Positions 1 to 64,000 of a stretch of DNA of 64,000 nt are shown here, piece by piece. Location: sequence record MK308676.1; one strand, written 5' to 3'. The translations under genes were made by a program, and so were the position numbers. Position 1 is the stretch's first letter. Each line of letters begins with the position of its first letter. The notes below the pieces were generated by a model, which ran no database searches, was not told the DNA's origin, and worked only from the letters and a program-made list of their open reading frames with translations.

Positions 1-223
1 TTTCAATCCATCGAAACATCCATTTACCTTCTCGAAACTCACACTGCATATTGTGGTATATGTCCCATACCTGCACGACTGTGCAGTCTTTCAAGAAACG
101 TTCCATCCGAGGATATTGTTGAGCGTTTGTCGCAGCCTTCTTAGCCTCCGCTTTATGGACGTCGCGTGAGGTAATCGTCTTCCCTGCACACTTATCTTTA
201 CTGCGGATAGTTCGTATACGCAT
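1..223 (-). CDS. Hypothetical protein, runs off the window edge (MRIRTIRSKDKCAGK..., at least 74 aa)
   Basis: ATG at 223 preceded by AAGGA; frame open to position 1; not in the ORF track. Confidence 0.7.
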   Translation of the reverse strand, partial: MRIRTIRSKDKCAGKTITSRDVHKAEAKKAATNAQQYPRMERFLKDCTVVQVWDIYHNMQCEFREGKWMFRWIE

Positions 224-235
224 AAGGGTTTTCCT

Positions 236-268
236 TAAAAGAAAAGACCAGAGGGGTTTCCTCCGGCC
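236..268 (-). terminator. Intrinsic terminator
   Basis: Minus-strand GC-rich stem-loop around GGAAAC followed by TCTTTTCTTTT, just after the stop of 278..889. Confidence 0.6.
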
Positions 269-277
269 TGTTTGGGT

Positions 278-889
278 CTATAGTACGTAAAGGTTAGATA
301 GGTCGGAGTTCGCACGTAGGCAAATGTGCTCTTTCCCGTCTTCTTTTACGTAGACTACGATATTGCAGAGTTGCTCTTCGGTTACGTTCAGTGCCAAAGA
401 TGTTTCAGTACTGTCGTATAGAATAACTCCATGTTTGGTAGGTACCAAATTGTCATAGGGCGTCTCAATAAAAGGAGTATCCCATAGCTTAGAGAAAGCC
501 ATTATGAGCTCATCCTGAAGAGACGCTACGACGTGGCCAAAACCACGGTCGTGAATGTTGTGCGACATGTAAAGGACAGACTTCCCTTCCTTTACGTGAG
601 CGCGGAACTTAAACTTAAGCGGCCATAGGTTCTTGTTCTGCAAGAGGTTCTGCATAGCAATTTCCAGATGAGTAGCCACATAAGGCAAGCTCAGTACTTT
701 ACGGTCTATTTCAAAAAGGACCGTTGAAGACTCACTGACCTTATCCTTAGCCGCATGAATGATTTGCTTCGCCGTTACGTCATGCCTTAAGATGTTACGG
801 GTTGCTTCATCGACGTATGTGAGCTTATCGCTAAGGTTCACAGTGGACGTCTGACAGTAAGGTTGCTTTTTACTTAGCATTATCTTCAT
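278..889 (-). CDS. Hypothetical protein (203 aa)
   Basis: Long ORF in a tightly packed minus-strand cluster. Confidence 0.75.
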   Translation of the reverse strand: MKIMLSKKQPYCQTSTVNLSDKLTYVDEATRNILRHDVTAKQIIHAAKDKVSESSTVLFEIDRKVLSLPYVATHLEIAMQNLLQNKNLWPLKFKFRAHVKEGKSVLYMSHNIHDRGFGHVVASLQDELIMAFSKLWDTPFIETPYDNLVPTKHGVILYDSTETSLALNVTEEQLCNIVVYVKEDGKEHICLRANSDLSNLYVL

Positions 890-1079
890 TCTCCATTACG
901 TTAGAGATGCGCGTGAAGCTATCTGCGGTTAGACCTGCCTGTATCACTACAGAGTAAAGAGAAGGGCGCGGCGACATAACAGGCATGTTGCCTGAGTTCG
1001 CCATGTTTTCCCATGTTGCTAGTTCGCCCTTGTAGAAGTTAAGGGCGGACTGTTCTTTAGTCGTTAATGTTTGTTGCAT
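870..1079 (-). CDS. Hypothetical protein (69 aa)
   Basis: GGAAG SD; short overlaps with both neighbours. Confidence 0.7.
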   Translation of the reverse strand: MQQTLTTKEQSALNFYKGELATWENMANSGNMPVMSPRPSLYSVVIQAGLTADSFTRISNVMENEDNAK

Positions 1080-1377
1080 CTTCCAAGCTCTTCCTTAGAT
1101 ATTGTCCCACCAGGGAATCATTGTCTTTGCGGATTCTGGCACGTCTTTCCTCTTCCTCTTTTATTTCAGCTTGAGGAAGTTTTACTTTAATGTGCCAGTA
1201 ATAAACCGGCCACACCAGGAAGGCATCGATAAAACCGATTACCCAAAAGATGCCGCCGCCTGTTACATGCGTTAGGCCTGAGAATAAACAGATAAGGCCT
1301 AACACAGTATAGATGAAGAGGAAGACCAGCATGTACTGGTCTAACAACTCTATCTCTTTTTCTATTCTCTTGGGCAT
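1057..1377 (-). CDS. Small membrane protein (2 predicted TM segments)
   Basis: Two hydrophobic stretches (MLVFLFIYTVLGLICLFSGL; GGIFWVIGFIDAFLVWPVYYW); GGAG SD. Confidence 0.75.
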   Translation of the reverse strand: MPKRIEKEIELLDQYMLVFLFIYTVLGLICLFSGLTHVTGGGIFWVIGFIDAFLVWPVYYWHIKVKLPQAEIKEEEERRARIRKDNDSLVGQYLRKSLEDATNIND

Positions 1378-1682
1378 AAACCGATTAGCTCCAAACCGAG
1401 TTGCTTACAGATGAAAGCACCGCGTTCCCTAATCTGCACACAGGCGTAGGAACACTGCATTCTGGCTTCTTCCGGCGTATCCGCTATCTCTTCTAAAGCT
1501 AGCTTATGGACATAACTCTCGTACCACACCTTACCACGCAAAGCAGCAGTAGTCGTATCGCGTCGGTCAACTTCTTCTTCCCAGAACACGTACGGTACCG
1601 CTACTTGCAAATAAGTAAGCACTAGAGAGACCAGAATAATTATCCAACCGAGGTCAGGATTATTTAGAAAAGAATCTATCAT
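1362..1682 (-). CDS. Small membrane protein (start reassigned to MIDSFLNN...)
   Basis: ATG 1682 has an AGAGGAC SD; the track start lies inside the upstream gene; one TM segment. Confidence 0.65.
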   Translation of the reverse strand: MIDSFLNNPDLGWIIILVSLVLTYLQVAVPYVFWEEEVDRRDTTTAALRGKVWYESYVHKLALEEIADTPEEARMQCSYACVQIRERGAFICKQLGLELIGLCPRE

Positions 1683-2472
1683 ACTCTTTGTCCTCTTTCT
1701 GCTTGTGTGCCAAGTTATCGAGCCAGAATAGCTCATGTTGAAGTTCACGGGTACCGCGTAGCCAGTGAATGCGCTCTAGGCCGTCATTGAACATTAGTCG
1801 GTCGACATCGATAAAGTAAGTAGTGCGGTCAGCATCTAAGACTTCATCGCCTACAGGCTCACGTGTCTCTTCCGTTACCACACAGTTACCAAAGACATCG
1901 CGCAACATAATTGCCACACTGCCTTGCAGGATATGAGCAGACTTAATGTTGTTCTGCTCATCGCGCTGTACGTGGAAACCACGGTGGTCATTCACGCGTA
2001 CTTTACCGCGAGGTTTCAGAGGACCACGTTCCAACGGGTTCGTGTAGTCTAAGAAAGGCGGAGTATCTTTACCTTTCTCGATAGTCCCTTTAACTTCAGC
2101 TAAGAAGTCTTCGTAGTCGGCCATGAAGTTAGCACCGCTTTCTTCCATCATGGATAGGATGAAGCGAGCGTCAACAACTATATTTACGTGGGCGCCGTCG
2201 CAGTTACAATCCTTAGCTTCCAGAGCAGAGTTAGTAATAGCCACGTTACGACTACGCAGAATATTGCGACCTGATGCCTTGACGTGGTTGTCGATTTCCG
2301 CCTTAGCTTCCTCTAGCTCTTCCAGGAGCTGACATAAGCCTCCCCATTCACGCTCGGCTGCTAGTTCTTCAGCTCGGGAGTCTAGTTGACCGCTCAACCA
2401 AACATTGCTTTTACCGTTTAGATGACGGATACGGTCTTTTGTTTTAGCGATAAGTGCATTTAACTTTTCCAT
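1660..2472 (-). CDS. Hypothetical protein (270 aa) with N-terminal coiled coil
   Basis: Long ORF with SD. Confidence 0.8.
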   Translation of the reverse strand: MEKLNALIAKTKDRIRHLNGKSNVWLSGQLDSRAEELAAEREWGGLCQLLEELEEAKAEIDNHVKASGRNILRSRNVAITNSALEAKDCNCDGAHVNIVVDARFILSMMEESGANFMADYEDFLAEVKGTIEKGKDTPPFLDYTNPLERGPLKPRGKVRVNDHRGFHVQRDEQNNIKSAHILQGSVAIMLRDVFGNCVVTEETREPVGDEVLDADRTTYFIDVDRLMFNDGLERIHWLRGTRELQHELFWLDNLAHKQKEDKEYDRFFSK

Positions 2473-2484
2473 GATGTACCTCTC

Positions 2485-3531
2485 TTACTTAGCTACTTTA
2501 AAGTTACCACGACGAACTTCCATGTACTTGCGTTGTTCGTCATTAGGTTCACAGAACCCAGTTAAAGGATAGTCGGCCTCATAGCGAGTAGATGAGTGGC
2601 CGCCATGTAAACGTTCAAAGCCCATACATTCCAAATGGTCCGAAATGAGCGTTTGGAAACCATGCCAATACACAAGCTTATTCTTATAAGTGTGTAAGGC
2701 ACCGTTCTCTACAGCTTCAACGAAATCGCGGCGTAGTTTAACACGTGAACGCCAACGACTGTAGAAGTCTAATTCCAGACGACGTTTATCCGTTGGGCTC
2801 ATGGTAGCTTCTTTTAGTAAGTCTGAGAAGCGACGCTCCAAACGGATGTACGTATCTAAGTCAGGATTCTCGAAGTGTTCAGTGGAGTGAGAGTGCACTG
2901 CAAGACCTAAAGGAATTGTAAGTGGTCGTCCCCAACCGCGACAAATCTCTACTGGTTTTGCAGTAGCTACATATTCGCGTAAGCGCTCAACGATAGCACG
3001 CTTAGCCAGTTTGTAGTCGTGGCGAGCGATAGGAATTGAAATGCGTTCCCATTCGCCGTTCTCTAGAACAACCATACCTGCCCCTGTTTCTTTCTGGAAG
3101 ATGGAAACAGTATGGTTTTCTTCGTAACAGCCTTCGCCGTCATAGAACGTGTTGTCATGAATGGCAAAAGCTAGGTCATGGCCTTTCAAGTAGTCGTCTA
3201 ATCCGACAGCAGTTCGTGCAATTGGCGTGAACTCTTTCCCGGCTTGGAAGTCTAGCCATTGTTTCTCAGCTACACCTTCAAACTTAAAGTAGTACATTCC
3301 CAAAGGACGAATATGGCCAGGATTAACTTTAATGGTGCGACCGCCGTGTAGCTCCATACGTAGAAGAGTACGGTTCTCTAGGTTAGCGCTCCATTCACCG
3401 AACACTAACAGACTATCGATTTTAAACGTGCCTTCCTGCCAAATCTGAAGGTAGACGGTAACATTGGTTTGAGAAAGGAAGCGCAGGACTTCCGGTACGC
3501 TTTGCTCATCGAGCATAATAGAAGTTGACAT
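2485..3531 (-). CDS. Hypothetical protein (348 aa)
   Basis: Long ORF, GAGG SD. Confidence 0.8.
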   Translation of the reverse strand: MSTSIMLDEQSVPEVLRFLSQTNVTVYLQIWQEGTFKIDSLLVFGEWSANLENRTLLRMELHGGRTIKVNPGHIRPLGMYYFKFEGVAEKQWLDFQAGKEFTPIARTAVGLDDYLKGHDLAFAIHDNTFYDGEGCYEENHTVSIFQKETGAGMVVLENGEWERISIPIARHDYKLAKRAIVERLREYVATAKPVEICRGWGRPLTIPLGLAVHSHSTEHFENPDLDTYIRLERRFSDLLKEATMSPTDKRRLELDFYSRWRSRVKLRRDFVEAVENGALHTYKNKLVYWHGFQTLISDHLECMGFERLHGGHSSTRYEADYPLTGFCEPNDEQRKYMEVRRGNFKVAK

Positions 3532-3542
3532 AGTGACCTCTT

Positions 3543-4013
3543 TTATTTAAGGAATGTTTGAAGCGACTTGGCGATGATGTTGATTTCGTCCATGTCTAAA
3601 GGTACCTTCCAAGACTCACAGATAGGCTCAAGGTTATTGTAGATGATTGCGGCTTCACCCTCAAGGTCTTGGTAGACAAAGTCATGAGCGTGGCCGTACT
3701 TATCGTCTTCATCCCAACGCTTTTCCCACGATGCTCCGTCTTCATCTAGGCCGTAGATATCGAAACGGTTATTATCCAGATAGACAACCACATGAGAAAG
3801 AACCTTCTCGAAAAGTTCTCCGTCTTCGTCTTTCTCTTCACGGTAGATGATGGAAATGGATGCATCGTGTCGCTCGTTTAGAGCACAAAGTCTAACCAGT
3901 GCCATTGCAAACTCGGCACAGTGACCTGAAGAGAAATGTTCTTCTAGGTCCGAATCTTCACCTGCTTTATAGTCGCAGATACAAGCATTTAGACGTTCAC
4001 TGAAAGTAGCCAT
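3543..4013 (-). CDS. Hypothetical protein, possible Cys-His-Asp (papain/transglutaminase-like) fold
   Basis: GHCAEFAMAL...SHVVV...FDIYG ordering; function is inference. Confidence 0.5.
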   Translation of the reverse strand: MATFSERLNACICDYKAGEDSDLEEHFSSGHCAEFAMALVRLCALNERHDASISIIYREEKDEDGELFEKVLSHVVVYLDNNRFDIYGLDEDGASWEKRWDEDDKYGHAHDFVYQDLEGEAAIIYNNLEPICESWKVPLDMDEINIIAKSLQTFLK

Positions 4014-4014
4014 A

Positions 4015-4464
4015 TTAACCTCGGTCTTCCACTTCTAGACTACGATAAAGAATTTCACGACCACAGCCTTCATTGTCAGAGTTCTCTCCGGATAGCAGAA
4101 AGCCCGATTCATTGAAGACTTTAATCTCCTGATGCCAGTCTGGTTTTGTATCCTTTACAAGAATTGACTTGGTGATATTCTCTTTGGCGTCGATGAGGAG
4201 TTCTCGGTACATGTCGCCATCGCTCGCTAATGCGAAAGTGATGCGAGTTTCCTCGGTAGACGTTTCCCAGTTAATCTGGATTACTTTAGACATTAGTGTC
4301 TGGTTCTTAAGGCGACCTACGTTGTAAGTGGCGCCTAAGAATTCTTCCATCGTTGCTGAACCCAGGACACTCTCGACCAACAGTAGGTCGTATTGGTCAA
4401 ACCCAATGAGGTTAGCGAAAGCGTAGATTGCAGATGATGGTACTTTTGAAGTTGGAGTTAACAT
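4015..4464 (-). CDS. Hypothetical protein (149 aa)
   Basis: AAGGA SD; 1-nt gap to the next gene. Confidence 0.75.
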   Translation of the reverse strand: MLTPTSKVPSSAIYAFANLIGFDQYDLLLVESVLGSATMEEFLGATYNVGRLKNQTLMSKVIQINWETSTEETRITFALASDGDMYRELLIDAKENITKSILVKDTKPDWHQEIKVFNESGFLLSGENSDNEGCGREILYRSLEVEDRG

Positions 4465-4626
4465 CGGTTATTTCCTTTTAAGTTAAAATGGTTAAGCATC
4501 GGCTTAACAGAGAAAAGGGAGGTACTAGCGATATGCGTTCCCTCCCGATTTTATTTAAATGGCTCTTACTAATACTATGCTAGGAACTAGTGGCCTAACC
4601 GTGTTTACGGCAGACCACTAACTTCT

Positions 4627-4833
4627 TTATAGTCTGTTTAACCAGTACCACAATAGGAGATAACCTACTGTGGGCAGGATAACGCCAGAACTAATGGCAG
4701 CTACGCCGACCGACTTTGCAAAGAAGCCGGAAAGCTGGATAATCTCGAAGCCGTGGATGACCTGAGTTAATCCTTTATATAGCCACCAAAAGAACTGGAC
4801 AAACAGAGTTAAAGATTTACCGAGCATACGCAT
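4627..4833 (-). CDS. Small early membrane protein (68 aa; start reassigned to MRMLGKS)
   Basis: GAGGAG SD 7 nt before ATG 4833; hydrophobic segments; first gene after the early promoter. Confidence 0.7.
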   Translation of the reverse strand: MRMLGKSLTLFVQFFWWLYKGLTQVIHGFEIIQLSGFFAKSVGVAAISSGVILPTVGYLLLWYWLNRL

Positions 4834-4923
4834 CAGAAATCTCCTCATCAGGAGTAAGCCCTCGCCCTAAGGACGCTCGAACGTCCTTAGGGCATTCTGC
4901 TTTTTATCTAAAGCATCGGTATG

Positions 4924-4935
4924 GTAATATAGGTT
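4924..4935 (-). promoter_or_regulatory. phiKZ-type early promoter (AACCTATATTAC)
   Basis: Exact TATATTAC, the published phiKZ early consensus; intergenic; upstream of the minus-strand cluster. Confidence 0.75.
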
Positions 4936-4947
4936 TTATTTTTAACT

Positions 4948-4957
4948 GAATCTTATG
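4948..4957 (+). promoter_or_regulatory. Putative late/middle promoter (GAATCTTATG)
   Basis: AATCT-NN-TA[G]/TATG motif recurs upstream of 10 transcription units; TATG matches the phiKZ late consensus. Confidence 0.6.
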
Positions 4958-4986
4958 ACTTGTTAACCATTACAGGAAATATAACA

Positions 4987-5715
4987 ATGCAAAACGGTTT
5001 CAAACATCGCTCAATGGCGTACTGGCGTCAGGTGAGTAAGGGATTAAGTGCAGGCGCTCTAGTTGGTGCCGATGCTAATGACCTGCCAGGTGGCGCAGTG
5101 CATCCAATCGATGAATTAATGCGACCGCTTACAGGTAACGTGGAAATTGCAGGTTGGAAGATGGAAGGCACCGAGCCTCAAGAGAATACGCTATCGTACT
5201 CTCTGGCTACAGCTAACACCATCGAAGATTCGCTAGCAAACATCGACATCGAGTTCGACCCAGCTGAATTCGTACCAGGTCAGTTACTACGCTGGCGCAT
5301 GGGTTTCTCCATCGAACCGGACGACCTTAAGCGCGTTACGACATCGCATCTAGTGTGGGGACTAGGGCAGACCAACAGTAAGGCCGATGGTGGCTGGACT
5401 ATCGTATGTGAAAACGAGGTCTTAGACTGTGTAGTGGATGTCATCTTTGAGATGCGCACCGACGGCGCGGATAACTACAGTTTCCGTGTCTTCGACTACA
5501 GCATCCAGGCAGGTGCCTTCAACGGTAAGCTACCTGAAATTGAATTCAACGTTCGCGGCGGTGGTCTGCGCGACCTTGACTCTAAGGCAAACCTTACTAT
5601 GGGCCTTAATGTCGAAGCCCCGGAGACTGGCGCCCTAAACGTTAAGTTTACCCAACACTTCATCGAACTGGATACAGTCGAGAAGATGCAAGAAGCAGCA
5701 CTAGCTCTTCTTTAA
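4987..5715 (+). CDS. Putative virion protein, beta-rich C-terminal domain
   Basis: Monocistronic unit with late-type motif and terminator; N-terminal RSMAYWR shared with 15963; start at ATG 4987 (AGGA SD). Confidence 0.6.
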   Translation: MQNGFKHRSMAYWRQVSKGLSAGALVGADANDLPGGAVHPIDELMRPLTGNVEIAGWKMEGTEPQENTLSYSLATANTIEDSLANIDIEFDPAEFVPGQLLRWRMGFSIEPDDLKRVTTSHLVWGLGQTNSKADGGWTIVCENEVLDCVVDVIFEMRTDGADNYSFRVFDYSIQAGAFNGKLPEIEFNVRGGGLRDLDSKANLTMGLNVEAPETGALNVKFTQHFIELDTVEKMQEAALALL

Positions 5716-5717
5716 AA

Positions 5718-5756
5718 GACTCCCTCTCTATCTTCGGATAGGGAGGGGTCCTTTTT
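5718..5756 (+). terminator. Intrinsic terminator
   Basis: GACTCCCTCTCTATC-TTCG-GATAGGGAGGGGTC followed by a T run. Confidence 0.8.
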
Positions 5757-5797
5757 AACCGCCTATTGAAATCTCATAGCTAAATAGGAGAACCATT

Positions 5798-6280
5798 GTG
5801 GATTTAAAAAACTTAAAAGACCTCAAGAACATTCAGGAGGTCCCCTGGAAAGGAGACGGGCGTTCCCGCTTCTTCCGCAAGATACCATGTGTGATGTTGA
5901 ATCGCCATTCGTGGGTTTTTGATACCAAGAAGCTAGACTCCAACCAGAAAGCCTTTACGTACACTTACTGTCAGCACTGCGGCATTCCGCATATCGTCTT
6001 TTCTAAGAAGTTGCAGAACGTTGCACTGCCTGCGACACAATGTCACATTACAGCCATCGAACCCAAGACAGGTTATGCTTTTAATCTTAAAGTGCTAGAT
6101 GTAAACTATGATACTGGAGTAGGTTTGGTTAAGGTGTGGCGCGGTAACGCTTATTCTAAAGAGCGCTTTATCCAGCTCTACAATCTAAGAGACTGGAGCT
6201 ACGTACACGACGATTTCCTAAACTTGCGTAATTGGGAAATCGAAAGAGAAATCGAACTACTGAGGGAACGCAACGCATGA
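5798..6280 (+). CDS. Hypothetical protein with possible Zn site (C..H...CQHC)
   Basis: GTG start with AGGAG SD; AAATCTCATAG motif at 5769. Confidence 0.75.
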   Translation: MDLKNLKDLKNIQEVPWKGDGRSRFFRKIPCVMLNRHSWVFDTKKLDSNQKAFTYTYCQHCGIPHIVFSKKLQNVALPATQCHITAIEPKTGYAFNLKVLDVNYDTGVGLVKVWRGNAYSKERFIQLYNLRDWSYVHDDFLNLRNWEIEREIELLRERNA

Positions 6281-6951
6281 TTCAAGTAGACTTCTGTAAA
6301 CTGCTAGACTCACGAGAGCTAGGTCGCTTCACGGACGCCGAAGGTCTTTTCGACCATTTTAACAAGGCCTCCGACGAACGTAAAAAGATTCTGACTTTCC
6401 TTAAAAGCATTGAGACGGCCGAACGATACTCGCTGGAGAAGGTTCACTTTAACGATGCCTTGTTGTTCCTTGGTTCTGTTGAGGAGACGGAAAAGGTGGA
6501 CCTGGCTTGGCTTAAGGTACATCGCCCGATTCTTGAAACGGGTAGTAACTTTAAGGTACTCATCGTGCGCGTTAAAGGTGAGACAGTATGGTCCGTGTAC
6601 GGACTCGACGTACCTACTTTTGACGGGTACCTTAGAAAAAGCCGCACGGGGCTAGACGCGGATAAGTTTATGTCTGCGGTAGACCTATTAAGAATAGCCG
6701 ATGAAGACCGAGCATGTCTAGAACTTCGCGACTATTACGAAAACACTTCCAGTAAAGACATCGGTGACGATATCGTCTTTACTACGGAAAGAGACATCGT
6801 AAAAACTCTAAAAATCTGGTATCGCTCAGATGCCATTCTCACGGTAAGCCCTGCCACGCTTAAATGGATTACGGACGCTATTGACTTTATGCTCAAGGTT
6901 CCGCAACGCCAGCCTATTGGCGATGATAACTTAATGGAGCGTCTAAAATGA
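6277..6951 (+). CDS. Hypothetical protein (start MIQVDFCK)
   Basis: ATGA overlap with the upstream stop. Confidence 0.75.
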   Translation: MIQVDFCKLLDSRELGRFTDAEGLFDHFNKASDERKKILTFLKSIETAERYSLEKVHFNDALLFLGSVEETEKVDLAWLKVHRPILETGSNFKVLIVRVKGETVWSVYGLDVPTFDGYLRKSRTGLDADKFMSAVDLLRIADEDRACLELRDYYENTSSKDIGDDIVFTTERDIVKTLKIWYRSDAILTVSPATLKWITDAIDFMLKVPQRQPIGDDNLMERLK

Positions 6952-7478
6952 AAATAGTTAAAGCAGGACAGTATGTTCTTTCGGACGGTAAGACCGTAAA
7001 AGACGAGGTTTACATTCGCTTCGAAACCGGCGAAGGCGAACAGGTGGAGTTTACGCCAAGGGCAATGGCCCCAATCTTAGCTGCCGCTATTGGCCAGGGC
7101 ATCGCTGCCGACGTCAAGTTCTTCAAGCCCTATCTGAAACGCCTAATAAAGAACATTCGAGCGAACATGACTGAGCCAGACAGAATGTTCTCCGAATGCG
7201 AATATACGGACCTAGTAGGCATTCCGGACTTCAAATGTGAAGTAAAGGCAGTCATGGTTCAAGACAAGCTGAACATAAAGCTAGAGACTCTTACAGGTTG
7301 GGAGTCAGAGCAGACGGCACCGAATGTGGTTAATCTATACAACGATGATTTACTCTTCGACCCTGAGAACTTCGGCAACAAGAACAGCATTGTTGTGGGC
7401 GGCGACATCTTAGGTAGCGTGACTTACATCCTACATACTAAAAGGGAACAAGTATGCGACATCCAACCTCAAAAATAG
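6948..7478 (+). CDS. Hypothetical protein (176 aa)
   Basis: ATGA overlap, GGAG SD. Confidence 0.8.
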   Translation: MKIVKAGQYVLSDGKTVKDEVYIRFETGEGEQVEFTPRAMAPILAAAIGQGIAADVKFFKPYLKRLIKNIRANMTEPDRMFSECEYTDLVGIPDFKCEVKAVMVQDKLNIKLETLTGWESEQTAPNVVNLYNDDLLFDPENFGNKNSIVVGGDILGSVTYILHTKREQVCDIQPQK

Positions 7479-8236
7479 AAACCATAGACGAGCTAGTACA
7501 GGCTATCTATACTGCTACTCATGTTTTCTACGCGCCGTCGCTACCTGACGTCTATCGCGTCTCCAGTACGTATTCAGTAAACGGCGATACTATTACGATG
7601 ACTGGCTACCATTCCAATACTGGAGAGGCACACCAGTTAGTGTTTGAGTTAGGCCATCTGAAAGATTGGGAGTTCTTCGACGTGAAGGATTCTAAGATTT
7701 CTAACGGGATGTCCTGTGCTGACTCTAAGGCTCTTTTCCAACCTCTGAATACCGCCGACAGAAAAGAAGGACATTGGCCATGTCGCGTATTCGCAATTAC
7801 GTTATATCAGTTACTCAAACAAGGCTTTGACTTAGAAGGACACTTTGCTTTCCATCCGGTGCAACGCCGTATGTATGAGTTCCGATGTAAGGAGGAAGAA
7901 TACTTCTTCTACAATAAGGACTGCGTTCGCTGTAAGTCAGAGAAGAAGATTTGGCAGATGCGTCTAGCAGGAGCGTCCACAGAGTGGGCTACAATCGACC
8001 CATTGCTAAACTTCGATACATTTGTCATGGTAGACCGAGATGCCTTTAAGGAGGGCGCTGAGGTCGTTCTAGGGACATCGGTAGAATTCATGTCTCAGTT
8101 CCAACCGTGCCTGTCGGAAGGTAAAGGGCACATTGGCAACATGGGCATGGTAGATTTCTATGTAGCAACTGACTTGTTTGATGTTTTCAAAGTAGGTGAG
8201 GTTATACATGTCGACTCTGAAGGATTTATTTCTTAA
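7454..8236 (+). CDS. Hypothetical protein (260 aa)
   Basis: Long ORF, AGGGA SD. Confidence 0.8.
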   Translation: MRHPTSKIETIDELVQAIYTATHVFYAPSLPDVYRVSSTYSVNGDTITMTGYHSNTGEAHQLVFELGHLKDWEFFDVKDSKISNGMSCADSKALFQPLNTADRKEGHWPCRVFAITLYQLLKQGFDLEGHFAFHPVQRRMYEFRCKEEEYFFYNKDCVRCKSEKKIWQMRLAGASTEWATIDPLLNFDTFVMVDRDAFKEGAEVVLGTSVEFMSQFQPCLSEGKGHIGNMGMVDFYVATDLFDVFKVGEVIHVDSEGFIS

Positions 8237-8871
8237 GTGGGCTGGCATTGGTAGTAGGGAAACTCCTGAGTGGGTCTTCCCTCTTTTCATTGCCATTGGC
8301 TGGCATATGGCTAGCCTGAAATGTAAACTCTTTAGTGGAGGCGCTCCGGGGCCAGACACTGAGTTCGAACGTGGAACGATTCGTTTCATGCGCGATAATA
8401 ATGTTCGTAATCTTATGGAGATTTGGTTACCATGGCGTACCTTCGGGAAGCGTAAGGGAATCGACGGAAATCACTACAAGGTTCTAGATAAGCCCGACTA
8501 TGATTTCGCTCGGCATATTCTGAATGATTCCGGTGTTTGTGTAAACCCATGGTTCGTTAAGATGGGCCAAGCAATACAAAAGCTTTTTGCCAGGAATGTA
8601 TACCAAATCCTTACAGGAGACTGGTCTAAAGTGGACCTGGTCATTTACTATGCCAAAGAGAACAGAGAGAAGGGAACCGTTGGTGGCGAGAACTCGTATC
8701 GCAGTTTACCTAGCGCGCCATTTAGACATCCCGACTTATAACCTGGCTATCCGAGAAGACAGGGATAAGCTCTTTGACCTCATTGGGTTTAGGAGGGCAG
8801 ATTATGCCGAAGCCAATGAAGTTATCACTCAACTTGACAATGGCAGGGAGCCGTTTGCTGACGCAGCATGA
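8208..8871 (+). pseudogene. DprA/Smf-like (SLOG) protein split by a +1 frameshift near 8688
   Basis: SGGAPGPD, EIWLPW and KLFARNVYQIL...VDLVIY in one frame; the expected (GG)T..AV.LA...IP.YNL continues in the next frame. Confidence 0.65.
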
Positions 8872-9133
8872 CGGCATTGTCGTTGGGGCCCAGCATTTGG
8901 GCCAAGTTAAAGTAGTGCCGAAAGTCGTAGAAGTAAAGGTGAGTCCTGTTCAGGATTTTAGTTACACATTTTGGAAGAACGTCTTCTCTCGTAGAAGAAA
9001 GCAGCTAAGATGTTTACGACGTTTGGAAGTAAAAGGTTTAAATGACGGTGGTGCGAAAGCATTGGCCTGCGCTCTTAGAGATTTACATATCCAGCCGGAG
9101 ACAATAGTCTTTGACGGTGTGCTCGTGAACTAA
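8774..9133 (+). CDS. Hypothetical protein, start uncertain
   Basis: 3' part fills the gap before 9183; 5' part overlaps the previous gene. Confidence 0.5.
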   Translation: MTSLGLGGQIMPKPMKLSLNLTMAGSRLLTQHDGIVVGAQHLGQVKVVPKVVEVKVSPVQDFSYTFWKNVFSRRRKQLRCLRRLEVKGLNDGGAKALACALRDLHIQPETIVFDGVLVN

Positions 9134-9182
9134 TCTATCATAACTTACTCTCTCAGCGAATATGCTGAGAGAGGAGTTATTT

Positions 9183-9671
9183 ATGTTAGCTGAAATTGAA
9201 AAACATGTTGTTTATCTCAGTCCGACCGGCATTCGCTTTGTCGTAACTGACTTTGCATGGCATGCTCAGGACTGCAGTATCCGAATGGTTAACTATACCA
9301 ATATCGAGCCGACTCACGATAAACCTGCCTTTACTAAGTGGGTAATTGAAGAGTCATTATTCCTAAAGCAGTTCAGTGAGCCAGAAGGACCGACCCAAAT
9401 CTATCCTTGGTGCAAATCGCCTCGTCTTAGCGAAAGAGACGAGCAAATCCGCGAGAGCTTAATCTTCGGGGACTGGCATGTGTCGCCTGCCCGAACGGTC
9501 TTTGACCCTAAAACAATGAGAGAGGGGCCTGACGATGTTCACCCTAAAGAGTTATCTCGACGCCTTGGGCAAGCACAGGAAGTATCGTCCGTTGCCAAAG
9601 AGCCTAAAAGGCAGACATTACGCCGTGTACGCACGGGCTTTAAACTCGTTCCCTCAGCGAGAAAGTTTTAA
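9183..9671 (+). CDS. Hypothetical protein, N-terminus resembles DUF1653-like SH3 domains
   Basis: GAGGAG SD; Y.SP.G..FVV...A.HA.D....V.Y pattern. Confidence 0.6.
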   Translation: MLAEIEKHVVYLSPTGIRFVVTDFAWHAQDCSIRMVNYTNIEPTHDKPAFTKWVIEESLFLKQFSEPEGPTQIYPWCKSPRLSERDEQIRESLIFGDWHVSPARTVFDPKTMREGPDDVHPKELSRRLGQAQEVSSVAKEPKRQTLRRVRTGFKLVPSARKF

Positions 9672-9960
9672 AGTAAATGGGGTTTCTATCTGCACTAAGA
9701 TAGAAAGAGTAGTCATTGGGGACTATGGCGCTTATGTGGAAATAGCACCCGATAACTTCATGGGCCCAATGGATGTCGCTAAAGGACAAGAGTGGCGTTT
9801 AGATAAGGACTACATCGAGCGAGCCGGACTGAGCATTAAGTACTTGTGGTATGAGTGTTTAGGTAAGAAGCTTTACTTCCAACTGGATACCGTGAAGTAT
9901 GCCGATTATAAGCCTGGCTTTTATTACATTTCCGTACTAGATTTTGATAAGGTGAAATAA
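9535..9960 (+). CDS. Conserved phage hypothetical protein (ERVVIGDYGAYVEI motif)
   Basis: GAGGGG SD before ATG 9535; overlaps the upstream ORF by 137 nt. Confidence 0.7.
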   Translation: MFTLKSYLDALGKHRKYRPLPKSLKGRHYAVYARALNSFPQRESFKVNGVSICTKIERVVIGDYGAYVEIAPDNFMGPMDVAKGQEWRLDKDYIERAGLSIKYLWYECLGKKLYFQLDTVKYADYKPGFYYISVLDFDKVK

Positions 9961-10721
9961 TGGAACTTGTTGCACTAGAGCATATAGATAAAGAAACTTG
10001 GAACGCTATGCGCTTGCGCTTAATCGACGCTGTGGATGAGGCACCTAAGGGATGGAAGAAAGACGGCTTCCGAAATTCCCTTGCTTGTCTGACAACGGCA
10101 TTTGAGAATAGAGATTACCTGGAAGTGCGGCCAATTCATACTCGAGACAGTCTCTTTCGAACGTCCGGAGATACCGTGGACGGCGGTTACTTAACTTGGT
10201 ATGTTGAAGATGACCTTTTAGGACTACTTGTCGCAACCGAAGCAACGCAGAGTTCGCTTTACGCACATCACGGCATTAACCTAGAATACCCCTTCGTCAG
10301 TGCTGATGCGGTCACGCATCTGATAGCATCTTCGGAAGAGGACTACATAGAGTTCTTGTCTGGTGGCACAGACTATATTCGAATAGCGACCGACTTCCTC
10401 CATGTTCCAACGAAGTCACACGTAATGACCTTTACGACGTCTAACTGGGACATTCGAGAAGCTGACATTGGATTAACAACACCGCCTTATAGTAAAGTGC
10501 CTCATTTCGAAAAGCTTCGCATGTTGGAACAGGACCGCAAGAAATCGGTTGCCGTTTTACATCGCTGTATTGAAGAAAACGTACGTCTTGTCAAGCACAT
10601 GGGCCACCCTGCCGTCATTGAGTCGATTAATCTCATTGGCCTTACTAAAGACGATATGAGCTTTAAAGTTCGTTCTTGTGATGAAGTTTTCTCATGTAGT
10701 TTCCTAGAGTGGCTGGATTAG
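9960..10721 (+). CDS. Hypothetical protein (253 aa)
   Basis: TAATG coupling. Confidence 0.8.
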   Translation: MELVALEHIDKETWNAMRLRLIDAVDEAPKGWKKDGFRNSLACLTTAFENRDYLEVRPIHTRDSLFRTSGDTVDGGYLTWYVEDDLLGLLVATEATQSSLYAHHGINLEYPFVSADAVTHLIASSEEDYIEFLSGGTDYIRIATDFLHVPTKSHVMTFTTSNWDIREADIGLTTPPYSKVPHFEKLRMLEQDRKKSVAVLHRCIEENVRLVKHMGHPAVIESINLIGLTKDDMSFKVRSCDEVFSCSFLEWLD

Positions 10722-10774
10722 CGTCAAATCTAATAGACCTATAAACACCAACCTAAGAACTAAGAGGCTCCGCC

Positions 10775-12991
10775 ATGTCGTTAATACAAAGCGATGCCCC
10801 TTTCTTTATAGATACGCACGCAGACATAGACCCACATAAGTTTCTAAGTACTACGTGTGGCTATGAAGCATGGGAAATCGAATATGCTTGTGAAGCGATT
10901 GACTTTATTCTAAACGCACTACCCATGGTGCGCTGTGAAGAACACAACAACGTTGTCCGCGTCGGTGGATTCTGGGCAAGAGACTTGAACAATGACGTGC
11001 GTAAAGAATGGGGTTCTCAAAGAATCAACAACTCTATCTTTATAGATTTAAGTGCACGTCAGTTAGTCTTCCATAGTTTCTTCGCAGTAGAAGTTCTTTA
11101 CATCTTAGAAGTCTTAAAGAAAAGACAAACTAAGACGTCCAACTCGGCCATCGAAGAGATGTCCCGAGCCATCTACGAAAACACGTGGATAAAGAAAGCT
11201 CAAGAGCGTTCGCCGTTATCTATTAACTGGTCGGCCATCTCTCGAGACATGAACGTTACTCTGTTGGAATCTCAGCGTAACTTCATTGTTAACTATTCCC
11301 GTTACGTTCCTAAGATGAACCTAAACGGGATGATGTTAGCAGCTCCTCCTGGTACAGGTAAGACAATTGCCGGATTCAGTTTCTCGCTAGCAATGAGTGC
11401 TGACATCACCATCTTTGCTGTTCCTAAGAACTCACTTACTGAGGTTTGGGAAGAGACAATCAAAACGCGCTTTAAAAAGAAGCAGAAGTATTGGATAAGT
11501 ACGCGGGGCGATAACCCTACAGGTAAAGAGAAGTATATTATCTGTCACTACGAATCCCTACAGAAGCTTGTAGATATTGCTCCGCGTTTAGCAAGTAAGA
11601 ATGTCGTTATTTGGCTCGATGAGTCCCATAATTTTAATGAGGAGTCATCTACCCGTACCAATCGCTTTGTTAGTCTTTGTAAACAATCTAGAGCCGAGCA
11701 TGTAGTCTGGGCATCTGGCACACCTCTAAAAGCTATCGGTAAGGAAGCAGTACCTTTCCTTACAACAACTGACCCTCTCTTTACAGAAGCCGTTAGAAAG
11801 CCTTTCATAGGTATCTTCGGGTCGACTAAAGCTCGTGCACTCGACATACTACATAACCGTCTAACTAAGGTTACGTTTAAAGTTGAGAAAGCAACAGTCG
11901 TTAATAATGAGAAAGAAGAATACGTCACTCACATTAAGACGAAAGATTCACACCTTTATACACTAATGCAGGTCCGTCAAGACGTTAAAGCTTTTGTCCA
12001 GGAGCGTAACGTCCACTACCAAGCAGAGATGCCTGAGATTGTAAGACGAACACAAGAACTGCTTAGTAACTTCGAGACTACCCGTAAGACCCAAGAAGAG
12101 AAAGTTGCTTACCGCAATTATCGCTTTATGGTCGAAGAAGTACGTAAGGGTCTCAACATGGAACTACATAAAGACTGGCTCCCGTTGATGAAGCGCTATG
12201 AAAAAGAAGAGATAGAACCTACGATGGATATGGCTACGAAGAAAGAATTTCGTAAGCTTATCTCTCGCTACAAGTATATCGTTCTTGTTATTCGCGGAGA
12301 AGCACTAGGACTAGTAGTTACACGCAAACGAATCGATGCAATTAAGTCTTTAGTGGCTGAGTCTCCTTTTGGTAGCATTATTAACCAATCTGAGAAAAAG
12401 ACGCTTATCTTTACGTCTTATGTGGATGTAGCAAACGCAGTAAAAGATAAAGTAAAAGGTCAGGGCTTTGAGCCACTGATGGTCTATGGCAGTACTAACT
12501 TGCAGCTAACAGACATAATGACTAAGCTTAAAGAAGACCCTAAAGCCAACCCGCTTATTGCAACCTACGCTTCTCTTTCTACAGCGGTTCCCGTCATCGA
12601 GTGCAACACGGTAGTCCTCTGCGATGAGGCATTCCGCGTACACATTCGCAAACAGGCCATTTCGCGTGTCGACCGTTTAGGTCAAGATGCCAAAGTTCAC
12701 GTAGTCTCGCTTCTTTTAGATACGAGACCGGACGATAACATCACTACTCGCTCTTTAGACATCATGAAGTGGTCTAAGGAAATGGTAGACCAAATGTTAG
12801 GTGTCGATAGTGAAGACGAAGTAGAAATTGCTATGGAAAGTTGCTACGACCTCTTAGAACAGACCGAAGAATGGGAAGAAGTTCCTAGCATTGAAGGCTA
12901 CCGTGTAGAAGCGGAACCTATTCCTGAGAAAGTAGTTAACTACTCTTGCATATTTGATATTCCTCGTCGTTACTTCCAAGAAGCAGCATAA
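10775..12991 (+). CDS. SF2 (DEAD/SNF2-like) helicase, probably virion-associated
   Basis: Walker A APPGTGKT, Walker B LDESH, motif VI SRVDRLGQ; C-terminal IAMES; AAATCTAATAG motif upstream. Confidence 0.88.
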   Translation: MSLIQSDAPFFIDTHADIDPHKFLSTTCGYEAWEIEYACEAIDFILNALPMVRCEEHNNVVRVGGFWARDLNNDVRKEWGSQRINNSIFIDLSARQLVFHSFFAVEVLYILEVLKKRQTKTSNSAIEEMSRAIYENTWIKKAQERSPLSINWSAISRDMNVTLLESQRNFIVNYSRYVPKMNLNGMMLAAPPGTGKTIAGFSFSLAMSADITIFAVPKNSLTEVWEETIKTRFKKKQKYWISTRGDNPTGKEKYIICHYESLQKLVDIAPRLASKNVVIWLDESHNFNEESSTRTNRFVSLCKQSRAEHVVWASGTPLKAIGKEAVPFLTTTDPLFTEAVRKPFIGIFGSTKARALDILHNRLTKVTFKVEKATVVNNEKEEYVTHIKTKDSHLYTLMQVRQDVKAFVQERNVHYQAEMPEIVRRTQELLSNFETTRKTQEEKVAYRNYRFMVEEVRKGLNMELHKDWLPLMKRYEKEEIEPTMDMATKKEFRKLISRYKYIVLVIRGEALGLVVTRKRIDAIKSLVAESPFGSIINQSEKKTLIFTSYVDVANAVKDKVKGQGFEPLMVYGSTNLQLTDIMTKLKEDPKANPLIATYASLSTAVPVIECNTVVLCDEAFRVHIRKQAISRVDRLGQDAKVHVVSLLLDTRPDDNITTRSLDIMKWSKEMVDQMLGVDSEDEVEIAMESCYDLLEQTEEWEEVPSIEGYRVEAEPIPEKVVNYSCIFDIPRRYFQEAA

Positions 12992-12997
12992 AGATAA

Positions 12998-13023
12998 CCT
13001 CTTCTATCGAAAGATAGAAGAGG
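12998..13023 (+). terminator. Hairpin after the helicase gene
   Basis: CCTCTTCTATC-GAAA-GATAGAAGAGG, 11-bp stem; abuts the GAATCTTATG motif at 13023. Confidence 0.65.
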
Positions 13024-13055
13024 AATCTTATGAACCACACTTTAAGGAACTAACA

Positions 13056-13757
13056 ATGGCTAAGAAACTATGGCCTATTGAGTTCGGACCTTTCTATACA
13101 CCAGAGCAATTAGCTTCCATGGGCACCTTCGAAGGCAGGTACTGGGAATCGGTTGCTAAGTCAGGTAAGAAACCAATAGGTAACATGAAAAGTTGGAAGT
13201 CTTTTGAGAACGTCGTATCTTTTTCAAAGGAAGAAAGAGACCCTAAAAAGTTTAATAAGTTCGGTGTTAAGTCTCGTTCTGATTTAAGCGATTGGCGCTC
13301 TAAAGGCTGGCTGACTAAAAACTCTCCTTTTGGTCACTACCAATGGTACATTCACTTCTTCTTTGGTCGTCGAGAAATCGAACACAAAGGTAAATCGGAA
13401 GACGAATGGCAGATTGGAAGATGGCGCTCTTATATTGCGCGACATATGGGCGGTATAAAGGCAAGAGGTGGAGCTACCGACAAACAGAAGCAAGGCATGT
13501 TGCAGTGGTACTGGAACTATGAACATTCCTTTAACGAGAAGAGAATCGAAACCAACGCTAAGAAGATGGCTCGGGCCACCAAGTCAGAAATCTGCACGAT
13601 GGACGAGTTCTTAATTGAATATGGCTTTAAGAAACCGCCTAAAGAGAAAGAAGAAGTTTCTCAGGAGTCCCTAATCGTTACGACTAATCCTTGGGAAGAG
13701 TCTCGAGAAGAAGTTAAGATTATTACACCTGAAACTCACCCTAGTTTCTTTTACTAA
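13056..13757 (+). CDS. Conserved protein of unknown function (FGVKS..S.WR.KGW...WY..FFFGRR...RW..Y.ARH family)
   Basis: Trp/Arg-rich motifs; own GAATCTTATG motif and AAGGA SD (start reassigned to MAKKLW); C-terminal VSQES. Confidence 0.7.
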   Translation: MAKKLWPIEFGPFYTPEQLASMGTFEGRYWESVAKSGKKPIGNMKSWKSFENVVSFSKEERDPKKFNKFGVKSRSDLSDWRSKGWLTKNSPFGHYQWYIHFFFGRREIEHKGKSEDEWQIGRWRSYIARHMGGIKARGGATDKQKQGMLQWYWNYEHSFNEKRIETNAKKMARATKSEICTMDEFLIEYGFKKPPKEKEEVSQESLIVTTNPWEESREEVKIITPETHPSFFY

Positions 13758-13766
13758 AGATATGAT

Positions 13767-13798
13767 GTCCTCTCTGTCTCCTAGGAGACAGAGAGGAC
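13767..13798. terminator. Bidirectional terminator, perfect 32-bp palindrome
   Basis: GTCCTCTCTGTCTCCT|AGGAGACAGAGAGGAC between convergent genes. Confidence 0.8.
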
Positions 13799-13802
13799 TT
13801 TA

Positions 13803-14309
13803 TTAGTCCAGTTTAGGTAAATTGTAGATAGCCGAGAATCGATTAGTTGTAGCGTATTTGTATACTTCTGAAATGGGCTTACCTGAAGGCTTATCGTCGT
13901 CGGTGTAAAGTAAATCCATGATAACTATGGTCTTAGCGTAGGATTTACGTAGCTCTTCAATTTGACGAACATATTCCAATTCAACGGTTTTCTCATACGA
14001 ATCTTTAGAATGTACTAACTGTTCTACATCGGTCATGTCGCCTTCTTTACCTTTAGCAAAGACTTTAAATGGAGACTTGTCGTATGACGTAGCAATTAAG
14101 ATACGTTTGTCCTTTTCGTAAAGTCCTAGAGCAGTGGCGATAAAGGTATAGATTTCATCCGCTACAGCTTTATTCCAAGTACCGACGCCAATGACAATAA
14201 CTTCTCGCTTTTCGAAGGTTTCTTGTGCGCCCGCCAATGTTTCGCGGATTTTATTCATGGCCGTAACTTCTTTTAAAGAGGCATCCATGATTGGATTGGT
14301 TCTTAACAT
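13803..14309 (-). CDS. Hypothetical protein (168 aa; start MLRTNP)
   Basis: AGGAG SD before ATG 14309. Confidence 0.75.
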   Translation of the reverse strand: MLRTNPIMDASLKEVTAMNKIRETLAGAQETFEKREVIVIGVGTWNKAVADEIYTFIATALGLYEKDKRILIATSYDKSPFKVFAKGKEGDMTDVEQLVHSKDSYEKTVELEYVRQIEELRKSYAKTIVIMDLLYTDDDKPSGKPISEVYKYATTNRFSAIYNLPKLD

Positions 14310-14360
14310 TACTATTCTCCTGTTTGTTCTACATGATTTCACAGTGAAGTTATAAGGAAT

Positions 14361-14387
14361 CTGTCTCTCCTTAAAAAGGAGAGACAG
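14361..14387 (-). terminator. Terminator hairpin
   Basis: CTGTCTCTCCTT-AAA-AAGGAGAGACAG directly after the stop of 14392..15801. Confidence 0.7.
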
Positions 14388-14391
14388 GATA

Positions 14392-15801
14392 TTAAGCTAC
14401 ACCATACTTACGCAAGAATAAGCCAAGCTCATTATTTAAACGAATGACGTATTTCTCATTGGTATCTTCATGAACTACAACTGGGAGACCAATATGGATT
14501 TTCCAAGTAGCCCCAGTGTTACCGACTGCCCAAGTAGTATTAGCGGCAATTGCACCGTTCGCTTCAAAGACTTGTCCTTGGTAAACAACTAGGTCGCCAG
14601 CAGCATAGGCTTCAGACGCAACATAATCCGGAACTGGTTTACCCCACGTCGCATTGCCACGCAGAACCTTACCTCGGTCGCTAGAAGTAGGTGCAGGTAC
14701 GCTGCCTGAAGAACCACCATGGGAAGCTGTTGCTCCTTTCATAATGTTTCGTGCAGCAATAAGCGTAGAACCAATTAGCTTAATAGGTCCTACGTACCAG
14801 TTAGAGGTGTTCGAGGTTGTTGCTGTTTGGAAAGGCGTTGAAGTATTAGCTGCGTGTGAACCTATGCAGACTGCGAAGTACTCGGCATCGTCACTAATTA
14901 CAACATCGTTAGCATTGTAAGCAATGCTATCACGCCACAGGCCTCTAAATCCAGTTACGTCTTCGCCACTGACGATTGGTTTCCAGGTGTCGCCTGTCGT
15001 TCCTGGCATAAACGTGGACCGCGATGTCGCGCCATTAGCTTTCCATTGAATTCCTTTATGGAATGTCAGTGCGTCAGCAGGGTAAGCTTTACTGCCCGTC
15101 CAGCCTTCAATGACTGCTCCCCATTCGCCGTCAGACTTTAGAGCTAAGTTAGGGTCAGCCGGTAACTTAGGTACAAGCCCTGGCTTAATAACGGTTGCTT
15201 TAGAGCCATTAGGGTCGAATTGTTGGTCAGGCCATGCTTGGAAGTATGCGCGCCATTTATCCGTGTCTGTCGCACCTGGGTTATAAACAGCATCGTTAAA
15301 GTTTGTTGCTGAGGATGACGTATGGTCCGTCGTACAGATTAGGAAAAGGCCATTGCCTGCGTAAATGTAATCGCCTAACTTATAGTTAAAAGACGATTGC
15401 CAGCTACCTTTAAAGTTTTCTTCATCCGATGCGTCTAGTGCAAAGCGAATAGGTGTCCAGCGTGAAGTCTCGGTACCAATTAACGGATTAGGTAAAGGCC
15501 CATTTGCTCCGTTAGCTTTTAGATAGATGTTGCCAAAGCGAATTAAATCGCCTTTAGCGTAAACGCGAGTGCTGTCGTGCGGCGCGATGTTCAAGTCGCC
15601 TAATTCTGGTGAAATCCAGTATTGGTCAGTGTATCCCGTAATAGGAATGCGGTAAGTTGTCTCTGGTAAACTATCAGCCAAAGTAGCGGCTTTGTACATC
15701 AATCCCGTTTCATGACAAAAAACGATGCCTGGAGTTGGATGATGCGCCTTCATTTGCGCGATAGTATCTTTCATTAGACCGTTTATGGTAGAAACGTTCA
15801 T
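14392..15801 (-). CDS. Multi-repeat carbohydrate-binding (CBM5/12, ChtBD3-like) virion/fibre protein
   Basis: Five W/Y-x5-Y-xx-[G/A/N]D-x-[V/I/T]-xxx-G-xx-[YWF] repeats; two fibre-like GLVP/GSVP...G.W spacers. Confidence 0.7.
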   Translation of the reverse strand: MNVSTINGLMKDTIAQMKAHHPTPGIVFCHETGLMYKAATLADSLPETTYRIPITGYTDQYWISPELGDLNIAPHDSTRVYAKGDLIRFGNIYLKANGANGPLPNPLIGTETSRWTPIRFALDASDEENFKGSWQSSFNYKLGDYIYAGNGLFLICTTDHTSSSATNFNDAVYNPGATDTDKWRAYFQAWPDQQFDPNGSKATVIKPGLVPKLPADPNLALKSDGEWGAVIEGWTGSKAYPADALTFHKGIQWKANGATSRSTFMPGTTGDTWKPIVSGEDVTGFRGLWRDSIAYNANDVVISDDAEYFAVCIGSHAANTSTPFQTATTSNTSNWYVGPIKLIGSTLIAARNIMKGATASHGGSSGSVPAPTSSDRGKVLRGNATWGKPVPDYVASEAYAAGDLVVYQGQVFEANGAIAANTTWAVGNTGATWKIHIGLPVVVHEDTNEKYVIRLNNELGLFLRKYGVA

Positions 15802-15962
15802 AGTTAAAAAATCCTTATAAGTGCACTATAGGGGTCATTAAATTAGTCCGCTCTAAATAAACTCGTTTATTTAATGGCGACAAATCTTCTAGAGTATGAC
15901 CAACATTTATATAACAAAAAACATACCTTTTCACCACACCTTTCCTGTAAGGGGAATAAAAG

Positions 15963-17009
15963 ATGACAAGTAAAAAAGTAAGAAGCATGGCTTGGTTCCG
16001 TGATTACTTTTCAGATGCTAATTCTGGAGTAGAGAATGGGATACCTGACGGTTTCGAAATCACAAGTGAAAACGGTGCATTTACCATCGTTAAAATTGTA
16101 GGCGAGGACAGACACGTTCTTGGCTCCATGGGTATGGAAGAAAGCTTCTTCCGAGACTCCATACGTACGGGTTCTTCTTCCGTACAAGTAGGTGGTCGAC
16201 ACTCCATGGGGTCGGCAGGTGAAAATGCCGGCTTCATTAATCTACATACAAACATTTTTTACCATCCGGGATTATGGCACGGAATAGGCATCGATGGAGA
16301 AGACGACTATTTAGAAACCACTCGACATCTAGAAAAACTAGAAGAAGTGCAAACGGACGCGGGCGGCTACGGTAGTCTCTTTATCGATTACAACTTTTTA
16401 GCTAATCCGTTCTCTTTTAATTTCTGTCTTCATCGCGTCAAGTTTTGGCCTGAGGCGTACCGCGGTCGCATTGTTTGGGAAACCATAATGGATGGCGGTG
16501 AGGTATCGAAGGCTTATGCAGACATTGATACTGATGGAAACACAGAATATGTCTTGCAGTTACCGTATCCGATTTTTGTCCCCAAAGGTAAAGCGGTTAT
16601 TTATCGTGTAACAAAAGAAAACGGCGCATATCTAAGAATAAAGAACGGGGATACTGACCCAGCCGTAGGTATGCGTACTGGCTATCTAAGACGATACGAT
16701 GACTACCAGGCGATTAATGGCTATTGTTTTATAACTGCTTCTGGAGATTATCTCCATAATGCACATCACTTGGTAGATGCTTCGGGCGGTGCCATTGTTG
16801 TCGACGTTGAAGACAATAAACATTTAGCGGCGTTCTCAATTAGGGACGCTAACGGCACCATAGGCGGTGCCAACACTTTAGAAATACAGTTCGGCGGACA
16901 AGGTTCTGTTAACATTGTTAACCCTAATCACTATTATACTTTTGTTAAGGATAAAGCAGGCGAGTGGTGGGCACTCAATGAAATTACCGGAGTCAACCGA
17001 AAAGTTTAA
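15963..17009 (+). CDS. Putative virion/fibre-associated protein
   Basis: First gene of the fibre operon; AAATCTTCTAG motif at 15882; N-terminal RSMAWFR. Confidence 0.6.
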   Translation: MTSKKVRSMAWFRDYFSDANSGVENGIPDGFEITSENGAFTIVKIVGEDRHVLGSMGMEESFFRDSIRTGSSSVQVGGRHSMGSAGENAGFINLHTNIFYHPGLWHGIGIDGEDDYLETTRHLEKLEEVQTDAGGYGSLFIDYNFLANPFSFNFCLHRVKFWPEAYRGRIVWETIMDGGEVSKAYADIDTDGNTEYVLQLPYPIFVPKGKAVIYRVTKENGAYLRIKNGDTDPAVGMRTGYLRRYDDYQAINGYCFITASGDYLHNAHHLVDASGGAIVVDVEDNKHLAAFSIRDANGTIGGANTLEIQFGGQGSVNIVNPNHYYTFVKDKAGEWWALNEITGVNRKV

Positions 17010-17032
17010 CCCTGTAAAAACGGAGTCGGTCC

Positions 17033-17956
17033 ATGACAGACACTATTATTATTACCTTAGGGGCTGATGTAAAAGCAGCCCAAGATACTGTAGGCGATGC
17101 GGACAGTGGACTGGTAAAGCAAGTTAATGACCTTTCCGGTCAATCCACTTCTTTTCTCGTTGACCGAAGTGACAGCAGTCAAAATTTGGACACTTACCTT
17201 TCCCCAGGACGGTTTTATTTAAGTGCCGTCGATGACGCCCCATCCGCACTAGACGGTATATCGGAGTTTATTCTTAGCGTTAAGTCTGGACCTGTCGATG
17301 AAGACCATTATGTCGTTCAAGAAATTTCAGGTCTTAACAATTCGGACAATGCGCCAAAGCTCACCAGAACTATTTTTGTAAATGCCGATGGCAGTTTAGG
17401 CCTAATCGGCTCATGGCGAGGCGTAGGCACAACCGTCGACATGGAAACTGCCATTGCTAGCCTAGATATTAAAACGCGTTATCCCGAAGTTACTGTCGGC
17501 AAACAATGGTCTTCTACTGAAACAGACGACTATGCAGATATTTTAGTGGGCCAAGAACTTTCCCCTAATTATACCGGCATTACTTTTGATTTGGAACTAC
17601 GTACTCGTTTAAACGGCGGAGATTATCAGTGGGCTCTTTATGCTACTCCGTCGGGTGGGTCGGTTAACACAACATGTTGGTTTGCGAGAACCAGTGACCT
17701 GGGCACAGGTGGCGGTACACAGCGCGAAGCTATGACTAGCTATGTTAAGTTCAACCGTAACCAAAACTCGCGAGTGGCTGTAACGGGCTGGCAAGATATC
17801 GACAACCCTACAATCTTTACCTTAGTAGTTTCTCGCCACGGTAGTACCGACCCTGACGCTACGATTATTAAGGGTGAGTACATGTTTAACGATTCGGACT
17901 ACGGAATACTTAACTTCCGTGTTGTGGGCGTTAATGAAAACAACATAACGATATAA
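17033..17956 (+). CDS. Tail-fibre/receptor-binding paralog 1
   Basis: Conserved N-terminus DTIIITLGAD...VGD..SGLVKQVNDL, a (D/N)L...PG.FY...AP fibre repeat, then a unique C-terminus. Confidence 0.65.
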   Translation: MTDTIIITLGADVKAAQDTVGDADSGLVKQVNDLSGQSTSFLVDRSDSSQNLDTYLSPGRFYLSAVDDAPSALDGISEFILSVKSGPVDEDHYVVQEISGLNNSDNAPKLTRTIFVNADGSLGLIGSWRGVGTTVDMETAIASLDIKTRYPEVTVGKQWSSTETDDYADILVGQELSPNYTGITFDLELRTRLNGGDYQWALYATPSGGSVNTTCWFARTSDLGTGGGTQREAMTSYVKFNRNQNSRVAVTGWQDIDNPTIFTLVVSRHGSTDPDATIIKGEYMFNDSDYGILNFRVVGVNENNITI

Positions 17957-17965
17957 GGAAGCATC

Positions 17966-18895
17966 ATGAGTGATACAATCGTCCTAGGACTACAGGCTGA
18001 CGTAGATGCCCTTAAAACTACCGTAGGTAACAATAGTTCAGGCTTAGTGCAAGCCGTCAACCAGTTAGAGTCCGAAGGCGGAAGCGAAATTACAGACCGC
18101 ACTGGCGAAGTAGTAAACTTGAATAACGAGTTAAATCCTCAAGTGGCTTGGTTGTCTGAGGTTACTAATCTCCCATCGGATGCCCCTACTACGGGAGCGC
18201 TCTATCTCTTGACAATAGAGGGCGTTCGAGACCAAGCCGAACAAACCGTGAAACAAACGGTTTCGCTCTTCATGCCAGGCAATGATTTCCCAGAAGGTCA
18301 ATGGTCACGTCATGTCTACTTTAGTGGAAATGCCGTGAGTGGACGTTCTGATTGGCGAACGGACCTTTTCACTGGCCCTCAATTGGACCGGTTCAGTATT
18401 TACCATGAAGAGATAGCACGATATTCCGGTAGACTTGTTGCAGCCGGTACTTCATCTGAAAACTTTAATTCTCAGTTTATGGTTCCAGATACTAAAATTG
18501 GAAATGACAGTTCGGAGTTTAACATTCGTATTGACTCTTTCCTTTCAGGAACAACTCCCGGTATTCGTATCTCGGCCGATAGTGCTAATACATGCAACTA
18601 TTTCATGGGCTATATGCTGTCTAACGACTACGGTGCTAATGACACAGTAGAAGAGCAAGCCTCTGAACATTACGGTTCCATGACGCGAAGTCGCGATACG
18701 CGAGAATATAAACTAGGCCCACACGCCTCACGTCGTAGCGTTTACTTTAGAATCGTAATAGGTCGCGGTGGCGGTAACAATAAAGAAAACATGGTTGTCG
18801 AAGGCAACGTTACAAGAGGCGAAACAGACAACGAAGTTGTCTGGGCTTGTCGTGTGGTTTCCAATAGCAAAAATAACGAGGTAGTCGATGTCTAG
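17966..18895 (+). CDS. Tail-fibre/receptor-binding paralog 2
   Basis: N-terminus DTIVLGLQAD...VGN..SGLVQAVNQL is paralogous to 17033. Confidence 0.65.
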   Translation: MSDTIVLGLQADVDALKTTVGNNSSGLVQAVNQLESEGGSEITDRTGEVVNLNNELNPQVAWLSEVTNLPSDAPTTGALYLLTIEGVRDQAEQTVKQTVSLFMPGNDFPEGQWSRHVYFSGNAVSGRSDWRTDLFTGPQLDRFSIYHEEIARYSGRLVAAGTSSENFNSQFMVPDTKIGNDSSEFNIRIDSFLSGTTPGIRISADSANTCNYFMGYMLSNDYGANDTVEEQASEHYGSMTRSRDTREYKLGPHASRRSVYFRIVIGRGGGNNKENMVVEGNVTRGETDNEVVWACRVVSNSKNNEVVDV

Positions 18896-19838
18896 TCCAG
18901 ATACAATCGTCATAAGTACCAAGTCTGACTTTGATGAGGTAAATACCGACATAGGTGATGCGGCAGCCGGATTAGTTAAAAGAGTCAACGACTTAGAGCT
19001 TTCTGGTGGCAATAAGCCTTATGAGAAACTTACATCGAGTTTAGATTTAAACTCGCTACAGGAAGACGGCGGATATTTTGCTACGGCCGTGACGAACGGT
19101 CCTCCGATGACAGCATTTGAAAACACGCACTATCCAAACTTTATGATTGAAGTGTCGTCTACCGCATCAAGCGGTGCGCGCATCATGAAAAAGAAACTCT
19201 ATTGGATATCTGTTAACGGTTTTCAGGTTATATGGCAAAGAACTTATTCAGTGGCAGCAGATGACACCGTTACGGCGGACGATGACTGGGAAGAAATAAT
19301 ACAGTCTCAATATTCTGGTTTACCGCGCGGAAAAGAATATGAGCTCGATAAGATGGAAAGTGGTGGCATCATAACTTTCACTACCAGCGATAACTTAGAA
19401 AGAACCGGATGGCTCTTAAGGAACTTTAGTTCAGCCATTACCGCTAACAGCGTACCTGCCTTAAGTATCCGAGTTAGATATCGTTATAACTCCGATAACC
19501 AGAGACAATATAAACTGGAACTGGTTACAGTGGCCGATTGGCTGGTTGCCTCAGCGTCTCTTTCTATAGGAGAAGCTACATCAACGGGTTCCGGCTCACA
19601 TACCGAATTCTGCGATGAGTCATCTAGCATTGTACGTAACAACAATGAAATGGTTCTTTTCGACTGGATGGATTCACGTCGTGCAGTACACGGGACCATT
19701 ATGGTTGTTAACAACATCATTTCTGTTCCTACATCTGTGACGTTAGAACTCACTACATACATTATCGACACCAACCGGGTGGCGTTACATGTTCGTGAAG
19801 TTTCAGCAGACCAAGCCGAACTAAGTTACCTACCATAA
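18888..19838 (+). CDS. Tail-fibre/receptor-binding paralog 3
   Basis: N-terminus DTIVISTKSD...IGD..AGLVKRVNDL; DLNSLQEDGGYF...NGP repeat. Confidence 0.65.
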   Translation: MSSPDTIVISTKSDFDEVNTDIGDAAAGLVKRVNDLELSGGNKPYEKLTSSLDLNSLQEDGGYFATAVTNGPPMTAFENTHYPNFMIEVSSTASSGARIMKKKLYWISVNGFQVIWQRTYSVAADDTVTADDDWEEIIQSQYSGLPRGKEYELDKMESGGIITFTTSDNLERTGWLLRNFSSAITANSVPALSIRVRYRYNSDNQRQYKLELVTVADWLVASASLSIGEATSTGSGSHTEFCDESSSIVRNNNEMVLFDWMDSRRAVHGTIMVVNNIISVPTSVTLELTTYIIDTNRVALHVREVSADQAELSYLP

Positions 19839-19846
19839 ATAAAAAT

Positions 19847-19886
19847 AGTATCTCTCTGTTTCGGTAGAGAGATACTAATCTTTTTT
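19847..19886 (+). terminator. Intrinsic terminator
   Basis: AGTATCTCTCT-GTTTCGGT-AGAGAGATACT followed by a T run. Confidence 0.75.
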
Positions 19887-19982
19887 AACAGGTGCCTTTA
19901 ATAAGAGACAAATCTTTTAGAGAGAACTCTCTCCAACAAACCACCACACACGTCTTTAAGACAATATAAGGGAAGCTTAATT

Positions 19983-20504
19983 ATGGGTTTCACAACAGTT
20001 TCTAATACTGCCTTTTTCGGAGGAGGCGGTGGTCCTGGCGGCGATGATGCGGGCTATTCGCGTGTTTCATATTCGGCCGATGCGCGAGATATTAGCGCAG
20101 ATACTTGGACCGGTCTTTTTCCCGGAGGCACGGTGCTCTCCAATGAAAGAGGCATGCCGGCAGGCGTCTCCGGTATAATCAACCCTAGCGGCATCAATCC
20201 GGGAACATTATCCGTAGATGACGTAATGGATTTTGAAGTTAACTTCTCTGTTACGCCAGAAATAAATAACTGCGATGTAAAAGTCCGCCTCACTTTCACC
20301 CGAGGTGGCGAAACCATAACCTTCGAAGAAGACTTAGAAAAACTAAGCAAAGGTGCTGGTGAAGAATATTCATTAAAAGCCGGATGGACGCTTCCGTTTG
20401 AAGACAGCGACATGATAGGCAATCCAGTTAGTGTTGAAGTTTTAACTTCGGCGCCATGCGCATTAAAAACAAAAACTTGCGTGGCGTACCTAACAAGAAC
20501 ATAA
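19983..20504 (+). CDS. Putative virion beta-sandwich protein with Gly-rich hinge
   Basis: GGGGGPGG linker; AAATCTTTTAG motif at 19910. Confidence 0.6.
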   Translation: MGFTTVSNTAFFGGGGGPGGDDAGYSRVSYSADARDISADTWTGLFPGGTVLSNERGMPAGVSGIINPSGINPGTLSVDDVMDFEVNFSVTPEINNCDVKVRLTFTRGGETITFEEDLEKLSKGAGEEYSLKAGWTLPFEDSDMIGNPVSVEVLTSAPCALKTKTCVAYLTRT

Positions 20505-20714
20505 CCACAAAACATTTAAAAACATCTCCTGGGATTTCTTTTTTCATTCCTTTTAGGTTACGACTTTCTAGTAACCAACAATTCTTTTATACTATAACCC
20601 TTTTCCTTTTTTCCTGTGAGAAGTGCTATACGTTTTTCCCTAACTATACCACTATTGCGCTCTTATTGATAAATGATAAGATTCTTCAAACCTTTCTCTG
20701 TCGAGGGGCAAAGA

Positions 20715-21890
20715 ATGAATATTAAAGTTGAAGTAGGTACCCTAGTTACACATCTAACGATTGGGTCAATTGTACTTAACGTCACGGGCTCTACGCATGA
20801 ACTCGTTGACTTAAGCGGGGATAATTCTGGCGACCCCGTGACGATACGTCGCAAAGACAACCAGCAAAAAGAAATTAAATCGGCAGCTTTGTCCGACTTT
20901 AAACAAAGCGATGGCTCCACTGCCCTCTTAACAGAAACAGGCATTAATGGCTTTAATGAACTAAAAGGCATCTTGTTTGACGACAATGCTTTGGACGCCA
21001 GCGACATTGAAGACTTTACGTCCGCTGTTCAAGCTGTAGCGGGTTCAGGCGGAGGAACGTTCCCTTCTAGTGGCGATGCAGGTACCCCGGCGGATTCTAC
21101 AGTCAGTCCTATTACCGGTAAGACCTTTGGTGACATCCAAGGTAAAGGCGTTGCGGAAGCAATCATGGAAGCATGGTTCCCTTCTGTTGTTCCCAACCAA
21201 GTAGCGCCTATTTTAGGTTTCACGTCTGGCTTAACAACAGCCGTTCTGGCCGGCAGCGATGTTTCTATGAATCTAGAATGGGCCTTTACGGCCAATGATT
21301 CTCAGGGTAAAACACCAGACCCTTATGTTTTAACTGCTGCACCTGGCGTGGGAGCACCGACGGTTCTTAACCCGGCGGATACGGATACGATTGCCACTTT
21401 AAACTTAACCGACGTAACTTCTAACTACGTTATAAGCTTGGAAGGCGACTATTTAGAAGGTGTCGTGCCTCAGGATAATTACGGAAACGACCAACCGGGG
21501 TCGCGTTTACCTGCCGGTACAGCTCAGACTAGCTTTACGCTTATTCCTTTCTGGAAAACTCACCACGGCCTAGTAGCGACAAATACAGTTTTAGAAACGG
21601 ACTCGGCGCTTCTACGTACCCAGCTGAATAACCTATCTGGGGAACAACAAGGAGCTATGACGTCTTTCTCTAATTTGACTATCGGCGCAGGGCAAGATTA
21701 TCTAATTTGTATCCCTGGCACATACACTTCTGTAAATGCCGTCCGTGCCGGTTTCCCGGTTAACATCGCGTCAGTTGAAGGTCAAATCACGCCAGATAAC
21801 TACGCTGGGAGCGGGACCAATACATACACCGTTATACGCATCGAAGGACGGGCCGCTGACTCTGTTATCGATACATTGACTATATCTTAA
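20715..21890 (+). CDS. Putative virion fibre/adhesin protein (start MNIKVEV)
   Basis: GAGGGG SD before ATG 20715; Thr/Gly/Asp-rich beta composition. Confidence 0.6.
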   Translation: MNIKVEVGTLVTHLTIGSIVLNVTGSTHELVDLSGDNSGDPVTIRRKDNQQKEIKSAALSDFKQSDGSTALLTETGINGFNELKGILFDDNALDASDIEDFTSAVQAVAGSGGGTFPSSGDAGTPADSTVSPITGKTFGDIQGKGVAEAIMEAWFPSVVPNQVAPILGFTSGLTTAVLAGSDVSMNLEWAFTANDSQGKTPDPYVLTAAPGVGAPTVLNPADTDTIATLNLTDVTSNYVISLEGDYLEGVVPQDNYGNDQPGSRLPAGTAQTSFTLIPFWKTHHGLVATNTVLETDSALLRTQLNNLSGEQQGAMTSFSNLTIGAGQDYLICIPGTYTSVNAVRAGFPVNIASVEGQITPDNYAGSGTNTYTVIRIEGRAADSVIDTLTIS

Positions 21891-21900
21891 GGAGCTAGAC

Positions 21901-22704
21901 ATGTATATTGAAAAGTTTCCAGCTGCCTTTGAACCTTCCGTAAATGTACCCTTAGACAAAAGAACTAAGATAGCTGACATTACTTCGGCAGATGCCGTTT
22001 TCTTGGCAACAGCCTATGTGGGCCTTGTTGTTTATGATGAGGCTACAAGTACTCTTTTTAAAATCACTTCGACGGACGGCACACAAGACAACTTGACTTA
22101 TGAAGAGTTAGGTGGCGGCTGAGTACCTACGTATTTTGCCGGACTTAGAACCACTGCTGACGAAGTCACTATGTCTGCTTCTGGGTTTGAGGCACTCGCC
22201 CACGGCGGGGCTAAGCAAAACCAGGTCTTTTTCGATAGCGGGGAGGATGACCTAGGTGACCTCATTACTGCTCAGCCTATGTTGGCAACTATTCCTGCCG
22301 GGAGTTATAAGGTCGGAGACCAAATCCGTATAAAACGCGTGATGACCATTACGCCTCAAGTTAACGGTACTCGCGGCACTAAGAACGCATACCCTACGGG
22401 GGCAAGTGACCAATACGCCTTTGTTGTAGAAAATCCGCCTAGTTCTGCGTTCGAGTTAGGTTCTGGAATTGGCGGCGATACCCATCTATACCCTCGTATC
22501 TTTAAAGAAGGCGCCGGGTATTGGGTAAGTAACCTAGGACATTCGCATGTAGTTGAAATTAACCACGGCCATGAGGCTAGTTTCTCAGGCTATCAAACCA
22601 CCATCAACGACTTAACTATTTCTTACAAGAAAGGGATGAGTCAGGCGGAAATTGATTTAAGGCAACCTACGTACTACTGTAATACCTTTATGGTTATTTA
22701 CTAA
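21901..22704 (+). CDS. Putative fibre protein; one reading frame interrupted by a single TGA at 22120-22122
   Basis: Track ORFs 21901..22122 and 22171..22704 are in frame and joined by 16 sense codons; no clear SD at 22171. Confidence 0.6.
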
Positions 22705-22718
22705 AGAAAATAAGAAAC

Positions 22719-22744
22719 TCCCTCTAGTCCTAGGACTAGAGGGA
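22719..22744. terminator. Bidirectional terminator, perfect 26-bp palindrome
   Basis: TCCCTCTAGTCCT|AGGACTAGAGGGA between convergent genes. Confidence 0.75.
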
Positions 22745-22750
22745 TTATTT

Positions 22751-24136
22751 CTATTTGTCTTCTTTTAGGCAGATGGTTTGGTCTGCGCGGCGGACATCTA
22801 ACTTATCGATTTCGTCACGGTAACCATGTAGTTTAAAGCCAAGGTTAAGCGTTTCCATTTTGTTGAGCATGTCTTGAGCAATGCGTCGCACCGTCGGATG
22901 GACAGTAGGCCCGGACCTAAGCTCGGCCGTATAAACAGCATTGTCGATTGGGTAAGACGTTTCCGTTGCAACGCGGTAACCCATCGGTATGATGTATTCC
23001 CAGTCCCAATGTTCGTTGTCGCCCCAGCCATGTACCGTTAAGTCCATGTAGGTCTTGTGGATTTTATCCAGTAAAGCTTCTACGATAGAACGAGCTTCTT
23101 CAGGCATTTGCTCTAGGTACCACGGTTCGAAACCAATCTGTGTGCCTAGCGGACTACGAGAAGTATTGCCTTTACGATGGCGGTTTAGGTCACGGTAACC
23201 GCCGAAGTCAACATTGTAGTTGAACTTAAGACGTCCGAAGTTACCTAGGTAGTCGGCCAGAGGAGCATACTTAGGGCGCTCTGCTAGATGACGTGCCCAT
23301 TGTTGGATGCCTACAGAGTCCAGTAGACGAGAGTCCATATGAACCTGTCCGATGGCATCACGATGTGTTGGTGGGACAGCTGCGCTCGGCATCATCTGAT
23401 GGTTAGCGCGGTGCTGCATAGACGCCCACATAGCGATGTCGTCCGTTAGCGAAGTAAACGACTCTGGGTAGCGTTCACAAAGACTAGCGTGCATGTCACG
23501 AGCCATCAGGCGCACTTCTTCGTTAGGGTGGCCCCATAGAACACGAAGGACGTAAGAAGCGTTCTGTAGGTCTACGTCCCAAACGCCTACAGTTTTACAA
23601 CCAGCAGGAAGAAGAGAGCGACAGATGTCAAACTTACGAGCGTTCAATGTAGCGTCCCATTTCTTATCGCTTACGCCTTCTGGTTTAGTTAGCGTAGCTT
23701 TAAGATGGTCGAACACCATAGGCTGGATGATTTCGTAGACAGACATTGTCTCTTCAATCAGTGGACGGAAACGTTCCATTGTTTCGGGTAGATAAACGCC
23801 TTCTGCTTCAAAAGGAATATATCGTGTAGAAGCTTCAGTGCCTTTATAAAGAGGATTAAGGTTTTGCAGTTCGTTAATAGCAATCATAGAGACGCCAGAA
23901 ACGAAGACTTTCGTGTGTCCCTGTTTGCCTACCGATTCGTGACCATAGCCCAAATAAATCGATTTCATGAAGCGCTCAGGGCCTTCGGCCATAACTTTGG
24001 CAAGGTTGCCTTTAGGCCCTTCCTGAGAGCGAGAACAAAGAGCAGACAACATGGCGGATGCTTGAGCGTCTAGATTGTAGTCGGCTGCGTCGACAACGCT
24101 AACTTGACGTTCTGCTGTTTCTGATTTAAATGTCAT
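22751..24136 (-). CDS. thyX: FAD-dependent thymidylate synthase, long two-domain type
   Basis: GYGHESVG, FDICRSLLPAGCKT and DFGGYRDLNRHR motifs. Confidence 0.85.
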   Translation of the reverse strand: MTFKSETAERQVSVVDAADYNLDAQASAMLSALCSRSQEGPKGNLAKVMAEGPERFMKSIYLGYGHESVGKQGHTKVFVSGVSMIAINELQNLNPLYKGTEASTRYIPFEAEGVYLPETMERFRPLIEETMSVYEIIQPMVFDHLKATLTKPEGVSDKKWDATLNARKFDICRSLLPAGCKTVGVWDVDLQNASYVLRVLWGHPNEEVRLMARDMHASLCERYPESFTSLTDDIAMWASMQHRANHQMMPSAAVPPTHRDAIGQVHMDSRLLDSVGIQQWARHLAERPKYAPLADYLGNFGRLKFNYNVDFGGYRDLNRHRKGNTSRSPLGTQIGFEPWYLEQMPEEARSIVEALLDKIHKTYMDLTVHGWGDNEHWDWEYIIPMGYRVATETSYPIDNAVYTAELRSGPTVHPTVRRIAQDMLNKMETLNLGFKLHGYRDEIDKLDVRRADQTICLKEDK

Positions 24137-24897
24137 TATTCTATCTCTTTTAGTAGTGCGGATTGTTCGCGATATTTATTAAAATGGTCAGCCCAAAGCA
24201 TTTCGATTACGTTCGGTTTAAGCTGACGATGTGCCTCAATTAATGTCTCTAGTCTTTCTTTTCTGCATGACCAATAATAGTCGAAAGCCAGACGCAAAGT
24301 TGGAAAGGTTCGATTCTTTCCGTTTCTTGGGTTAACATTATAGATAACGTTTTCGTTGGACGAGTTACCTTTTGGGTAAATGCCGGTTAACTTCCCTGCT
24401 GTATTTCTTTCGGCCAGAGAAGCATTGATGGCTCTAGGTAATAAGACGCAGGTTTCGGGAGAATAGAGTCGAAGTCCTTGTCCCACGAGGTCTTTGTCCA
24501 CTTCCCAGACATCTTTACCTGTAGGTTGATTTTCTGTAAACCACTTTGCCCAGACTTGAAAATTCCACCAAGATTTGTCTACTTCGACGCCTTTATAAAA
24601 CAACCACCTAGGGCCTTTCTCATCATAGCACCTTTGGAACGTATTTCTCCATATGTTAAATAAATGCTTGCCTCGAAAGCGCGTCTTTGATGTAAAGTCA
24701 CCTTCTCCTAGAAAGCCCCTTCCGTAGACGGATGGGAAATAGGGGTCTCGTAGTTGTCCGTTCTCAGCCTTGTGTTTCGTCGTCCACTTAACGTAGCCGG
24801 TAAGGAGAAAGGAGACCCTTACCCGTTTACAGGTAACAATTTCTTCTATCCTAAAAGAACCTGTTCTCTGTGAAGCGTAGGTATCTCCTATATTCAT
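24136..24897 (-). mobile_element. Free-standing HNH homing endonuclease
   Basis: VYGRGFLG, IWRNTFQRCY, W.NFQ.WAKWF and EVDKDL...YSPETCVLLP..IN motifs; TAATG-coupled to thyX. Confidence 0.8.
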
Positions 24898-24908
24898 AAT
24901 CTATTTCT

Positions 24909-25493
24909 CTATTCTGCATCAAGAGGAGCGTCTGCGTCACTGAGTCCGTTCTCTCTTGCTGCTTTCTTTTGTTGATTGATAAGTTGGAAATCGGAAGGGA
25001 TGTACTTAGGGCGGATGTGTCCGTAATCTAGCATAACCGGGCGCGTTACTCCTTCGTGGGTTAACATGCCCCAGTTAGCATCGTGTACGTCTTCCAGGAA
25101 GTCTGGAATCATCTCCGGGATATCTTCCGGAGCGATAGGGTCGCACTTAAGCATGACTAAGTAACGGCCGCAATCTGAAATATCCGCAACGGGACAGAAC
25201 CACTTAGCTAGCTCCGGCTTGTCCCTTACTTGAGACCACACGTCCCATTCTCGAATGTTATCCGAGATTCCATAGAAACGTCCGCTTTCATAGAAGCAAG
25301 CTACCTTGACGACCTTAGGTTGACTGTAGTTGTCTTCTTTACCTTCTCCTAATAAAGGAGAGCGCATTGAAAAGCAGAACTTACCTCCGTTTAAGTCAAA
25401 GACCTTTCTAGAGGTTCCTTTTGGATAAGCGTGAGGTAAAAGAAACTTAAGTAAGTCCTCTTTATCCTCAGGCAATATGTCACCGTTGCGCAT
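24909..25493 (-). CDS. Protein-kinase-like fold protein
   Basis: KGTSRKVF (P-loop-like), VVKVA (beta3 Lys), DVHDANWG (catalytic loop), LDYG (DFG-like). Confidence 0.65.
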   Translation of the reverse strand: MRNGDILPEDKEDLLKFLLPHAYPKGTSRKVFDLNGGKFCFSMRSPLLGEGKEDNYSQPKVVKVACFYESGRFYGISDNIREWDVWSQVRDKPELAKWFCPVADISDCGRYLVMLKCDPIAPEDIPEMIPDFLEDVHDANWGMLTHEGVTRPVMLDYGHIRPKYIPSDFQLINQQKKAARENGLSDADAPLDAE

Positions 25494-25501
25494 AGTTTAC
25501 C

Positions 25502-26128
25502 TTACAAGAAATGATTGATGCGACGATACGCCATTAGCATGCAGCCCACTGCGGTATCAACTTCTTTATTAATTGACCATGTTTGCATGACTTCGTCCCA
25601 CACATATGGGAACGCGGCTTTATCTGCCTTGGTTAGGAGACGATATTCTCGAGGAGGACATTTATTTCCTCGGCAACGGGCCACCGACCATTCAAGTCCA
25701 TCTAGCGGAAGGTAGTTACACATCAATCCTTCGACGCAAGTTTTATCCGATAATTCCGGAACGCACTGGTTGTCGACAATAGCGATGAAGTCGGCTGACG
25801 TACTTGCATATGCCACCATGATTTCTATGCTCATTGAGGCAATTTCTACATGAGGGATAACCACAACTTTAATAAAGCCGTTTTCAGCTTTTATAGCTAG
25901 ACGGAATAGACCATCCCGATAGACTTCTTTATAGTAGTCTTCGTTCAGTACGCCACCCGTGAAGGTTAAAGGCATCGTTGTGCCGTCCGCTTCGGTTAGC
26001 GTGATAGTGAACTGGTCGGAAATAGCAGCTACCTTCACGTCGTGATAAGGCGGCTTCCATTCAAAGCGTTGAACTTGTCCGGCTTTACCGGACAGTTCTA
26101 GCTCTTCAATGATTCTGCGAGCTTCCAT
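25502..26128 (-). CDS. Hypothetical protein (208 aa)
   Basis: Long ORF, AGGT SD. Confidence 0.75.
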   Translation of the reverse strand: MEARRIIEELELSGKAGQVQRFEWKPPYHDVKVAAISDQFTITLTEADGTTMPLTFTGGVLNEDYYKEVYRDGLFRLAIKAENGFIKVVVIPHVEIASMSIEIMVAYASTSADFIAIVDNQCVPELSDKTCVEGLMCNYLPLDGLEWSVARCRGNKCPPREYRLLTKADKAAFPYVWDEVMQTWSINKEVDTAVGCMLMAYRRINHFL

Positions 26129-26130
26129 AG

Positions 26131-27312
26131 TTAACCTGCTTGTATGGTTTCAGTGCGGTTATCCGTAAGGAAGACGACGAGAGGTGAGCCGTAGCCTTTC
26201 TCGGGCATGTCAACGACATATTCGCAGTCGTTGGATACCTGGCTGCGTTTAATGACATCGAACTCTTCCCATTCATCGGTGGCTAGATTCTTAGCCATAG
26301 CGCCCTCAATGCGAGTGGTGTCCGGACACGCGGAAGCGCGATAGTGGTTCGAGTATAAGTTCTTAAGGGAGAATGTCCGGCCCATGATTTGGTTAGCTTC
26401 AAACGGAAGGTCGCTCTTGCACGTCAGGACGTCTACTTTCAATACAGAGTCTGCATCGCCAACCGAATTTGCCATCAGTGCGATACGTGAAAGCGCGCGC
26501 CCTGCTTTGCCGCTCGAAAGATTCCAAGATAGGTGACAATCCTCAGTCAAGACAGAGCAGCTTGTTCTTCTTTCAAAGGTTACCGGAATTCGAGCAATAG
26601 CGTCTTTTGTTGGGACGTCTACTTGGACCACCGAAATCGGGAAGTCGCCTATCTTTTCGATGCGACCTACCATTTCACCAGCTGGCACGTCTAGTTCAAA
26701 TCTTACTACTTTCATTTTCTCTGTTCCTTCCTCGCTGCCGCCTTTCTCGCGACTCTTAAGTTCTTTCCAAACACGGTAACCTTTAAGGTTAAGTGCGTTG
26801 TCACCGTGCTCACCGTTAACTACGATGCGCACACATAGTTCATGACCGTATAGTTCCGACTTACCACACTTACTTACGGCGTTACCGTCGAACAGCGGAC
26901 CTTTAGCCATTTGCTCTAGTACTTCTTCTGCTTCCCCAGAAAGAGTATCTGCGATGTAAAGCACTTCTGCTTCCATGATGATGTCTTCAGCTTCAGCGAA
27001 GATTGAGTTGTACTCGCTACGGATATACTCCATGCCATAAATCGCGATTTCCGGACGGCACATCAGGACTTGAAGAGTCTCTACGCAGTCTTCGCAGAAG
27101 TTATCGTTATAACGCTCTAACATGAAGGCTTTAAACTTGATGATTTCTTTACTAAGTTTGACGTAGTCTTTTACCAAACTAGGGATGTCAACTTTAATGC
27201 GGTGAGCTTCTAGTTTAGCGACTAGCTCTTTCTCGTCGTAGACTTTACCTGACTCAGAAATGCGACTGTGAAGAAAAGAAGGATTAATCCCTTTTAAGTG
27301 TTTTAAGTACAT
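26131..27312 (-). CDS. Hypothetical protein (393 aa), possible internal start at 26715
   Basis: AGGAG SD at 27312; internal GAAGGA-N9-ATG. Confidence 0.75.
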   Translation of the reverse strand: MYLKHLKGINPSFLHSRISESGKVYDEKELVAKLEAHRIKVDIPSLVKDYVKLSKEIIKFKAFMLERYNDNFCEDCVETLQVLMCRPEIAIYGMEYIRSEYNSIFAEAEDIIMEAEVLYIADTLSGEAEEVLEQMAKGPLFDGNAVSKCGKSELYGHELCVRIVVNGEHGDNALNLKGYRVWKELKSREKGGSEEGTEKMKVVRFELDVPAGEMVGRIEKIGDFPISVVQVDVPTKDAIARIPVTFERRTSCSVLTEDCHLSWNLSSGKAGRALSRIALMANSVGDADSVLKVDVLTCKSDLPFEANQIMGRTFSLKNLYSNHYRASACPDTTRIEGAMAKNLATDEWEEFDVIKRSQVSNDCEYVVDMPEKGYGSPLVVFLTDNRTETIQAG

Positions 27313-27367
27313 CGTGGTTCTCCTAAATAAGTTACATATTATCGCCGATGGCTCTTATTTTTAACAC

Positions 27368-27385
27368 CAAATCTTATAGACCTTA
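27368..27385 (+). promoter_or_regulatory. Putative late promoter (AATCTTATAGACCTTA)
   Basis: 16 nt identical to the element upstream of the paralogous head gene at 50204-50219. Confidence 0.7.
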
Positions 27386-27406
27386 CTATTAACTTTAAGA
27401 GAGACC

Positions 27407-28648
27407 ATGACAATGGATATCCGCGAATCGATTAATGCCGCACTAAATGCTAATCGCCTAGAAAACGCTGAAACATTTACTGTAGCCGAGACTCAGCAAC
27501 TTATGACTGAGTTCACTACTCTAGCTAAAGAACACTTCGAAGCATCTAACGTTCTAGCTGCTCTTGAGAGACTCATGGTTGAGTCTAAAGGTGCTAAGCC
27601 ACAACTTGTACTGTCACAAGCAAACATGCTCTTAGGGGAGCGCTGGGAGCTTTCTCTACCTTCCATGGAATCGTACGACGAACTAACTACCGAAGTTGCA
27701 ATGGAAGGTATTGTGGATGTCGGTAAGAAGATTCTTAAGTTCGTTAAAGACACAGCTAAGTCACTTAAGAAGAAAGGCAAGGTGTTCTTCCGTGCTTTAG
27801 GTAACCTATTCCGTAACGACTACCAAATCGCTCAAGACGTTCTAGCGGAGCTAAATGGTAAACCTGACTTTAAAGAAGGCGAACTTAGCTTTAGCGACGG
27901 TGGTCAATTCTTCATGGGTGAAGGTGTGGAATACCGCACTGCTGCTGAAGTAGTGACTGCGATGGCTTCTAACATTCTTACTCTAGACGCTGAGCGTTTT
28001 AATAAGCTATTCTCAGATGCAGCTAAAGCAGTAGCATTTGCTGAGAACGATGCGGCCATGAATATCAGTGAAGTTACTAAGCACTGCATTGAGACCATGA
28101 ACCTCAATCATACTTCTGACCACGATGAGAAAGCGTACTACATCACTGACGGTAAAGTACCAGGTAGCTGGAAATACAGCGCAGTAACTGAGAAAGCAGT
28201 TGTGGGCGGTCAGATTGCCGAATTCCTTATGGAAGGCGACTCTATTCTGCCGCGCCGTCGCGGTGGCATTAAGATGCAGGCGATGACTGAAGAAGAAGTA
28301 CGTGCAGTTTGTGACGTAATCATGAAGTACTCTCAGCATGGACAGAACTTAGTTTCCGTTATGGCTGACCGTTACTGGGATACTGTGGCTTACATGGATA
28401 AAGTAGATAGCTCCATGTGGGAAACTCACGAGTACACGGATTACGAGAAAGACGAAGATGGTAACGATGTAGAAATCACTACGACCATCACTTACGACTT
28501 AGCTCGCAATGAACAACACTGGAAAGCATACGTTCGCATTTCTAATGTGTTCTGGGTAACCATGCATTACCTAAACGCTCTATTCAGTCACGCTAGTAAC
28601 TGTAACAAAGCAATGGCCGAAATGGCTCAGTCTTCTTACGAAGTATAA
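27407..28648 (+). CDS. Inner head protein (phiKZ gp93/gp162/gp163-like) with cleaved propeptide
   Basis: Glu-rich N-terminus ending PSMES...EVAMEG (gp175-type S/A/G-X-E sites), followed by a basic segment. Confidence 0.75.
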   Translation: MTMDIRESINAALNANRLENAETFTVAETQQLMTEFTTLAKEHFEASNVLAALERLMVESKGAKPQLVLSQANMLLGERWELSLPSMESYDELTTEVAMEGIVDVGKKILKFVKDTAKSLKKKGKVFFRALGNLFRNDYQIAQDVLAELNGKPDFKEGELSFSDGGQFFMGEGVEYRTAAEVVTAMASNILTLDAERFNKLFSDAAKAVAFAENDAAMNISEVTKHCIETMNLNHTSDHDEKAYYITDGKVPGSWKYSAVTEKAVVGGQIAEFLMEGDSILPRRRGGIKMQAMTEEEVRAVCDVIMKYSQHGQNLVSVMADRYWDTVAYMDKVDSSMWETHEYTDYEKDEDGNDVEITTTITYDLARNEQHWKAYVRISNVFWVTMHYLNALFSHASNCNKAMAEMAQSSYEV

Positions 28649-28665
28649 AAAGAAAAATAAGATAG

Positions 28666-28690
28666 CTCTCCTCTGCATTGCAGAGGAGAG
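28666..28690. terminator. Bidirectional terminator
   Basis: CTCTCCTCTGCA-T-TGCAGAGGAGAG between convergent genes. Confidence 0.75.
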
Positions 28691-28696
28691 TATTAT

Positions 28697-29344
28697 CTAT
28701 TTAAAGTCTCGGCTTAACCAATGCAGAGTAGCCTTTACCTTTTCAGCGGTTTCTTCAATAGTGCCTGAAGAATCTACCATAGCGGCATGGTCTGTCTTGG
28801 CCGCCAAATCCATGAACTTTAAACGAGCTCGCTGGAAGAAAGCCAGTCCGGACATTTCGATGCGGTCTAGCTCACCACGGCCACGGGCACGTTCCATCCC
28901 TAACATTGGGTCGACATCCATGTAGATGTAGAAGTCAGGCTCAAAGCCACCTAGTGCCACATCGCGAATGGGCATTAACTGGCAGTCAGGAATGCCGCGA
29001 CCTGCACCTTGGTACGCTAAGGTAGACCAATCGTGTCGGTCACCGATAACTAACTTACCTTTCATAAGGGCAGGTTTAATGACGTTCTCTACTAACTGAA
29101 CTCGAGCTGCGTACATCATGAGAAGCTCCGTTCGGTCATTGAGTACCTCGCCTTCATGTTCTTGCTTTACAAGAGCACGAAGTTTCTCGGCTAACACCGT
29201 ACCGCCTGGTTCACGAACACACACGATGTCGTCTGGTGAAATACCGACGGAAATGGCATAATCTTTAATTGCTTGAATGGCAGTTGACTTACCTGCGCCT
29301 TCTAGACCTTCGATTACAATAAAGCGGCCGTACTTTGAAATCAC
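28697..29344 (-). CDS. tmk: Thymidylate kinase (GTG start at 29344)
   Basis: FIVIEGLEGAGKST, REPGGT, GDRH and RARGRGELDRIE; AGGAG SD and GTGA overlap. Confidence 0.93.
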   Translation of the reverse strand: MISKYGRFIVIEGLEGAGKSTAIQAIKDYAISVGISPDDIVCVREPGGTVLAEKLRALVKQEHEGEVLNDRTELLMMYAARVQLVENVIKPALMKGKLVIGDRHDWSTLAYQGAGRGIPDCQLMPIRDVALGGFEPDFYIYMDVDPMLGMERARGRGELDRIEMSGLAFFQRARLKFMDLAAKTDHAAMVDSSGTIEETAEKVKATLHWLSRDFK

Positions 29345-29961
29345 GCTGGTTCTCCTGTTACTTCTGTGAACACGGGATAGTTGGAAAGGAAACGGAACAG
29401 TTCGTCGGTTGTTGCGCCTAAAGGTGACGCCGTATCGATGAAGCACGCGGCACGTCCGTGAATGGCGTAACTGTAAACGAATCTCTGTTCGCCCGTCCTA
29501 GGGTTGACAATCATGCTAGGCGTTGGCGCTAGGCGGATTGTGAAGCGGTCGTCGAGCATCGGGTCATAAGCCGTAATGGGTGAACCTCCCAAGAGCGCTT
29601 CGTACGCATCGAACGTCACTTCGCCAGGAGGCGCATAGTTCGCATCGATGTAACGAACTTGTGGAGCCACGAAAGACGGCTCTGCGAATTCCGTATAGTG
29701 GAAGTACGTCTTATTGCGAGAGTTGATTTCGAACTCGATGTCCGCAGACGCAGTTAGGTCAAATCGCTGCAGATTGCCAGCGTCGACGTAGTCCACAAAA
29801 CTGTCCGGACGCAGTCGAACTTGAAACAGCTTACCTTCGGCATCTACAGAACGACATTCCCAGATGCGGTACACTACGCCGTTCAGTAAGTTGGTTAAGT
29901 AGCGAGGCATCTGCGTACCTGCCGCTATGCGTCGGAAGATTTCCATTAAGTCTTCTTGCAT
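29341..29961 (-). CDS. Hypothetical protein (206 aa)
   Basis: GGAG SD. Confidence 0.8.
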   Translation of the reverse strand: MQEDLMEIFRRIAAGTQMPRYLTNLLNGVVYRIWECRSVDAEGKLFQVRLRPDSFVDYVDAGNLQRFDLTASADIEFEINSRNKTYFHYTEFAEPSFVAPQVRYIDANYAPPGEVTFDAYEALLGGSPITAYDPMLDDRFTIRLAPTPSMIVNPRTGEQRFVYSYAIHGRAACFIDTASPLGATTDELFRFLSNYPVFTEVTGEPA

Positions 29962-29976
29962 GGTGGTTTCTCCAAG

Positions 29977-30531
29977 TTAAAGTTTAATGCCTAGCTTACG
30001 TAAAGCGTAGACTTCGTCGTCGTTTAATTCAACAGATTCTGCGATTGTGTTTTCTATGCCCTTATAAACATCGCTTAGCTTTTCTCGCCACTGGTCACGT
30101 TCTACTTTAAAGGGCGCCAAGGCAATGCGTTCGGAACCAATAGTTCTTAAGTGGTGTTCGGGAACCTCTCCCTCAGGAACTGGCAACCACGTCACATCGC
30201 CATACTTCTCTACCGTCTCTTCCGTGACGTTGAAACGAAGAATTTTGAAGTTCACTTTATGGTTGTCTGCATTAGGCCACTGCTGAGGAAGCATCTTTTC
30301 CTCAGTCTCGTAAAATACTTGACTCTCAGAGAGGAGTTCCTTTGTGCGGGCACAGTGCCCTGAGAAGTCCGCTTTAGGGTATCGGTCAGGATGGAACAGG
30401 TCTCTCATTGGTTCCGAGATTTCCCGGGCCAAGTTAAAGGCATCGGCCGTTGGGCCGCACGTATAGCAGAGTTCGCGATACTTCGGCTCAATGAGGCGCT
30501 TAAGCGCCTCAGGTCGGTAGGTTAAACGCAT
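29977..30531 (-). CDS. Hypothetical protein (184 aa)
   Basis: GGAG SD. Confidence 0.75.
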   Translation of the reverse strand: MRLTYRPEALKRLIEPKYRELCYTCGPTADAFNLAREISEPMRDLFHPDRYPKADFSGHCARTKELLSESQVFYETEEKMLPQQWPNADNHKVNFKILRFNVTEETVEKYGDVTWLPVPEGEVPEHHLRTIGSERIALAPFKVERDQWREKLSDVYKGIENTIAESVELNDDEVYALRKLGIKL

Positions 30532-31172
30532 GGCGGTACTTCTCCGTGCTCTAGGATTTTATGTTGAAGTAGTAACGCTTCAACTTCTTTCTGTGAAAGA
30601 AACCCTGGAACTTCGGTACGTACATTTAAAGCCTTGCCGCTATACATACAAATCAAGCGGAAGGGCATGCGAGGTTCTTCACGTAACTGTCCCAGAGAAA
30701 TGAACTCCTCTTTTGGCTCCACAATCAGTAAGCGGTTATGGCCGCCACTCCAAGGCTCCAGCTCGAAACGCGTAGGCATATCGGATTGGAAGCTATGCAG
30801 TGGGATAGCGTATTGCTTTCCTTTGAACTCATAGACATAGTTACGGAGAGATAGTCCTACCTTAGAGAACGACCATTGAGGCAAGTCACAGAGAGGTATC
30901 TCTAAACACTCGAACTCTTCTCCCATTACAGGGATTACGATAGACTGTCCATCTTTTATAGTATATGAACCTTTCGTCATATCAAAAGTGCGCCCGGTAC
31001 TAACATGACAGAACGAACAGGACGTAGACATCGCCTGAGCGAATTCCTTTAGTTGCGTTTCCGGGGTTTTCATCAAAGAAACGGCAAGGGCCTTATCCAT
31101 TTCGAAGAGGGCTTCGCTCGCTTCCTCTTGACCCGCATTAATTTGCTTTATTAGGTTAAAGTAGTTAGGCAT
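30522..31172 (-). CDS. Hypothetical protein (216 aa)
   Basis: GGAG SD; short overlaps with neighbours. Confidence 0.75.
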   Translation of the reverse strand: MPNYFNLIKQINAGQEEASEALFEMDKALAVSLMKTPETQLKEFAQAMSTSCSFCHVSTGRTFDMTKGSYTIKDGQSIVIPVMGEEFECLEIPLCDLPQWSFSKVGLSLRNYVYEFKGKQYAIPLHSFQSDMPTRFELEPWSGGHNRLLIVEPKEEFISLGQLREEPRMPFRLICMYSGKALNVRTEVPGFLSQKEVEALLLQHKILEHGEVPPCV

Positions 31173-31581
31173 TTTGTTTCTCCTGTTCTTTTAGCTTTTT
31201 AGCGTCAGTAATCTTCTCTTGAGTTTGAACAATCGCTGTATCAATCCAATCGTTACCGTTCTCGTCTAAACGAGTAGGACGCAAGTATTGGTCCATCTCT
31301 TTGGACAGCGCTTCTAGTTGACGCTCTGAGATAAACTTAAAGCGACGTAGGTTCTTCGGTAAGAAAAGTCCACGGAAATGATAATGGCTACAGAAGTCTT
31401 TATCATTCTTTAGGCGACGAACGAAGGCCTCATAGAAACCTTCCTTATAAGCAGTAAGTAGTTTCTTACCTACTTTGTGCTTTTTGTTATATGGGTTCCA
31501 GTAGTTAGTCGGACCATACTTTTTGAAGTTCTCCGCACCTTCGCGTTTAGCTTGGAGAATCTGCTGCTGGAGCTTATTCAT
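31165..31581 (-). CDS. Protein with an N-terminal RMF/CrpP-like motif (start MNKLQQQ)
   Basis: A.REG...G...NPY...AY.EGF.EA pattern; ATG follows the upstream stop. Confidence 0.5.
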   Translation of the reverse strand: MNKLQQQILQAKREGAENFKKYGPTNYWNPYNKKHKVGKKLLTAYKEGFYEAFVRRLKNDKDFCSHYHFRGLFLPKNLRRFKFISERQLEALSKEMDQYLRPTRLDENGNDWIDTAIVQTQEKITDAKKLKEQEKQNA

Positions 31582-31582
31582 G

Positions 31583-32095
31583 TTAGAGTTCCGTGTGTTT
31601 GTAGAAATACTCACGCTTTAGTCGTTCTTCGTAAGGAACAGGCGCATCTCCGTGGTTCATTAAGATGCGGTTGTGTGCCCAGTTTTGACAGCGACCTAAG
31701 ATTTCTAGGTACGTGGCAATAGACTCTACGCCATCAGAGACGTAGGCCATCTCGTCACCTTCATTGCCCCAATCAGCAGGAATGAAGAGATGACACATGT
31801 CGTTACGTTTTTGGTAGACCTCACAGAGCTTGCCATCTACTGCATAGACCGGCTTACCTGCTTCTTCGTAGATGCTTTCCATTCCGTTTTCCGCAGAGTA
31901 GAACGTAACCTTTGAAGAGAAGCTATCCTGCGCATCTTCAGCATCTTTAAAATGTGCTACGACGATTGGCAGGTTATCTTCGTTGCGGGCGACGACAAAA
32001 GCCTGGAGATGTTCCGCAGCCGGACCACCGGTAACTAGGATGGTTAGTACTTCTTCCGTATCTGGCTTCTGCCAGTTTAAAATAGACATGGTCAT
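31583..32095 (-). CDS. Hypothetical protein (170 aa)
   Basis: AGGAG SD. Confidence 0.75.
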   Translation of the reverse strand: MTMSILNWQKPDTEEVLTILVTGGPAAEHLQAFVVARNEDNLPIVVAHFKDAEDAQDSFSSKVTFYSAENGMESIYEEAGKPVYAVDGKLCEVYQKRNDMCHLFIPADWGNEGDEMAYVSDGVESIATYLEILGRCQNWAHNRILMNHGDAPVPYEERLKREYFYKHTEL

Positions 32096-32106
32096 GGTAG
32101 TTCTCC

Positions 32107-33141
32107 TTAAACAGACGCGATGTAATGATTAAAAGCCGAGAGGCTCTCTTTAGCGAAGATGTGATTGACGATGATGCCTTCGAAGAGCTTAGCATTAGGT
32201 TTCTCCGGCAGGTCGGATTTAGCCATAATGTTTTTAACGCATTGACGGACATCTTCAATCGTGCGTTCCAGTTCGTCGAGTAAATCTTGAGTCATCTCAC
32301 TACGTTTGATTTCCAGAATCTTCTTAGCTAAGTTTTCTTCTAGAGGTAGGGACAGATGGCTGTTCTCTGCGATATCCAAGCACTGGAAGGCAACACGATA
32401 AATGTGCCCCAAGGCCTTAGCATCGTAACCATTACGTTCAGTGAGCTTCATGCGGTTGCCGTAGCCATTGAACTTCTTCTCGATTCCGTAGAAGAACTGC
32501 TCCGCTGGAGCGTTCAAGTTAAACTGCTTATCCTTAAAGCGAACCTTTGCGAACTTGCCTTTGTCGACGATGTCCACAAGGCCTTCTTCAACAAAGCGGT
32601 CTAAGTCAAAGGCGTCACGCACGTACTTAGCGTCTCGGTTGAACGTATCCATGATGGCCTGGAGCTCACGCATAGCGGAGATTTTACGGTCATAGTCCGC
32701 GCAGTGCGTTTCCATATACTCCATCATGCCCGTCAGTGACGTTGACAGCGCGTACTTACGTTGCGCCGATAGTTTATACCATAGTTCCGAAGAATAGAGG
32801 ACGTAGGTTTCAGGAGTATACAACGTATCGATAAGGTTAGTATCGGTCTTCTCGATACATTCCGTAAATGACGTGATGGGTTTAACTTCAACTTCTAGGT
32901 CTGCTTCTTCCAGTTCCAGCTTAACGGTTTGACAAGCTCGGGAACTTAGGATATCCGAGCAGCTAGGCTGATACCATGCTTTAAAGTCTACGTCGGACTG
33001 GGCATCGGCTGTACCATGTAGATAGCTGCCCGACACGCCTAAGAACAATAGCGTCCCGCCAATCTCTTTAACTGCGAGATTGACCTGTTCCAGTACGCTG
33101 AGCTCTTCTTCTTCCGTTAGGAAATCTCTTAGCTTTTTCAT
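32107..33141 (-). CDS. Pol-beta-family nucleotidyltransferase (RlaP / T4 NrdC.11-like)
   Basis: GSYLHGT...SDVDFK signature; C-terminal DAKALGH.YR. Confidence 0.8.
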   Translation of the reverse strand: MKKLRDFLTEEEELSVLEQVNLAVKEIGGTLLFLGVSGSYLHGTADAQSDVDFKAWYQPSCSDILSSRACQTVKLELEEADLEVEVKPITSFTECIEKTDTNLIDTLYTPETYVLYSSELWYKLSAQRKYALSTSLTGMMEYMETHCADYDRKISAMRELQAIMDTFNRDAKYVRDAFDLDRFVEEGLVDIVDKGKFAKVRFKDKQFNLNAPAEQFFYGIEKKFNGYGNRMKLTERNGYDAKALGHIYRVAFQCLDIAENSHLSLPLEENLAKKILEIKRSEMTQDLLDELERTIEDVRQCVKNIMAKSDLPEKPNAKLFEGIIVNHIFAKESLSAFNHYIASV

Positions 33142-33142
33142 T

Positions 33143-34423
33143 TTAACCTCTTAAATATTTGCGAACGAAATCTACTTCGTTAGTTGCAGTGTTGAGTACC
33201 TTATGGCGCAGAATGTGATTACAGGCTTGTAGCTGGGCCTTATGAATGAGGTCCGGCACAGACTTCTTGTTAGCGCAGTTTTCTGCAATCGACTTTGAGT
33301 CCACGCCCTTGAGTTGTTCAACGGCCTCAAAGAACAAGTAGACTTGCTCATAGCGCTTACTTTCAAACTCTGCGATTTCTTCCCGCTTGTGTCCTCGGCC
33401 TCGAGCATCTGAGATACACACCGCCATGGTGCCCGCCAATAAGCGAGGGTTCTGAACCGCACGGTGCTCTCGAATAATCTCTAAGAGTTTCTTCTTAGTT
33501 ATTTGAGAACCTTTGGTCGTCGACTGGTGAATCTTAGTGTGGTTCTTACAGGCAACTAGCGCTAGCTTACGATATTGACTAGGCACTTTCCAGTCATCGC
33601 AGAACTTCTCGATTAAAGGAAGGCCCACCTCAGCATGACCGTAAGCATTGCCTCGTTCTCTATAGCAAGAAGGCTTCCCAATGTCGTGTAGGAACGCGGC
33701 TAACGTGACTTTAGGACAACCGAAGACCTTAGCTGCATAGTCCGTGACAAGTCTCGTATGGTTCGCTACGTTGCCTTCTGGGTGGTGTTCTAGATTCTGA
33801 GGTGTATCTTCATATTCTCCCCATAGACCATAAGCACCGACATCAGAAAGGAACTTGAAGAACGTAGAAATAGAACCGCCATGGACGATAACCTTTTCGA
33901 GTTCTCGCCACCAACGTTCCCGTGATACTTCTTCTAGATGCTCAGAAGCGATACGACATTCGCGGTAAAGTTCTGCTGTAGGCTCTAGGTCATAAAGAGC
34001 TAAGAAGCGAGCAGCACGCAGGACACGAAGTGGGTCTTCATGGAAATGTTTACCGATAGGACGTAGCATGCGTTGCTCTACGTCTTTAATGAAACCATGT
34101 GGGTCGATGAACTCTTCTTTCTCTTCGTCATACGCGATAGCATTGATGGTGAAGTCACGGCGCAACAGGTCCTCTTCTAACGTAACGCCTTCCCAGTTAC
34201 AATCGAAGCCAGTATGACCTACACCTTCTTTCTTATCAGTGCGGGCAAGGGCGTGCTCGTCACCGTACGCATCCATAAAGACAGGGAAGTCTTTACCGAT
34301 TTGTATAAAGCCTTGACGGACCATCGAAGTAGGGGTTTCATTAATAACCACGTAGTCCACGTCTTTAGGTTCAAGTCTCATTAACTTATTGCGGCACCAG
34401 CCACCTACTATATATTTTTCCAT
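33143..34423 (-). CDS. cca: CCA tRNA nucleotidyltransferase with HD domain
   Basis: YIVGG, KDVDY, EEDLLRRDFTINA, EDPLRVLRAARF, HHPEG and LHDIGK. Confidence 0.92.
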   Translation of the reverse strand: MEKYIVGGWCRNKLMRLEPKDVDYVVINETPTSMVRQGFIQIGKDFPVFMDAYGDEHALARTDKKEGVGHTGFDCNWEGVTLEEDLLRRDFTINAIAYDEEKEEFIDPHGFIKDVEQRMLRPIGKHFHEDPLRVLRAARFLALYDLEPTAELYRECRIASEHLEEVSRERWWRELEKVIVHGGSISTFFKFLSDVGAYGLWGEYEDTPQNLEHHPEGNVANHTRLVTDYAAKVFGCPKVTLAAFLHDIGKPSCYRERGNAYGHAEVGLPLIEKFCDDWKVPSQYRKLALVACKNHTKIHQSTTKGSQITKKKLLEIIREHRAVQNPRLLAGTMAVCISDARGRGHKREEIAEFESKRYEQVYLFFEAVEQLKGVDSKSIAENCANKKSVPDLIHKAQLQACNHILRHKVLNTATNEVDFVRKYLRG

Positions 34424-34475
34424 TTTGAAAATCCTTAATAAAGCCGTAGTCTAAAACAGACTACGGCAGGGATGA

Positions 34476-35030
34476 TTAATCTGCTCCAGGAGGAGGCGTT
34501 TGTAGTGTGTACTCTGGCTGGTACCCGTTACCGTTAGTTCCGTCGAAAACTCGACGCTCCATCTTGGCGTTGTCGTCTCCAACGAAAAGTCTGTGATGGT
34601 TTCTTCTGTCGTTCTTTGGAGGAATCATTTCCGAAGACATGTCTTCCACGTAGTCCTTAGGCGGTTTTTCGTTAGACTCAAACTCTTCCTTGCGATATGG
34701 TTCCAGTAACGCGTTCGCAATCACCGATACTGCCGCATAAGCACCTTCTTCTTTCATGTTCATGCGAGCAATATCTTCTGCGTCTTTCGGCATAGCGTTT
34801 TGGATTTTCTCCAGTTCGTCCACAATGGGGCGAAGCTTCGCTAATGCTTTGGCCACAGATACGGTAGCGTTGGTGTTGATATATAGAGACTGGTTAACCA
34901 TCTCGCGATAACGCTTCTTATAGTGCGCTGCACGTTTCTTGGCTTTAGATGTGGTTAGGTAATGTGAGATTGCCCAACCGACCATGATACCGGCACCCGA
35001 GAACAATACAGCCATTATTGATTCATTCAT
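34476..35030 (-). CDS. Hypothetical protein with N-terminal TM helix and C-terminal GYQP...PP tail
   Basis: AVLFSGAGIMVGWAISHYL; NGYQP motif. Confidence 0.7.
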   Translation of the reverse strand: MNESIMAVLFSGAGIMVGWAISHYLTTSKAKKRAAHYKKRYREMVNQSLYINTNATVSVAKALAKLRPIVDELEKIQNAMPKDAEDIARMNMKEEGAYAAVSVIANALLEPYRKEEFESNEKPPKDYVEDMSSEMIPPKNDRRNHHRLFVGDDNAKMERRVFDGTNGNGYQPEYTLQTPPPGAD

Positions 35031-35896
35031 TATAGTTTACCTGTTGCTTTAAAGAGGAAATTGATTTCGGTAAGTTTAGTGTTGACAGAATCAATTCTGA
35101 ACTGACCGTCGGGTAGGAAGTAAATAGATGCCACTTCGACATCGACGCAATCTTCCGTACTAAAGAAACGCTTAATGGTTTCACCTTGGACCGGATGCTC
35201 CACTGAAGCTGAGAGCATTTCCAGACGAGCAACTTCAGAAGGTCTGCGAGTGGACTGAATGCTAACATCTTCCAGGTTAATATTGTTCTTGCCTCCAGGC
35301 CAGTGAATGTACTGACCCATTAGCTCAAACACATTCCCCTGAACCGGTCCGCCGTTACGTACAGCTAGGGTGTAAGGGATAGTAAATTCCGGAGTTTCCT
35401 GTTTGACAATCTGCATCTTGAAGTCAAATGCGTCGAGGCCATCTGTACGAACGTAACTATGTTCGCCTTTTCGATTGAAACATAAAAAGGTACCTGGGCA
35501 ACTAGAATACCGAGATACGACCGTAGACCGTGGAGCCGTCTGTAGTGCGGCAGGTAGACGAGAATCTTCGACGATGATTCGGATACCGAAGACATTTAGT
35601 AATGCCTCCATATTTCCGCCTTTGGCTTGGAATAGTTGCTTATCGACAACTAGAATCTCGGGTGGATTTTCGATGATGTCTTGTGGCGATTTGTAACCCA
35701 TCACGTTCTCGGTAAAGTAGCCGATGCGTTTTAAGGCGTGCTTGTGAGCTAGGAGTTCCGACAGATGTAGGGCTAACTGCGAAGTACCTGAAAAGGTATC
35801 TCCTAGGACCCGATAAAGGCGCTGTTTACCTAAAGCCTTCGCGTTGAAGGACGTCTTTACAGTTGTTTTAGTTTGCGAAAGAAATGTGCTGTTCAT
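35030..35896 (-). CDS. Hypothetical protein (288 aa)
   Basis: TAATG coupling; GGAG SD. Confidence 0.8.
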   Translation of the reverse strand: MNSTFLSQTKTTVKTSFNAKALGKQRLYRVLGDTFSGTSQLALHLSELLAHKHALKRIGYFTENVMGYKSPQDIIENPPEILVVDKQLFQAKGGNMEALLNVFGIRIIVEDSRLPAALQTAPRSTVVSRYSSCPGTFLCFNRKGEHSYVRTDGLDAFDFKMQIVKQETPEFTIPYTLAVRNGGPVQGNVFELMGQYIHWPGGKNNINLEDVSIQSTRRPSEVARLEMLSASVEHPVQGETIKRFFSTEDCVDVEVASIYFLPDGQFRIDSVNTKLTEINFLFKATGKL

Positions 35897-35969
35897 GAGA
35901 TAGACTCCGGCATAATTACGTTTATAAGCGATTGGTCTTTACGTGACCTAACGATGTAACATGACGCAG

Positions 35970-36449
35970 TTACGGGCGAATGCGTTTAAAGTCATCGCGG
36001 ACTTTCTGGATGTAGACAACATCATATCGATAGACACTTCGTAGAATGTCTACAACTGAGTCTAGCCACACTTCGAGAATTTCGCGAGGATACTTCTCTG
36101 TTTCAAAGGCGGCTTGTTTACATATCCATTCCATGTGAGCGACAGCAGATGCGTCGTTCTTAGAAAGGTTTCTTACCGAGGCTTTCGCTGCTTGCTTAGA
36201 TGCCAGTTTAATATGGTCCAGTAAGAAGTATGCGAAAAGGTTTGTTGCATTAGCGTGGATGGTCTGGTAAATAGGTCGCTTACATTTGCGACATTTATAG
36301 CCAGGCTTAACTGCGGGGTCTTCATAGCTGTACTGAAACAACATGAGTTGGCGAGTCTCACAATCAGGACACTCTAACTCACGTCGGTTCATGACGGCAC
36401 CTAGGTAGTCGCGATAGACTGCTCCGTTAAATAAAGTTTGGTCTAACAT
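35970..36449 (-). CDS. Zinc-ribbon protein
   Basis: CPDC...CRKC; AGGAG SD. Confidence 0.7.
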   Translation of the reverse strand: MLDQTLFNGAVYRDYLGAVMNRRELECPDCETRQLMLFQYSYEDPAVKPGYKCRKCKRPIYQTIHANATNLFAYFLLDHIKLASKQAAKASVRNLSKNDASAVAHMEWICKQAAFETEKYPREILEVWLDSVVDILRSVYRYDVVYIQKVRDDFKRIRP

Positions 36450-36486
36450 ATAGTCTCCTATCTAAAAAATTTTAAGATAAGGTTTA

Positions 36487-36518
36487 TTATCCCTCTGCTC
36501 CTAAGAACAGAGGGATAA
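36487..36518 (-). terminator. Terminator hairpin
   Basis: TTATCCCTCTG...CAGAGGGATAA just after the stop at 36522. Confidence 0.7.
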
Positions 36519-36521
36519 GGC

Positions 36522-37379
36522 TTAGCTGATGCGCAAGTAAGTTACGCCCGTAGCGTTTCCACCGGCATACCCGATGCGGTTTGCTGAAGGGTCGTACGTC
36601 AAGAACAGCTCTTTGACTTCTTCATCTTCGTAGTACTGGTCTTTATAGAACATCTTGATGTTGCCTGCATCGTAGATGAGTTCTTTGAACCACATCGGTT
36701 TCTGTTCTAAGCGGTAGCCGCCAGGAATGTCGTCATCCACATCGTTATCGCGAAGGTCGTCTTCGCCCATAAGCACATCTTCAAAGAAGCGTAACTCAAC
36801 GATATCCGCTGGGTTGCCGTCCATGTGGTAAGATTGCTCACGAAGATTCATCTCGCCGTGTAAACGATAAGACGTATTCTTTCTCGCGGGAATCACAGCC
36901 GTTGCAATGTGCGCATATTCGCCAGACAGATAAAGTTCTGACTTTTCTGAAGACGCAGTACATTCTTGCTGAATGTAGCCGTGCAGTACGTTGGTCATAG
37001 AAGAATCTGTAACCACGATAATGTGTTTCTTCTCTAGCTGTTTGCGATAGCGATTAAAGAACTCAAAGTTACGTTCGATACGTAGGTCCAGAATAAAGAT
37101 GTCGTAAGCGCTAGCCACGATTTCTTCGGACTGGTCTTCCCACATGCGCTCACTGCCGCTATGGAAGATAAGTTTAGGTGTGCCTTTAGCATCGAAGTAT
37201 TCCGCTAGACGGAAACCTGCCGCTTGTGCCCAACTCCACTGACCGCAATGTTTTTCGCCGGTGAACTCTAGTTGAGCAGGGAAGTCAGGGTCTTGCACCA
37301 TGATTTCCATGTAGCGAGTACCTAAAGCATTGAAGGTATCAAAGAAGAACATTGCGCGGGCGATGTTTAAGAATTTCAT
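36522..37379 (-). CDS. Hypothetical protein (285 aa)
   Basis: GAGGA SD. Confidence 0.8.
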   Translation of the reverse strand: MKFLNIARAMFFFDTFNALGTRYMEIMVQDPDFPAQLEFTGEKHCGQWSWAQAAGFRLAEYFDAKGTPKLIFHSGSERMWEDQSEEIVASAYDIFILDLRIERNFEFFNRYRKQLEKKHIIVVTDSSMTNVLHGYIQQECTASSEKSELYLSGEYAHIATAVIPARKNTSYRLHGEMNLREQSYHMDGNPADIVELRFFEDVLMGEDDLRDNDVDDDIPGGYRLEQKPMWFKELIYDAGNIKMFYKDQYYEDEEVKELFLTYDPSANRIGYAGGNATGVTYLRIS

Positions 37380-37442
37380 AACGTCCTCGTTAATAAAGTT
37401 AAATAAGAATAGTCAGATTAGCAGTCTGGCTATATAGGTTTA

Positions 37443-38594
37443 TTATCCTCTTCGCTTACGCGTTTCGTGTAAGTTTTGAAGAGCCAGTTTAACAGCGTGG
37501 CGGGCACCAGAGATTTTCTCTTCGCAGCCGAAACTGATGTCGATGCCTTCATTGTCGCAGCCGAACTTCCCAGCTGACTTCAGAACGCCATCGCCGCGAG
37601 ATTTTACTGACCAACGTCTCCAGCGTTTCTCTCCAGGCCAACGACTCCATGTTTGTTTGTACTCCGTCATGTACACGTCGAACCAAACACGCTCCATCGG
37701 ATAGCCTTCGCAGTACAAGGAAGTTTCTAAGATAGCGTCAATGTGCGTGCCACCGTCATCTACGATATCGTCTCGGCCTTTAAGTAGTCGCTCCCAACTG
37801 AGGTAATGGTGTAAGCCTCTCCATCCGTCCGTATTTCCGCAATCATCATAGAAGAACGTACTCACCATATGTTCTTTACACATGTAGAAGCCCGTAATAC
37901 GAGACTCGCGAACTAAGTAACTTAGGAAAGGTAGTTCCGCTGAGAAGTATCCGCCGAACAAAACGAAGTTAAAACGTAGACTGAAGTTTGTCTCATCACC
38001 GTAGCCCGTATAAACTTCAAAACGTGGCCAACCTGGCCCTTCCCAGCCCCACTCCAAGCGTAGGTCGCCTAAGTGTAAGTAACATTCATTGGTGTTCTTA
38101 ACTCGGTGGAACCATATGGCATCTTTACAGCGCTGCCACAGCGTCATGCGCTTACCTTTCTCCACGGGAACTACGATGCGATGCAGAGACTTGTGTAAGG
38201 CCCAAACTCCACAGAACCCATAAACGATGAGCTGTAGGTTAAAGATGAGTAAATCGATTATAGGCAAGTAGCTCCCGTCCATACCGCACATTCGCGCGAT
38301 TACCGCAAGTACTACCAGGTAGCCGAAAACTTCTCTGGGTTTCTGACGACTATAAGAACTAGTCTCTCTTACTGACCCTAGGGTTACCAGCGAGGCCAAT
38401 AGAAGCCATGCGGTATAGACCATCAGGGACTCAGGGGAAACGATACCGAGATACGGCACATACTCGCGCCCCATGAAGTAAGTAATCGCCATATCCCAGC
38501 CAACATCCATTACAGAGAACAACAACATTAAGAAAAAGGCGAACGTTGACGCAGCTTGGAACGTCGCCCCTTTCTCTTTAAATAGGTTAAGCAT
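37443..38594 (-). CDS. Membrane protein: about 4 N-terminal TM segments and a soluble aromatic-rich C-terminal domain
   Basis: Hydrophobic N-terminal third; AGGAG SD. Confidence 0.75.
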   Translation of the reverse strand: MLNLFKEKGATFQAASTFAFFLMLLFSVMDVGWDMAITYFMGREYVPYLGIVSPESLMVYTAWLLLASLVTLGSVRETSSYSRQKPREVFGYLVVLAVIARMCGMDGSYLPIIDLLIFNLQLIVYGFCGVWALHKSLHRIVVPVEKGKRMTLWQRCKDAIWFHRVKNTNECYLHLGDLRLEWGWEGPGWPRFEVYTGYGDETNFSLRFNFVLFGGYFSAELPFLSYLVRESRITGFYMCKEHMVSTFFYDDCGNTDGWRGLHHYLSWERLLKGRDDIVDDGGTHIDAILETSLYCEGYPMERVWFDVYMTEYKQTWSRWPGEKRWRRWSVKSRGDGVLKSAGKFGCDNEGIDISFGCEEKISGARHAVKLALQNLHETRKRRG

Positions 38595-38679
38595 TTCTTA
38601 TCTCCTTAGTTTATTACCAATAGATTTTAAGCGAGGGTTAAAAGTAACAAGGCCCTGTCCGAAGACAGAGCCCTGCTGT

Positions 38680-39330
38680 TTATTTCATGTACGGTTTAAA
38701 TTCCGTCCAGTGTACCGGAAACTCCGGCAGTAGGTTAAGCGTATCTAAGGTATAGATTAGCGAACGTCCTGTCATTTCACCGGCCTCGAAGAACTGCACG
38801 AGCTTTAACGCAGCAGCATATAAGAGGTCCTTGCCTTGACTCTGCCACGGCACAGATACTGTTTCGAAGGTACTTCTTCCGTCTTCTAGGAAAGACAGGT
38901 TAATACTCTTGTCAGTTAAATGTACTTCGGCGAGACGCAGACTCTCCGCCTTAGGGTAGGAAAGTATCAGTTCTAAACTAGCTTTTACTTTTTCTACTCG
39001 GGCAGGTAAAGTCTTGTACGCGGTATTTAGAGGAGAACACATTAGCTGCCCTCCTTTTAGTTCTATCCCAAATGAGCCAGAAGAACGGCCCATCGTGAAC
39101 GCAATTTCAGTTACGTTTTCATTAGTGTGGTGTTTGACTCCGTGAGCTGGGTTCTCACCTACGACCGGCACGACGTCAATCTTTTCCACAGCAACTAAAG
39201 CGATTGAAAAGTTATTAGCGTCTGCGGGAACATTGTTTAACACACACGGTTCTTGTGCTAAGTCAATGCTCCCACCGTCGATGGGTAAGTCCAACTCTAA
39301 AAACGTACGTTTTGTCGAACGAGTTTTCAT
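38680..39330 (-). CDS. Hypothetical protein (216 aa)
   Basis: AGGAG SD. Confidence 0.8.
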   Translation of the reverse strand: MKTRSTKRTFLELDLPIDGGSIDLAQEPCVLNNVPADANNFSIALVAVEKIDVVPVVGENPAHGVKHHTNENVTEIAFTMGRSSGSFGIELKGGQLMCSPLNTAYKTLPARVEKVKASLELILSYPKAESLRLAEVHLTDKSINLSFLEDGRSTFETVSVPWQSQGKDLLYAAALKLVQFFEAGEMTGRSLIYTLDTLNLLPEFPVHWTEFKPYMK

Positions 39331-39358
39331 TGTTGTTCTCCTTGTAAAGTCATAGGAT

Positions 39359-41820
<2,462 letters not shown>

Positions 41821-41822
41821 GA

Positions 41823-42272
41823 CTATCTCCTCGGGAAGTTACGGAGAGCGTAGTCGTCATAGACTCCGCCGAATATCCAGCTATTAAGGACGCCGGTATA
41901 GAACAGACATAAGCTTGACGCAAAGTCATTGGCCAATGTCGTATCTTCTCCGTAGAAGGTTAAATAAGTAATACCTCCGGCACAACAAGCCAGAGCGATT
42001 AAGATGATTCCGCGACGAGTTTCCCACTTCCCTAGCTGAGTGTCCTCACCTACTGCGGAGCCTCCTTCTCCATTAACGTGGTTGTCTGTAGCTGCACCGA
42101 ACACATAGCCGGCGATTACTAGAGCACACATTAAAAGGAGAGAAGAGGCTAGCGTGGCATGGAGAGAAGATTCGCCTTCTCCCCAGCCTAACAGATACAG
42201 TAAGATGAAGGCAGCCCAACTTAGAGATAGCTTAATCGTGAGACGTCGCATACCCCAGTTTGCTTTAGACAT
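41823..42272 (-). CDS. 4-TM membrane protein made of an internal tandem duplication (holin-like candidate)
   Basis: Two W..RR.II...YL..GE...LA...ASSL.L...V...FG...D units. Confidence 0.6.
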   Translation of the reverse strand: MSKANWGMRRLTIKLSLSWAAFILLYLLGWGEGESSLHATLASSLLLMCALVIAGYVFGAATDNHVNGEGGSAVGEDTQLGKWETRRGIILIALACCAGGITYLTFYGEDTTLANDFASSLCLFYTGVLNSWIFGGVYDDYALRNFPRR

Positions 42273-42594
42273 CTATGTCTCCTGTTTCTATTTTGAAGAA
42301 CTCCGCTTCATGCGGGACTAGCTCTTGGCTACCATAGGGACCGGTTTCTGCCAACGTTTTAATTCGTCTGGCGAACTCGGCTGGCCAGCGGACAATCATC
42401 TGCTTTATGGCGTAGAGTGCAGCTAGGTCATCAGGACAACTAGAGGCCAACGCATAGCAATCGACTAACGCCTGAAGCTGTTCCTCTAGCGTTTTGTCGC
42501 CACCTGGAATCGACGGAAACTCAGTACCGAGATAGGCACAGACTTCGAAGTACCGCTTTACTGTTTTGGTTGTTACGCGAACATTAACAGTCAT
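42265..42594 (-). CDS. Hypothetical protein (109 aa)
   Basis: AAGGA SD. Confidence 0.75.
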   Translation of the reverse strand: MTVNVRVTTKTVKRYFEVCAYLGTEFPSIPGGDKTLEEQLQALVDCYALASSCPDDLAALYAIKQMIVRWPAEFARRIKTLAETGPYGSQELVPHEAEFFKIETGDIDV

Positions 42595-42603
42595 GTGTAT
42601 TCC

Positions 42604-43518
42604 TTAGTCTTCGCCTTTACGGTTCACGGTAAGTGTATATTCGCCCACCGTGCGCGCAGAGTTCGTCCAGCAGTTAGTTTCCCAATCCATCGGACGGTCG
42701 CCCAGAAGCCTGACCATGTCTTCCTGAGAGAAATCTACGAACGTCATTCCGTTTTCACGTCTCTCTCGCAGGCTGACGCATAGCACTTTTTCAGCGACTG
42801 AAGTGAACCCACCTTCCTTAAACCGAGGACGCCAATAATCTTCAACGTCTACGTAAACATCAAAGACTGTGTCAGTTGGCTTATGTGAAAGCGTAATTTT
42901 AAGGGCATCTGTTCCGACAGCCGTCTTACTCCAAATTCGGAAGAAGTCCCACATGTCGACCACGAGGCGCCGTACGCTTTCCTTAGAGACCCATCCCGGA
43001 ACACCACTATGCTTAAGGCGCATTGAACGCGCTTGAGTCGCACGGTGTGCTAGTTCCGCCATAGACAGTACTTCGTTACCGCCAGGTACGTTGTGTGTCT
43101 CTAACATCAGACCAGCGTGGTTACAGCTAAACGCACGAGGCTTCCCTTCTTCATCGGCTTTCCAGCCTTTATGCAGCGGATAAGGCGGAACACCCGCAAC
43201 GTCTTGATAGAGCATGCGCGCTAGGTTATACTCCATTTCGTCACGGACGAAAATGGTTGTTTCGTATAAGCTCTTAGGAATTACCGGGTGTCCATCTTTC
43301 ATCTCAGAAGGACATTCGCGTTTTAGCCAGCGGTCTTTAAAATGCTTACTCATAACCACTTTAATGTTCTGTGCCTCTTCTTCACTTAGCTCTACGCCAA
43401 GCAGGTCTGACAATGTTTCTGACGGTACGATAGCGTCCATTGCCATTTCCATAAACTGCATGTAGTCCGAACATGCTTTGTTTAGTATTTCACCGCGCTC
43501 TGTATTTACTGAAGTCAT
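42604..43518 (-). CDS. Hypothetical protein (304 aa)
   Basis: Long ORF. Confidence 0.8.
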   Translation of the reverse strand: MTSVNTERGEILNKACSDYMQFMEMAMDAIVPSETLSDLLGVELSEEEAQNIKVVMSKHFKDRWLKRECPSEMKDGHPVIPKSLYETTIFVRDEMEYNLARMLYQDVAGVPPYPLHKGWKADEEGKPRAFSCNHAGLMLETHNVPGGNEVLSMAELAHRATQARSMRLKHSGVPGWVSKESVRRLVVDMWDFFRIWSKTAVGTDALKITLSHKPTDTVFDVYVDVEDYWRPRFKEGGFTSVAEKVLCVSLRERRENGMTFVDFSQEDMVRLLGDRPMDWETNCWTNSARTVGEYTLTVNRKGED

Positions 43519-43522
43519 TTTA

Positions 43523-44245
43523 TCACCAATCTAACTTTTCTGCTTGTTTAAGGATTTTCTTGCGCGCCAGGTCCGTACGGATAATAGAAGAAAGTTCGTC
43601 TGGTCCTAACTTCATATCTTCTAAGCACTGGCCGTGGTAGCTACATTCCATCTGAGGACTTTCTAGCGTACCTTTGTTTACTACGCGCTCGAACGGGTCT
43701 TTACGTTCGTCTGCGCACTTAGGGCAGCCAATGCGTTCAATCTCTTTACCTAGTAAAGAAACCTGAATCTGCATCGCTAGGATGTCCGTGGCTGGGTTCT
43801 GAATTTCTAACAGGGTGTTAACGAACTCGCCTAGTTCTTCCTCCCCAGAAATGAAAGGTTTAATGTGGTTACACTTAGCACATTGCTTAGTTAACTCTAC
43901 GCGACCGGGTTCGTGCTTGAATAAAGGAACCATCTTACCGCCTTCACATTCAGTACAAGGCGTGTTCATATTAATGAACTCTAGATGTATTTTCTTCAGT
44001 GCCACTTCTTCAAAGAAGGTTTCTGCTTTCTCAGCAGAGAGCTGCAACACATGGTTCGATGAAGTAATCCACGTTTCGGACACACCATTCAATTCTTGCG
44101 TGGTGTGGCGACAAACAGAATGACAATTCGTGCAGCTAAACACACTTATAGTGTCGTCTTCCTTGCCATTCATGTCATAAGACGCATCCAGGGATAGTGC
44201 ATGGGTTTCGCAGTTCTTACACATTAAGTCTTCGTAGACGCTCAT
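43523..44245 (-). CDS. Multi-zinc-ribbon protein
   Basis: CKNC, CTNC, CTEC, CAKC, CPKC and C..H..C; ATGA coupling. Confidence 0.75.
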   Translation of the reverse strand: MSVYEDLMCKNCETHALSLDASYDMNGKEDDTISVFSCTNCHSVCRHTTQELNGVSETWITSSNHVLQLSAEKAETFFEEVALKKIHLEFINMNTPCTECEGGKMVPLFKHEPGRVELTKQCAKCNHIKPFISGEEELGEFVNTLLEIQNPATDILAMQIQVSLLGKEIERIGCPKCADERKDPFERVVNKGTLESPQMECSYHGQCLEDMKLGPDELSSIIRTDLARKKILKQAEKLDW

Positions 44246-44775
44246 AGTTCCTCCGTCAGGAATTCAATTTTGTTTCGGAATCCCGACGTTAGGATTTCGA
44301 TGTTAGAAGAATACTTCTTAATGCGACCGAATTCACCAGTCTCAATAGAAGCGTTTAAGTTACGTGAACTATCAGCCACCTTAACGATGCGGGTAACCGG
44401 GCGGCGCTTGAGCATTACCATCTGTCCTTCATAAGGCTTGCCGCCTAAGATGTTCGCGTAATCGATTAAGTCAGGATGCACACCCATTTCGCGTAAATAG
44501 GTTTGACATTCCCAATGGTGCTCTACAGCATCATGGATGTAGCCTAAAGCTTTCAAGAAGAAAGAGGCATCGCGAGGTAAAGCCTTCTCTACCATGGAAA
44601 AGACCGCTTCGCCTACATCACGTACGTGGTAGCTAAATGGTGCGTTGCCGTATTTCTCACCCGCATGTATTTCTAAAGCTAGGCGAAAACAAAGTGCGGC
44701 TTGTTGGGAAGGCTGGTACTTCTTACCTTCTCCCCAATCTTCGGGCACCCAAGTAATCAATTTAGGGTCAATCAT
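44242..44775 (-). CDS. Stand-alone HD hydrolase (RelA/SpoT HD, Mesh1-like)
   Basis: H.G.KYG..PF.YH...V, IHDAVE and VKVAD..N. Confidence 0.75.
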   Translation of the reverse strand: MIDPKLITWVPEDWGEGKKYQPSQQAALCFRLALEIHAGEKYGNAPFSYHVRDVGEAVFSMVEKALPRDASFFLKALGYIHDAVEHHWECQTYLREMGVHPDLIDYANILGGKPYEGQMVMLKRRPVTRIVKVADSSRNLNASIETGEFGRIKKYSSNIEILTSGFRNKIEFLTEEL

Positions 44776-45503
44776 TTTTCCCTCATCTCCTTTATGCGTT
44801 GTTCTGCGACCTCATCCCAACTAGGCATCTGAGCTATCGCACCTTTAGTAGACATGGCCCATATATAAGAACTCTCACGCTGGTTCTCATCAAAGCCTTC
44901 TAAAGAACCGTGCCTTAAGATGTAACGAGCACGGTAGTAATCGCGTACGCCAAAACCTTCAACAGGGTCCGGGCACACGGCTTGGTCTAAATATTTGAAG
45001 TAGTCAGATACGCTGTCGTCAATGACCACCCAGCGTTTAATAGATGGGTTCTCACGGAGATAGTCGTCTACGCCTTGCTCTCTTGAACTTAACTCCGTAC
45101 CATACCTTTCTTCGATGCGCCACGGCTCACCTTCGCCTTTATTGCGTAAAGTGATAGAACTAAAACCAAAGGCCTCATGTAGCTTACTCGCGGCCAGCAG
45201 AGTCTTCATGTGACTCTTCCATACCGAGACATAAACTATGCGAGCATTGTACTCTTTGGCTAGGCGATTAATGAGACCTACGGCATAAGGGTCTATGCGT
45301 AAACCCATTAAGTGAGCTCGCTCTGTCTGCACGACTTCGTCCACATCTAAGAAGATAACTGCTTCACCGTCTCTTTGCTCGTCCATTATGTTTGCGAACG
45401 CAGAACGGAAAGCATTCTCGTAACCGTTAGCCAACATGTCTACAAGTTCGGGGTTCTCTCTTAGAAGTTCTTCGTACTTCTTTATTTCTTCGTAATAATC
45501 CAT
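44772..45503 (-). CDS. HAD-family phosphatase (Swiss-army-knife RNA-repair-like)
   Basis: IFLDVDEV (DxD), IVYVSVW and WVVIDD...PDP..GF. Confidence 0.75.
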   Translation of the reverse strand: MDYYEEIKKYEELLRENPELVDMLANGYENAFRSAFANIMDEQRDGEAVIFLDVDEVVQTERAHLMGLRIDPYAVGLINRLAKEYNARIVYVSVWKSHMKTLLAASKLHEAFGFSSITLRNKGEGEPWRIEERYGTELSSREQGVDDYLRENPSIKRWVVIDDSVSDYFKYLDQAVCPDPVEGFGVRDYYRARYILRHGSLEGFDENQRESSYIWAMSTKGAIAQMPSWDEVAEQRIKEMREK

Positions 45504-45578
45504 CTGACCTCCTTTCTATTAAATCCGGATTTAGGGTTAATAAAGACAGGAGAAGCCGAAGCCTCTCCTGGTTTATTA

Positions 45579-46565
45579 TTAATGTGAACTACGGTACTTG
45601 CGCACCATTAATGACGGGAATATGTAATCTGCATCTAGTAAAGACGGATGCCACATTATCCACGCTCTAGACTTTCCTAGATGGCGAGCCATGTCTGTTT
45701 GGAAGCGACTACCTTCATGCCAGTGGTCCGTAGAATAGTAGTTAGTTAGCGTAGGTAACTCACGCTTCTTCCGACAATCTCGAGCAGCGCAAGAAGCCAT
45801 GAGCTGAGTTTGCCAAGTAGCTAGGCCGTGGCGCGAATGCTCTATGTTGTCGACCGTTAGTCTTGCTGGGCTAAGACTGCGACACTGATTTATCGCCACC
45901 TCGTTATCATGTGAAGGCCAGTAATGTAAAGATTCCGTACCATTCTTCTTGGCCTTCTGTTCGAAACCACCGTAGAGAACAGTGTCAGCTATTTGAACGA
46001 GGTCCAGGTGGTCGGACATAGAGTAATCGAAAGCTTCGAATAGCCATTCAGGAACCGCTATAATCTTCTTCTTCAACATGGAATTGAAGTGATGTTCCGT
46101 TATCGTGCGGTTCGACTCCAGATAGACTTGAGTCACGTTAGTCTCAAAGAGGAGCGTATGTAACTCTAGTCCTAAACCCCATATCGTCTTACCGTCTTGT
46201 CGACCAGCTTGGAACCATACGTCTTCGAGGTGGTTGTCTACAGCATAAAGAATACCTAGTGTCTCTGTGCTGATTTTAAAGGGCAGGTATTCAGAGAGGC
46301 CCGGGTTATAGACTCGCAGTACCTCTCTAAAGAAATAGGTTTTATTTTCACGACACTCGAAAAAGATAATGCCTTTTTCTTGGTCAGTTAAATCTTCGGA
46401 CCAAGGGTCTAGCCCTATTGTTTCAGGGAACTTAACCCGTAAAGGATACTTGTAGTTTCCCACACGCATCTCTCTTAAAGTTTCCGAGAGAATGTTAAAG
46501 GAATGGTTAGAGGTCCCCGGATAAGAATACTCGCCGGCATTCGGATTGAAAGGTTTCAGTTGCAT
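45579..46565 (-). CDS. Truncated paralog of the phiKZ-type terminase large subunit (ATPase region only)
   Basis: LDP.S.DLT..EK..I..EC..N..YFFREV.R followed by GRQDGKT; 328 aa; GGAG SD at ATG 46565. Confidence 0.6.
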   Translation of the reverse strand: MQLKPFNPNAGEYSYPGTSNHSFNILSETLREMRVGNYKYPLRVKFPETIGLDPWSEDLTDQEKGIIFFECRENKTYFFREVLRVYNPGLSEYLPFKISTETLGILYAVDNHLEDVWFQAGRQDGKTIWGLGLELHTLLFETNVTQVYLESNRTITEHHFNSMLKKKIIAVPEWLFEAFDYSMSDHLDLVQIADTVLYGGFEQKAKKNGTESLHYWPSHDNEVAINQCRSLSPARLTVDNIEHSRHGLATWQTQLMASCAARDCRKKRELPTLTNYYSTDHWHEGSRFQTDMARHLGKSRAWIMWHPSLLDADYIFPSLMVRKYRSSH

Positions 46566-46644
46566 TGTTTTAACTCCGTCGTTAAACAAACTAAGGCGCG
46601 ATTGCCATTCTATTCTCAGGGAGAATAAAAAATAAAAGATGAGG

Positions 46645-46673
46645 TAAAGAAAGAGGGAGGCCGAAGACTCCCT
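46645..46673 (-). terminator. Intrinsic terminator
   Basis: AGGGAG-TCTTCGGC-CTCCCT followed by CTTTCTTT on the minus strand. Confidence 0.75.
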
Positions 46674-46679
46674 TATAGT

Positions 46680-46742
46680 TTAGCAGCCTGAAGAGCCACG
46701 GCCACAGCCGCCAGGCAGTACAATACTAAAGTTTGATAACAT
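46680..46742 (-). CDS. Unannotated 20-aa peptide MLSNFSIVLPGGCGRGSSGC
   Basis: GGAG SD 6 nt upstream; lies between an early gene and a terminator. Confidence 0.6.
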   Translation of the reverse strand: MLSNFSIVLPGGCGRGSSGC

Positions 46743-46757
46743 TGTTTTCTCCGTGTT

Positions 46758-47045
46758 TTAAAGGACGTATTCTTGACCTTCTTCGAGGCCGTGTGGCTGT
46801 TCAGTGATTAGGTAAGCTTGACGATTAACGAAGTAATGTCCCGGGACTACCAGCACGTTATCGTTTTCGTCGTCGATGTAAACGGTTAAGATATATTGGT
46901 TGCCTTTTTGACGTAAGACTTCGTCTACCTTTGCGTCGAGAACTGGCCAGCCGTAAACGGTCCCGTCGTACTCAACACCTTCGCCGTTCGGACAAGAAAC
47001 TAGCCCCTTAGTTAATAGGTATTCAAGGATGTCATCGATTTCCAT
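46758..47045 (-). CDS. Early hypothetical protein (95 aa)
   Basis: GAGGA SD, directly after an early promoter. Confidence 0.8.
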   Translation of the reverse strand: MEIDDILEYLLTKGLVSCPNGEGVEYDGTVYGWPVLDAKVDEVLRQKGNQYILTVYIDDENDNVLVVPGHYFVNRQAYLITEQPHGLEEGQEYVL

Positions 47046-47077
47046 AGGGTTTTCCTCTTACATTGATATTCACATAG

Positions 47078-47089
47078 GTAATATAGGTT
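47078..47089 (-). promoter_or_regulatory. phiKZ-type early promoter (AACCTATATTAC)
   Basis: Identical 12-mer to 4924-4935. Confidence 0.75.
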
Positions 47090-47101
47090 ATAGTTTGCTC
47101 T

Positions 47102-47112
47102 GAATCTTGTAG
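47102..47112 (+). promoter_or_regulatory. Putative late promoter (GAATCTTGTAG)
   Basis: Variant of the recurrent motif, upstream of the chitinase gene. Confidence 0.55.
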
Positions 47113-47159
47113 GGACGCTGTTCCTATAATGAACGTTCATTTTAATCGGGATTAAAGTT

Positions 47160-48920
47160 ATGTACGATAACAAAATCATTAGACTCGCACGTTATGCGGG
47201 AGAAGACTTAGAATTCATGCCGTGGTTCTTTGTGGACGACGACAGCGGAGTTACTCAGAAGGAAATCCCTGAGTTTAAGAATACGCTTTCGTTTGACGCG
47301 AACGATATCTGCGAGAAAGAAGGTAAACTGTACTACACAGAAGAAGCCTTAGCTCCGGCAGACTGGGACGACACTAAGTGGAAGGAAATCGCTGTAGTGT
47401 TGGCTTACTTAAACAACCACAAGACTTATCTGGAATACGAACTTGACTCTTTCGTTCTTCACGAAGACGTCATCTATAAGAACAACAAAGTAGTGTCTGG
47501 AGAGTTCAACAGTGCCGACTGGGACGAAGTAGATGTAAACACGCTTATTGCTGACATCTATACCTACACCGCAGCAGGTGCTTCTTTGGAGATTACTACT
47601 CTAGCTTCTATGCCATCAGCTAAGCTAGGTTTGTTCGCTCCTGAAATCGTGCTACCTACTCCAGGTACAGGTACGGCTTCATTCTTTATGTATTACCCTT
47701 CGTGGTCTACTCAGACGTTTGGTTTGGGTGATACAGACGCTGTATTGCGTAAACCGTCTAACATGCCTGACTATGTAACTCACACCATGTTGAGCTTTGC
47801 TAAGGCACATGGCTTTACGTTTGATAAGAGCTCCCCTGACATTGCTGAAGCAAACACGGGCTTGCAGTTCCCTGTAGGAATCGACGCAGCTATTCTTAAA
47901 GAAGATATCGCTAAAGCTCAGGCAGCCGGACAGAAGGTTTACATTTCAGTGGGCGGTGCTACTTACGGACGTGACGCTGGTCGCTTAGACCCATGGACTA
48001 ACATGATTACTGAGGCGAAGGACTTAATGTCAGGTACCGCATTTGATGCACTTACTCACGTTGAGACAGACGCATACATTCAGTTCATGGAGTACTTCGA
48101 GCTAGACGGTATCGACTTGGACTTCGAAGACAACCCAGCTTACCACAACAACGACTTTGTTGAGTACCTAGAGAACTACCATGCTCTCTGTTACCTGATG
48201 CGCTACATTGCCGATGCTGCGGCTACAACGCTCACTAAGACTGTTGAAACTGCAAGTGCTTGTTGGTCTACTGGTTTTGACCAAACGGCTCGCTCTAAGG
48301 CAGACACAAACACTCCTGGCGCAGACCATGAACTAATCGGTTACTTCGGTGACCATGCTGGTCGTGACCGTATGGCTTTCGGTGGTTTCACTGATAGTGC
48401 AGGCGATGCTCGGAATGCCGCACAATACATCGACAACTATATCCTTATGTCGTACGACGCGATGTTCGGTAATCATAAAGACGGTAACCCTGAAACAGAT
48501 TCAGATTCCCTTTATGACCCGGTCGTTTGTTACAACGAGGCACGTGCTATTATTCCGGCCTCTAAAGTGGTAGCTATTGGTTTAATTGCTGGTGACCACG
48601 GTTTCGGTGACCACTACCTAATGTTGAATGATGCTGACTGTTCTGATACAGCCCCTCATCAGACTCTATTAGAGAAAGACCAATATCAACGTTTCGTTAT
48701 GGCTCCTTATTCAGTAGAGCGCCTATGTCGTACGGTTCGTGAAAACGAAGTGAATGATAAAGACGGTTGCTTGATGTGGGCAGCATTTAAACTGCTCGGC
48801 GATGGTGCTACGTATGAGTTCGATGGAGTTAAAGCAGGTACTGTTACAGAAATCTGTGAGAAAGCTTCTTTAGAGTTCGGCGTCGGTACTGAAACTGGTT
48901 ACGTGATGGATTACGTATAA
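47160..48920 (+). CDS. GH18 chitinase with N-terminal CBM-like repeats
   Basis: LDGIDLDFE (DxxDxDxE), YYPSW, THTMLSF, KVYISVGG, MSYD and GCLMW, all in canonical order. Confidence 0.87.
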   Translation: MYDNKIIRLARYAGEDLEFMPWFFVDDDSGVTQKEIPEFKNTLSFDANDICEKEGKLYYTEEALAPADWDDTKWKEIAVVLAYLNNHKTYLEYELDSFVLHEDVIYKNNKVVSGEFNSADWDEVDVNTLIADIYTYTAAGASLEITTLASMPSAKLGLFAPEIVLPTPGTGTASFFMYYPSWSTQTFGLGDTDAVLRKPSNMPDYVTHTMLSFAKAHGFTFDKSSPDIAEANTGLQFPVGIDAAILKEDIAKAQAAGQKVYISVGGATYGRDAGRLDPWTNMITEAKDLMSGTAFDALTHVETDAYIQFMEYFELDGIDLDFEDNPAYHNNDFVEYLENYHALCYLMRYIADAAATTLTKTVETASACWSTGFDQTARSKADTNTPGADHELIGYFGDHAGRDRMAFGGFTDSAGDARNAAQYIDNYILMSYDAMFGNHKDGNPETDSDSLYDPVVCYNEARAIIPASKVVAIGLIAGDHGFGDHYLMLNDADCSDTAPHQTLLEKDQYQRFVMAPYSVERLCRTVRENEVNDKDGCLMWAAFKLLGDGATYEFDGVKAGTVTEICEKASLEFGVGTETGYVMDYV

Positions 48921-48925
48921 AGACT

Positions 48926-48955
48926 ACTCCTACCTCCTTTGCGGGAGGTAGGAGT
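48926..48955. terminator. Bidirectional terminator
   Basis: ACTCCTACCTCC-TTTGCG-GGAGGTAGGAGT between convergent genes. Confidence 0.8.
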
Positions 48956-48962
48956 TTATCTT

Positions 48963-50177
48963 TTATAGTACGTGACGTTTACACATGTCCAAGTATGCTT
49001 CGTACAGTCTTCCTTGGAACTCAAAGAAGTCTTGCGCTGCATAGATAATCTGAATGAATAGATTGTAAGAGATGTTCCCCAAATGACGATGTTGGTCTTT
49101 AGAGATTTCCATGTCTTCAGTTTTCTCTGAGTAGGTTTCCATAATAAGGCGACCTACGTCATCCATCATGCCCATGGCAGCGTGCCAGTTCTTGGTAGAC
49201 GTTAGCGTTGTACGCTTCATGTTGCTAAGCACAGACTTAAGCTCATTTGCAGATAGAGGAGCAATCTCTTCAACACCAGACTTACGAACTACATCATCGT
49301 TGTCCGTGTACCAAGTTACATCGCGTAGAACTAAGTAGTACTCGCTTAGAGTCGCTTTACGTTCTAGGACAGTCGCTTGTTGGAAGCCACCTGCTACGCC
49401 TTCACGCGTTGCGTAGAAAACATATGCTGGGTTCTTAGAAGAGTAAAGCTTCTTACCGTCTGCTTCAGATTGGCCAGTACGGTCCAAGTAAAGAGTCGCT
49501 GCTTGGCTAATTGAAAGTAGAGCAGACTTGTAATCAGGCCATTTATCTTTCTTAAGTTTAGCTAGGACTTCTTCGAATGCTTCGAAAGTCAGGTTACGGT
49601 TAGACATACCTGCCCATTCCGTTAATGCTTTCTCTACTTCGGTAGGAACGCCGTCAGCTTGGAAGTAAAGGCGCTTAGGTTTAGGAATCTTAACGGCTTC
49701 TTCCGTGATGTCGCCCTGAGACACTAGACGAGTAATGTCATCTAACTTACCGTCGAAGTCTTTAAACTTCATCGAGATGGCTTGGCCAATCTTCTTGATT
49801 TTCTTTTTAGCTTTATCTAGCTTATCGTTCCAGATAGCTTTAAGGGTATCGATAACAGAACCGATGCCTTCCATTGCGACTTCAGTAGTTAGCTCTACAT
49901 CTGACTCCATTGCGAAAGACTGTAGCTGTAGCTCTGGCGTGGCTTTAAGGATGTTGTTCGCAGACGAAATAAGCATCTCTGCGGTTGCGCCTTCTGAGTT
50001 ATCTTTCAAGAAGGTTAGTTCACCGATTAGCTTAGCAGCGTCACGGATTGTTTCGTTTTCTTCACGGCACTCCTGAAGGAATGCTTCCGCTTCTTCTACT
50101 GTTTTGAATTCACCAGTATCGAAAGAGGCGTCGAGCTCAGCTTGTTTTACCTGAGCGAAATGTTGTCGTAAACTCAT
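48963..50177 (-). CDS. Inner head protein, paralog of 27407..28648
   Basis: FAMES..ELTTEVAMEGI shared with 27407; similar length and architecture. Confidence 0.75.
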   Translation of the reverse strand: MSLRQHFAQVKQAELDASFDTGEFKTVEEAEAFLQECREENETIRDAAKLIGELTFLKDNSEGATAEMLISSANNILKATPELQLQSFAMESDVELTTEVAMEGIGSVIDTLKAIWNDKLDKAKKKIKKIGQAISMKFKDFDGKLDDITRLVSQGDITEEAVKIPKPKRLYFQADGVPTEVEKALTEWAGMSNRNLTFEAFEEVLAKLKKDKWPDYKSALLSISQAATLYLDRTGQSEADGKKLYSSKNPAYVFYATREGVAGGFQQATVLERKATLSEYYLVLRDVTWYTDNDDVVRKSGVEEIAPLSANELKSVLSNMKRTTLTSTKNWHAAMGMMDDVGRLIMETYSEKTEDMEISKDQHRHLGNISYNLFIQIIYAAQDFFEFQGRLYEAYLDMCKRHVL

Positions 50178-50203
50178 TGTCGGTTCCTAACGATAGTTAA
50201 CAT

Positions 50204-50220
50204 TAAGGTCTATAAGATTC
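50204..50220 (-). promoter_or_regulatory. Putative late promoter (GAATCTTATAGACCTTA)
   Basis: Matches 27370-27385. Confidence 0.7.
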
Positions 50221-50271
50221 GAACGAAAAAAAAAAAAGAGATTCCTCCTAGCCGTAGCTAGGAGGGTCTTA

Positions 50272-50460
50272 TTATACTACGTTGAAGTAAAGAGCGTTCT
50301 CTTCAGTGATAACGCGAGTAAGTGTTTTCTTGCCTAGGGCGACACCTACTAAGACAGAGTTCCCTTCGTGCTTAACCGAGCGAATGCGGAAGTTTGCTGC
50401 TTGTTGGTTGTCTACAAGAGTTTTGCCTACGTGAGAGCTGTTGTAATCTGTTACATTCAT
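50272..50460 (-). CDS. Small hypothetical protein (62 aa)
   Basis: GGAG SD; terminator-like hairpin downstream. Confidence 0.75.
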   Translation of the reverse strand: MNVTDYNSSHVGKTLVDNQQAANFRIRSVKHEGNSVLVGVALGKKTLTRVITEENALYFNVV

Positions 50461-50562
50461 AGTAATTCTCCAATAAAATTTTTAATAAAGAAAGAACCAC
50501 AACCCGAAGGCTGTGATTCGAATTATGTTTAGAAAGTCACTATGGCAATATAGGTCACACTT

Positions 50563-51066
50563 TTACTTCAAACCGATGTACTGGTATGCGTAGCCAATTA
50601 CAGCATTGAGTGTGGATGTTCCGTCTGAGTATTCTACTGCGCCTCTGACTTCATAGATGCGGAACTGGTCGAAGTCCTCTTCGAACTCTACCATCTGCCA
50701 GCTGTCGAACTCATCGATGTCGCCGAATACTAAAGCGTCTCTGTCTATGACAGAATGTTCTCGTGCTCGGAGTAGACTTACTTCGTCATATCCGTCTATT
50801 GTAGAGAAGAAGAAATAACCGATATCTACTTCGTCAGATTCCAGTTCATAAACCGGCATGACTGCGCCTGCGTATTTGGTGCGGCCAGATATATAGAGTT
50901 GGTTCGCATACTCATCGTTTTTGTCGCGGTTCTTAATCGTCTCTACTGCAGAGATAGGAGAGATGAAATATCGGCCCGACGTAATGCGAAAGCCGAAGAT
51001 ATCTTCTTTCGCTTTGAGTGCGCCGTTAAGGCCGTTTGCTATCTCTGTTAGATATTCTTGGTCCAT
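50563..51066 (-). CDS. Hypothetical protein (start MDQEYL)
   Basis: AAGGGG SD at ATG 51066. Confidence 0.75.
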   Translation of the reverse strand: MDQEYLTEIANGLNGALKAKEDIFGFRITSGRYFISPISAVETIKNRDKNDEYANQLYISGRTKYAGAVMPVYELESDEVDIGYFFFSTIDGYDEVSLLRAREHSVIDRDALVFGDIDEFDSWQMVEFEEDFDQFRIYEVRGAVEYSDGTSTLNAVIGYAYQYIGLK

Positions 51067-51094
51067 TGTTTGCCCCTTAAACAATAGTTATGGT

Positions 51095-51808
51095 TTACTC
51101 CGCTACTGAAGTGTGGCCTTCTACTGCAACGAAGAGTTTGATTGGAGGTAGAGCTACAGTGTCGCCGTTTAGGTCTTTTCGTAGTTCTGCGAGATATAAG
51201 CCGCTTAAGTCGTAGTAGCCTTTGCCTAGCGCCACTAATTCTTCTTGATTAATCAAAATGAAATCACCCGCAGACGTTTTCATTTTATATTCTTCGTGAT
51301 AGCGACCTAGTTCAACCGGTAGTTGAGTTTCTTTATCTACAATCGTACCGCCTGAGCCTAGTAAGGTGTCCGTGCTGCCCGGAATATAAAGCAGACTCCC
51401 TTCTGGATTAAACGGAATGCCGCCTCGCGGATATTGCCAGATTAATGAAACTGGGTCTTCACGGTACTGTGAGTTAACAACCAGTACTCGTGGTCGGTAA
51501 GCCGTAAAGTAATCTTCGCTGTCTATGCCTGTAGGCTTATAGATGCTAGCCAGGATTTCCATTAGAGATACCGGAGAGCCATCTGGCGATAGGTCCGGAA
51601 TGTTATTGAACATCAGTTCTTCTAAAGGAATGGATTTATCGCGAACGTAAAGTTTCTTTTCATCTACGGATACGATATTGTAGTCGTGCGTCAGATACAT
51701 TTCCAGCGTACCGCCCTTAGCAAAGGGCGCAGGAATGCGCACGGGCGTTGCTTCCGTTAATTCAACCGTCGTGTCGAAGTCGCGGAGTAATATTGCGTAG
51801 TCTTTCAT
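51095..51808 (-). CDS. Hypothetical protein, possibly structural (start MKDYAIL)
   Basis: GAGG SD at ATG 51808; the track start runs through a terminator and into phoH. Confidence 0.7.
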   Translation of the reverse strand: MKDYAILLRDFDTTVELTEATPVRIPAPFAKGGTLEMYLTHDYNIVSVDEKKLYVRDKSIPLEELMFNNIPDLSPDGSPVSLMEILASIYKPTGIDSEDYFTAYRPRVLVVNSQYREDPVSLIWQYPRGGIPFNPEGSLLYIPGSTDTLLGSGGTIVDKETQLPVELGRYHEEYKMKTSAGDFILINQEELVALGKGYYDLSGLYLAELRKDLNGDTVALPPIKLFVAVEGHTSVAE

Positions 51809-51873
51809 GATGTCCTCAGTTATGAAAATAAATAAAAGGAGTACCACAAGATTTCTCCTGTGGTACTTTAAAC

Positions 51874-52815
51874 TTAATCTAAGTGGGTTAGAACTTCTTC
51901 TACTACCGGGTGGCGCTGACAATCGGCCGCTTCCAGAATATGGAAATGTGCAGACGGTGAAATGTCCTGTAGTTTCTCTTGCAAATACTCCAGACCGGAC
52001 TTAGTACCTTTCGGTAAGTCAATCTGACCTAGGTCGCCCGTAAACGTCATCTTAGACTCAGGACCCAAACGAGTAATAAGCATCTTAGCCTGCTCTACTG
52101 TTGTATTCTGAGTTTCATCTAGGAGTACGTAGGAATGGCTTAGCGTACGACCACGTAAGAAACCAATCGCTGCTACTTCGATAGTCTTACTCTCGATAAG
52201 CTTCTCAACTTCCTCGATACCTAACATTTCAAACATAGCGTCGAAGATAGGGCGTAAGTAAGGGTCAACCTTTTCTTCTAAGCCGCCAGGGAGGAAGCCT
52301 AGTTTTTCACCAGCTTCTACGGCAGGACGAGCAATGATAATTCGGTCGATTTGAGTTTCATTATCTTTCAGGTCAGAGATAGCCTGGGCAACTCCAAGCA
52401 ATGTCTTACCCGTGCCGGCAGGACCGATACCAAAGTTAAGAATGTTCTTTCTTAACGAATCCATGTATGCGGCTTGATTAGGCGACTTAGCAGTATAGTT
52501 GCGTTTGCCTGCTCGAATGGTCGGCATTTGTTCCCCGAAATCTAGCATCTTGCGGCGATTCTCCAGAACCGATTCGAAGAGTGCTTTAGTGATTTCTTCC
52601 CCACGGATTTTCTCCGCATATAGGTCGAGGTATACTTCTCTGGCCAGATGTGCGTGCTGTCCGCGGAAGGTAACTTTACCGTTAACTTCGACTACGACGT
52701 TAAACACATAAGAGACTCGGTCAATGAAAGAGTCGTCTTGTCCATAAATATCGCGAACGTCGAAACGCTCATAGGCTTCATCGTTCAAGTCGATATATGC
52801 TGAGTTTTTTGCCAT
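51874..52815 (-). CDS. phoH: PhoH-like ATPase
   Basis: GPAGTGKT, RPAVEAGEKLGFLPG, PYLRP, FLRGRT, LDETQN and GDLGQIDL. Confidence 0.93.
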   Translation of the reverse strand: MAKNSAYIDLNDEAYERFDVRDIYGQDDSFIDRVSYVFNVVVEVNGKVTFRGQHAHLAREVYLDLYAEKIRGEEITKALFESVLENRRKMLDFGEQMPTIRAGKRNYTAKSPNQAAYMDSLRKNILNFGIGPAGTGKTLLGVAQAISDLKDNETQIDRIIIARPAVEAGEKLGFLPGGLEEKVDPYLRPIFDAMFEMLGIEEVEKLIESKTIEVAAIGFLRGRTLSHSYVLLDETQNTTVEQAKMLITRLGPESKMTFTGDLGQIDLPKGTKSGLEYLQEKLQDISPSAHFHILEAADCQRHPVVEEVLTHLD

Positions 52816-52879
52816 AAGTGATTTCCTTATAGAAGAAGAGGTTTAGGTAACTCAACGAATTACCTAAACATTACTGGAG

Positions 52880-53704
52880 TTAGAACTCCACTACCATGTC
52901 AGCATCAATAGAGACGTCAGCTACGTGCTCTGTCTTAACCGCATAGAATTTTTTACCCGATTTGAAGACCGTCCCTTCTGGAAGAGTTAGTCCGGTTAAG
53001 GTCGAGTATTCCTTAAGCCCCACAGCAATCTTATCTCGGAATGCTAGCGGTATTTGTTTTCGCAACACCGGGAAACGGCCAGTAACGCCTGTGCCGTCCG
53101 GAGTAAGTTTTTCTGACCACCTTAGGTCCATCGCTACCTGTAAAGTGTAACCATTTGCCATACGGCCTATGAGGTCGTTTACAGAATAGTTTTCGTCGAT
53201 GACTTTAAGTAGAAGGTCGAAAATAGGTTCCAACACCAACGAGATGAAGCTTCCTGCTTCAGTGTAAGTGACGGGTGCTAACTTCTCGATAGCCATTAAA
53301 GCACATTCGGCTAGAGCTTGCTCAGTACGAATGCCTTGCGTTACCCAGGTACGACTTAACCATAGCCGGTCACGGCCTTGTTTAAAGGTAGCCGAGGTTG
53401 GATATAGCAATGTGAATGCGAAGTCGCAGAACTGCTTCATTGGGTTAGCTAGTTCTTTCGCTCTCTGTTTGGCAAGTGATTCCGTAATAGCTTTAGAGCC
53501 ACGGGTTAGACGGAAACGATAGAGGTGTGAAAAGTGATGCATCATTGCATCCAAATACACCAGACCTTCGGCAACATCTTTCGTTGCAGGAAGCATGTCT
53601 TTCGTAATCGTCATCTTGCCCCACTTACCGTCCTTGGTTGCTTGATACAAGGCGCTGTTGTGGGTTCTTAAATTCATGGCCAAAGTATGGATTGTATCAG
53701 ACAT
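52880..53704 (-). CDS. Hypothetical protein (274 aa)
   Basis: AAGGA SD. Confidence 0.8.
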   Translation of the reverse strand: MSDTIHTLAMNLRTHNSALYQATKDGKWGKMTITKDMLPATKDVAEGLVYLDAMMHHFSHLYRFRLTRGSKAITESLAKQRAKELANPMKQFCDFAFTLLYPTSATFKQGRDRLWLSRTWVTQGIRTEQALAECALMAIEKLAPVTYTEAGSFISLVLEPIFDLLLKVIDENYSVNDLIGRMANGYTLQVAMDLRWSEKLTPDGTGVTGRFPVLRKQIPLAFRDKIAVGLKEYSTLTGLTLPEGTVFKSGKKFYAVKTEHVADVSIDADMVVEF

Positions 53705-53714
53705 GGCTCTTTCC

Positions 53715-54599
53715 TTATTGGTTGGCTACGAGCAAACTCATACGGCCAAACGTGTTACCGCCTACGATGCCATCCTGAACTAGACCTTCTTTAGCCTGGA
53801 AGGCCTTGATTGCAGTGAGGGTACGTTTTCCGTAGTGGCCGTCCACTTTATGTAGATAGCCGAGAGCTCGTAAATATTTTTGCACTTCTCTAACCGATTG
53901 TCCACGGTCGTTAAATCTCACAATCGGACGTTTGTAGATAGAGGAGTCTTCCAACATAATGCCAAGCGCACGGTTGGTCTTCGCGATACGGTCAGGTAAG
54001 CCGTGCTGTCCGCCATTAATGATTCGAGTCACCACCTTAGTCGCGCCTTCGTCCGCCCATTCTAATGCGGTCTTACCGTTGCGTTTGTTTGTTTTAAGGA
54101 ACCAACAAGCCGCCATAAGGCCGATAGCGGCATCATTGATAAGAACATTAGGCTGTTCTTCTAACTCTAGTCCTAGGGCCGTACCGGCCGCGATATAGTT
54201 ATTCTTACCCGTTAACTGGATTGGGCCACGGCCGCGATAAAGGTATCCTTCTCCTGGGGCATTGTTACCCATTCGTCCGCCATAGACAAAGTTGGCAATC
54301 TTCTCTTTCTGGCGATGATACTTCTTAGCCTGGCCTTTAGTTTTAAAACGGGATGGCCAGACCTTCATTAGAGTCTGCCAACTATAGTTCAAATTCTCTT
54401 CAAAGCGAACAAAGCCACCCGACTCATGCGCACACTGTCCGATAAGCATAGCCCAACGACGTACTGTGTTGATGCCTTGGTTTTCGATTTGCTTACGGAA
54501 CTGCATGACACTGTAAGCATATTCGATTGATGCACCGCAAGCGATAAGTGCCTCTACTAGGTTGTCGTTTGAAAGCGGGTCTTTCTTGGTCTGAAACAT
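53715..54599 (-). CDS. GH19 endolysin with C-terminal peptidoglycan-binding domain
   Basis: AHESGGF, ENLNYS, YRGRGPIQLTG.NNY and INGG..G; PG_binding_1 (DG.YG..T..AIKAFQ...GL..DGIVG); GAATCTTATG at 54622-54631. Confidence 0.9.
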   Translation of the reverse strand: MFQTKKDPLSNDNLVEALIACGASIEYAYSVMQFRKQIENQGINTVRRWAMLIGQCAHESGGFVRFEENLNYSWQTLMKVWPSRFKTKGQAKKYHRQKEKIANFVYGGRMGNNAPGEGYLYRGRGPIQLTGKNNYIAAGTALGLELEEQPNVLINDAAIGLMAACWFLKTNKRNGKTALEWADEGATKVVTRIINGGQHGLPDRIAKTNRALGIMLEDSSIYKRPIVRFNDRGQSVREVQKYLRALGYLHKVDGHYGKRTLTAIKAFQAKEGLVQDGIVGGNTFGRMSLLVANQ

Positions 54600-54680
54600 T
54601 GATTTAACTCCTAGGTTGATTCATAAGATTCTGGACAAAAAAGAAAAAAGATTAGAGGAGAGCCGAAGCCCTCCTCTTAT

Positions 54681-55388
54681 TTACATTATTTCTTTGGCGA
54701 CTTTGCCTTTGTACACGTGTTTCAGTTCTGTGAAGTTAATATAGCTATTTTCTTTTAGTCGTATCTCTCGTTCCCCGTTAATGAGGTTATCCTCTATGCT
54801 TAACGCCCAGAGACAATCTGACTCGTAGTTAAGGAAGGTAGCTTTTCTTCCGCAGAACGTGGTTGTTTTGATGCGAGCTTTGGAAACCTCGATGCCTTTA
54901 AAGAACGCCAAAGTATAGCGCTCTCTGTCTAGCGCTTTAAGCCAATATAGGAAGTTAGCAATGACAACCACGGCTAACTGCAAGAAGCCAATGGCCCAGA
55001 CATATGTCTCCAGAGTAGTAAAAGCAGGTTCGCCTAATAACTCTTCGGCTAAGGCGAAGACGCCGCATATCACCGCTAACGGTAGGAGGAAAAGACTCAA
55101 AGAGAACTTCTCTATGATTTCGGCCTTGGATTGCAAAGTGCCCATTTTCTTTTCTCTGAGTCTGGTCGTGACATGAAGAGCCCGGCGTAAGCCGTCTATA
55201 AGAAACGTAGTGGAGTTCTCGGCATGATGAATGCTTGAAAACATATAGTCGAAGTTACAGTCTTGGATGTTCGACGTGAATAGTCTCTTGGGCACCATGA
55301 TTGCATAGCGCACCTTGCGGTCTATAAAGAACCCATCTTTCCAGAACGGATTAATTACGTTTAAAAAGCCTTTAATCAATTTCAACAT
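54681..55388 (-). CDS. Membrane protein (2 TM)
   Basis: Two hydrophobic helices mid-protein; AGGAG SD. Confidence 0.7.
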   Translation of the reverse strand: MLKLIKGFLNVINPFWKDGFFIDRKVRYAIMVPKRLFTSNIQDCNFDYMFSSIHHAENSTTFLIDGLRRALHVTTRLREKKMGTLQSKAEIIEKFSLSLFLLPLAVICGVFALAEELLGEPAFTTLETYVWAIGFLQLAVVVIANFLYWLKALDRERYTLAFFKGIEVSKARIKTTTFCGRKATFLNYESDCLWALSIEDNLINGEREIRLKENSYINFTELKHVYKGKVAKEIM

Positions 55389-55400
55389 TTTCTTTTCTCC

Positions 55401-55985
55401 TTACATGAACGGATGAAGACTAGAAAGAAGTTGCTTCAGTCTATCTTCGTTATTTTCATGTAGATAACACACTTCTGGACTACCGCATGTAAATAGCTTG
55501 TCGTTGAGTGCGTCGTAGGTTAGGGTGAAATCTTTATTACAGATTGCCACCGCATGCTTAGTGAATTTAAGGGAGCCTTCTCGGTAGGCCGTTGCCCACT
55601 CGTACGTTAGGCGTCTCGCTGCCGGGCTAGTATAAAGCTCTTTGTCTTCATAAAGCCACCATATGTAACCGCCATATGAGAAAGCCAAAGCTATAGCTGG
55701 GGCTAAGTCTTCTGAGCGCGATATTAGAACCATGCCTAGAATGACCATAAAGATGGTGCCCAGGATAAAGCGGTTCACCAATACACCATCGGGCATATCT
55801 TCGTTATAGTACGGAGAGAACTTACCGACCGAATTATTCATAGCTAGGAATGGGTCGTAGGTTTGCAGGGCATAAGTGCCTGGGCTAACTTCACGCCATT
55901 TGAATCCTTTCTTTCCGAAGCGAGTAATCGCAGGTAATAGGCCTTTAGGCCAAGTTCGTTCACTTACATAATAAAGAGGTTTCAT
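55401..55985 (-). CDS. Membrane protein (2 TM)
   Basis: FILGTIFMVILGMVLI; LAPAIALAFSYGGYIWW. Confidence 0.7.
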   Translation of the reverse strand: MKPLYYVSERTWPKGLLPAITRFGKKGFKWREVSPGTYALQTYDPFLAMNNSVGKFSPYYNEDMPDGVLVNRFILGTIFMVILGMVLISRSEDLAPAIALAFSYGGYIWWLYEDKELYTSPAARRLTYEWATAYREGSLKFTKHAVAICNKDFTLTYDALNDKLFTCGSPEVCYLHENNEDRLKQLLSSLHPFM

Positions 55986-56215
55986 TATCTATTCCTTCTG
56001 TATGAGATGTTTTGGTAACCTTGTTTTTCAAGCTCAACTTTAGCATGAATGAAGTGGATTCCCATTAGTTCACCTTTCGCTGTAAACTGCGTGCCGTTGT
56101 CTGTCCGTTTAGACGACACGTCGAAGATTTGACCGAAGCGTCCAATCGATTTCTTTTTACCTTCGCCAGTCACATCGATTAGGTCCGACGGTTTTAAAGT
56201 GAATGCAAGTTTCAT
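55985..56215 (-). CDS. Small hypothetical protein (76 aa)
   Basis: AAGGA SD, coupled to the next gene. Confidence 0.75.
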   Translation of the reverse strand: MKLAFTLKPSDLIDVTGEGKKKSIGRFGQIFDVSSKRTDNGTQFTAKGELMGIHFIHAKVELEKQGYQNISYRRNR

Positions 56216-56228
56216 TATTAAGTTTCCT

Positions 56229-56522
56229 TTATACTAATTGAAGTTCTCGTGCGCTAGATGTAACTAGCTCATAGATAGAATGTGCAAGGTCACGTGCGCC
56301 ACGTACGCCTTTTGAAGTTAGAGACATAGTAAGAGCTTTACGTGTTTTAGCATCGTAGATAGCTGATACGTTTTTGTGAGTCACAACTTTAACTAGAAGT
56401 TTCTCAGCAACGCGGTTGCAGTTGCCAGGGAATACTACTAGGTCAAGAGCAGCATAGACGTCGCCGTCTTTAGTACCTAGTTTTAGAGAGTCAGTTGTGA
56501 TGTAAGAGTTAGAAGTTTTCAT
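56229..56522 (-). CDS. Small basic hypothetical protein (97 aa)
   Basis: Strong codon bias (GCT/ACT/CTA), AAGG SD. Confidence 0.75.
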   Translation of the reverse strand: MKTSNSYITTDSLKLGTKDGDVYAALDLVVFPGNCNRVAEKLLVKVVTHKNVSAIYDAKTRKALTMSLTSKGVRGARDLAHSIYELVTSSARELQLV

Positions 56523-56595
56523 TGTATAGTAACCTTGTTGTCAAAAATAGACATTGTAGTAACCACTCCCTCGAAAGGAAGTGGCTACGGATTAT

Positions 56596-57147
56596 CTACT
56601 TGGTTTTATTAGTAGTCTGAAGAACGTCGTTCAACAGAGGGTATTTTGATTCAAAGTCGGGGTGGTCTTTTACATTCGTAGGAATGATTGCCTTGAACGT
56701 AAAAGGTCGGACATACTCTTTGGAAAGCTTGGCGTTCCAGCATTCGCCGTGTACGAATTCCCCGTAAAGTTCTTCCGGTGACCACATTGAGAACGGACCT
56801 ACCATTTGGCGAGCGTCGCGATGCTTAGGATGGCGTTGTAGGAAGAGCTCATAGTTAAGAGAGGCCCCAGCGCAAACATTACATTGGTCTCTCCAATCAA
56901 GCAATTCATCGGAAGTGTCATCTTCGAAGTGAATGAACACTGCCCATTTACGGGGGACATAATACGTAGTAGTACGCCATAGGAACGTTTTAGTTTCCTG
57001 TACCATGTCCTCATAAACTGCAAGGGCTAAGTTGCCCTCACGGATATAGCCCAACATCTTAGCGCCCCATACAGGGCGCTGAGAGTGGCCGATGTCACGC
57101 ATGCGTCTGTCGACTACGGTTTTAAGTTTCACGCTATTTTCCTTCAT
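56596..57147 (-). CDS. Hypothetical protein (183 aa)
   Basis: Short overlap with the upstream gene. Confidence 0.75.
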   Translation of the reverse strand: MKENSVKLKTVVDRRMRDIGHSQRPVWGAKMLGYIREGNLALAVYEDMVQETKTFLWRTTTYYVPRKWAVFIHFEDDTSDELLDWRDQCNVCAGASLNYELFLQRHPKHRDARQMVGPFSMWSPEELYGEFVHGECWNAKLSKEYVRPFTFKAIIPTNVKDHPDFESKYPLLNDVLQTTNKTK

Positions 57148-58456
57148 ATGCTAGGATATGACGTCCGTCAATAACACTGTTATCGTTCCAGAACCAGCCA
57201 TTAGGGAGTTCATAGTTGCAAAGGTTTTCAAGCTTAACAACGTGGTAGGTGGGTCTGACTACGTCAAACACCTGGTTTGCAGAGTAGAGCCATTCGATAT
57301 CCAAGGCGTAGTTAGAATCGAACGTACAGCGAGCAACTGCTACGCTGTCTGGCTTTTCTCTGTGAGTGCGAGGATGCATTAACTCAATAATCATACCATC
57401 TTCACCGAAGTGTAGGATGAACTCCTTATAGTTAAGCTCCAACGCTTTAGCGACCCAAGAAGCGTGGATGTTGTAAATTACCTTTTCAGGTTCCTCACCC
57501 TTAACCTTGCGCTCAGATAGGTTCTCGTCGATAAACTTAGAAAGGCCGAGCTCTTCAGTGCTCAGTTCTTTAAGTTCACCATCGTCGAAAGTCATGACCT
57601 TAACCTGACCGCCTAGCGCGCTCTCCACGGTCTGAAGGAACTTACCGAGTTCTTCAAGTAAGTTATGTTCAGCTGCGATTTTAGCCGACCCGTAAGCGTG
57701 CTCAGTTGGCTGAGATGTAGTCTCGCCTTCAGGTAACGCTTGCATGCGGCCTCGCATTTGACGATTAGGCATTGGGCGCTGCATGGCATATGTGTTCGTG
57801 TCGAGGTTGCTCGGAGCAGAAGGTCTTACTGCGGCAAGTAGTTTACTGCTGACTTCCACTACGCGAGCTAGGTGCATTGAAGGATTAAAGCGGTCGTTTG
57901 CTCCGACAAGTTCGGAGAAAGCGACATATAGTCCCTGGACGACGTCGGTAGGTAGACGTGCAATCCACTGAGGTAGACGAGGCTTACGCTCTTCGAAATG
58001 GTCAGCGCGGTACATGTCGTTTAGGAAGTTAACCATCGCTTCCGCTTTACGCGCATCGTCCTCGACCCAGTGCGTAATACATTGGCCTAGTGCATGGAAG
58101 CTGTCGCGACTGACATTTGGACCAGACATCTCAGTGCGGGCTGCTTCAACTATTACTTCCGCAATGCGACGACGTAGTACGTCCAGGGCCCGGCCTTTAG
58201 GACAGCCTTCATCCATTAAGTCTTGAAGCGCTTTAGGGATTTCTTTGCCTAGCTCGTCTATTTTAGTTAACGGTAGCTTTTCAACTGCTTCGGCGACCAA
58301 CAAGCTCGCACGAGTACGAAGCTGTTGAGTTTGGAAAGCTGTTTCTAAAGAACCGAGTGCCGTAGCGCCGATTGCTGTGATTACCGCATCGGTATCGTTG
58401 TGAGTATCCATGATTTGGTTTAGGTCTAGGATAAGTGCTTTAAGTACGTGGTTCAT
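57134..58456 (-). CDS. Hypothetical protein (440 aa), helical N-terminal half
   Basis: Long ORF. Confidence 0.85.
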   Translation of the reverse strand: MNHVLKALILDLNQIMDTHNDTDAVITAIGATALGSLETAFQTQQLRTRASLLVAEAVEKLPLTKIDELGKEIPKALQDLMDEGCPKGRALDVLRRRIAEVIVEAARTEMSGPNVSRDSFHALGQCITHWVEDDARKAEAMVNFLNDMYRADHFEERKPRLPQWIARLPTDVVQGLYVAFSELVGANDRFNPSMHLARVVEVSSKLLAAVRPSAPSNLDTNTYAMQRPMPNRQMRGRMQALPEGETTSQPTEHAYGSAKIAAEHNLLEELGKFLQTVESALGGQVKVMTFDDGELKELSTEELGLSKFIDENLSERKVKGEEPEKVIYNIHASWVAKALELNYKEFILHFGEDGMIIELMHPRTHREKPDSVAVARCTFDSNYALDIEWLYSANQVFDVVRPTYHVVKLENLCNYELPNGWFWNDNSVIDGRHILAYEGK

Positions 58457-58569
58457 AATGAGTCTCGCTTATGTTGAGTGATTTTAAATAGAGTTGTGTT
58501 ATTAGGATAGTGAGATTTCAGCCCGACGGCCAGGGGTAGCCTTTTTGCCGTATTATGGGTTGATAATGA

Positions 58570-58920
58570 CTATAGAGTAATATCGAGTAAGATAGCTTTA
58601 GCTAGGTTTACAGGGCGGCCCTCTTCAGTGCCGTTAGGCACACTGATAGGCTGCGGTACGTACTCGTTGTCAAGTACGTTAACGTTAAGGAACTCAATCA
58701 AGTCATCTAGAGCTTCCTTAGGGGAAGAGCCGATACCCGACTTACGACGTTCCGGTAAACGCGGGTCCGTCTTAATGCGGATGTGACGACGATTGTCTGC
58801 ACTGCGCAACTCGGCGTAGTAAAGAGGGCGCTCTACTTTAGCTTCTGTGCTAATGTAGATTTCTGTACGGAATTCAATTTCTAGATTTTGTTCTTTTAAG
58901 ATAGTAGATAGATTTTTCAT
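58570..58920 (-). CDS. Hypothetical protein with a HicB-like motif
   Basis: YYAEL...GIGSSPKEALDDLIEF resembles the G.T.EEA..N motif. Confidence 0.5.
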   Translation of the reverse strand: MKNLSTILKEQNLEIEFRTEIYISTEAKVERPLYYAELRSADNRRHIRIKTDPRLPERRKSGIGSSPKEALDDLIEFLNVNVLDNEYVPQPISVPNGTEEGRPVNLAKAILLDITL

Positions 58921-58994
58921 AATCTTTGCCTTTAAGAAAAGGAGGCGTTTAACCTCCTTGATTATTTTTAATAGCCTTTATCAAATAGTATGAC

Positions 58995-59177
58995 TTAAGC
59001 CCTGTTCGGATTTAACTGGTCGAATGTCATTTGACGAATCTTCCAGAAATCTCCCCAGGTGACGAAGATATGTTTCTCCGAACCATGGGTATGAGTCGAA
59101 ACGTGTTTGTAATCACCTTCGCCGCTAATGTGCGTGAAAGTTTTTACACCCTCGTCGTCGACGGAAACCTCTGTCAT
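58995..59177 (-). CDS. Small His-rich protein, tandem paralog A (60 aa)
   Basis: AAGGA SD; close paralog of 59372..59551. Confidence 0.85.
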   Translation of the reverse strand: MTEVSVDDEGVKTFTHISGEGDYKHVSTHTHGSEKHIFVTWGDFWKIRQMTFDQLNPNRA

Positions 59178-59371
59178 AAGCTGATTCCTTATGTAAGTGG
59201 CGACGATTTCCCTTTAAGGTGTTACCGCACCTTAAAGGGAACCCTAAGTCCAGTTTTCTCGTAAACTGGCAACGCTGTGACAATCAAAACTAAGTTTTTC
59301 TTAGGTCTCAAGTGGAAGAGTAATACGAGAAAGAGGAGACATTGCAACCTCCTCGTATTTAAGTTGTACTG

Positions 59372-59551
59372 CTAAGCAGCAGGTTTAAGCTGGTCGTGCA
59401 GCATCTGCCGCGCCGTCCAGAAGTCGGTCCATGTGACGAATACGTGTCTTTCTGAACCGTGCTGATGGATTGTGACATGTTTGTAATCGCCCGTCCCATT
59501 TACGTGGGTAAAGGTTTTTACTCCATGTTCATCAACACTTACACTAGTCAT
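59372..59551 (-). CDS. Small His-rich protein, tandem paralog B (start 59551 or 59557)
   Basis: VSVD..GVKTFTH..G.GDYKHV..H.HGSE.H.FVTW.DFW..RQM..DQL.P shared with A. Confidence 0.85.
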   Translation of the reverse strand: MTSVSVDEHGVKTFTHVNGTGDYKHVTIHQHGSERHVFVTWTDFWTARQMLHDQLKPAA

Positions 59552-59761
59552 AAACATAGTTCCTGTGTTAGTTGTAAGTAACTTACTCCTACGGTGCGTC
59601 CACACCGTAGGAGTAACCCTCTTTCTGTTTTCTAGTTAACAGACAACTACAGAACAATCAATATATGTATACTCAAAAAGAAATACACCCATACTCCTAT
59701 CTGCTCGAGCAGATAGGAGGGGGATGTTTTAAAGGATTAATAGTAGAGTAAAAGCATAAAG

Positions 59762-59773
59762 ATAATATAGGTT
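59762..59773 (-). promoter_or_regulatory. Probable early promoter (AACCTATATTAT)
   Basis: 11/12 match to the 4924/47078 motif; intergenic. Confidence 0.65.
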
Positions 59774-59916
59774 ATAGAATCTTTTCAAGTTCAGGACGTA
59801 CGTTTTTAAAAACAGAGTTTGCTTATAGTATAGTAGAAGTCATCACGCCGGACGTCGAGAAACCTCCGTTCGGTTCTTTATTGCTGACACGATATGTTAT
59901 ACTTCTACGACATATA

Positions 59917-59948
59917 CCTCCCTCCTCTGTTTCGGCAGAGGAGGGAGG
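59917..59948 (-). terminator. Terminator hairpin
   Basis: CCTCCCTCCTCTG-N6-CAGAGGAGGGAGG just after the stop at 59957. Confidence 0.7.
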
Positions 59949-59956
59949 ATTATGTT

Positions 59957-60202
59957 TTATTTCAGTAAGTTTTCTAGCCATTTACGTTTGTCTTCACGGA
60001 CGAACGTAAGCGGAACAGGAACAGTGTCTCGACCACTCTTCTTTATTTCCACAGCTTCTCGCACAATAGCGATTTCTTCATTGTTAAAAAAGAAGATGCG
60101 TTCGCGTTCTTCCGATAGCGTCTTCTGTTGGACCTTACCAATTTGTGTTAAGATAGGTCCTACTTCGGAAAAGAAGCCTTGAGGCATTTGGGTCATTTGC
60201 AT
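59957..60202 (-). CDS. Hypothetical protein (81 aa)
   Basis: GGAG SD. Confidence 0.7.
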   Translation of the reverse strand: MQMTQMPQGFFSEVGPILTQIGKVQQKTLSEERERIFFFNNEEIAIVREAVEIKKSGRDTVPVPLTFVREDKRKWLENLLK

Positions 60203-60666
60203 GGGAACATGTCTCCTAGGTCCGCTAGAACAGATGAGTAGTATGGTATCCCTTCGTGGACTTTAGCTTCTAGGTTTACCATGATGGTTTCTACGGTGCC
60301 TTTGGCTGGGTTCTTAACACGAACCACTTCCACGCCGCCTAGCTTATGAATGAAGAAACCGAGGATTTCTCCTTTCTTACAGAACTGGGCCAGATGACGA
60401 TAAGTATCCAGAACCATCTCTACAGTATCGCCTGCTAAACATTCCATGCGGAAGCCTAATGTGATGCCGTAGCTGATAGGGCCATGATACGTATTGTACA
60501 TCTGTAGCTTAGCAGCGCAGTTGTCGAAGAACGGTGGTGCTTTACGGCATACGCAGTCAGGCAATACATAGTTACCCGTTGCGTTTGCAGTCATGTAGAG
60601 ACGATTGATGTCTTCGGTAGCAATCTTCTCGTTAGGTTTTAAATGTAAGCAGAAGAATTTACGCAT
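60193..60666 (-). CDS. Hypothetical protein (157 aa)
   Basis: AGGA SD. Confidence 0.75.
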   Translation of the reverse strand: MRKFFCLHLKPNEKIATEDINRLYMTANATGNYVLPDCVCRKAPPFFDNCAAKLQMYNTYHGPISYGITLGFRMECLAGDTVEMVLDTYRHLAQFCKKGEILGFFIHKLGGVEVVRVKNPAKGTVETIMVNLEAKVHEGIPYYSSVLADLGDMFPCK

Positions 60667-60675
60667 AACTTTATC

Positions 60676-61185
60676 CTAGTCTTTTTGAAGTCTACGAGTC
60701 ACTTCCTCAAACAGCTCTTCATAATCCATGTTGTACTTTAAAGTATCGTCAAAGAAAAGGATGGAGTGAGTGAGTTCGTTTTTATCGTTGACATAGTGAA
60801 CGAAATAGTTAGGTCGTCCTTTTACTTGAACGATGGCTAACGGCGTATAAGGTTTAGAGCGTAGGCAGCCTTTAAAGACTGACAGTAAATCGTAAGCATG
60901 TTGATAAGACATCTCACTTACGAAGGCAGTACGTAATAGGAAGTACCCGGGGCCTACATCGTGGTATTTGTAGTTCCAATCCGGTGCGTCCAGAATTGAG
61001 CCTAGGAGCGTCTCTACGGACTTTCTTAGACTACTCGTTGCATTCGGTCCTTCAAACATATTCTTCGACTCTACGTAGCCCTCATAGCCTAATTTGTAGG
61101 CAAAGTGCTTAAGTGTCGAGAGTAATGATTTGTGTGCGCGAATGCGACTGATGTCCAAAGACATCAGCACGCGTTGGTATGACAT
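60676..61185 (-). CDS. Hypothetical protein (169 aa)
   Basis: GGAGG SD; abuts the upstream stop. Confidence 0.8.
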   Translation of the reverse strand: MSYQRVLMSLDISRIRAHKSLLSTLKHFAYKLGYEGYVESKNMFEGPNATSSLRKSVETLLGSILDAPDWNYKYHDVGPGYFLLRTAFVSEMSYQHAYDLLSVFKGCLRSKPYTPLAIVQVKGRPNYFVHYVNDKNELTHSILFFDDTLKYNMDYEELFEEVTRRLQKD

Positions 61186-61707
61186 TTAGCCCTCCAGAGC
61201 TCTCAATGTTTTGTAGTGAGCGATTTTATCTAGGTCGTAAATTCCCTGCTGTTCAAAGTATTCGCCCCACTTCAGGATGGAAGGTTCAATCTCTACTCGG
61301 TCAGACGGAATAGCGACCCAACCCCAGGAATCAATCTCTAGGCCTCCGTGGTCTCCATCGTTCAGGAAGTCCTGGAGACTAATATTAATCTCCTCGATGA
61401 TGTCTAGTGACGAACAAGGCTTAGATACCTGAGTCTCCGCCAGCATGTAGTCTCTCTGTTTAGCATCGAAGCCGAAGAAGACGAATCGCCAGATAAACTT
61501 AGACGTGTTTAATTCACGTATCCAAGCTGACAGCACCGCGCCTGGAACCTTGACAGTAGATAGTCCTGTACCGTCGGCATTGTGTACAGTCGCTCTTTCT
61601 GCAACAGAAGAGTCTGAAATCCAGATTTGGTCGAAGAAACGTTGGCGAACAGTTTCTAAGTTTTTGTTAGGATTATATTTACGATTTCCTCGTGGTTTCT
61701 TTGCCAT
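61186..61707 (-). CDS. Hypothetical protein with basic N-terminus (KKPRGNRKYNPNK)
   Basis: AAGGT SD. Confidence 0.8.
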   Translation of the reverse strand: MAKKPRGNRKYNPNKNLETVRQRFFDQIWISDSSVAERATVHNADGTGLSTVKVPGAVLSAWIRELNTSKFIWRFVFFGFDAKQRDYMLAETQVSKPCSSLDIIEEINISLQDFLNDGDHGGLEIDSWGWVAIPSDRVEIEPSILKWGEYFEQQGIYDLDKIAHYKTLRALEG

Positions 61708-61723
61708 AATGGTTTCTACCTTT

Positions 61724-62590
61724 TTAGTTGTATGCTATCCAAGTGCCTTCACTGTGCACTGATTGTTTAAACGGGTTTTGTTTAGTGTAACGGATTTTCT
61801 TTCCGGTCTTAGGGTCTGTCCAGTATTCCGTAAAGAATACATGCCCACTACTTACGCCAACCGGCCTTAAGTATTTAACCCAGTTAGGGAATCTACTTAA
61901 ATTGTGCATGGAAATGAAATGCGTTGCCTCTAGAAGCATAGGCTCCTTACCAGAGATGATGCTCTTAGAGAGGTTAACGATTTGATTCCAGCGAGTTCCA
62001 TCTGCTGTACCTGGCTTGGCACTCTTAGGACGGAAGGTTTTACGTTTACCCCAAACTATCTCATGTAAGATACTGGAGTAAGGTTTCATGGATTCGAATT
62101 GGCCTCCGTAACCTTCAGCAGCTACAAGACAGGCATTCGTTTCGTACCAACTTAAGTCCACGCGCTGGTAAACTGAGTTGGCTGTCTTAATGGCATCGAG
62201 CGGAGTCCCTGCTCTTTCTTCTCCATACATGAGAATTGATAAGCAGAGCTCTTCTTGCCAAGGGGCTAAGTTAAGAGTTGGTTGGAAAGTGTTGTTCTCT
62301 GGTTGAGAATGATAAAAGTCTTTGTAGTAGGCCATTGAAGCTTCGACAGATTTAGTTGCGGCCTGGGCAACGACAATCTCTTTTTCGGCATCTGCCAGTT
62401 CGTACTCTAGCTCGTCGGCAAACTCGTGTACGTTTTTCAGTTTATGTTCTAAGATTGTCACCTTCCCGGCATACCAGTTGATATCTTCATACAGGTGAGA
62501 GATGTGACAAAGCGACAGTATAAGAAGAGTGATTAGGGCGCAACAAACTGCGCCCAGACCTGCTTCCATTGGTGAAAGCGTTTTAGCCAT
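61724..62590 (-). CDS. Membrane-anchored SleB/Hydrolase_2-like cell-wall hydrolase (start MAKTLS)
   Basis: N-terminal TM and coiled coil, then CLSILMYGEER, ANSV..RV, GQF and ATHF; AAGGA SD. Confidence 0.75.
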   Translation of the reverse strand: MAKTLSPMEAGLGAVCCALITLLILSLCHISHLYEDINWYAGKVTILEHKLKNVHEFADELEYELADAEKEIVVAQAATKSVEASMAYYKDFYHSQPENNTFQPTLNLAPWQEELCLSILMYGEERAGTPLDAIKTANSVYQRVDLSWYETNACLVAAEGYGGQFESMKPYSSILHEIVWGKRKTFRPKSAKPGTADGTRWNQIVNLSKSIISGKEPMLLEATHFISMHNLSRFPNWVKYLRPVGVSSGHVFFTEYWTDPKTGKKIRYTKQNPFKQSVHSEGTWIAYN

Positions 62591-63236
62591 AGTAAAGTTT
62601 TCCTTTCTTAAGAATGATGGCACAGCGTAGAGGACCGAAACTGTCACGTTCTACAACGCGATGTTTGAAACCTAAGCGCTCAAGTTTATCTACGCTGTCG
62701 TAGTTTAACTGGCCTTCTTTAATCATAACTTGGTCGGTCATAGCCATTACGGCACTGACTGCTGGAGAAGCATCGATGAAATCTAACTTCTCTAAGAACG
62801 ACTGACGATAGCGTGCATCGCATGAGATGTGTTGAAGCCCTTTAAAGAAATCATCCTCAGTTGCATCTTCTAAAGACATGAAGGCGTCCACGGGCTCTGC
62901 TTTCGGTAGGCCCCACTTCTCGGCTACGCGCTCGTTTAGAGCTCGCCATTCGTCGCTATCGGAACTGAGATAGTCGATATCGATATCCAACTCTTCAGCG
63001 ACCTTAACGACGTATTCCAGGATGTGCTTAGCCGTCTCGCGGTAGACTAATTCCTCACCGTCGTATGTAGGCGACTCAGTATTAGGATACCAGCCTGTAC
63101 CTTCTAGGACACAGTCGTAGACGTCGTCTGATAAACCTTCAGCGGCGTAGAAGTTCAAGATAGGTATTGACAGCAGAATGGTCAATAAGTTGTTTTCTTG
63201 GTCTTCAGTCCAATTGCGGCGTAAGTAATTATACAT
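62583..63236 (-). CDS. Conserved phage hypothetical protein (C-terminal RDSFG...KKG..YYG)
   Basis: GGAG SD; 8-nt overlap with the next gene. Confidence 0.75.
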   Translation of the reverse strand: MYNYLRRNWTEDQENNLLTILLSIPILNFYAAEGLSDDVYDCVLEGTGWYPNTESPTYDGEELVYRETAKHILEYVVKVAEELDIDIDYLSSDSDEWRALNERVAEKWGLPKAEPVDAFMSLEDATEDDFFKGLQHISCDARYRQSFLEKLDFIDASPAVSAVMAMTDQVMIKEGQLNYDSVDKLERLGFKHRVVERDSFGPLRCAIILKKGKLYYG

Positions 63237-63269
63237 AGTGGTTTCTCCAAGTTAAAGTTCTTTCCGGTT

Positions 63270-63986
63270 TTAGGCGCCGTTGCCTGGTGTATATAAATCG
63301 AAGAAATACTCTCGAATCTCATCCGTTGTATACTCACCGAAGATATGGTAAGTTTCCACTCTCCAGCGATTTATTTCTATGGGTAAGCTAAACCCCTTAG
63401 GGGTATCGTCGAATGCGTATGTGTGTTCGAGACTGTAACGTACTCGACCGACTGAATAAGGAGCTTCTTCTTTTGCAAGTTCCATTGCTGTGTCTAGTGG
63501 CAGAGGACGCATAGTAATGAAGTTATCTTCATGTACTGCTACCTGACCCATTGCGTCGGGTAAGCAATCGTCTATATCTTTAACGAAGACCTCGTGTAGG
63601 ACATAGCCTCGACCATACAGGTCCTCAATCTTATCTTCCATGAACCACCAGCCCACGAAGCGCTTGGCGACCGTACTGAAATAACTAGCATCTCCGTGAG
63701 CTAGAAAATACAGCGATGGGTGACTTCCACAGTCCCAGCCTATGTCGTCCATTAGTTCAACGGAGTCAGGAGTCTCGAAGAATGTTGGCTCGGGCACATT
63801 TGACATTGTGGGACCGAAGCGGAATAGTCGTTTCTTTGGTTCGTCATCGAAAGTGCGCCCATGCTTCTGTAGAGCATAGCGAGCTTCAATTTGTTTACAT
63901 ACCCATTCCTGGTGTTCTGGAGTTAGGTAGTGTTCTGGATGGGCCATCACCCATTCCGTTTCCGTTACGTTTCCCGGTTTAATCAT
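63270..63986 (-). CDS. Hypothetical protein (238 aa)
   Basis: GAGGA SD. Confidence 0.8.
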   Translation of the reverse strand: MIKPGNVTETEWVMAHPEHYLTPEHQEWVCKQIEARYALQKHGRTFDDEPKKRLFRFGPTMSNVPEPTFFETPDSVELMDDIGWDCGSHPSLYFLAHGDASYFSTVAKRFVGWWFMEDKIEDLYGRGYVLHEVFVKDIDDCLPDAMGQVAVHEDNFITMRPLPLDTAMELAKEEAPYSVGRVRYSLEHTYAFDDTPKGFSLPIEINRWRVETYHIFGEYTTDEIREYFFDLYTPGNGA

Positions 63987-64000
63987 TTTAGTTTCCTCTT

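Follow-up and report, generated by a model that had tools for sequence, protein, structure and literature searches.

A short member of a phage fibre family with five CBM5/12-like repeats in the jumbo vibriophage Yong

Bacteriophage T4 carries on its capsid the protein Hoc, whose Ig-like domains bind mucin glycans. According to the bacteriophage adherence to mucus model, a dispensable protein of this kind on the virion attaches to a glycan in the environment and concentrates the particles near their hosts. Among phage appendages of known structure, the tail fibre of Agrobacterium phage 7-7-1 (9rkv_M), the baseplate of Klebsiella phage KP1 (9f4a) and a fibre of Pseudomonas phage Pa193 (9b45) each display a single small knob just after their N-terminal anchor, beyond which comes either a long shaft or an enzyme domain. 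Neither the 7-7-1 structure paper nor the Oenococcus paper discusses this domain as CBM5/12.

Here, we describe a protein of the jumbo Vibrio phage vB_VmeM-Yong (genome, 290 kb; host, V. mediterranei) that is composed almost entirely of such knobs. Its gene lies in the final 64 kb of the genome (record MK308676.1), the stretch that was analysed as a whole and is referred to as the window. The gene (14392..15801, minus strand, stop codon 14392-14394 counted in) encodes QAX96246.1, 469 aa long and labelled a hypothetical protein in GenBank. The possibility of a chance open reading frame was dropped, since this is a deposited CDS with 861 relatives and with repeats that pass their controls. QAX96246.1 genuinely belongs to a large family of phage fibre proteins that has received little study.

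Five knobs and two spacers

A previous sequence-only reading of the locus had described five aromatic repeats, organized as a duplicated unit of two repeats and a fibre spacer plus a fifth repeat, and devoid of a catalytic domain. This architecture is borne out. Both peptides quoted at the time are present, at aa 134-151 and aa 393-412, that is, in the second and the fifth repeat (R2 and R5). An independent HMM, derived solely from the 23 repeats of another Yong protein (QAX96166.1, 1444 aa) and making no use of the segmentation of QAX96246.1 itself, matched exactly five places (aa 75-91, 134-164, 237-258, 289-305 and 393-424, with i-E values from R1 to R5 of 5e-4, 1e-2, 2e-3, 2e-4 and 2e-10). 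When the same HMM was run against 1000 shuffled copies, 991 gave no match, nine gave one and none gave two or more. In leave-one-out HMM tests, the scores of R1, R3 and R5 were each reached by 0 of 3000 shuffles, and those of R2 and R4, the weakest two, by 25 and 20 of 3000, respectively (p about 0.007-0.008). The repeats fall into two subtypes, a short one at odd positions (R1, R3, R5) and a longer one with a Cys...His stretch at even positions (R2, R4), and this alternation confirms the duplicated [knob-knob-spacer] unit followed by a fifth knob. Pfam and PHROGs gave nothing else in the protein, whose leftover ends measure 72 and 33 aa. Single-sequence matches of R1-R2 and R3-R4 in the PDB (coronavirus nsp3, GFP-like proteins) were at chance level and were discarded.

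Read from its N-terminus (all features on the minus strand), the protein starts with a region specific to Yong and presumed to be the virion-attachment part (aa 1-72; 15586..15801). This region was modelled with a pLDDT below 40, is covered by none of the 150 best homologues, has no paralogue in Yong and lacks a visible signal peptide. R1 (aa 73-119; 15445..15585; pLDDT 64-76) is an odd-type, CBM5/12-like but degenerate knob recognized in the HMM tests; His75 replaces its N-terminal aromatic, and Pro104-Asn105-Pro106 occupies the ligand position, which thus has no aromatic. The even-type R2 (aa 132-186; 15244..15408; HMM tests) has Trp134, Tyr140, Cys156...His160, Tyr173 or Phe168, and Trp183 as key residues and is matched by phrog_14251 (aa 130-186). 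After the first spacer, S1 (aa 204-229; 15115..15192; GLVP...LKSDGEW), comes the odd-type R3 (aa 232-276; 14974..15108), the best-modelled part of the protein (pLDDT ~90; HMM tests and VIA matches), with Trp234, Tyr240, Trp253, Phe264 and Trp273. R4 (aa 287-340; 14782..14943; HMM tests), again of the even type, contains Trp289, Tyr295, Cys312...His316, Phe324 and Trp335. The second spacer, S2 (aa 351-390; 14632..14751; GATAS...GSVPAP...VLRGNATW), leads into the odd-type R5 (aa 391-436; 14494..14631) with Tyr393, Tyr399, Phe412, Trp424 and Trp433, and the protein ends in an unmodelled tail without relatives (aa 437-469; 14395..14493).

As for the earlier assignment of the repeats to CBM5/12, direct Pfam evidence was obtained for R5, a bona fide CBM_5_12 (31.3 bits; cut-off 26.2), but not for the others: R4 stayed below threshold (E 0.018), and R1-R3 gave no match. 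Judged by sequence, however, all five repeats are homologous to the family by a transitive link through the HMM of QAX96166.1, a protein that itself scores 118 bits against PF02839. The profile of the fibre family aligns an odd plus even pair with the tandem CBM12 pair of a Vibrio chitin-oligosaccharide deacetylase (E 5e-5), and R5 can be aligned both to the ChiA1 ChBD and to the first of the two CBM12 domains in the Vibrio campbellii deacetylase. The predicted knob cores adopt a small antiparallel beta fold of ~45 residues (pLDDT 70-91) in a monomer model that is poor outside of them (mean pLDDT 55). Compared with the CBMs of chitinase and the Vibrio deacetylase, modelled R3 gave Z values of 4.1-5.3 (about 5 for chitinase CBMs), a range that the comparison tool rates middling, and Foldseek returned an E of 4e-4 to 9jeo. 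All five repeats retain the core Tyr and the C-terminal Trp. Where CBM12 has its sugar-stacking Trp, R2-R5 but not R1 have an aromatic, as judged from the alignment, and so do most of the 23 QAX96166.1 repeats. An adjacent pair of aromatics is typical of CBM5, and none of the five aligned repeats has one. The picture of a multivalent protein without catalytic function, in which CBM5/12-type modules are parted by a genuine phage fibre motif, is supported.

A fibre motif found in hundreds of phage proteins

No element of QAX96246.1 is more widespread than the spacer, whose motif occurs in hundreds of unnamed phage proteins. Against a motif HMM derived from 238 segments of metagenomic proteins (core GLVPAP...FLRGDGTW), S2 scored 61.6 bits and is the sole full copy of the motif in the 290-kb Yong genome. 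S1 (matched at aa 207-229) scored 8.7 bits, as high as about one in 1000 shuffles, and is therefore regarded as a degenerate copy. S2 also marks the coverage peak among the best 150 homologues (>550 domain matches in 150 proteins) and is matched by phrog_4302 (E 9e-4). An exhaustive search yielded 861 cluster representatives related to QAX96246.1 at E<=1e-3; a word-index protein search returned the protein itself and one marginal match only. The relatives are long, and each aligns more than once, chiefly through S2 and R5. Of 18 aligned family members, 17 belong to phrog_4302; some of them additionally match many PHROGs labelled 'tail fiber' or 'tail collar fiber'. Further domains in other relatives include BppU_N, phi29 head-fibre, Phage_fiber_rpt and F5/8-type-C domains as well as collagen repeats, the latter implying trimers. 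Homologues were encountered in phage contigs, in one case near terminase and portal genes and in another in a PhiKZ-like jumbo phage. A PDB search with a motif-rich homologue (P0007) returned nothing, leaving the spacer without a solved relative.

With the phrog_4302 and metagenomic fibre proteins (e.g. P0047, P0003, P0009), QAX96246.1 shares a [spacer, odd knob, even knob] unit, and P0047 aligns with its aa 235-435 at 42% identity. These relatives, however, are longer (500-2800 aa), hold up to 12 copies of the motif and use other anchors (collagen, BppU_N), whereas the N- and C-termini of QAX96246.1 are its own. Whatever the ligand, the motif marks a very large phage fibre family, grouped in phrog_4302, that has neither a solved structure nor an assigned function, and QAX96246.1 is among the shortest and simplest members to study.

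Within Yong, repeats of the same type as these knobs recur in QAX96166.1, which carries at least 23 of them in tandem, without the fibre motif, and is encoded in the large-gene block 60 kb away. Its long-type repeats nearly follow the sequence pattern of R5, and the protein matches phrog_9851 'tail fiber protein' (E 3e-43). Besides, a 184-aa ORF has a weak CBM match at aa 72-92 and overlaps a beta-helix ORF scoring 28.4 bits. Yong carries roughly 30 CBM5/12-type modules in all. In the cultured Vibrio phages K354, K406 and K408, the protein bearing an R5-type knob is annotated as tail fiber protein. Phage BONAISHI encodes four proteins (ORF160, ORF162, ORF164 and ORF165) whose N-terminus is collinear with that of QAX96246.1 and is followed by a knob at about aa 80-115, the similarity over aa 1-72 being weak (E 0.02). 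Each of the four has this one knob, then a differing distal domain (DUF4457 in ORF160), and the fibre motif is absent from all of them.

An island of receptor-binding-like genes

The QAX96246.1 gene was said to be transcribed divergently from a fibre operon. The next gene begins at 15963 on the plus strand, beyond an intergenic region of 161 bp (15802..15962), and the divergent neighbours look like receptor-binding or fibre proteins by the fold matches of a 307-aa paralogue among them. Besides the Phi11 RBP (Z 9.7) and the R2 pyocin fibre (Z 8.7), its first beta-domain matches the phi812 baseplate and the Pa193 fibre. The QAX96246.1 ATG is preceded, at a distance of 10 nt, by an AAGGA Shine-Dalgarno sequence. 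The promoter scan found no sigma-70-like site in 15802..15962. A hairpin of 12 pairs directly 3' of the stop codon (14361..14387, minus strand) is a possible terminator, albeit with a poor T-run, and the number of promoter and terminator sites around the gene was no higher than in shuffles. Separately, an upstream 10-mer, CTTATAAGGA, has seven copies genome-wide against 0.55 expected.

The gene sits ~60 kb from the large-gene block that resembles the main tail module, in a region flanked by DNA-metabolism genes. It forms part of an island, made up of receptor-binding-like genes and common to phage BONAISHI, where the syntenic island, like the gene in Yong, lies beside a DEAD-like helicase. In one seawater metagenome, a single 235-nt contig was identical to positions 14454-14688, which is uninformative on function.

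Possible roles and comparison with known systems

We tentatively lean towards QAX96246.1 being a short, particle-borne accessory fibre that binds an envelope polysaccharide. Its aa 1-72 and the degenerate knob R1 would dock it to the virion, a role that mirrors the N-proximal knob of solved tail fibres and tailspikes, and the two copies of the fibre motif, S1 and S2, would form a shaft, probably as a homotrimer. R2-R5 would each offer one conserved aromatic (Tyr173 or Phe168, Phe264, Phe324 and Trp424, respectively) where CBM12 domains have their sugar-stacking Trp, and many weak sugar contacts could give rise to avid, yet reversible, polysaccharide binding. As the main ligand we propose a Vibrio envelope polysaccharide, be it O-antigen, capsule or a glycan of the biofilm, and possibly one with much GlcNAc, in which case QAX96246.1 might be one of several interchangeable host-recognition proteins encoded in the receptor-binding island of Yong. 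This reading is favoured by the family relationships, the use of the module in QAX96166.1, the gene neighbourhood, the fold of R3, the retained aromatics and the tail-fibre annotation in K354, K406 and K408. Speaking against it are the distance of the gene from the presumed main tail module, with DNA-metabolism genes around it, the poor monomer model outside the knob cores and the weak N-terminal similarity to the BONAISHI proteins.

The sequence-only reading had envisaged a chitin adhesin and candidate partner of a GH18 enzyme. On this view, the knobs would bind crystalline chitin such that particles stick where Vibrio settles, for instance on copepod moults or marine snow, and may act together with the GH18. 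We find this doubtful as the main role, even though R5 exceeds the Pfam CBM_5_12 threshold, has the deacetylase CBM12 pair and the ChiA1 ChBD as its closest solved relatives by sequence and aligns Trp424 with the CBM12 surface Trp, and even though the family's odd plus even pair aligns with the tandem CBM12 pair as described above. Knobs R1-R3 fail Pfam and each knob offers one aromatic only, and the fold is routine in fibres and spikes of phages whose hosts are unlinked to chitin: it is matched equally well in Agrobacterium, Klebsiella, Pseudomonas and Acinetobacter phage fibres or tailspikes and in a cyanobacterial injection system, and a Pseudomonas prophage tail protein has a CBM_5_12 (PMC12579547). 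The R5-type tblastn matches (E<=1; 50,697 phage records) were confined to phages of Vibrio, Aliivibrio and Aeromonas, all chitinolytic hosts, but this restriction is confounded because short queries find close kin only. A literature search yielded no account of phage adherence to chitin via CBM5/12. Yong does encode a GH18 with an intact DGIDLDFE motif, of which BONAISHI has an orthologue, yet the proposed partnership finds no backing in genetic linkage (the GH18 gene, at 47160-48920, lies on the opposite strand, separated by 32 kb that contain unrelated genes) or in co-occurrence with the knob, seen in two of five phages, both of one clade; the other three of the four knob-bearing cultured phages besides Yong (K354, Aeh1 and HNL01) lack GH18. 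The GH18 protein has two N-terminal knob-like stretches, with i-E values of only 0.05 and 0.016. The roughly 30 CBM5/12-type modules of Yong also speak for chitin. Taken furthest, they would make the virion a chitin-seeking device that adheres to and moves on chitin surfaces colonised by Vibrio hosts, by means of a particle-borne GH18 and of modules distributed among three or more appendage proteins (QAX96246.1, the 1444-aa fibre and the beta-helix spike), a scenario we deem unlikely. If true, it would represent a marine, chitin-based counterpart of phage adherence to mucus. A chitin ligand would, moreover, give a first concrete molecular access to the way phages are retained on chitin particles, a major Vibrio habitat, with a bearing on phage ecology and on the use of phages in aquaculture.

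It is distinctly unlikely, in our view, that the knobs are inert spacer or stability modules along the shaft and that ligand binding resides elsewhere, such as in a partner protein. The N-proximal domains of many tailspikes are the precedent here, and the best fold matches are indeed N-proximal, non-receptor parts (9rkv_M aa 73-119, 9f4a aa 48-93, 9b45_2 aa 77-127 and 5js4 aa 21-73); besides, R1 has lost its aromatics, and both the BONAISHI proteins and the Yong beta-helix gene show a single knob between an anchor and a distal functional domain. The distal part of QAX96246.1, however, consists of knobs only, its last 33 aa being too short for a domain, and the ligand-position aromatic kept in R2-R5 and in most QAX96166.1 repeats is difficult to account for unless it serves binding or packing. 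Less probable again is a protein made in the infected cell and freed at lysis, serving, for example, chitin or glycan use or the masking of cell surfaces. The location of the gene outside the main tail block and amid DNA-metabolism genes would fit, but the N-terminus shows no signal peptide, and a virion appendage is what the fibre motif suggests, together with every relative that is informative.

An accessory, glycan-binding fibre, the reading we favour, has its nearest structural parallels in the three solved phage proteins introduced above. Modelled R3 matches the N-proximal knob of the 7-7-1 tail fibre with a Z of 7.0 (rmsd 1.6 over 47 aa) and those of the KP1 baseplate and the Pa193 fibre with Z values of 5.6 and 4.8, the rmsd of all three being 1.5-1.7 over 42-47 residues. 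R1 takes the same place in QAX96246.1 as these knobs do in their proteins, yet no sequence similarity to them is detectable, and where they continue into a shaft or an enzyme, QAX96246.1 continues almost only with knobs. The closest solved parallel to R5 in sequence is the CBM12 pair of the Vibrio deacetylase (8yfp, 9jeo, 4ny2, 3wx7), together with the ChiA1 ChBD (1ed7), with which R5 aligns over 43 residues that take in the Y-x-x-G-D core and place Trp424 at the surface Trp. In contrast to the deacetylase, QAX96246.1 has no catalytic domain, is set in a viral context and has five modules broken up by the fibre motif instead of two, R1-R3 being too diverged for Pfam. With T4 Hoc and the mucus-adherence model, QAX96246.1 would share the general idea only; if it does reside on the particle and bind a glycan, it would offer a defined, small and expressible probe of host finding by jumbo vibriophages.

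Gene, layout and repeats

The window is 100% identical to the final 64 kb of the four Vibrio phage vB_VmeM-Yong records, with base 226536 of record MK308674 corresponding to window base 1. The records describe jumbo myoviruses of Vibrio mediterranei of roughly 278-290 kb, and the one paper found to cite the Yong phages puts them near the Vibrio phages BONAISHI and pir03, both PhiKZ-related. The gene at 14392..15801 (-) encodes a protein of 469 aa, deposited as QAX96246.1 ('hypothetical protein'). By eye, it was divided into an N-terminus (aa 1-72), repeats R1 (73-119) and R2 (132-186), a spacer S1 (204-229), repeats R3 (232-276) and R4 (287-340), a second spacer S2 (351-390), repeat R5 (391-436) and a C-terminal tail (437-469).

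The five repeats, or knobs, claimed in a sequence-only reading proved real. With leave-one-out HMMs set against 3000 shuffles per segment, R1, R3 and R5 were equalled by 0/3000 shuffles each, R2 by 25 and R4 by 20. Besides, an HMM built only from the repeats of another Yong protein, QAX96166.1, which removes the dependence on our segment boundaries, found exactly five matches in the target, namely R1-R5 (i-E 1e-2 to 2e-10), while two or more matches occurred in 0/1000 shuffled copies. The odd repeats (R1, R3, R5) are short and the even ones (R2, R4) longer, with a Cys...His stretch; these two subtypes bear out the description as a duplicated unit followed by a fifth repeat. Likewise, Pfam and PHROGs revealed no catalytic domain, in line with that reading, and the proposed divergent transcription holds, as the neighbouring gene begins on the other strand after a gap of 161 bp.

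Several further features were observed. The 10-mer CTTATAAGGA, which overlaps the Shine-Dalgarno of the target gene (window 15802-15830), has 7 copies in the 290-kb genome against 0.55 expected and may belong to a common upstream signal. Window 14454-14688, the S2/R5 part of the gene, is identical to a 235-nt contig (n=1) of a 2024 seawater metagenome; the Yong phage, or the S2/R5 module, is present in the sea at low depth. Between the convergent genes at 12954-13757 (+) and 13803-14342 (-), there is a strong, perfect hairpin of 14 pairs, 8 of them G-C (13767-13798), probably a bidirectional terminator. At 22751-24897 (-), a gene for a 461-aa protein with a thymidylate-synthase-like PHROG match (E 5e-9) is followed immediately by one for an HNH endonuclease (253 aa; phrog_2081, E 5e-27), possibly a homing endonuclease sited next to a gene of nucleotide metabolism. 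The 413-aa protein at 27407-28648 (+) weakly matches phiKZ-like internal head proteins (PF12699, E 2.8e-4, below cut-off).

Kinship of the knobs with CBM5/12

The assignment to CBM5/12 by Pfam scan stood for R5, the only repeat above the curated CBM_5_12 cut-off (31.3 bits vs 26.2), but less so for the others: scanned alone, R4 reached E 0.018 and R1-R3 gave no CBM_5_12 match. For R1-R4, the link is indirect but consistent. QAX96166.1, the source of the HMM that recovered all five knobs, matches CBM_5_12 at 118 bits, and in an 18-member family profile an odd+even pair aligns over its full length with the two tandem CBM12 domains of chitin-oligosaccharide deacetylases from Vibrio campbellii, V. 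cholerae and V. parahaemolyticus (best E 5e-5). The AlphaFold model reaches pLDDT 70-91 in the knob cores, against a mean of only 55 for the whole chain; Foldseek matched it to the Vibrio deacetylases (E 4e-4), and R3 matched several chitinase CBMs at Z 4-5.

According to a residue table, all five repeats retain the core Tyr and C-terminal Trp. An alignment with the CBM12 domains of the deacetylase and ChiA1 places an aromatic residue at the surface-tryptophan position in R2-R5 (Tyr173 or Phe168, Phe264, Phe324 and Trp424, respectively), while R1 lacks this residue as well as the N-terminal aromatic.

Neighbouring genes and related modules in Yong and BONAISHI

The 'fibre operon' next to the target consists of four same-strand genes (15963-19838 (+)), the last three of which (17033-19838 (+)) encode paralogues of 307, 309 and 316 aa. 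These are 21-26% identical, with ~40 conserved N-terminal residues followed by diverged beta-rich bodies, and a word-index search yielded only one outside relative. The 316-aa protein matches BONAISHI ORF155 (E 6e-4), and BONAISHI ORF153-155 look like counterparts. In the model of the 307-aa protein (pLDDT 59), the seven top matches of the first beta-domain were all receptor-binding or fibre proteins of phages, namely Phi11 RBP (Z 9.7), AS12 tailspike and phi812 baseplate (Z 9.3 each), R2 pyocin fibre (Z 8.7 and 8.4), NF5 RBP (Z 8.6) and Pa193 fibre (Z 7.6). Since these values lie just above the tool's "common" level, the receptor-binding/fibre label is moderately supported. With such folds in its neighbours, the target gene sits within an island of receptor-binding-like genes.

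A BONAISHI gene adjoining the orthologous helicase region shares 77% identity with the neighbouring gene in Yong. The same phage encodes a paralogous family, ORF160/162/164/165 and possibly ORF158 (MH595538, 163060-177239), in which each of the four has a ~75-aa N-terminus, one knob at ~aa 80-115 and then a differing distal domain (DUF4457 in ORF160, 30.5 bits). They look like a set of interchangeable adhesins beside a DEAD-like helicase. The first 120 residues of the target are collinear with these proteins, though the N-termini by themselves are only weakly similar (E 0.02).

Elsewhere in Yong, QAX96166.1 (MK308674, 179217-183551 (+); 1444 aa) consists almost entirely of tandem CBM5/12-like repeats, at least 23 knobs, has no fibre motif and hits phrog_9851 'tail fiber protein' (E 3e-43). 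Its gene is part of a block of very large genes on the same strand, with 1901 aa and 1455 aa encoded upstream, adjoining genes whose pir03 counterparts sit among baseplate and PAAR genes; the block looks like a tail-fibre module. At MK308674 202855-204674, a 184-aa ORF with a weak CBM_5_12 match (aa 72-92, E 0.003) overlaps with the first part of a 426-aa ORF that scores 28.4 bits for a right-handed beta-helix.

Ligand, role and known fibre proteins

The target is probably an appendage of the particle; that it resides elsewhere is very improbable. From the proposed chitin adhesin, the multivalent, non-catalytic CBM5/12-type knob array, the fibre scaffold and the receptor-binding-like neighbours stand, while chitin itself is an unlikely ligand. 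In its favour, R5 is a true CBM_5_12 whose closest solved sequence relatives are CBMs of Vibrio chitin enzymes, and Yong encodes a GH18 protein (window 47160-48920 (+), 586 aa) with an intact catalytic motif (DGIDLDFE, aa 316-323) and an orthologous 580-aa frame in BONAISHI, albeit with a whole-protein Pfam score of 28.7 bits, just below the cut-off of 29.6. Its N-terminal stretches at ~aa 39-65 and ~92-107 weakly resemble the phage knob repeat (i-E 0.05 and 0.016). Besides, R5-type tblastn matches at E<=1 among 50,697 phage records were confined to Vibrio, Aliivibrio and Aeromonas phages, yet with a short query this is expected of any module common to related phages.

Against chitin, the knob fold is widespread among appendages of phages that infect hosts unrelated to chitin, CBM_5_12 occurs in a tail protein of a Pseudomonas prophage (PMC12579547), and a literature search returned no report of phage adherence to chitin via CBM5/12-type domains. 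The suggested partnership with the GH18 enzyme is not supported, its gene being 32 kb away and K354, Aeh1 and HNL01 carrying the knob without GH18; a GH18 and CBM5/12 pair could equally act on a GlcNAc-containing host-surface polysaccharide. The favoured ligand, tentatively, is a glycan of the host envelope. That all knobs are purely structural and bind nothing appears improbable, more so than chitin binding.

An exhaustive HMMER search with the target returned 861 cluster representatives at E<=1e-3, 157 of them at E<=1e-10. When the best 150 of the 861 were mapped on the target, coverage peaked at aa 350-390 with >550 domain hits, followed by R5 and then R4 and R3, with almost none at aa 1-130 and 445-469. 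The family is marked above all by the spacer: the consensus of 238 spacer segments has a core GLVPAP...FLRGDGTW after a GATxS stretch. S2 scores 61.6 bits against the motif HMM and S1 8.7 bits, so that S1 reads as a degenerate copy; within the 290-kb genome, the motif is restricted to the target. PDB searches with the family profile and a motif-rich homologue found it in no solved structure. This family is large and structurally uncharacterised.

Of the 18 family members aligned, phrog_4302, which has no assigned function, takes in 17; individual members also match many PHROGs labelled as tail fiber or tail collar fiber, and other relatives contain collagen triple-helix repeats, CBM_5_12, BppU_N, phi29 head-fibre, Phage_fiber_rpt or F5/8-type-C domains. 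Both homologues checked are on contigs of phages: genes for terminase and portal lie near the first, and the second belongs to a PhiKZ-like jumbo phage. ESM Atlas neighbours of the target are all-viral CBM_5_12 and Mtd_N/PTR clusters, and a viral structure library includes many proteins carrying these repeats, encoded by Streptomyces, Erwinia, Aeromonas and Vibrio phages. Structurally, the knob best matches N-proximal parts of phage fibres and spikes (7-7-1 fibre aa 73-119, KP1 aa 48-93, Pa193 aa 77-127, phiAB6 aa 21-73). From these matches and the use of the module in Yong and BONAISHI proteins, we infer that R1 is a structural, anchor-side knob and R2-R5 are extra copies keeping the aromatic residue. 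The target joins the phage fibre proteins with CBM modules, an already known type.

Follow-up and report, generated by a model that had tools for sequence, protein, structure and literature searches.

What use would a jumbo Vibrio phage have for a chitinase-like gene, and where would its product act? The question is raised by a gene in the final 64 kb of the 290-kb genome of Vibrio phage vB_VmeM-Yong MS31 (MK308676.1), a stretch of 64,000 nucleotides that was analysed as a whole and is referred to here as the window (Table 1). The predicted protein is 100% identical to a protein annotated as 'hypothetical' in 4/4 vB_VmeM-Yong genomes, and the gene is deposited as such in all the genomes in which it was found, that is, the four Yong isolates, BONAISHI (ORF238) and sm033. 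Searches of the 586-residue protein against PHROGs and NCBIfam gave no usable match, and the sole PADLOC match, which lies in the linker with an E-value of around 1e-3, was taken as chance. We give a probability slightly above one half (about 0.55) to the reading that the product of the gene is a glycosidase resembling a tailspike, attached to the tail and ending in a GH18 head.

Table 1. Features of the GH18 gene, its flanking signals and two other genes of the window (positions are those of the window; a dot marks features without strand)
Feature	Position	Strand	Remarks
CDS, N-terminal tail-anchor-like module and GH18 catalytic domain	47160..48920	+	586 aa, ATG start
N-terminal arm, residues 1-30	47160..47249	+	Hydrophobic strand conserved in relatives; low-confidence model
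Two CBM5/12-like units, residues 35-125	47262..47534	+	Matches first globular domain of a tailspike tail-binding module
Linker or second small domain, residues 126-170	47535..47669	+	Low model confidence; alignable among relatives
GH18 (beta/alpha)8 catalytic domain, residues 171-581	47670..48902	+	Predicted from profile, motif conservation, model and Foldseek
DGIDLDFE, catalytic beta-4 motif, residues 316-323	48105..48128	+	E323 is the predicted acid/base; family alignment
Promoter-like motif AATCTTGTAGG	47103..47113	+	46 nt before the start codon
Second promoter-like motif, GGTAATATAGGT on + and ACCTATATTACC on -	47077..47088	-	Faces divergent leftward gene 46758-47045
Perfect 14-bp palindrome AATGAACGTTCATT	47128..47141	.	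Between motif and start codon
Bidirectional intrinsic-terminator-like hairpin	48926..48955	.	13-bp stem; common to convergent gene 48963-50177
GH19 endolysin	53715-54599	-	GH19 and PG_binding_1 domains; 4.8 kb from the GH18 gene
CBM protein	14392-15801	-	Five repeat units; Pfam CBM_5_12 31.3 bits vs 26.2

The larger part of the protein is the more readily assigned. A complete GH18 barrel with DGIDLDFE, SVGG, MSYD and a terminal tryptophan had been proposed in a first-pass annotation of the window, and this is borne out by the motifs, the family profile, a structural model and fold comparison. Apart from the beta-4 motif, the protein contains SVGG at residues 263-266 (beta-3), MSYD at 430-433 (beta-6) and W540 (beta-8). 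Across 65 aligned domains the beta-4 residues D316, D319, D321 and E323 are found in 61, 62, 63 and 61 cases, respectively, and the other motif positions are conserved to a similar extent (G265/G266 in 64-65, M430 in 63, Y432 in 65, D433 in 60 and W540 in 63). Taken alone, the protein scores 28.7 bits against Pfam PF00704, slightly below the cut-off of 29.6, and a search of the PDB with the single sequence reached only E=0.6. Relatives that align with it as one family exceed the PF00704 cut-off, with 37-56 bits, and a family profile of 30 sequences matches GH18 chitinases in the PDB with an E-value of 4e-18. The AlphaFold model, which replaced an earlier and poor prediction from 4 sequences (pLDDT 47), has a pLDDT above 90 for most of residues 171-581. 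Compared with the PDB by Foldseek, this model retrieves GH18 chitinases (probability 1.00, E ~1e-10), and its top 50 matches, each with a probability of 1.00, comprise nothing but GH18 chitinases and chitinase-like proteins. As judged from alignment and model, the protein is a member of GH18, in that DxxDxDxE, SxGG, MxYD and the beta-8 Trp are found together on a barrel fold, and it is an apparently active enzyme with its catalytic residues intact.

The same barrel and the same motifs (SxGG, DGxDxDxE, MxYD and the beta-8 Trp) occur in bacterial GH18 chitinases and chitodextrinases of solved structure (1ITX, 4TXG, 6KXL, 8OYE and ChiW, 5GZU), with which the Yong domain shares 12-16% identity and Foldseek TM-scores, on the target, of 0.5-0.57. 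The residue that follows SxGG is Ala in the Yong protein and Trp in chitinase A1 in the HMMER alignment. Unlike these bacterial enzymes, the Yong protein has family-specific conserved blocks in the second half of the barrel (S370/G372/D374, G401/R404 and S518/R521) and no signal peptide. The absence of the latter had been noted at first pass and is upheld by a maximum Kyte-Doolittle 15-residue mean of 0.32 within the first 60 residues; a transmembrane segment is absent too.

A GH18 barrel need not cut the glycan that it binds, and chitinase-like lectins use this fold for glycan recognition. The phage protein could accordingly be an adhesin whose barrel mainly recognizes a glycan receptor, with hydrolysis being secondary or absent. 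Non-catalytic chitinase-like proteins are among the Foldseek matches of the model. In addition, the beta-4 acids, the Tyr-Asp of beta-6 and the Trp of beta-8 are replaced in two phage relatives that are of full length and share the N-terminal module; both are intact ORFs and one is the positional counterpart of the gene in a syntenic contig, so hydrolysis is not indispensable in this lineage. The catalytic residues are nonetheless all kept in the window copy and in most relatives (61-65/65), which argues for selection on catalysis here, and a purely or mainly lectin-like protein appears distinctly unlikely.

It is the N-terminal 170 residues that point to the tail. Two CBM-like repeats had been proposed in this region and are recovered, at approximately residues 35-80 and 85-125, by a profile of the module and by Foldseek, which finds 'ChiA1-BD' and CBM5/12 phage proteins. 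The Pfam family CBM_5_12 (PF02839) has no match in the 586-residue protein at E<=0.1, and the apparent homology of the units to CBM5/12 is only transitive, by way of the multi-repeat proteins that the module profile retrieves, whose PF02839 scores reach 111 bits, together with the fold matches. When compared with solved structures, the module profile matches residues 27-123 of the tail fiber of phage 7-7-1 (9rkv_M, E=2.5e-10) and residues 28-126 of the tailspike gp124 of Agrobacterium phage Milano (8fqc_P1, E=7.4e-9), with weaker matches to the N-terminus of a long-tail-fiber proximal subunit (0.015) and to a chitinase binding domain (2rts, 0.022). The best PDB match of the single sequence is likewise Milano gp124, with a marginal E-value of 0.038 that counts against the tail reading, the match being strong with the profile alone.

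In Milano, residues 1-175 of gp124 have been described by cryo-EM as the 'N-terminal tail-binding module', which is wedged between baseplate wedge proteins, and an arm of 25 residues, located as in the Yong protein, touches sheath and baseplate (PMC10811340). A further segment of gp124 is reported to contact the wedge protein BW3 (PMC10811340), and G114 and W121, which are invariant in the alignment of the module, fall where this segment aligns. The arm of the Yong protein lies outside the profile match to the tail-binding modules. Its residue L9 is invariant in 10 sequences, and the model has a pLDDT below 50 across residues 129-169. By the profile comparison, the N-terminal module shares homology with a tail-binding module that has been defined by structure. 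Since the match is to a module that fastens spikes and fibers, the protein is probably a sugar-cutting spike carried by the particle and not a free metabolic enzyme, and the 'CBM' units may be there to attach it to the tail and not to bind chitin.

The way in which the module is reused among these phages is consistent with such a role. The 1444-residue tail-fiber protein of Yong itself (QAX96801, P0022), which matches the PHROG 'tail fiber protein' with an E-value of 3e-43 and is located within the tail-fiber gene block, contains approximately 13 copies of the unit from which the N-terminal module is built. This repeat and the homology to tail-binding modules lend support to the earlier guess that the GH18 protein is associated with the virion. 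The GH18 ortholog of contig L003 is immediately preceded by a gene whose product is 48% identical to it over the first 172 residues and has an SGNH/GDSL esterase as its C-terminal part, and further C-termini follow the module in BONAISHI ORF168c, in the 6417-residue pir03 ORF200 and in two genes of sm033. The heads found on the module therefore include GH18, the SGNH esterase, a ~430-residue unassigned domain and a giant repeat protein; a PDB search with the C-terminal domain of BONAISHI ORF168c, or with that of one of the module-bearing sm033 proteins, found no relatives. As these alignments show, related phages carry exchangeable distal domains on a conserved anchor, a modularity typical of receptor-binding proteins. 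The GH18 proteins of sm033 and L031, however, do not carry the anchor-like module, which speaks against a tail spike, and the giant proteins encoded upstream of these two genes have no informative Pfam matches.

In chitinases, modules of the CBM5/12 fold do bind chitin (2rts), and the N-terminal module could also bind sugar and not the tail. The protein would then be a soluble chitinase that is no part of the particle, made late, set free when the cell lyses and kept on chitin by its two CBM5/12 units, where, as an auxiliary or 'exit' enzyme, it would loosen chitin-attached microcolonies of the host or free progeny. Release by lysis is consistent with the absence of a signal peptide, and the gene lies near PhoH and endolysin genes and not near tail genes. 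A prophage GH19 chitinase that aids growth on chitin is also cited in bioRxiv 10.1101/2024.12.20.629349. The cellular relatives of the GH18 domain, moreover, carry CBM2, ChitinaseA_N, FN3, CHB_HEX_C and Big_5 modules, architectures that, by their domain content, are typical of secreted chitinases.

Several observations weigh against a free enzyme. The best matches of the module among solved structures are tail-binding modules, with E-values of ~1e-9 to 1e-10 as opposed to 0.022 for the chitinase binding domain, and the module recurs with non-chitin heads and in giant fiber-like proteins. The persistence, at full length, of the catalytically dead relatives is also at odds with a soluble chitinase. 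Finally, a scan of GTDB species genomes, built on a 4-sequence alignment and two peptide patterns, found relatives with 22-33% identity in Verrucomicrobiota, Armatimonadota, Oligoflexus and others but no homologue in Vibrio, although very divergent copies could escape the two patterns. With the nearest cellular relatives, from Verrucomicrobiota and other phyla, being only ~30% identical, the gene is not a metabolic gene acquired lately from the host, and an origin as a host-derived auxiliary metabolic gene was rejected for want of a close Vibrio homologue in this two-pattern scan. Overall, we regard the soluble chitinase as possible but rather doubtful. A scan of IMG/VR gave two loci only, one on a giant-virus contig and the other a GH5-GH18 fusion on a contig of 68 kb that is classified as viral, and the relatives found, including those of Verrucomicrobiota with their chitinase-type modules, comprise no characterized member of this GH18 subfamily.

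The cell wall of the host is another conceivable target. GH18 includes, in the CAZy classification, lysozymes or peptidoglycan endo-N-acetylglucosaminidases, and the protein might be directed at the GlcNAc-MurNAc backbone during entry or lysis. Several wall-degrading enzymes, often virion-bound, are common in jumbo phages, according to the BONAISHI paper, which cites Yuan and Gao 2017. The phage nevertheless already encodes the GH19 endolysin that had been recognized at first pass and whose GH19 and PG_binding_1 domains were found again, whereas the GH18 protein has no peptidoglycan-binding domain and its gene has no holin or spanin neighbor and forms a single-gene unit on the opposite strand. 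For these reasons, membership of the lysis cassette was rejected. The relatives couple the GH18 domain to chitin- or cellulose-type binding modules, and a peripheral spike would presumably not reach the murein layer. A peptidoglycan-directed enzyme is therefore, in our estimation, highly unlikely.

Returning to the tail-attached glycosidase, the protein would consist of an anchor (residues 1-170), made up of the N-terminal arm, the double CBM5/12-like globular domain and the linker, and of a predicted active GH18 head (residues 171-581). The anchor would dock the protein at the baseplate or the tail periphery; we infer this presence in the virion, and with it the oligomeric state that the protein would adopt there. 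Using the substrate-assisted retaining mechanism of its family, the head would cut a glycan that contains beta-linked N-acetylglucosamine. During adsorption it may bind and trim a GlcNAc polymer met by the particle, which could be the chitin or chito-oligomer surface colonized by the Vibrio host or a GlcNAc-rich polysaccharide of the host envelope. A more specific proposal, which we consider unlikely, is that a tail-borne active chitinase uses chitin as the first, reversible attachment surface of the particle. Virions would bind chitin and release themselves enzymatically, and so be retained, and keep moving, where chitin-colonizing Vibrio concentrate, in analogy to the adherence of phages to mucus, and the relatives that lack catalysis would be pure binders.

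Phage-borne spikes that cleave polysaccharides are well known. Those that act on capsule or O-antigen, or that carry SGNH esterases, likewise combine a conserved N-terminal anchor with exchangeable carbohydrate-active heads, and the SGNH esterase paralogue adjoining the GH18 ortholog in L003 recalls the latter group. Most of the known heads in this class are esterases, sialidase propellers or beta-helix enzymes (lyases or hydrolases), whereas the head in Yong is GH18. The layout is also like that of Milano gp124 (PDB 8FQC), in which the tail-binding module is followed by a distal domain and the homologous region occupies the same position (~27-126) as in the window protein and the 7-7-1 tail fiber (PDB 9RKV); even the lengths are alike, at 587 residues for gp124 and 586 for the window protein. 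The distal part differs, being a GH18 TIM barrel in the one and a beta-helix with a jelly-roll in the other, and Milano and 7-7-1 belong to phage groups, and infect hosts, that are unrelated to those of Yong. The Milano spike is presumed to lack enzymatic activity, and its arm-to-tail cysteines, Cys15, 24 and 26 (PMC10811340), have no counterpart in the window protein, the first Cys of which is residue 51.

Chitinase-family genes also occur in other phage genomes as viral auxiliary genes, mostly of GH19, for which the ambiguity between a metabolic and a life-cycle role has been discussed (bioRxiv 10.1101/2024.12.20.629349). Within viromes GH18 is rare, with 14/487 chitinase-associated genes among 1.43 million soil viral genes in the same study, and the Yong GH18 differs from these auxiliary chitinases in its fusion to a tail-anchor-like module. 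A non-exhaustive search of the literature found no described tailspike with a TIM-barrel GH18 head. To our knowledge, none has been described, which counts against the tail reading. The first-pass statement that no characterized phage system resembles this one is hence fair for GH18, but it overlooks the polysaccharide-cleaving spikes and the reported prophage GH19 chitinase: a depolymerase spike would be of a known kind, and the GH18 head on it would be new.

A gene deposited as hypothetical has in this way gained a functional handle. If the protein is on the tail, GH18 would be a new enzymatic head among phage receptor-binding and depolymerase proteins, and jumbo Vibrio phages would be physically linked to GlcNAc polymers, the central substrate of Vibrio ecology. 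It also follows that N-terminal 'CBM5/12' annotations in phage proteins can mark tail-attachment modules and not sugar binding, a caveat that matters for surveys in which viral carbohydrate-active genes are counted as auxiliary metabolism.

The position of the gene counts against the tail-spike reading, in that it lies ~90 kb from the tail-fiber block among head-internal-like, PhoH and lysis genes. Its neighbors have no structural PHROG or Pfam matches. A role as a head-internal, ejected protein was rejected, as the protein has no similarity to the neighboring internal-head-like proteins and the neighborhood was the sole hint. Elsewhere in the window, the protein with five CBM repeats reported at first pass does pass Pfam CBM_5_12, whereas the accompanying 'fibre block' (15963-22704) has no structural PHROG or Pfam family match. 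The first-pass proposal that virions, with the help of these two, may move along chitin and release attractant oligosaccharides gained no support from the analysis, and neither did chitin as the substrate.

The gene was also said to possess its own late-type motif and terminator, and both signals are present in the form of AATCTTGTAGG and the downstream hairpin. Although intergenic DNA makes up 6.9% of the window, 10/13 matches to AATCTTGTAGG are intergenic, and these 10/10 are co-oriented with a start codon 18-69 nt downstream. Elsewhere in the genome the motif is found ahead of a virion structural gene and of genes like those for internal head proteins, but a helicase gene has it too and the tail sheath gene lacks it, so that 'late-type' is borne out only in part. 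The GH18 gene would form a transcription unit of its own, driven by a phage-type promoter and expressed along with several virion genes. Hints in favor of the tail reading are the motif shared with virion genes, the above-average codon bias and the lack of a signal peptide, whereas the helicase and tail sheath genes speak against it. The 14-bp palindrome occurs as a single copy in the window, a count not above chance. The second motif, which may be a promoter of the divergent gene, has 11 matches with <=2 mismatches against 4.2 expected, and its exact copies, at 4923 and 47077, are both in divergent intergenic regions. Codon usage, described at first pass as strongly biased, is biased above the average, with an Nc of 46.4, the mean for the window being 52.3 (sd 4.8), but with a rank of only 10/61 that description was overstated.

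The GH18 gene of vB_VmeM-Yong MS31, a jumbo myovirus (290 kb) infecting Vibrio mediterranei, is best read as encoding a tail-attached, tailspike-like GH18 enzyme, a reading to which we give a probability of about 55%. The window matches the final 64 kb of the MS31 genome (MK308676.1, 226538-290537) without a difference. MS31 is kin to BONAISHI and pir03 (PMC7765460). Only two of the approximately 48 genes annotated from 22751 to ~60670 lie on the plus strand, this one and 27407-28648, with the rest on the minus strand. A divergent intergenic region of 114 bp precedes the gene, and a hairpin that it shares with the convergent downstream gene follows it.

The informative part of the protein is its N-terminal module. 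The two CBM-like repeats proposed here by the first-pass annotation are borne out by transitive homology and fold, though not by a direct Pfam match. A profile of 10 module sequences, searched against all PDB sequences, matched residues 27-123 of chain M of 9RKV, the tail fibre of phage 7-7-1 (E=2.5e-10), and residues 28-126 of gp124 (8FQC), the tailspike of Agrobacterium phage Milano (E=7.4e-9). Weaker matches were to the N-terminus of a long-tail-fibre proximal subunit (E=0.015) and to the chitin-binding domain of a chitinase, 2RTS (E=0.022). With the window sequence alone and no profile, gp124 also ranked first (E=0.038). By cryo-EM, residues 1-175 of gp124 form a tail-binding module at the N-terminus, in which a 25-residue arm touches sheath and wedge proteins, the globular domains are wedged between baseplate wedge proteins, and segment 100-115 touches BW3 (PMC10811340). 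This segment aligns with the stretch of the Yong protein that holds G114 and W121, both invariant in the alignment of the 10 modules. The main rival, a soluble chitinase that lysis would set free and that would hold on to chitin, has the 2RTS match on its side and the tail-fibre and tailspike matches against it, and is a lesser, though appreciable, possibility.

The whole module also recurs at the N-termini of proteins with differing C-termini. In contig L003, the gene next upstream of the GH18 ortholog has the module at 48% identity over 172 residues and then continues as an SGNH/GDSL esterase, the two products being a two-enzyme pair of putative spikes. Further carriers are BONAISHI ORF168c (605 aa), pir03 ORF200 (6417 aa) and two genes of phage sm033. 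The Yong protein QAX96801 (1444 aa) is built of approximately 13 copies of the module's unit. At E=3e-43 it matches the PHROG 'tail fiber protein', and its gene lies within a cluster, spanning 163.6-184 kb, of genes for tail fibres and virion structure. The 469-aa protein with five CBM5/12-like units adjoins a DEAD-like helicase, is without the N-terminal arm, and occupies the position of both ORF168c (anchor plus unknown head) and the giant ORF200. In the sm033 and L031 contigs, GH18 occurs without the anchor; the giant proteins directly upstream, which gave no informative Pfam matches, may mean that the enzyme is mounted differently there.

Features of the GH18 protein, its relatives and its surroundings
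Feature	Location	Strand	Remarks
GH18 gene	47160-48920	+	586 aa; 'hypothetical protein' in all 4 Yong isolates
Arm	residues 1 to ~30		start of module 1-170
Two units, ~45 residues each	residues 35-125		CBM5/12-like
Linker	end of module 1-170		poorly modelled (AlphaFold)
SGNH/GDSL esterase with anchor	L003 8303-9976 (ERZ28593557, metagenomic jumbo-phage contig)		immediately upstream of GH18 ortholog
469-aa protein, five CBM5/12-like units	14392-15801	-	PF02839 match on last unit
Giant protein upstream of anchorless GH18	L006 696-7544 (sm033)		2282 aa
Giant protein upstream of anchorless GH18	L031 2-5659		at least 1885 aa
Full-length GH18 relatives, catalytic residues replaced	L029 10001-11734; L030 2941-4590		reading frames intact
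Second motif, GGTAATATAGGT (reverse complement ACCTATATTACC)	4923-4934, 47077-47088, 50544-50555, 59761-59772		
~400-aa paralogue pair	48963-50177; 27407-28648	-; +	38% identity over ~100 N-terminal residues
~330-aa protein	45579-46589	-	match to large terminase PHROGs limited to their N-terminal ATPase portion
HAD_SAK_2 ('Swiss Army Knife' RNA repair protein family)	44772-45503; L003 2328-3581	-; 	Yong and related contig
CCA tRNA nucleotidyltransferase	33143-34423		

The GH18 domain itself, already recognized in the first-pass annotation, is real, as attested by near-invariant hallmarks, profile matches to PDB GH18 structures and the predicted fold, and from sequence and model it looks catalytically competent. 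The protein alone scores a borderline 28.7 bits against PF00704 (Pfam cut-off 29.6); a word-indexed search found only 4 relatives, and a profile search 712 proteins among 1.84 billion representatives. Across 65 aligned near-full-length domains, the beta-4 motif is retained at D316 (61/65), D319 (62/65), D321 (63/65) and E323 (61/65), as are G265/G266 (64-65/65), M430 (63/65), Y432 (65/65), D433 (60/65) and W540 (63/65). A 30-sequence family profile retrieved PDB GH18 chitinases, with 1ITX best (E=4e-18), and AlphaFold, given the same alignment, returned a mean pLDDT of 82, exceeding 90 over most of residues 171-581. The top Foldseek matches, including 4TXG, 6KXL, 8OYE, 5GZU and 6INX, were all GH18 chitinases or chitinase-like proteins, at 12-16% identity and target-normalised TM-scores of up to 0.57. 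The subfamily is divergent: Ala stands directly after SxGG, a position held by Trp in chitinase A1, the second half of the barrel carries conserved blocks peculiar to the subfamily, and no NCBIfam model covers it.

Cellular relatives (22-33% identity) come from Verrucomicrobiota, Chthoniobacterales among them, from Armatimonadota and from other groups. They lie in ordinary chromosomal contexts and carry CBM2, ChitinaseA_N, FN3, CHB_HEX_C, Big_5 and CBM5/12 modules, the make-up of secreted enzymes for insoluble polysaccharide, with chitin as the simplest candidate. The phage catalytic domain is thus placed in a chitinase-like lineage. Two peptide patterns, which can overlook very divergent copies, found no Vibrio homologue in GTDB species genomes; since the relatives are so distant and include no Vibrio members, a recent host-derived metabolic gene is rejected. 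The chitinase-type relatives would favour chitin or chito-oligomers as substrate; a host surface glycan would be favoured by the SGNH paralogue and by likeness to depolymerase spikes. The 'chitin-surface targeting' originally envisaged is unlikely. Viral catalogues hold few GH18 genes, and most of their 'chitinase' calls resemble GH19 endolysins (bioRxiv 10.1101/2024.12.20.629349). A peptidoglycan enzyme sits poorly with the chitinase-type relatives and is the least probable reading. A non-exhaustive literature search found no description of a GH18 tailspike.

In two full-length phage relatives with the same anchor and intact ORFs (P0025 and P0029), other residues stand in place of the acidic ones of beta-4, the Tyr-Asp of beta-6 and the Trp of beta-8, so binding without cleavage is tolerated in the lineage. 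P0029 is the positional counterpart of the GH18 gene in a syntenic 91-kb contig; it is again on the plus strand, and after it come an internal-head-like gene, PhoH, one conserved gene and the GH19 endolysin. The L029 and L030 products may be lectin-like derivatives. That the Yong protein is itself a lectin-like adhesin is improbable, given its retained catalytic hallmarks, and the tail-attached enzyme is preferred.

The promoter-like motif AATCTTRTRGR has 13 matches in the window at up to 1 mismatch, overall no excess over chance. Ten of these are intergenic (intergenic sequence being 6.9% of the window), each in the orientation of a start codon that follows 18-69 nt downstream, and it is therefore regarded as a genuine promoter-like element. 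An exact copy precedes the GH18 gene; other matches precede the DEAD-like helicase, the GH19 endolysin and the two ~400-aa paralogues and, elsewhere in the genome, genes for a virion structural protein and an internal head protein, with none upstream of the tail sheath gene. The earlier 'late-type' label is thus plausible, no more. The 'strongly biased' codons proved moderately so (Nc 46.4 vs 52.3 +/- 4.8; window-referenced CAI 0.821 vs 0.775 +/- 0.035). The second motif, matched 11 times where 4.2 would be expected if up to 2 mismatches are allowed, heads leftward transcription units, often back-to-back with AATCTTRTRGR in divergent intergenic regions, and may represent a separate class of promoter in the jumbo phage.

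Among the neighbouring genes, the ~400-aa pair links to an expanded family in contig L029 (2090-9316, 11782-12867) with weak matches to Pfam phiKZ_IP (internal head protein), and no gene in the window is more biased in its codons than the minus-strand member (Nc 41.5). From ~50200 onward, the coordinates of XC31 (MK308674.1) and MS31 are displaced by a length difference of 2 bases arising between 50177 and 50272, the sole such shift in the stretch compared. The ~330-aa protein may represent a terminase that has been split or duplicated; pir03 annotates the counterpart, whose best hit is in phiKZ, as 'DNA-packaging protein: hydrolase', and a separate terminase-like gene lies at 107034-109184 of MS31. 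Finally, the HAD_SAK_2 protein and the CCA tRNA nucleotidyltransferase may together form a set for RNA repair or tRNA maintenance.
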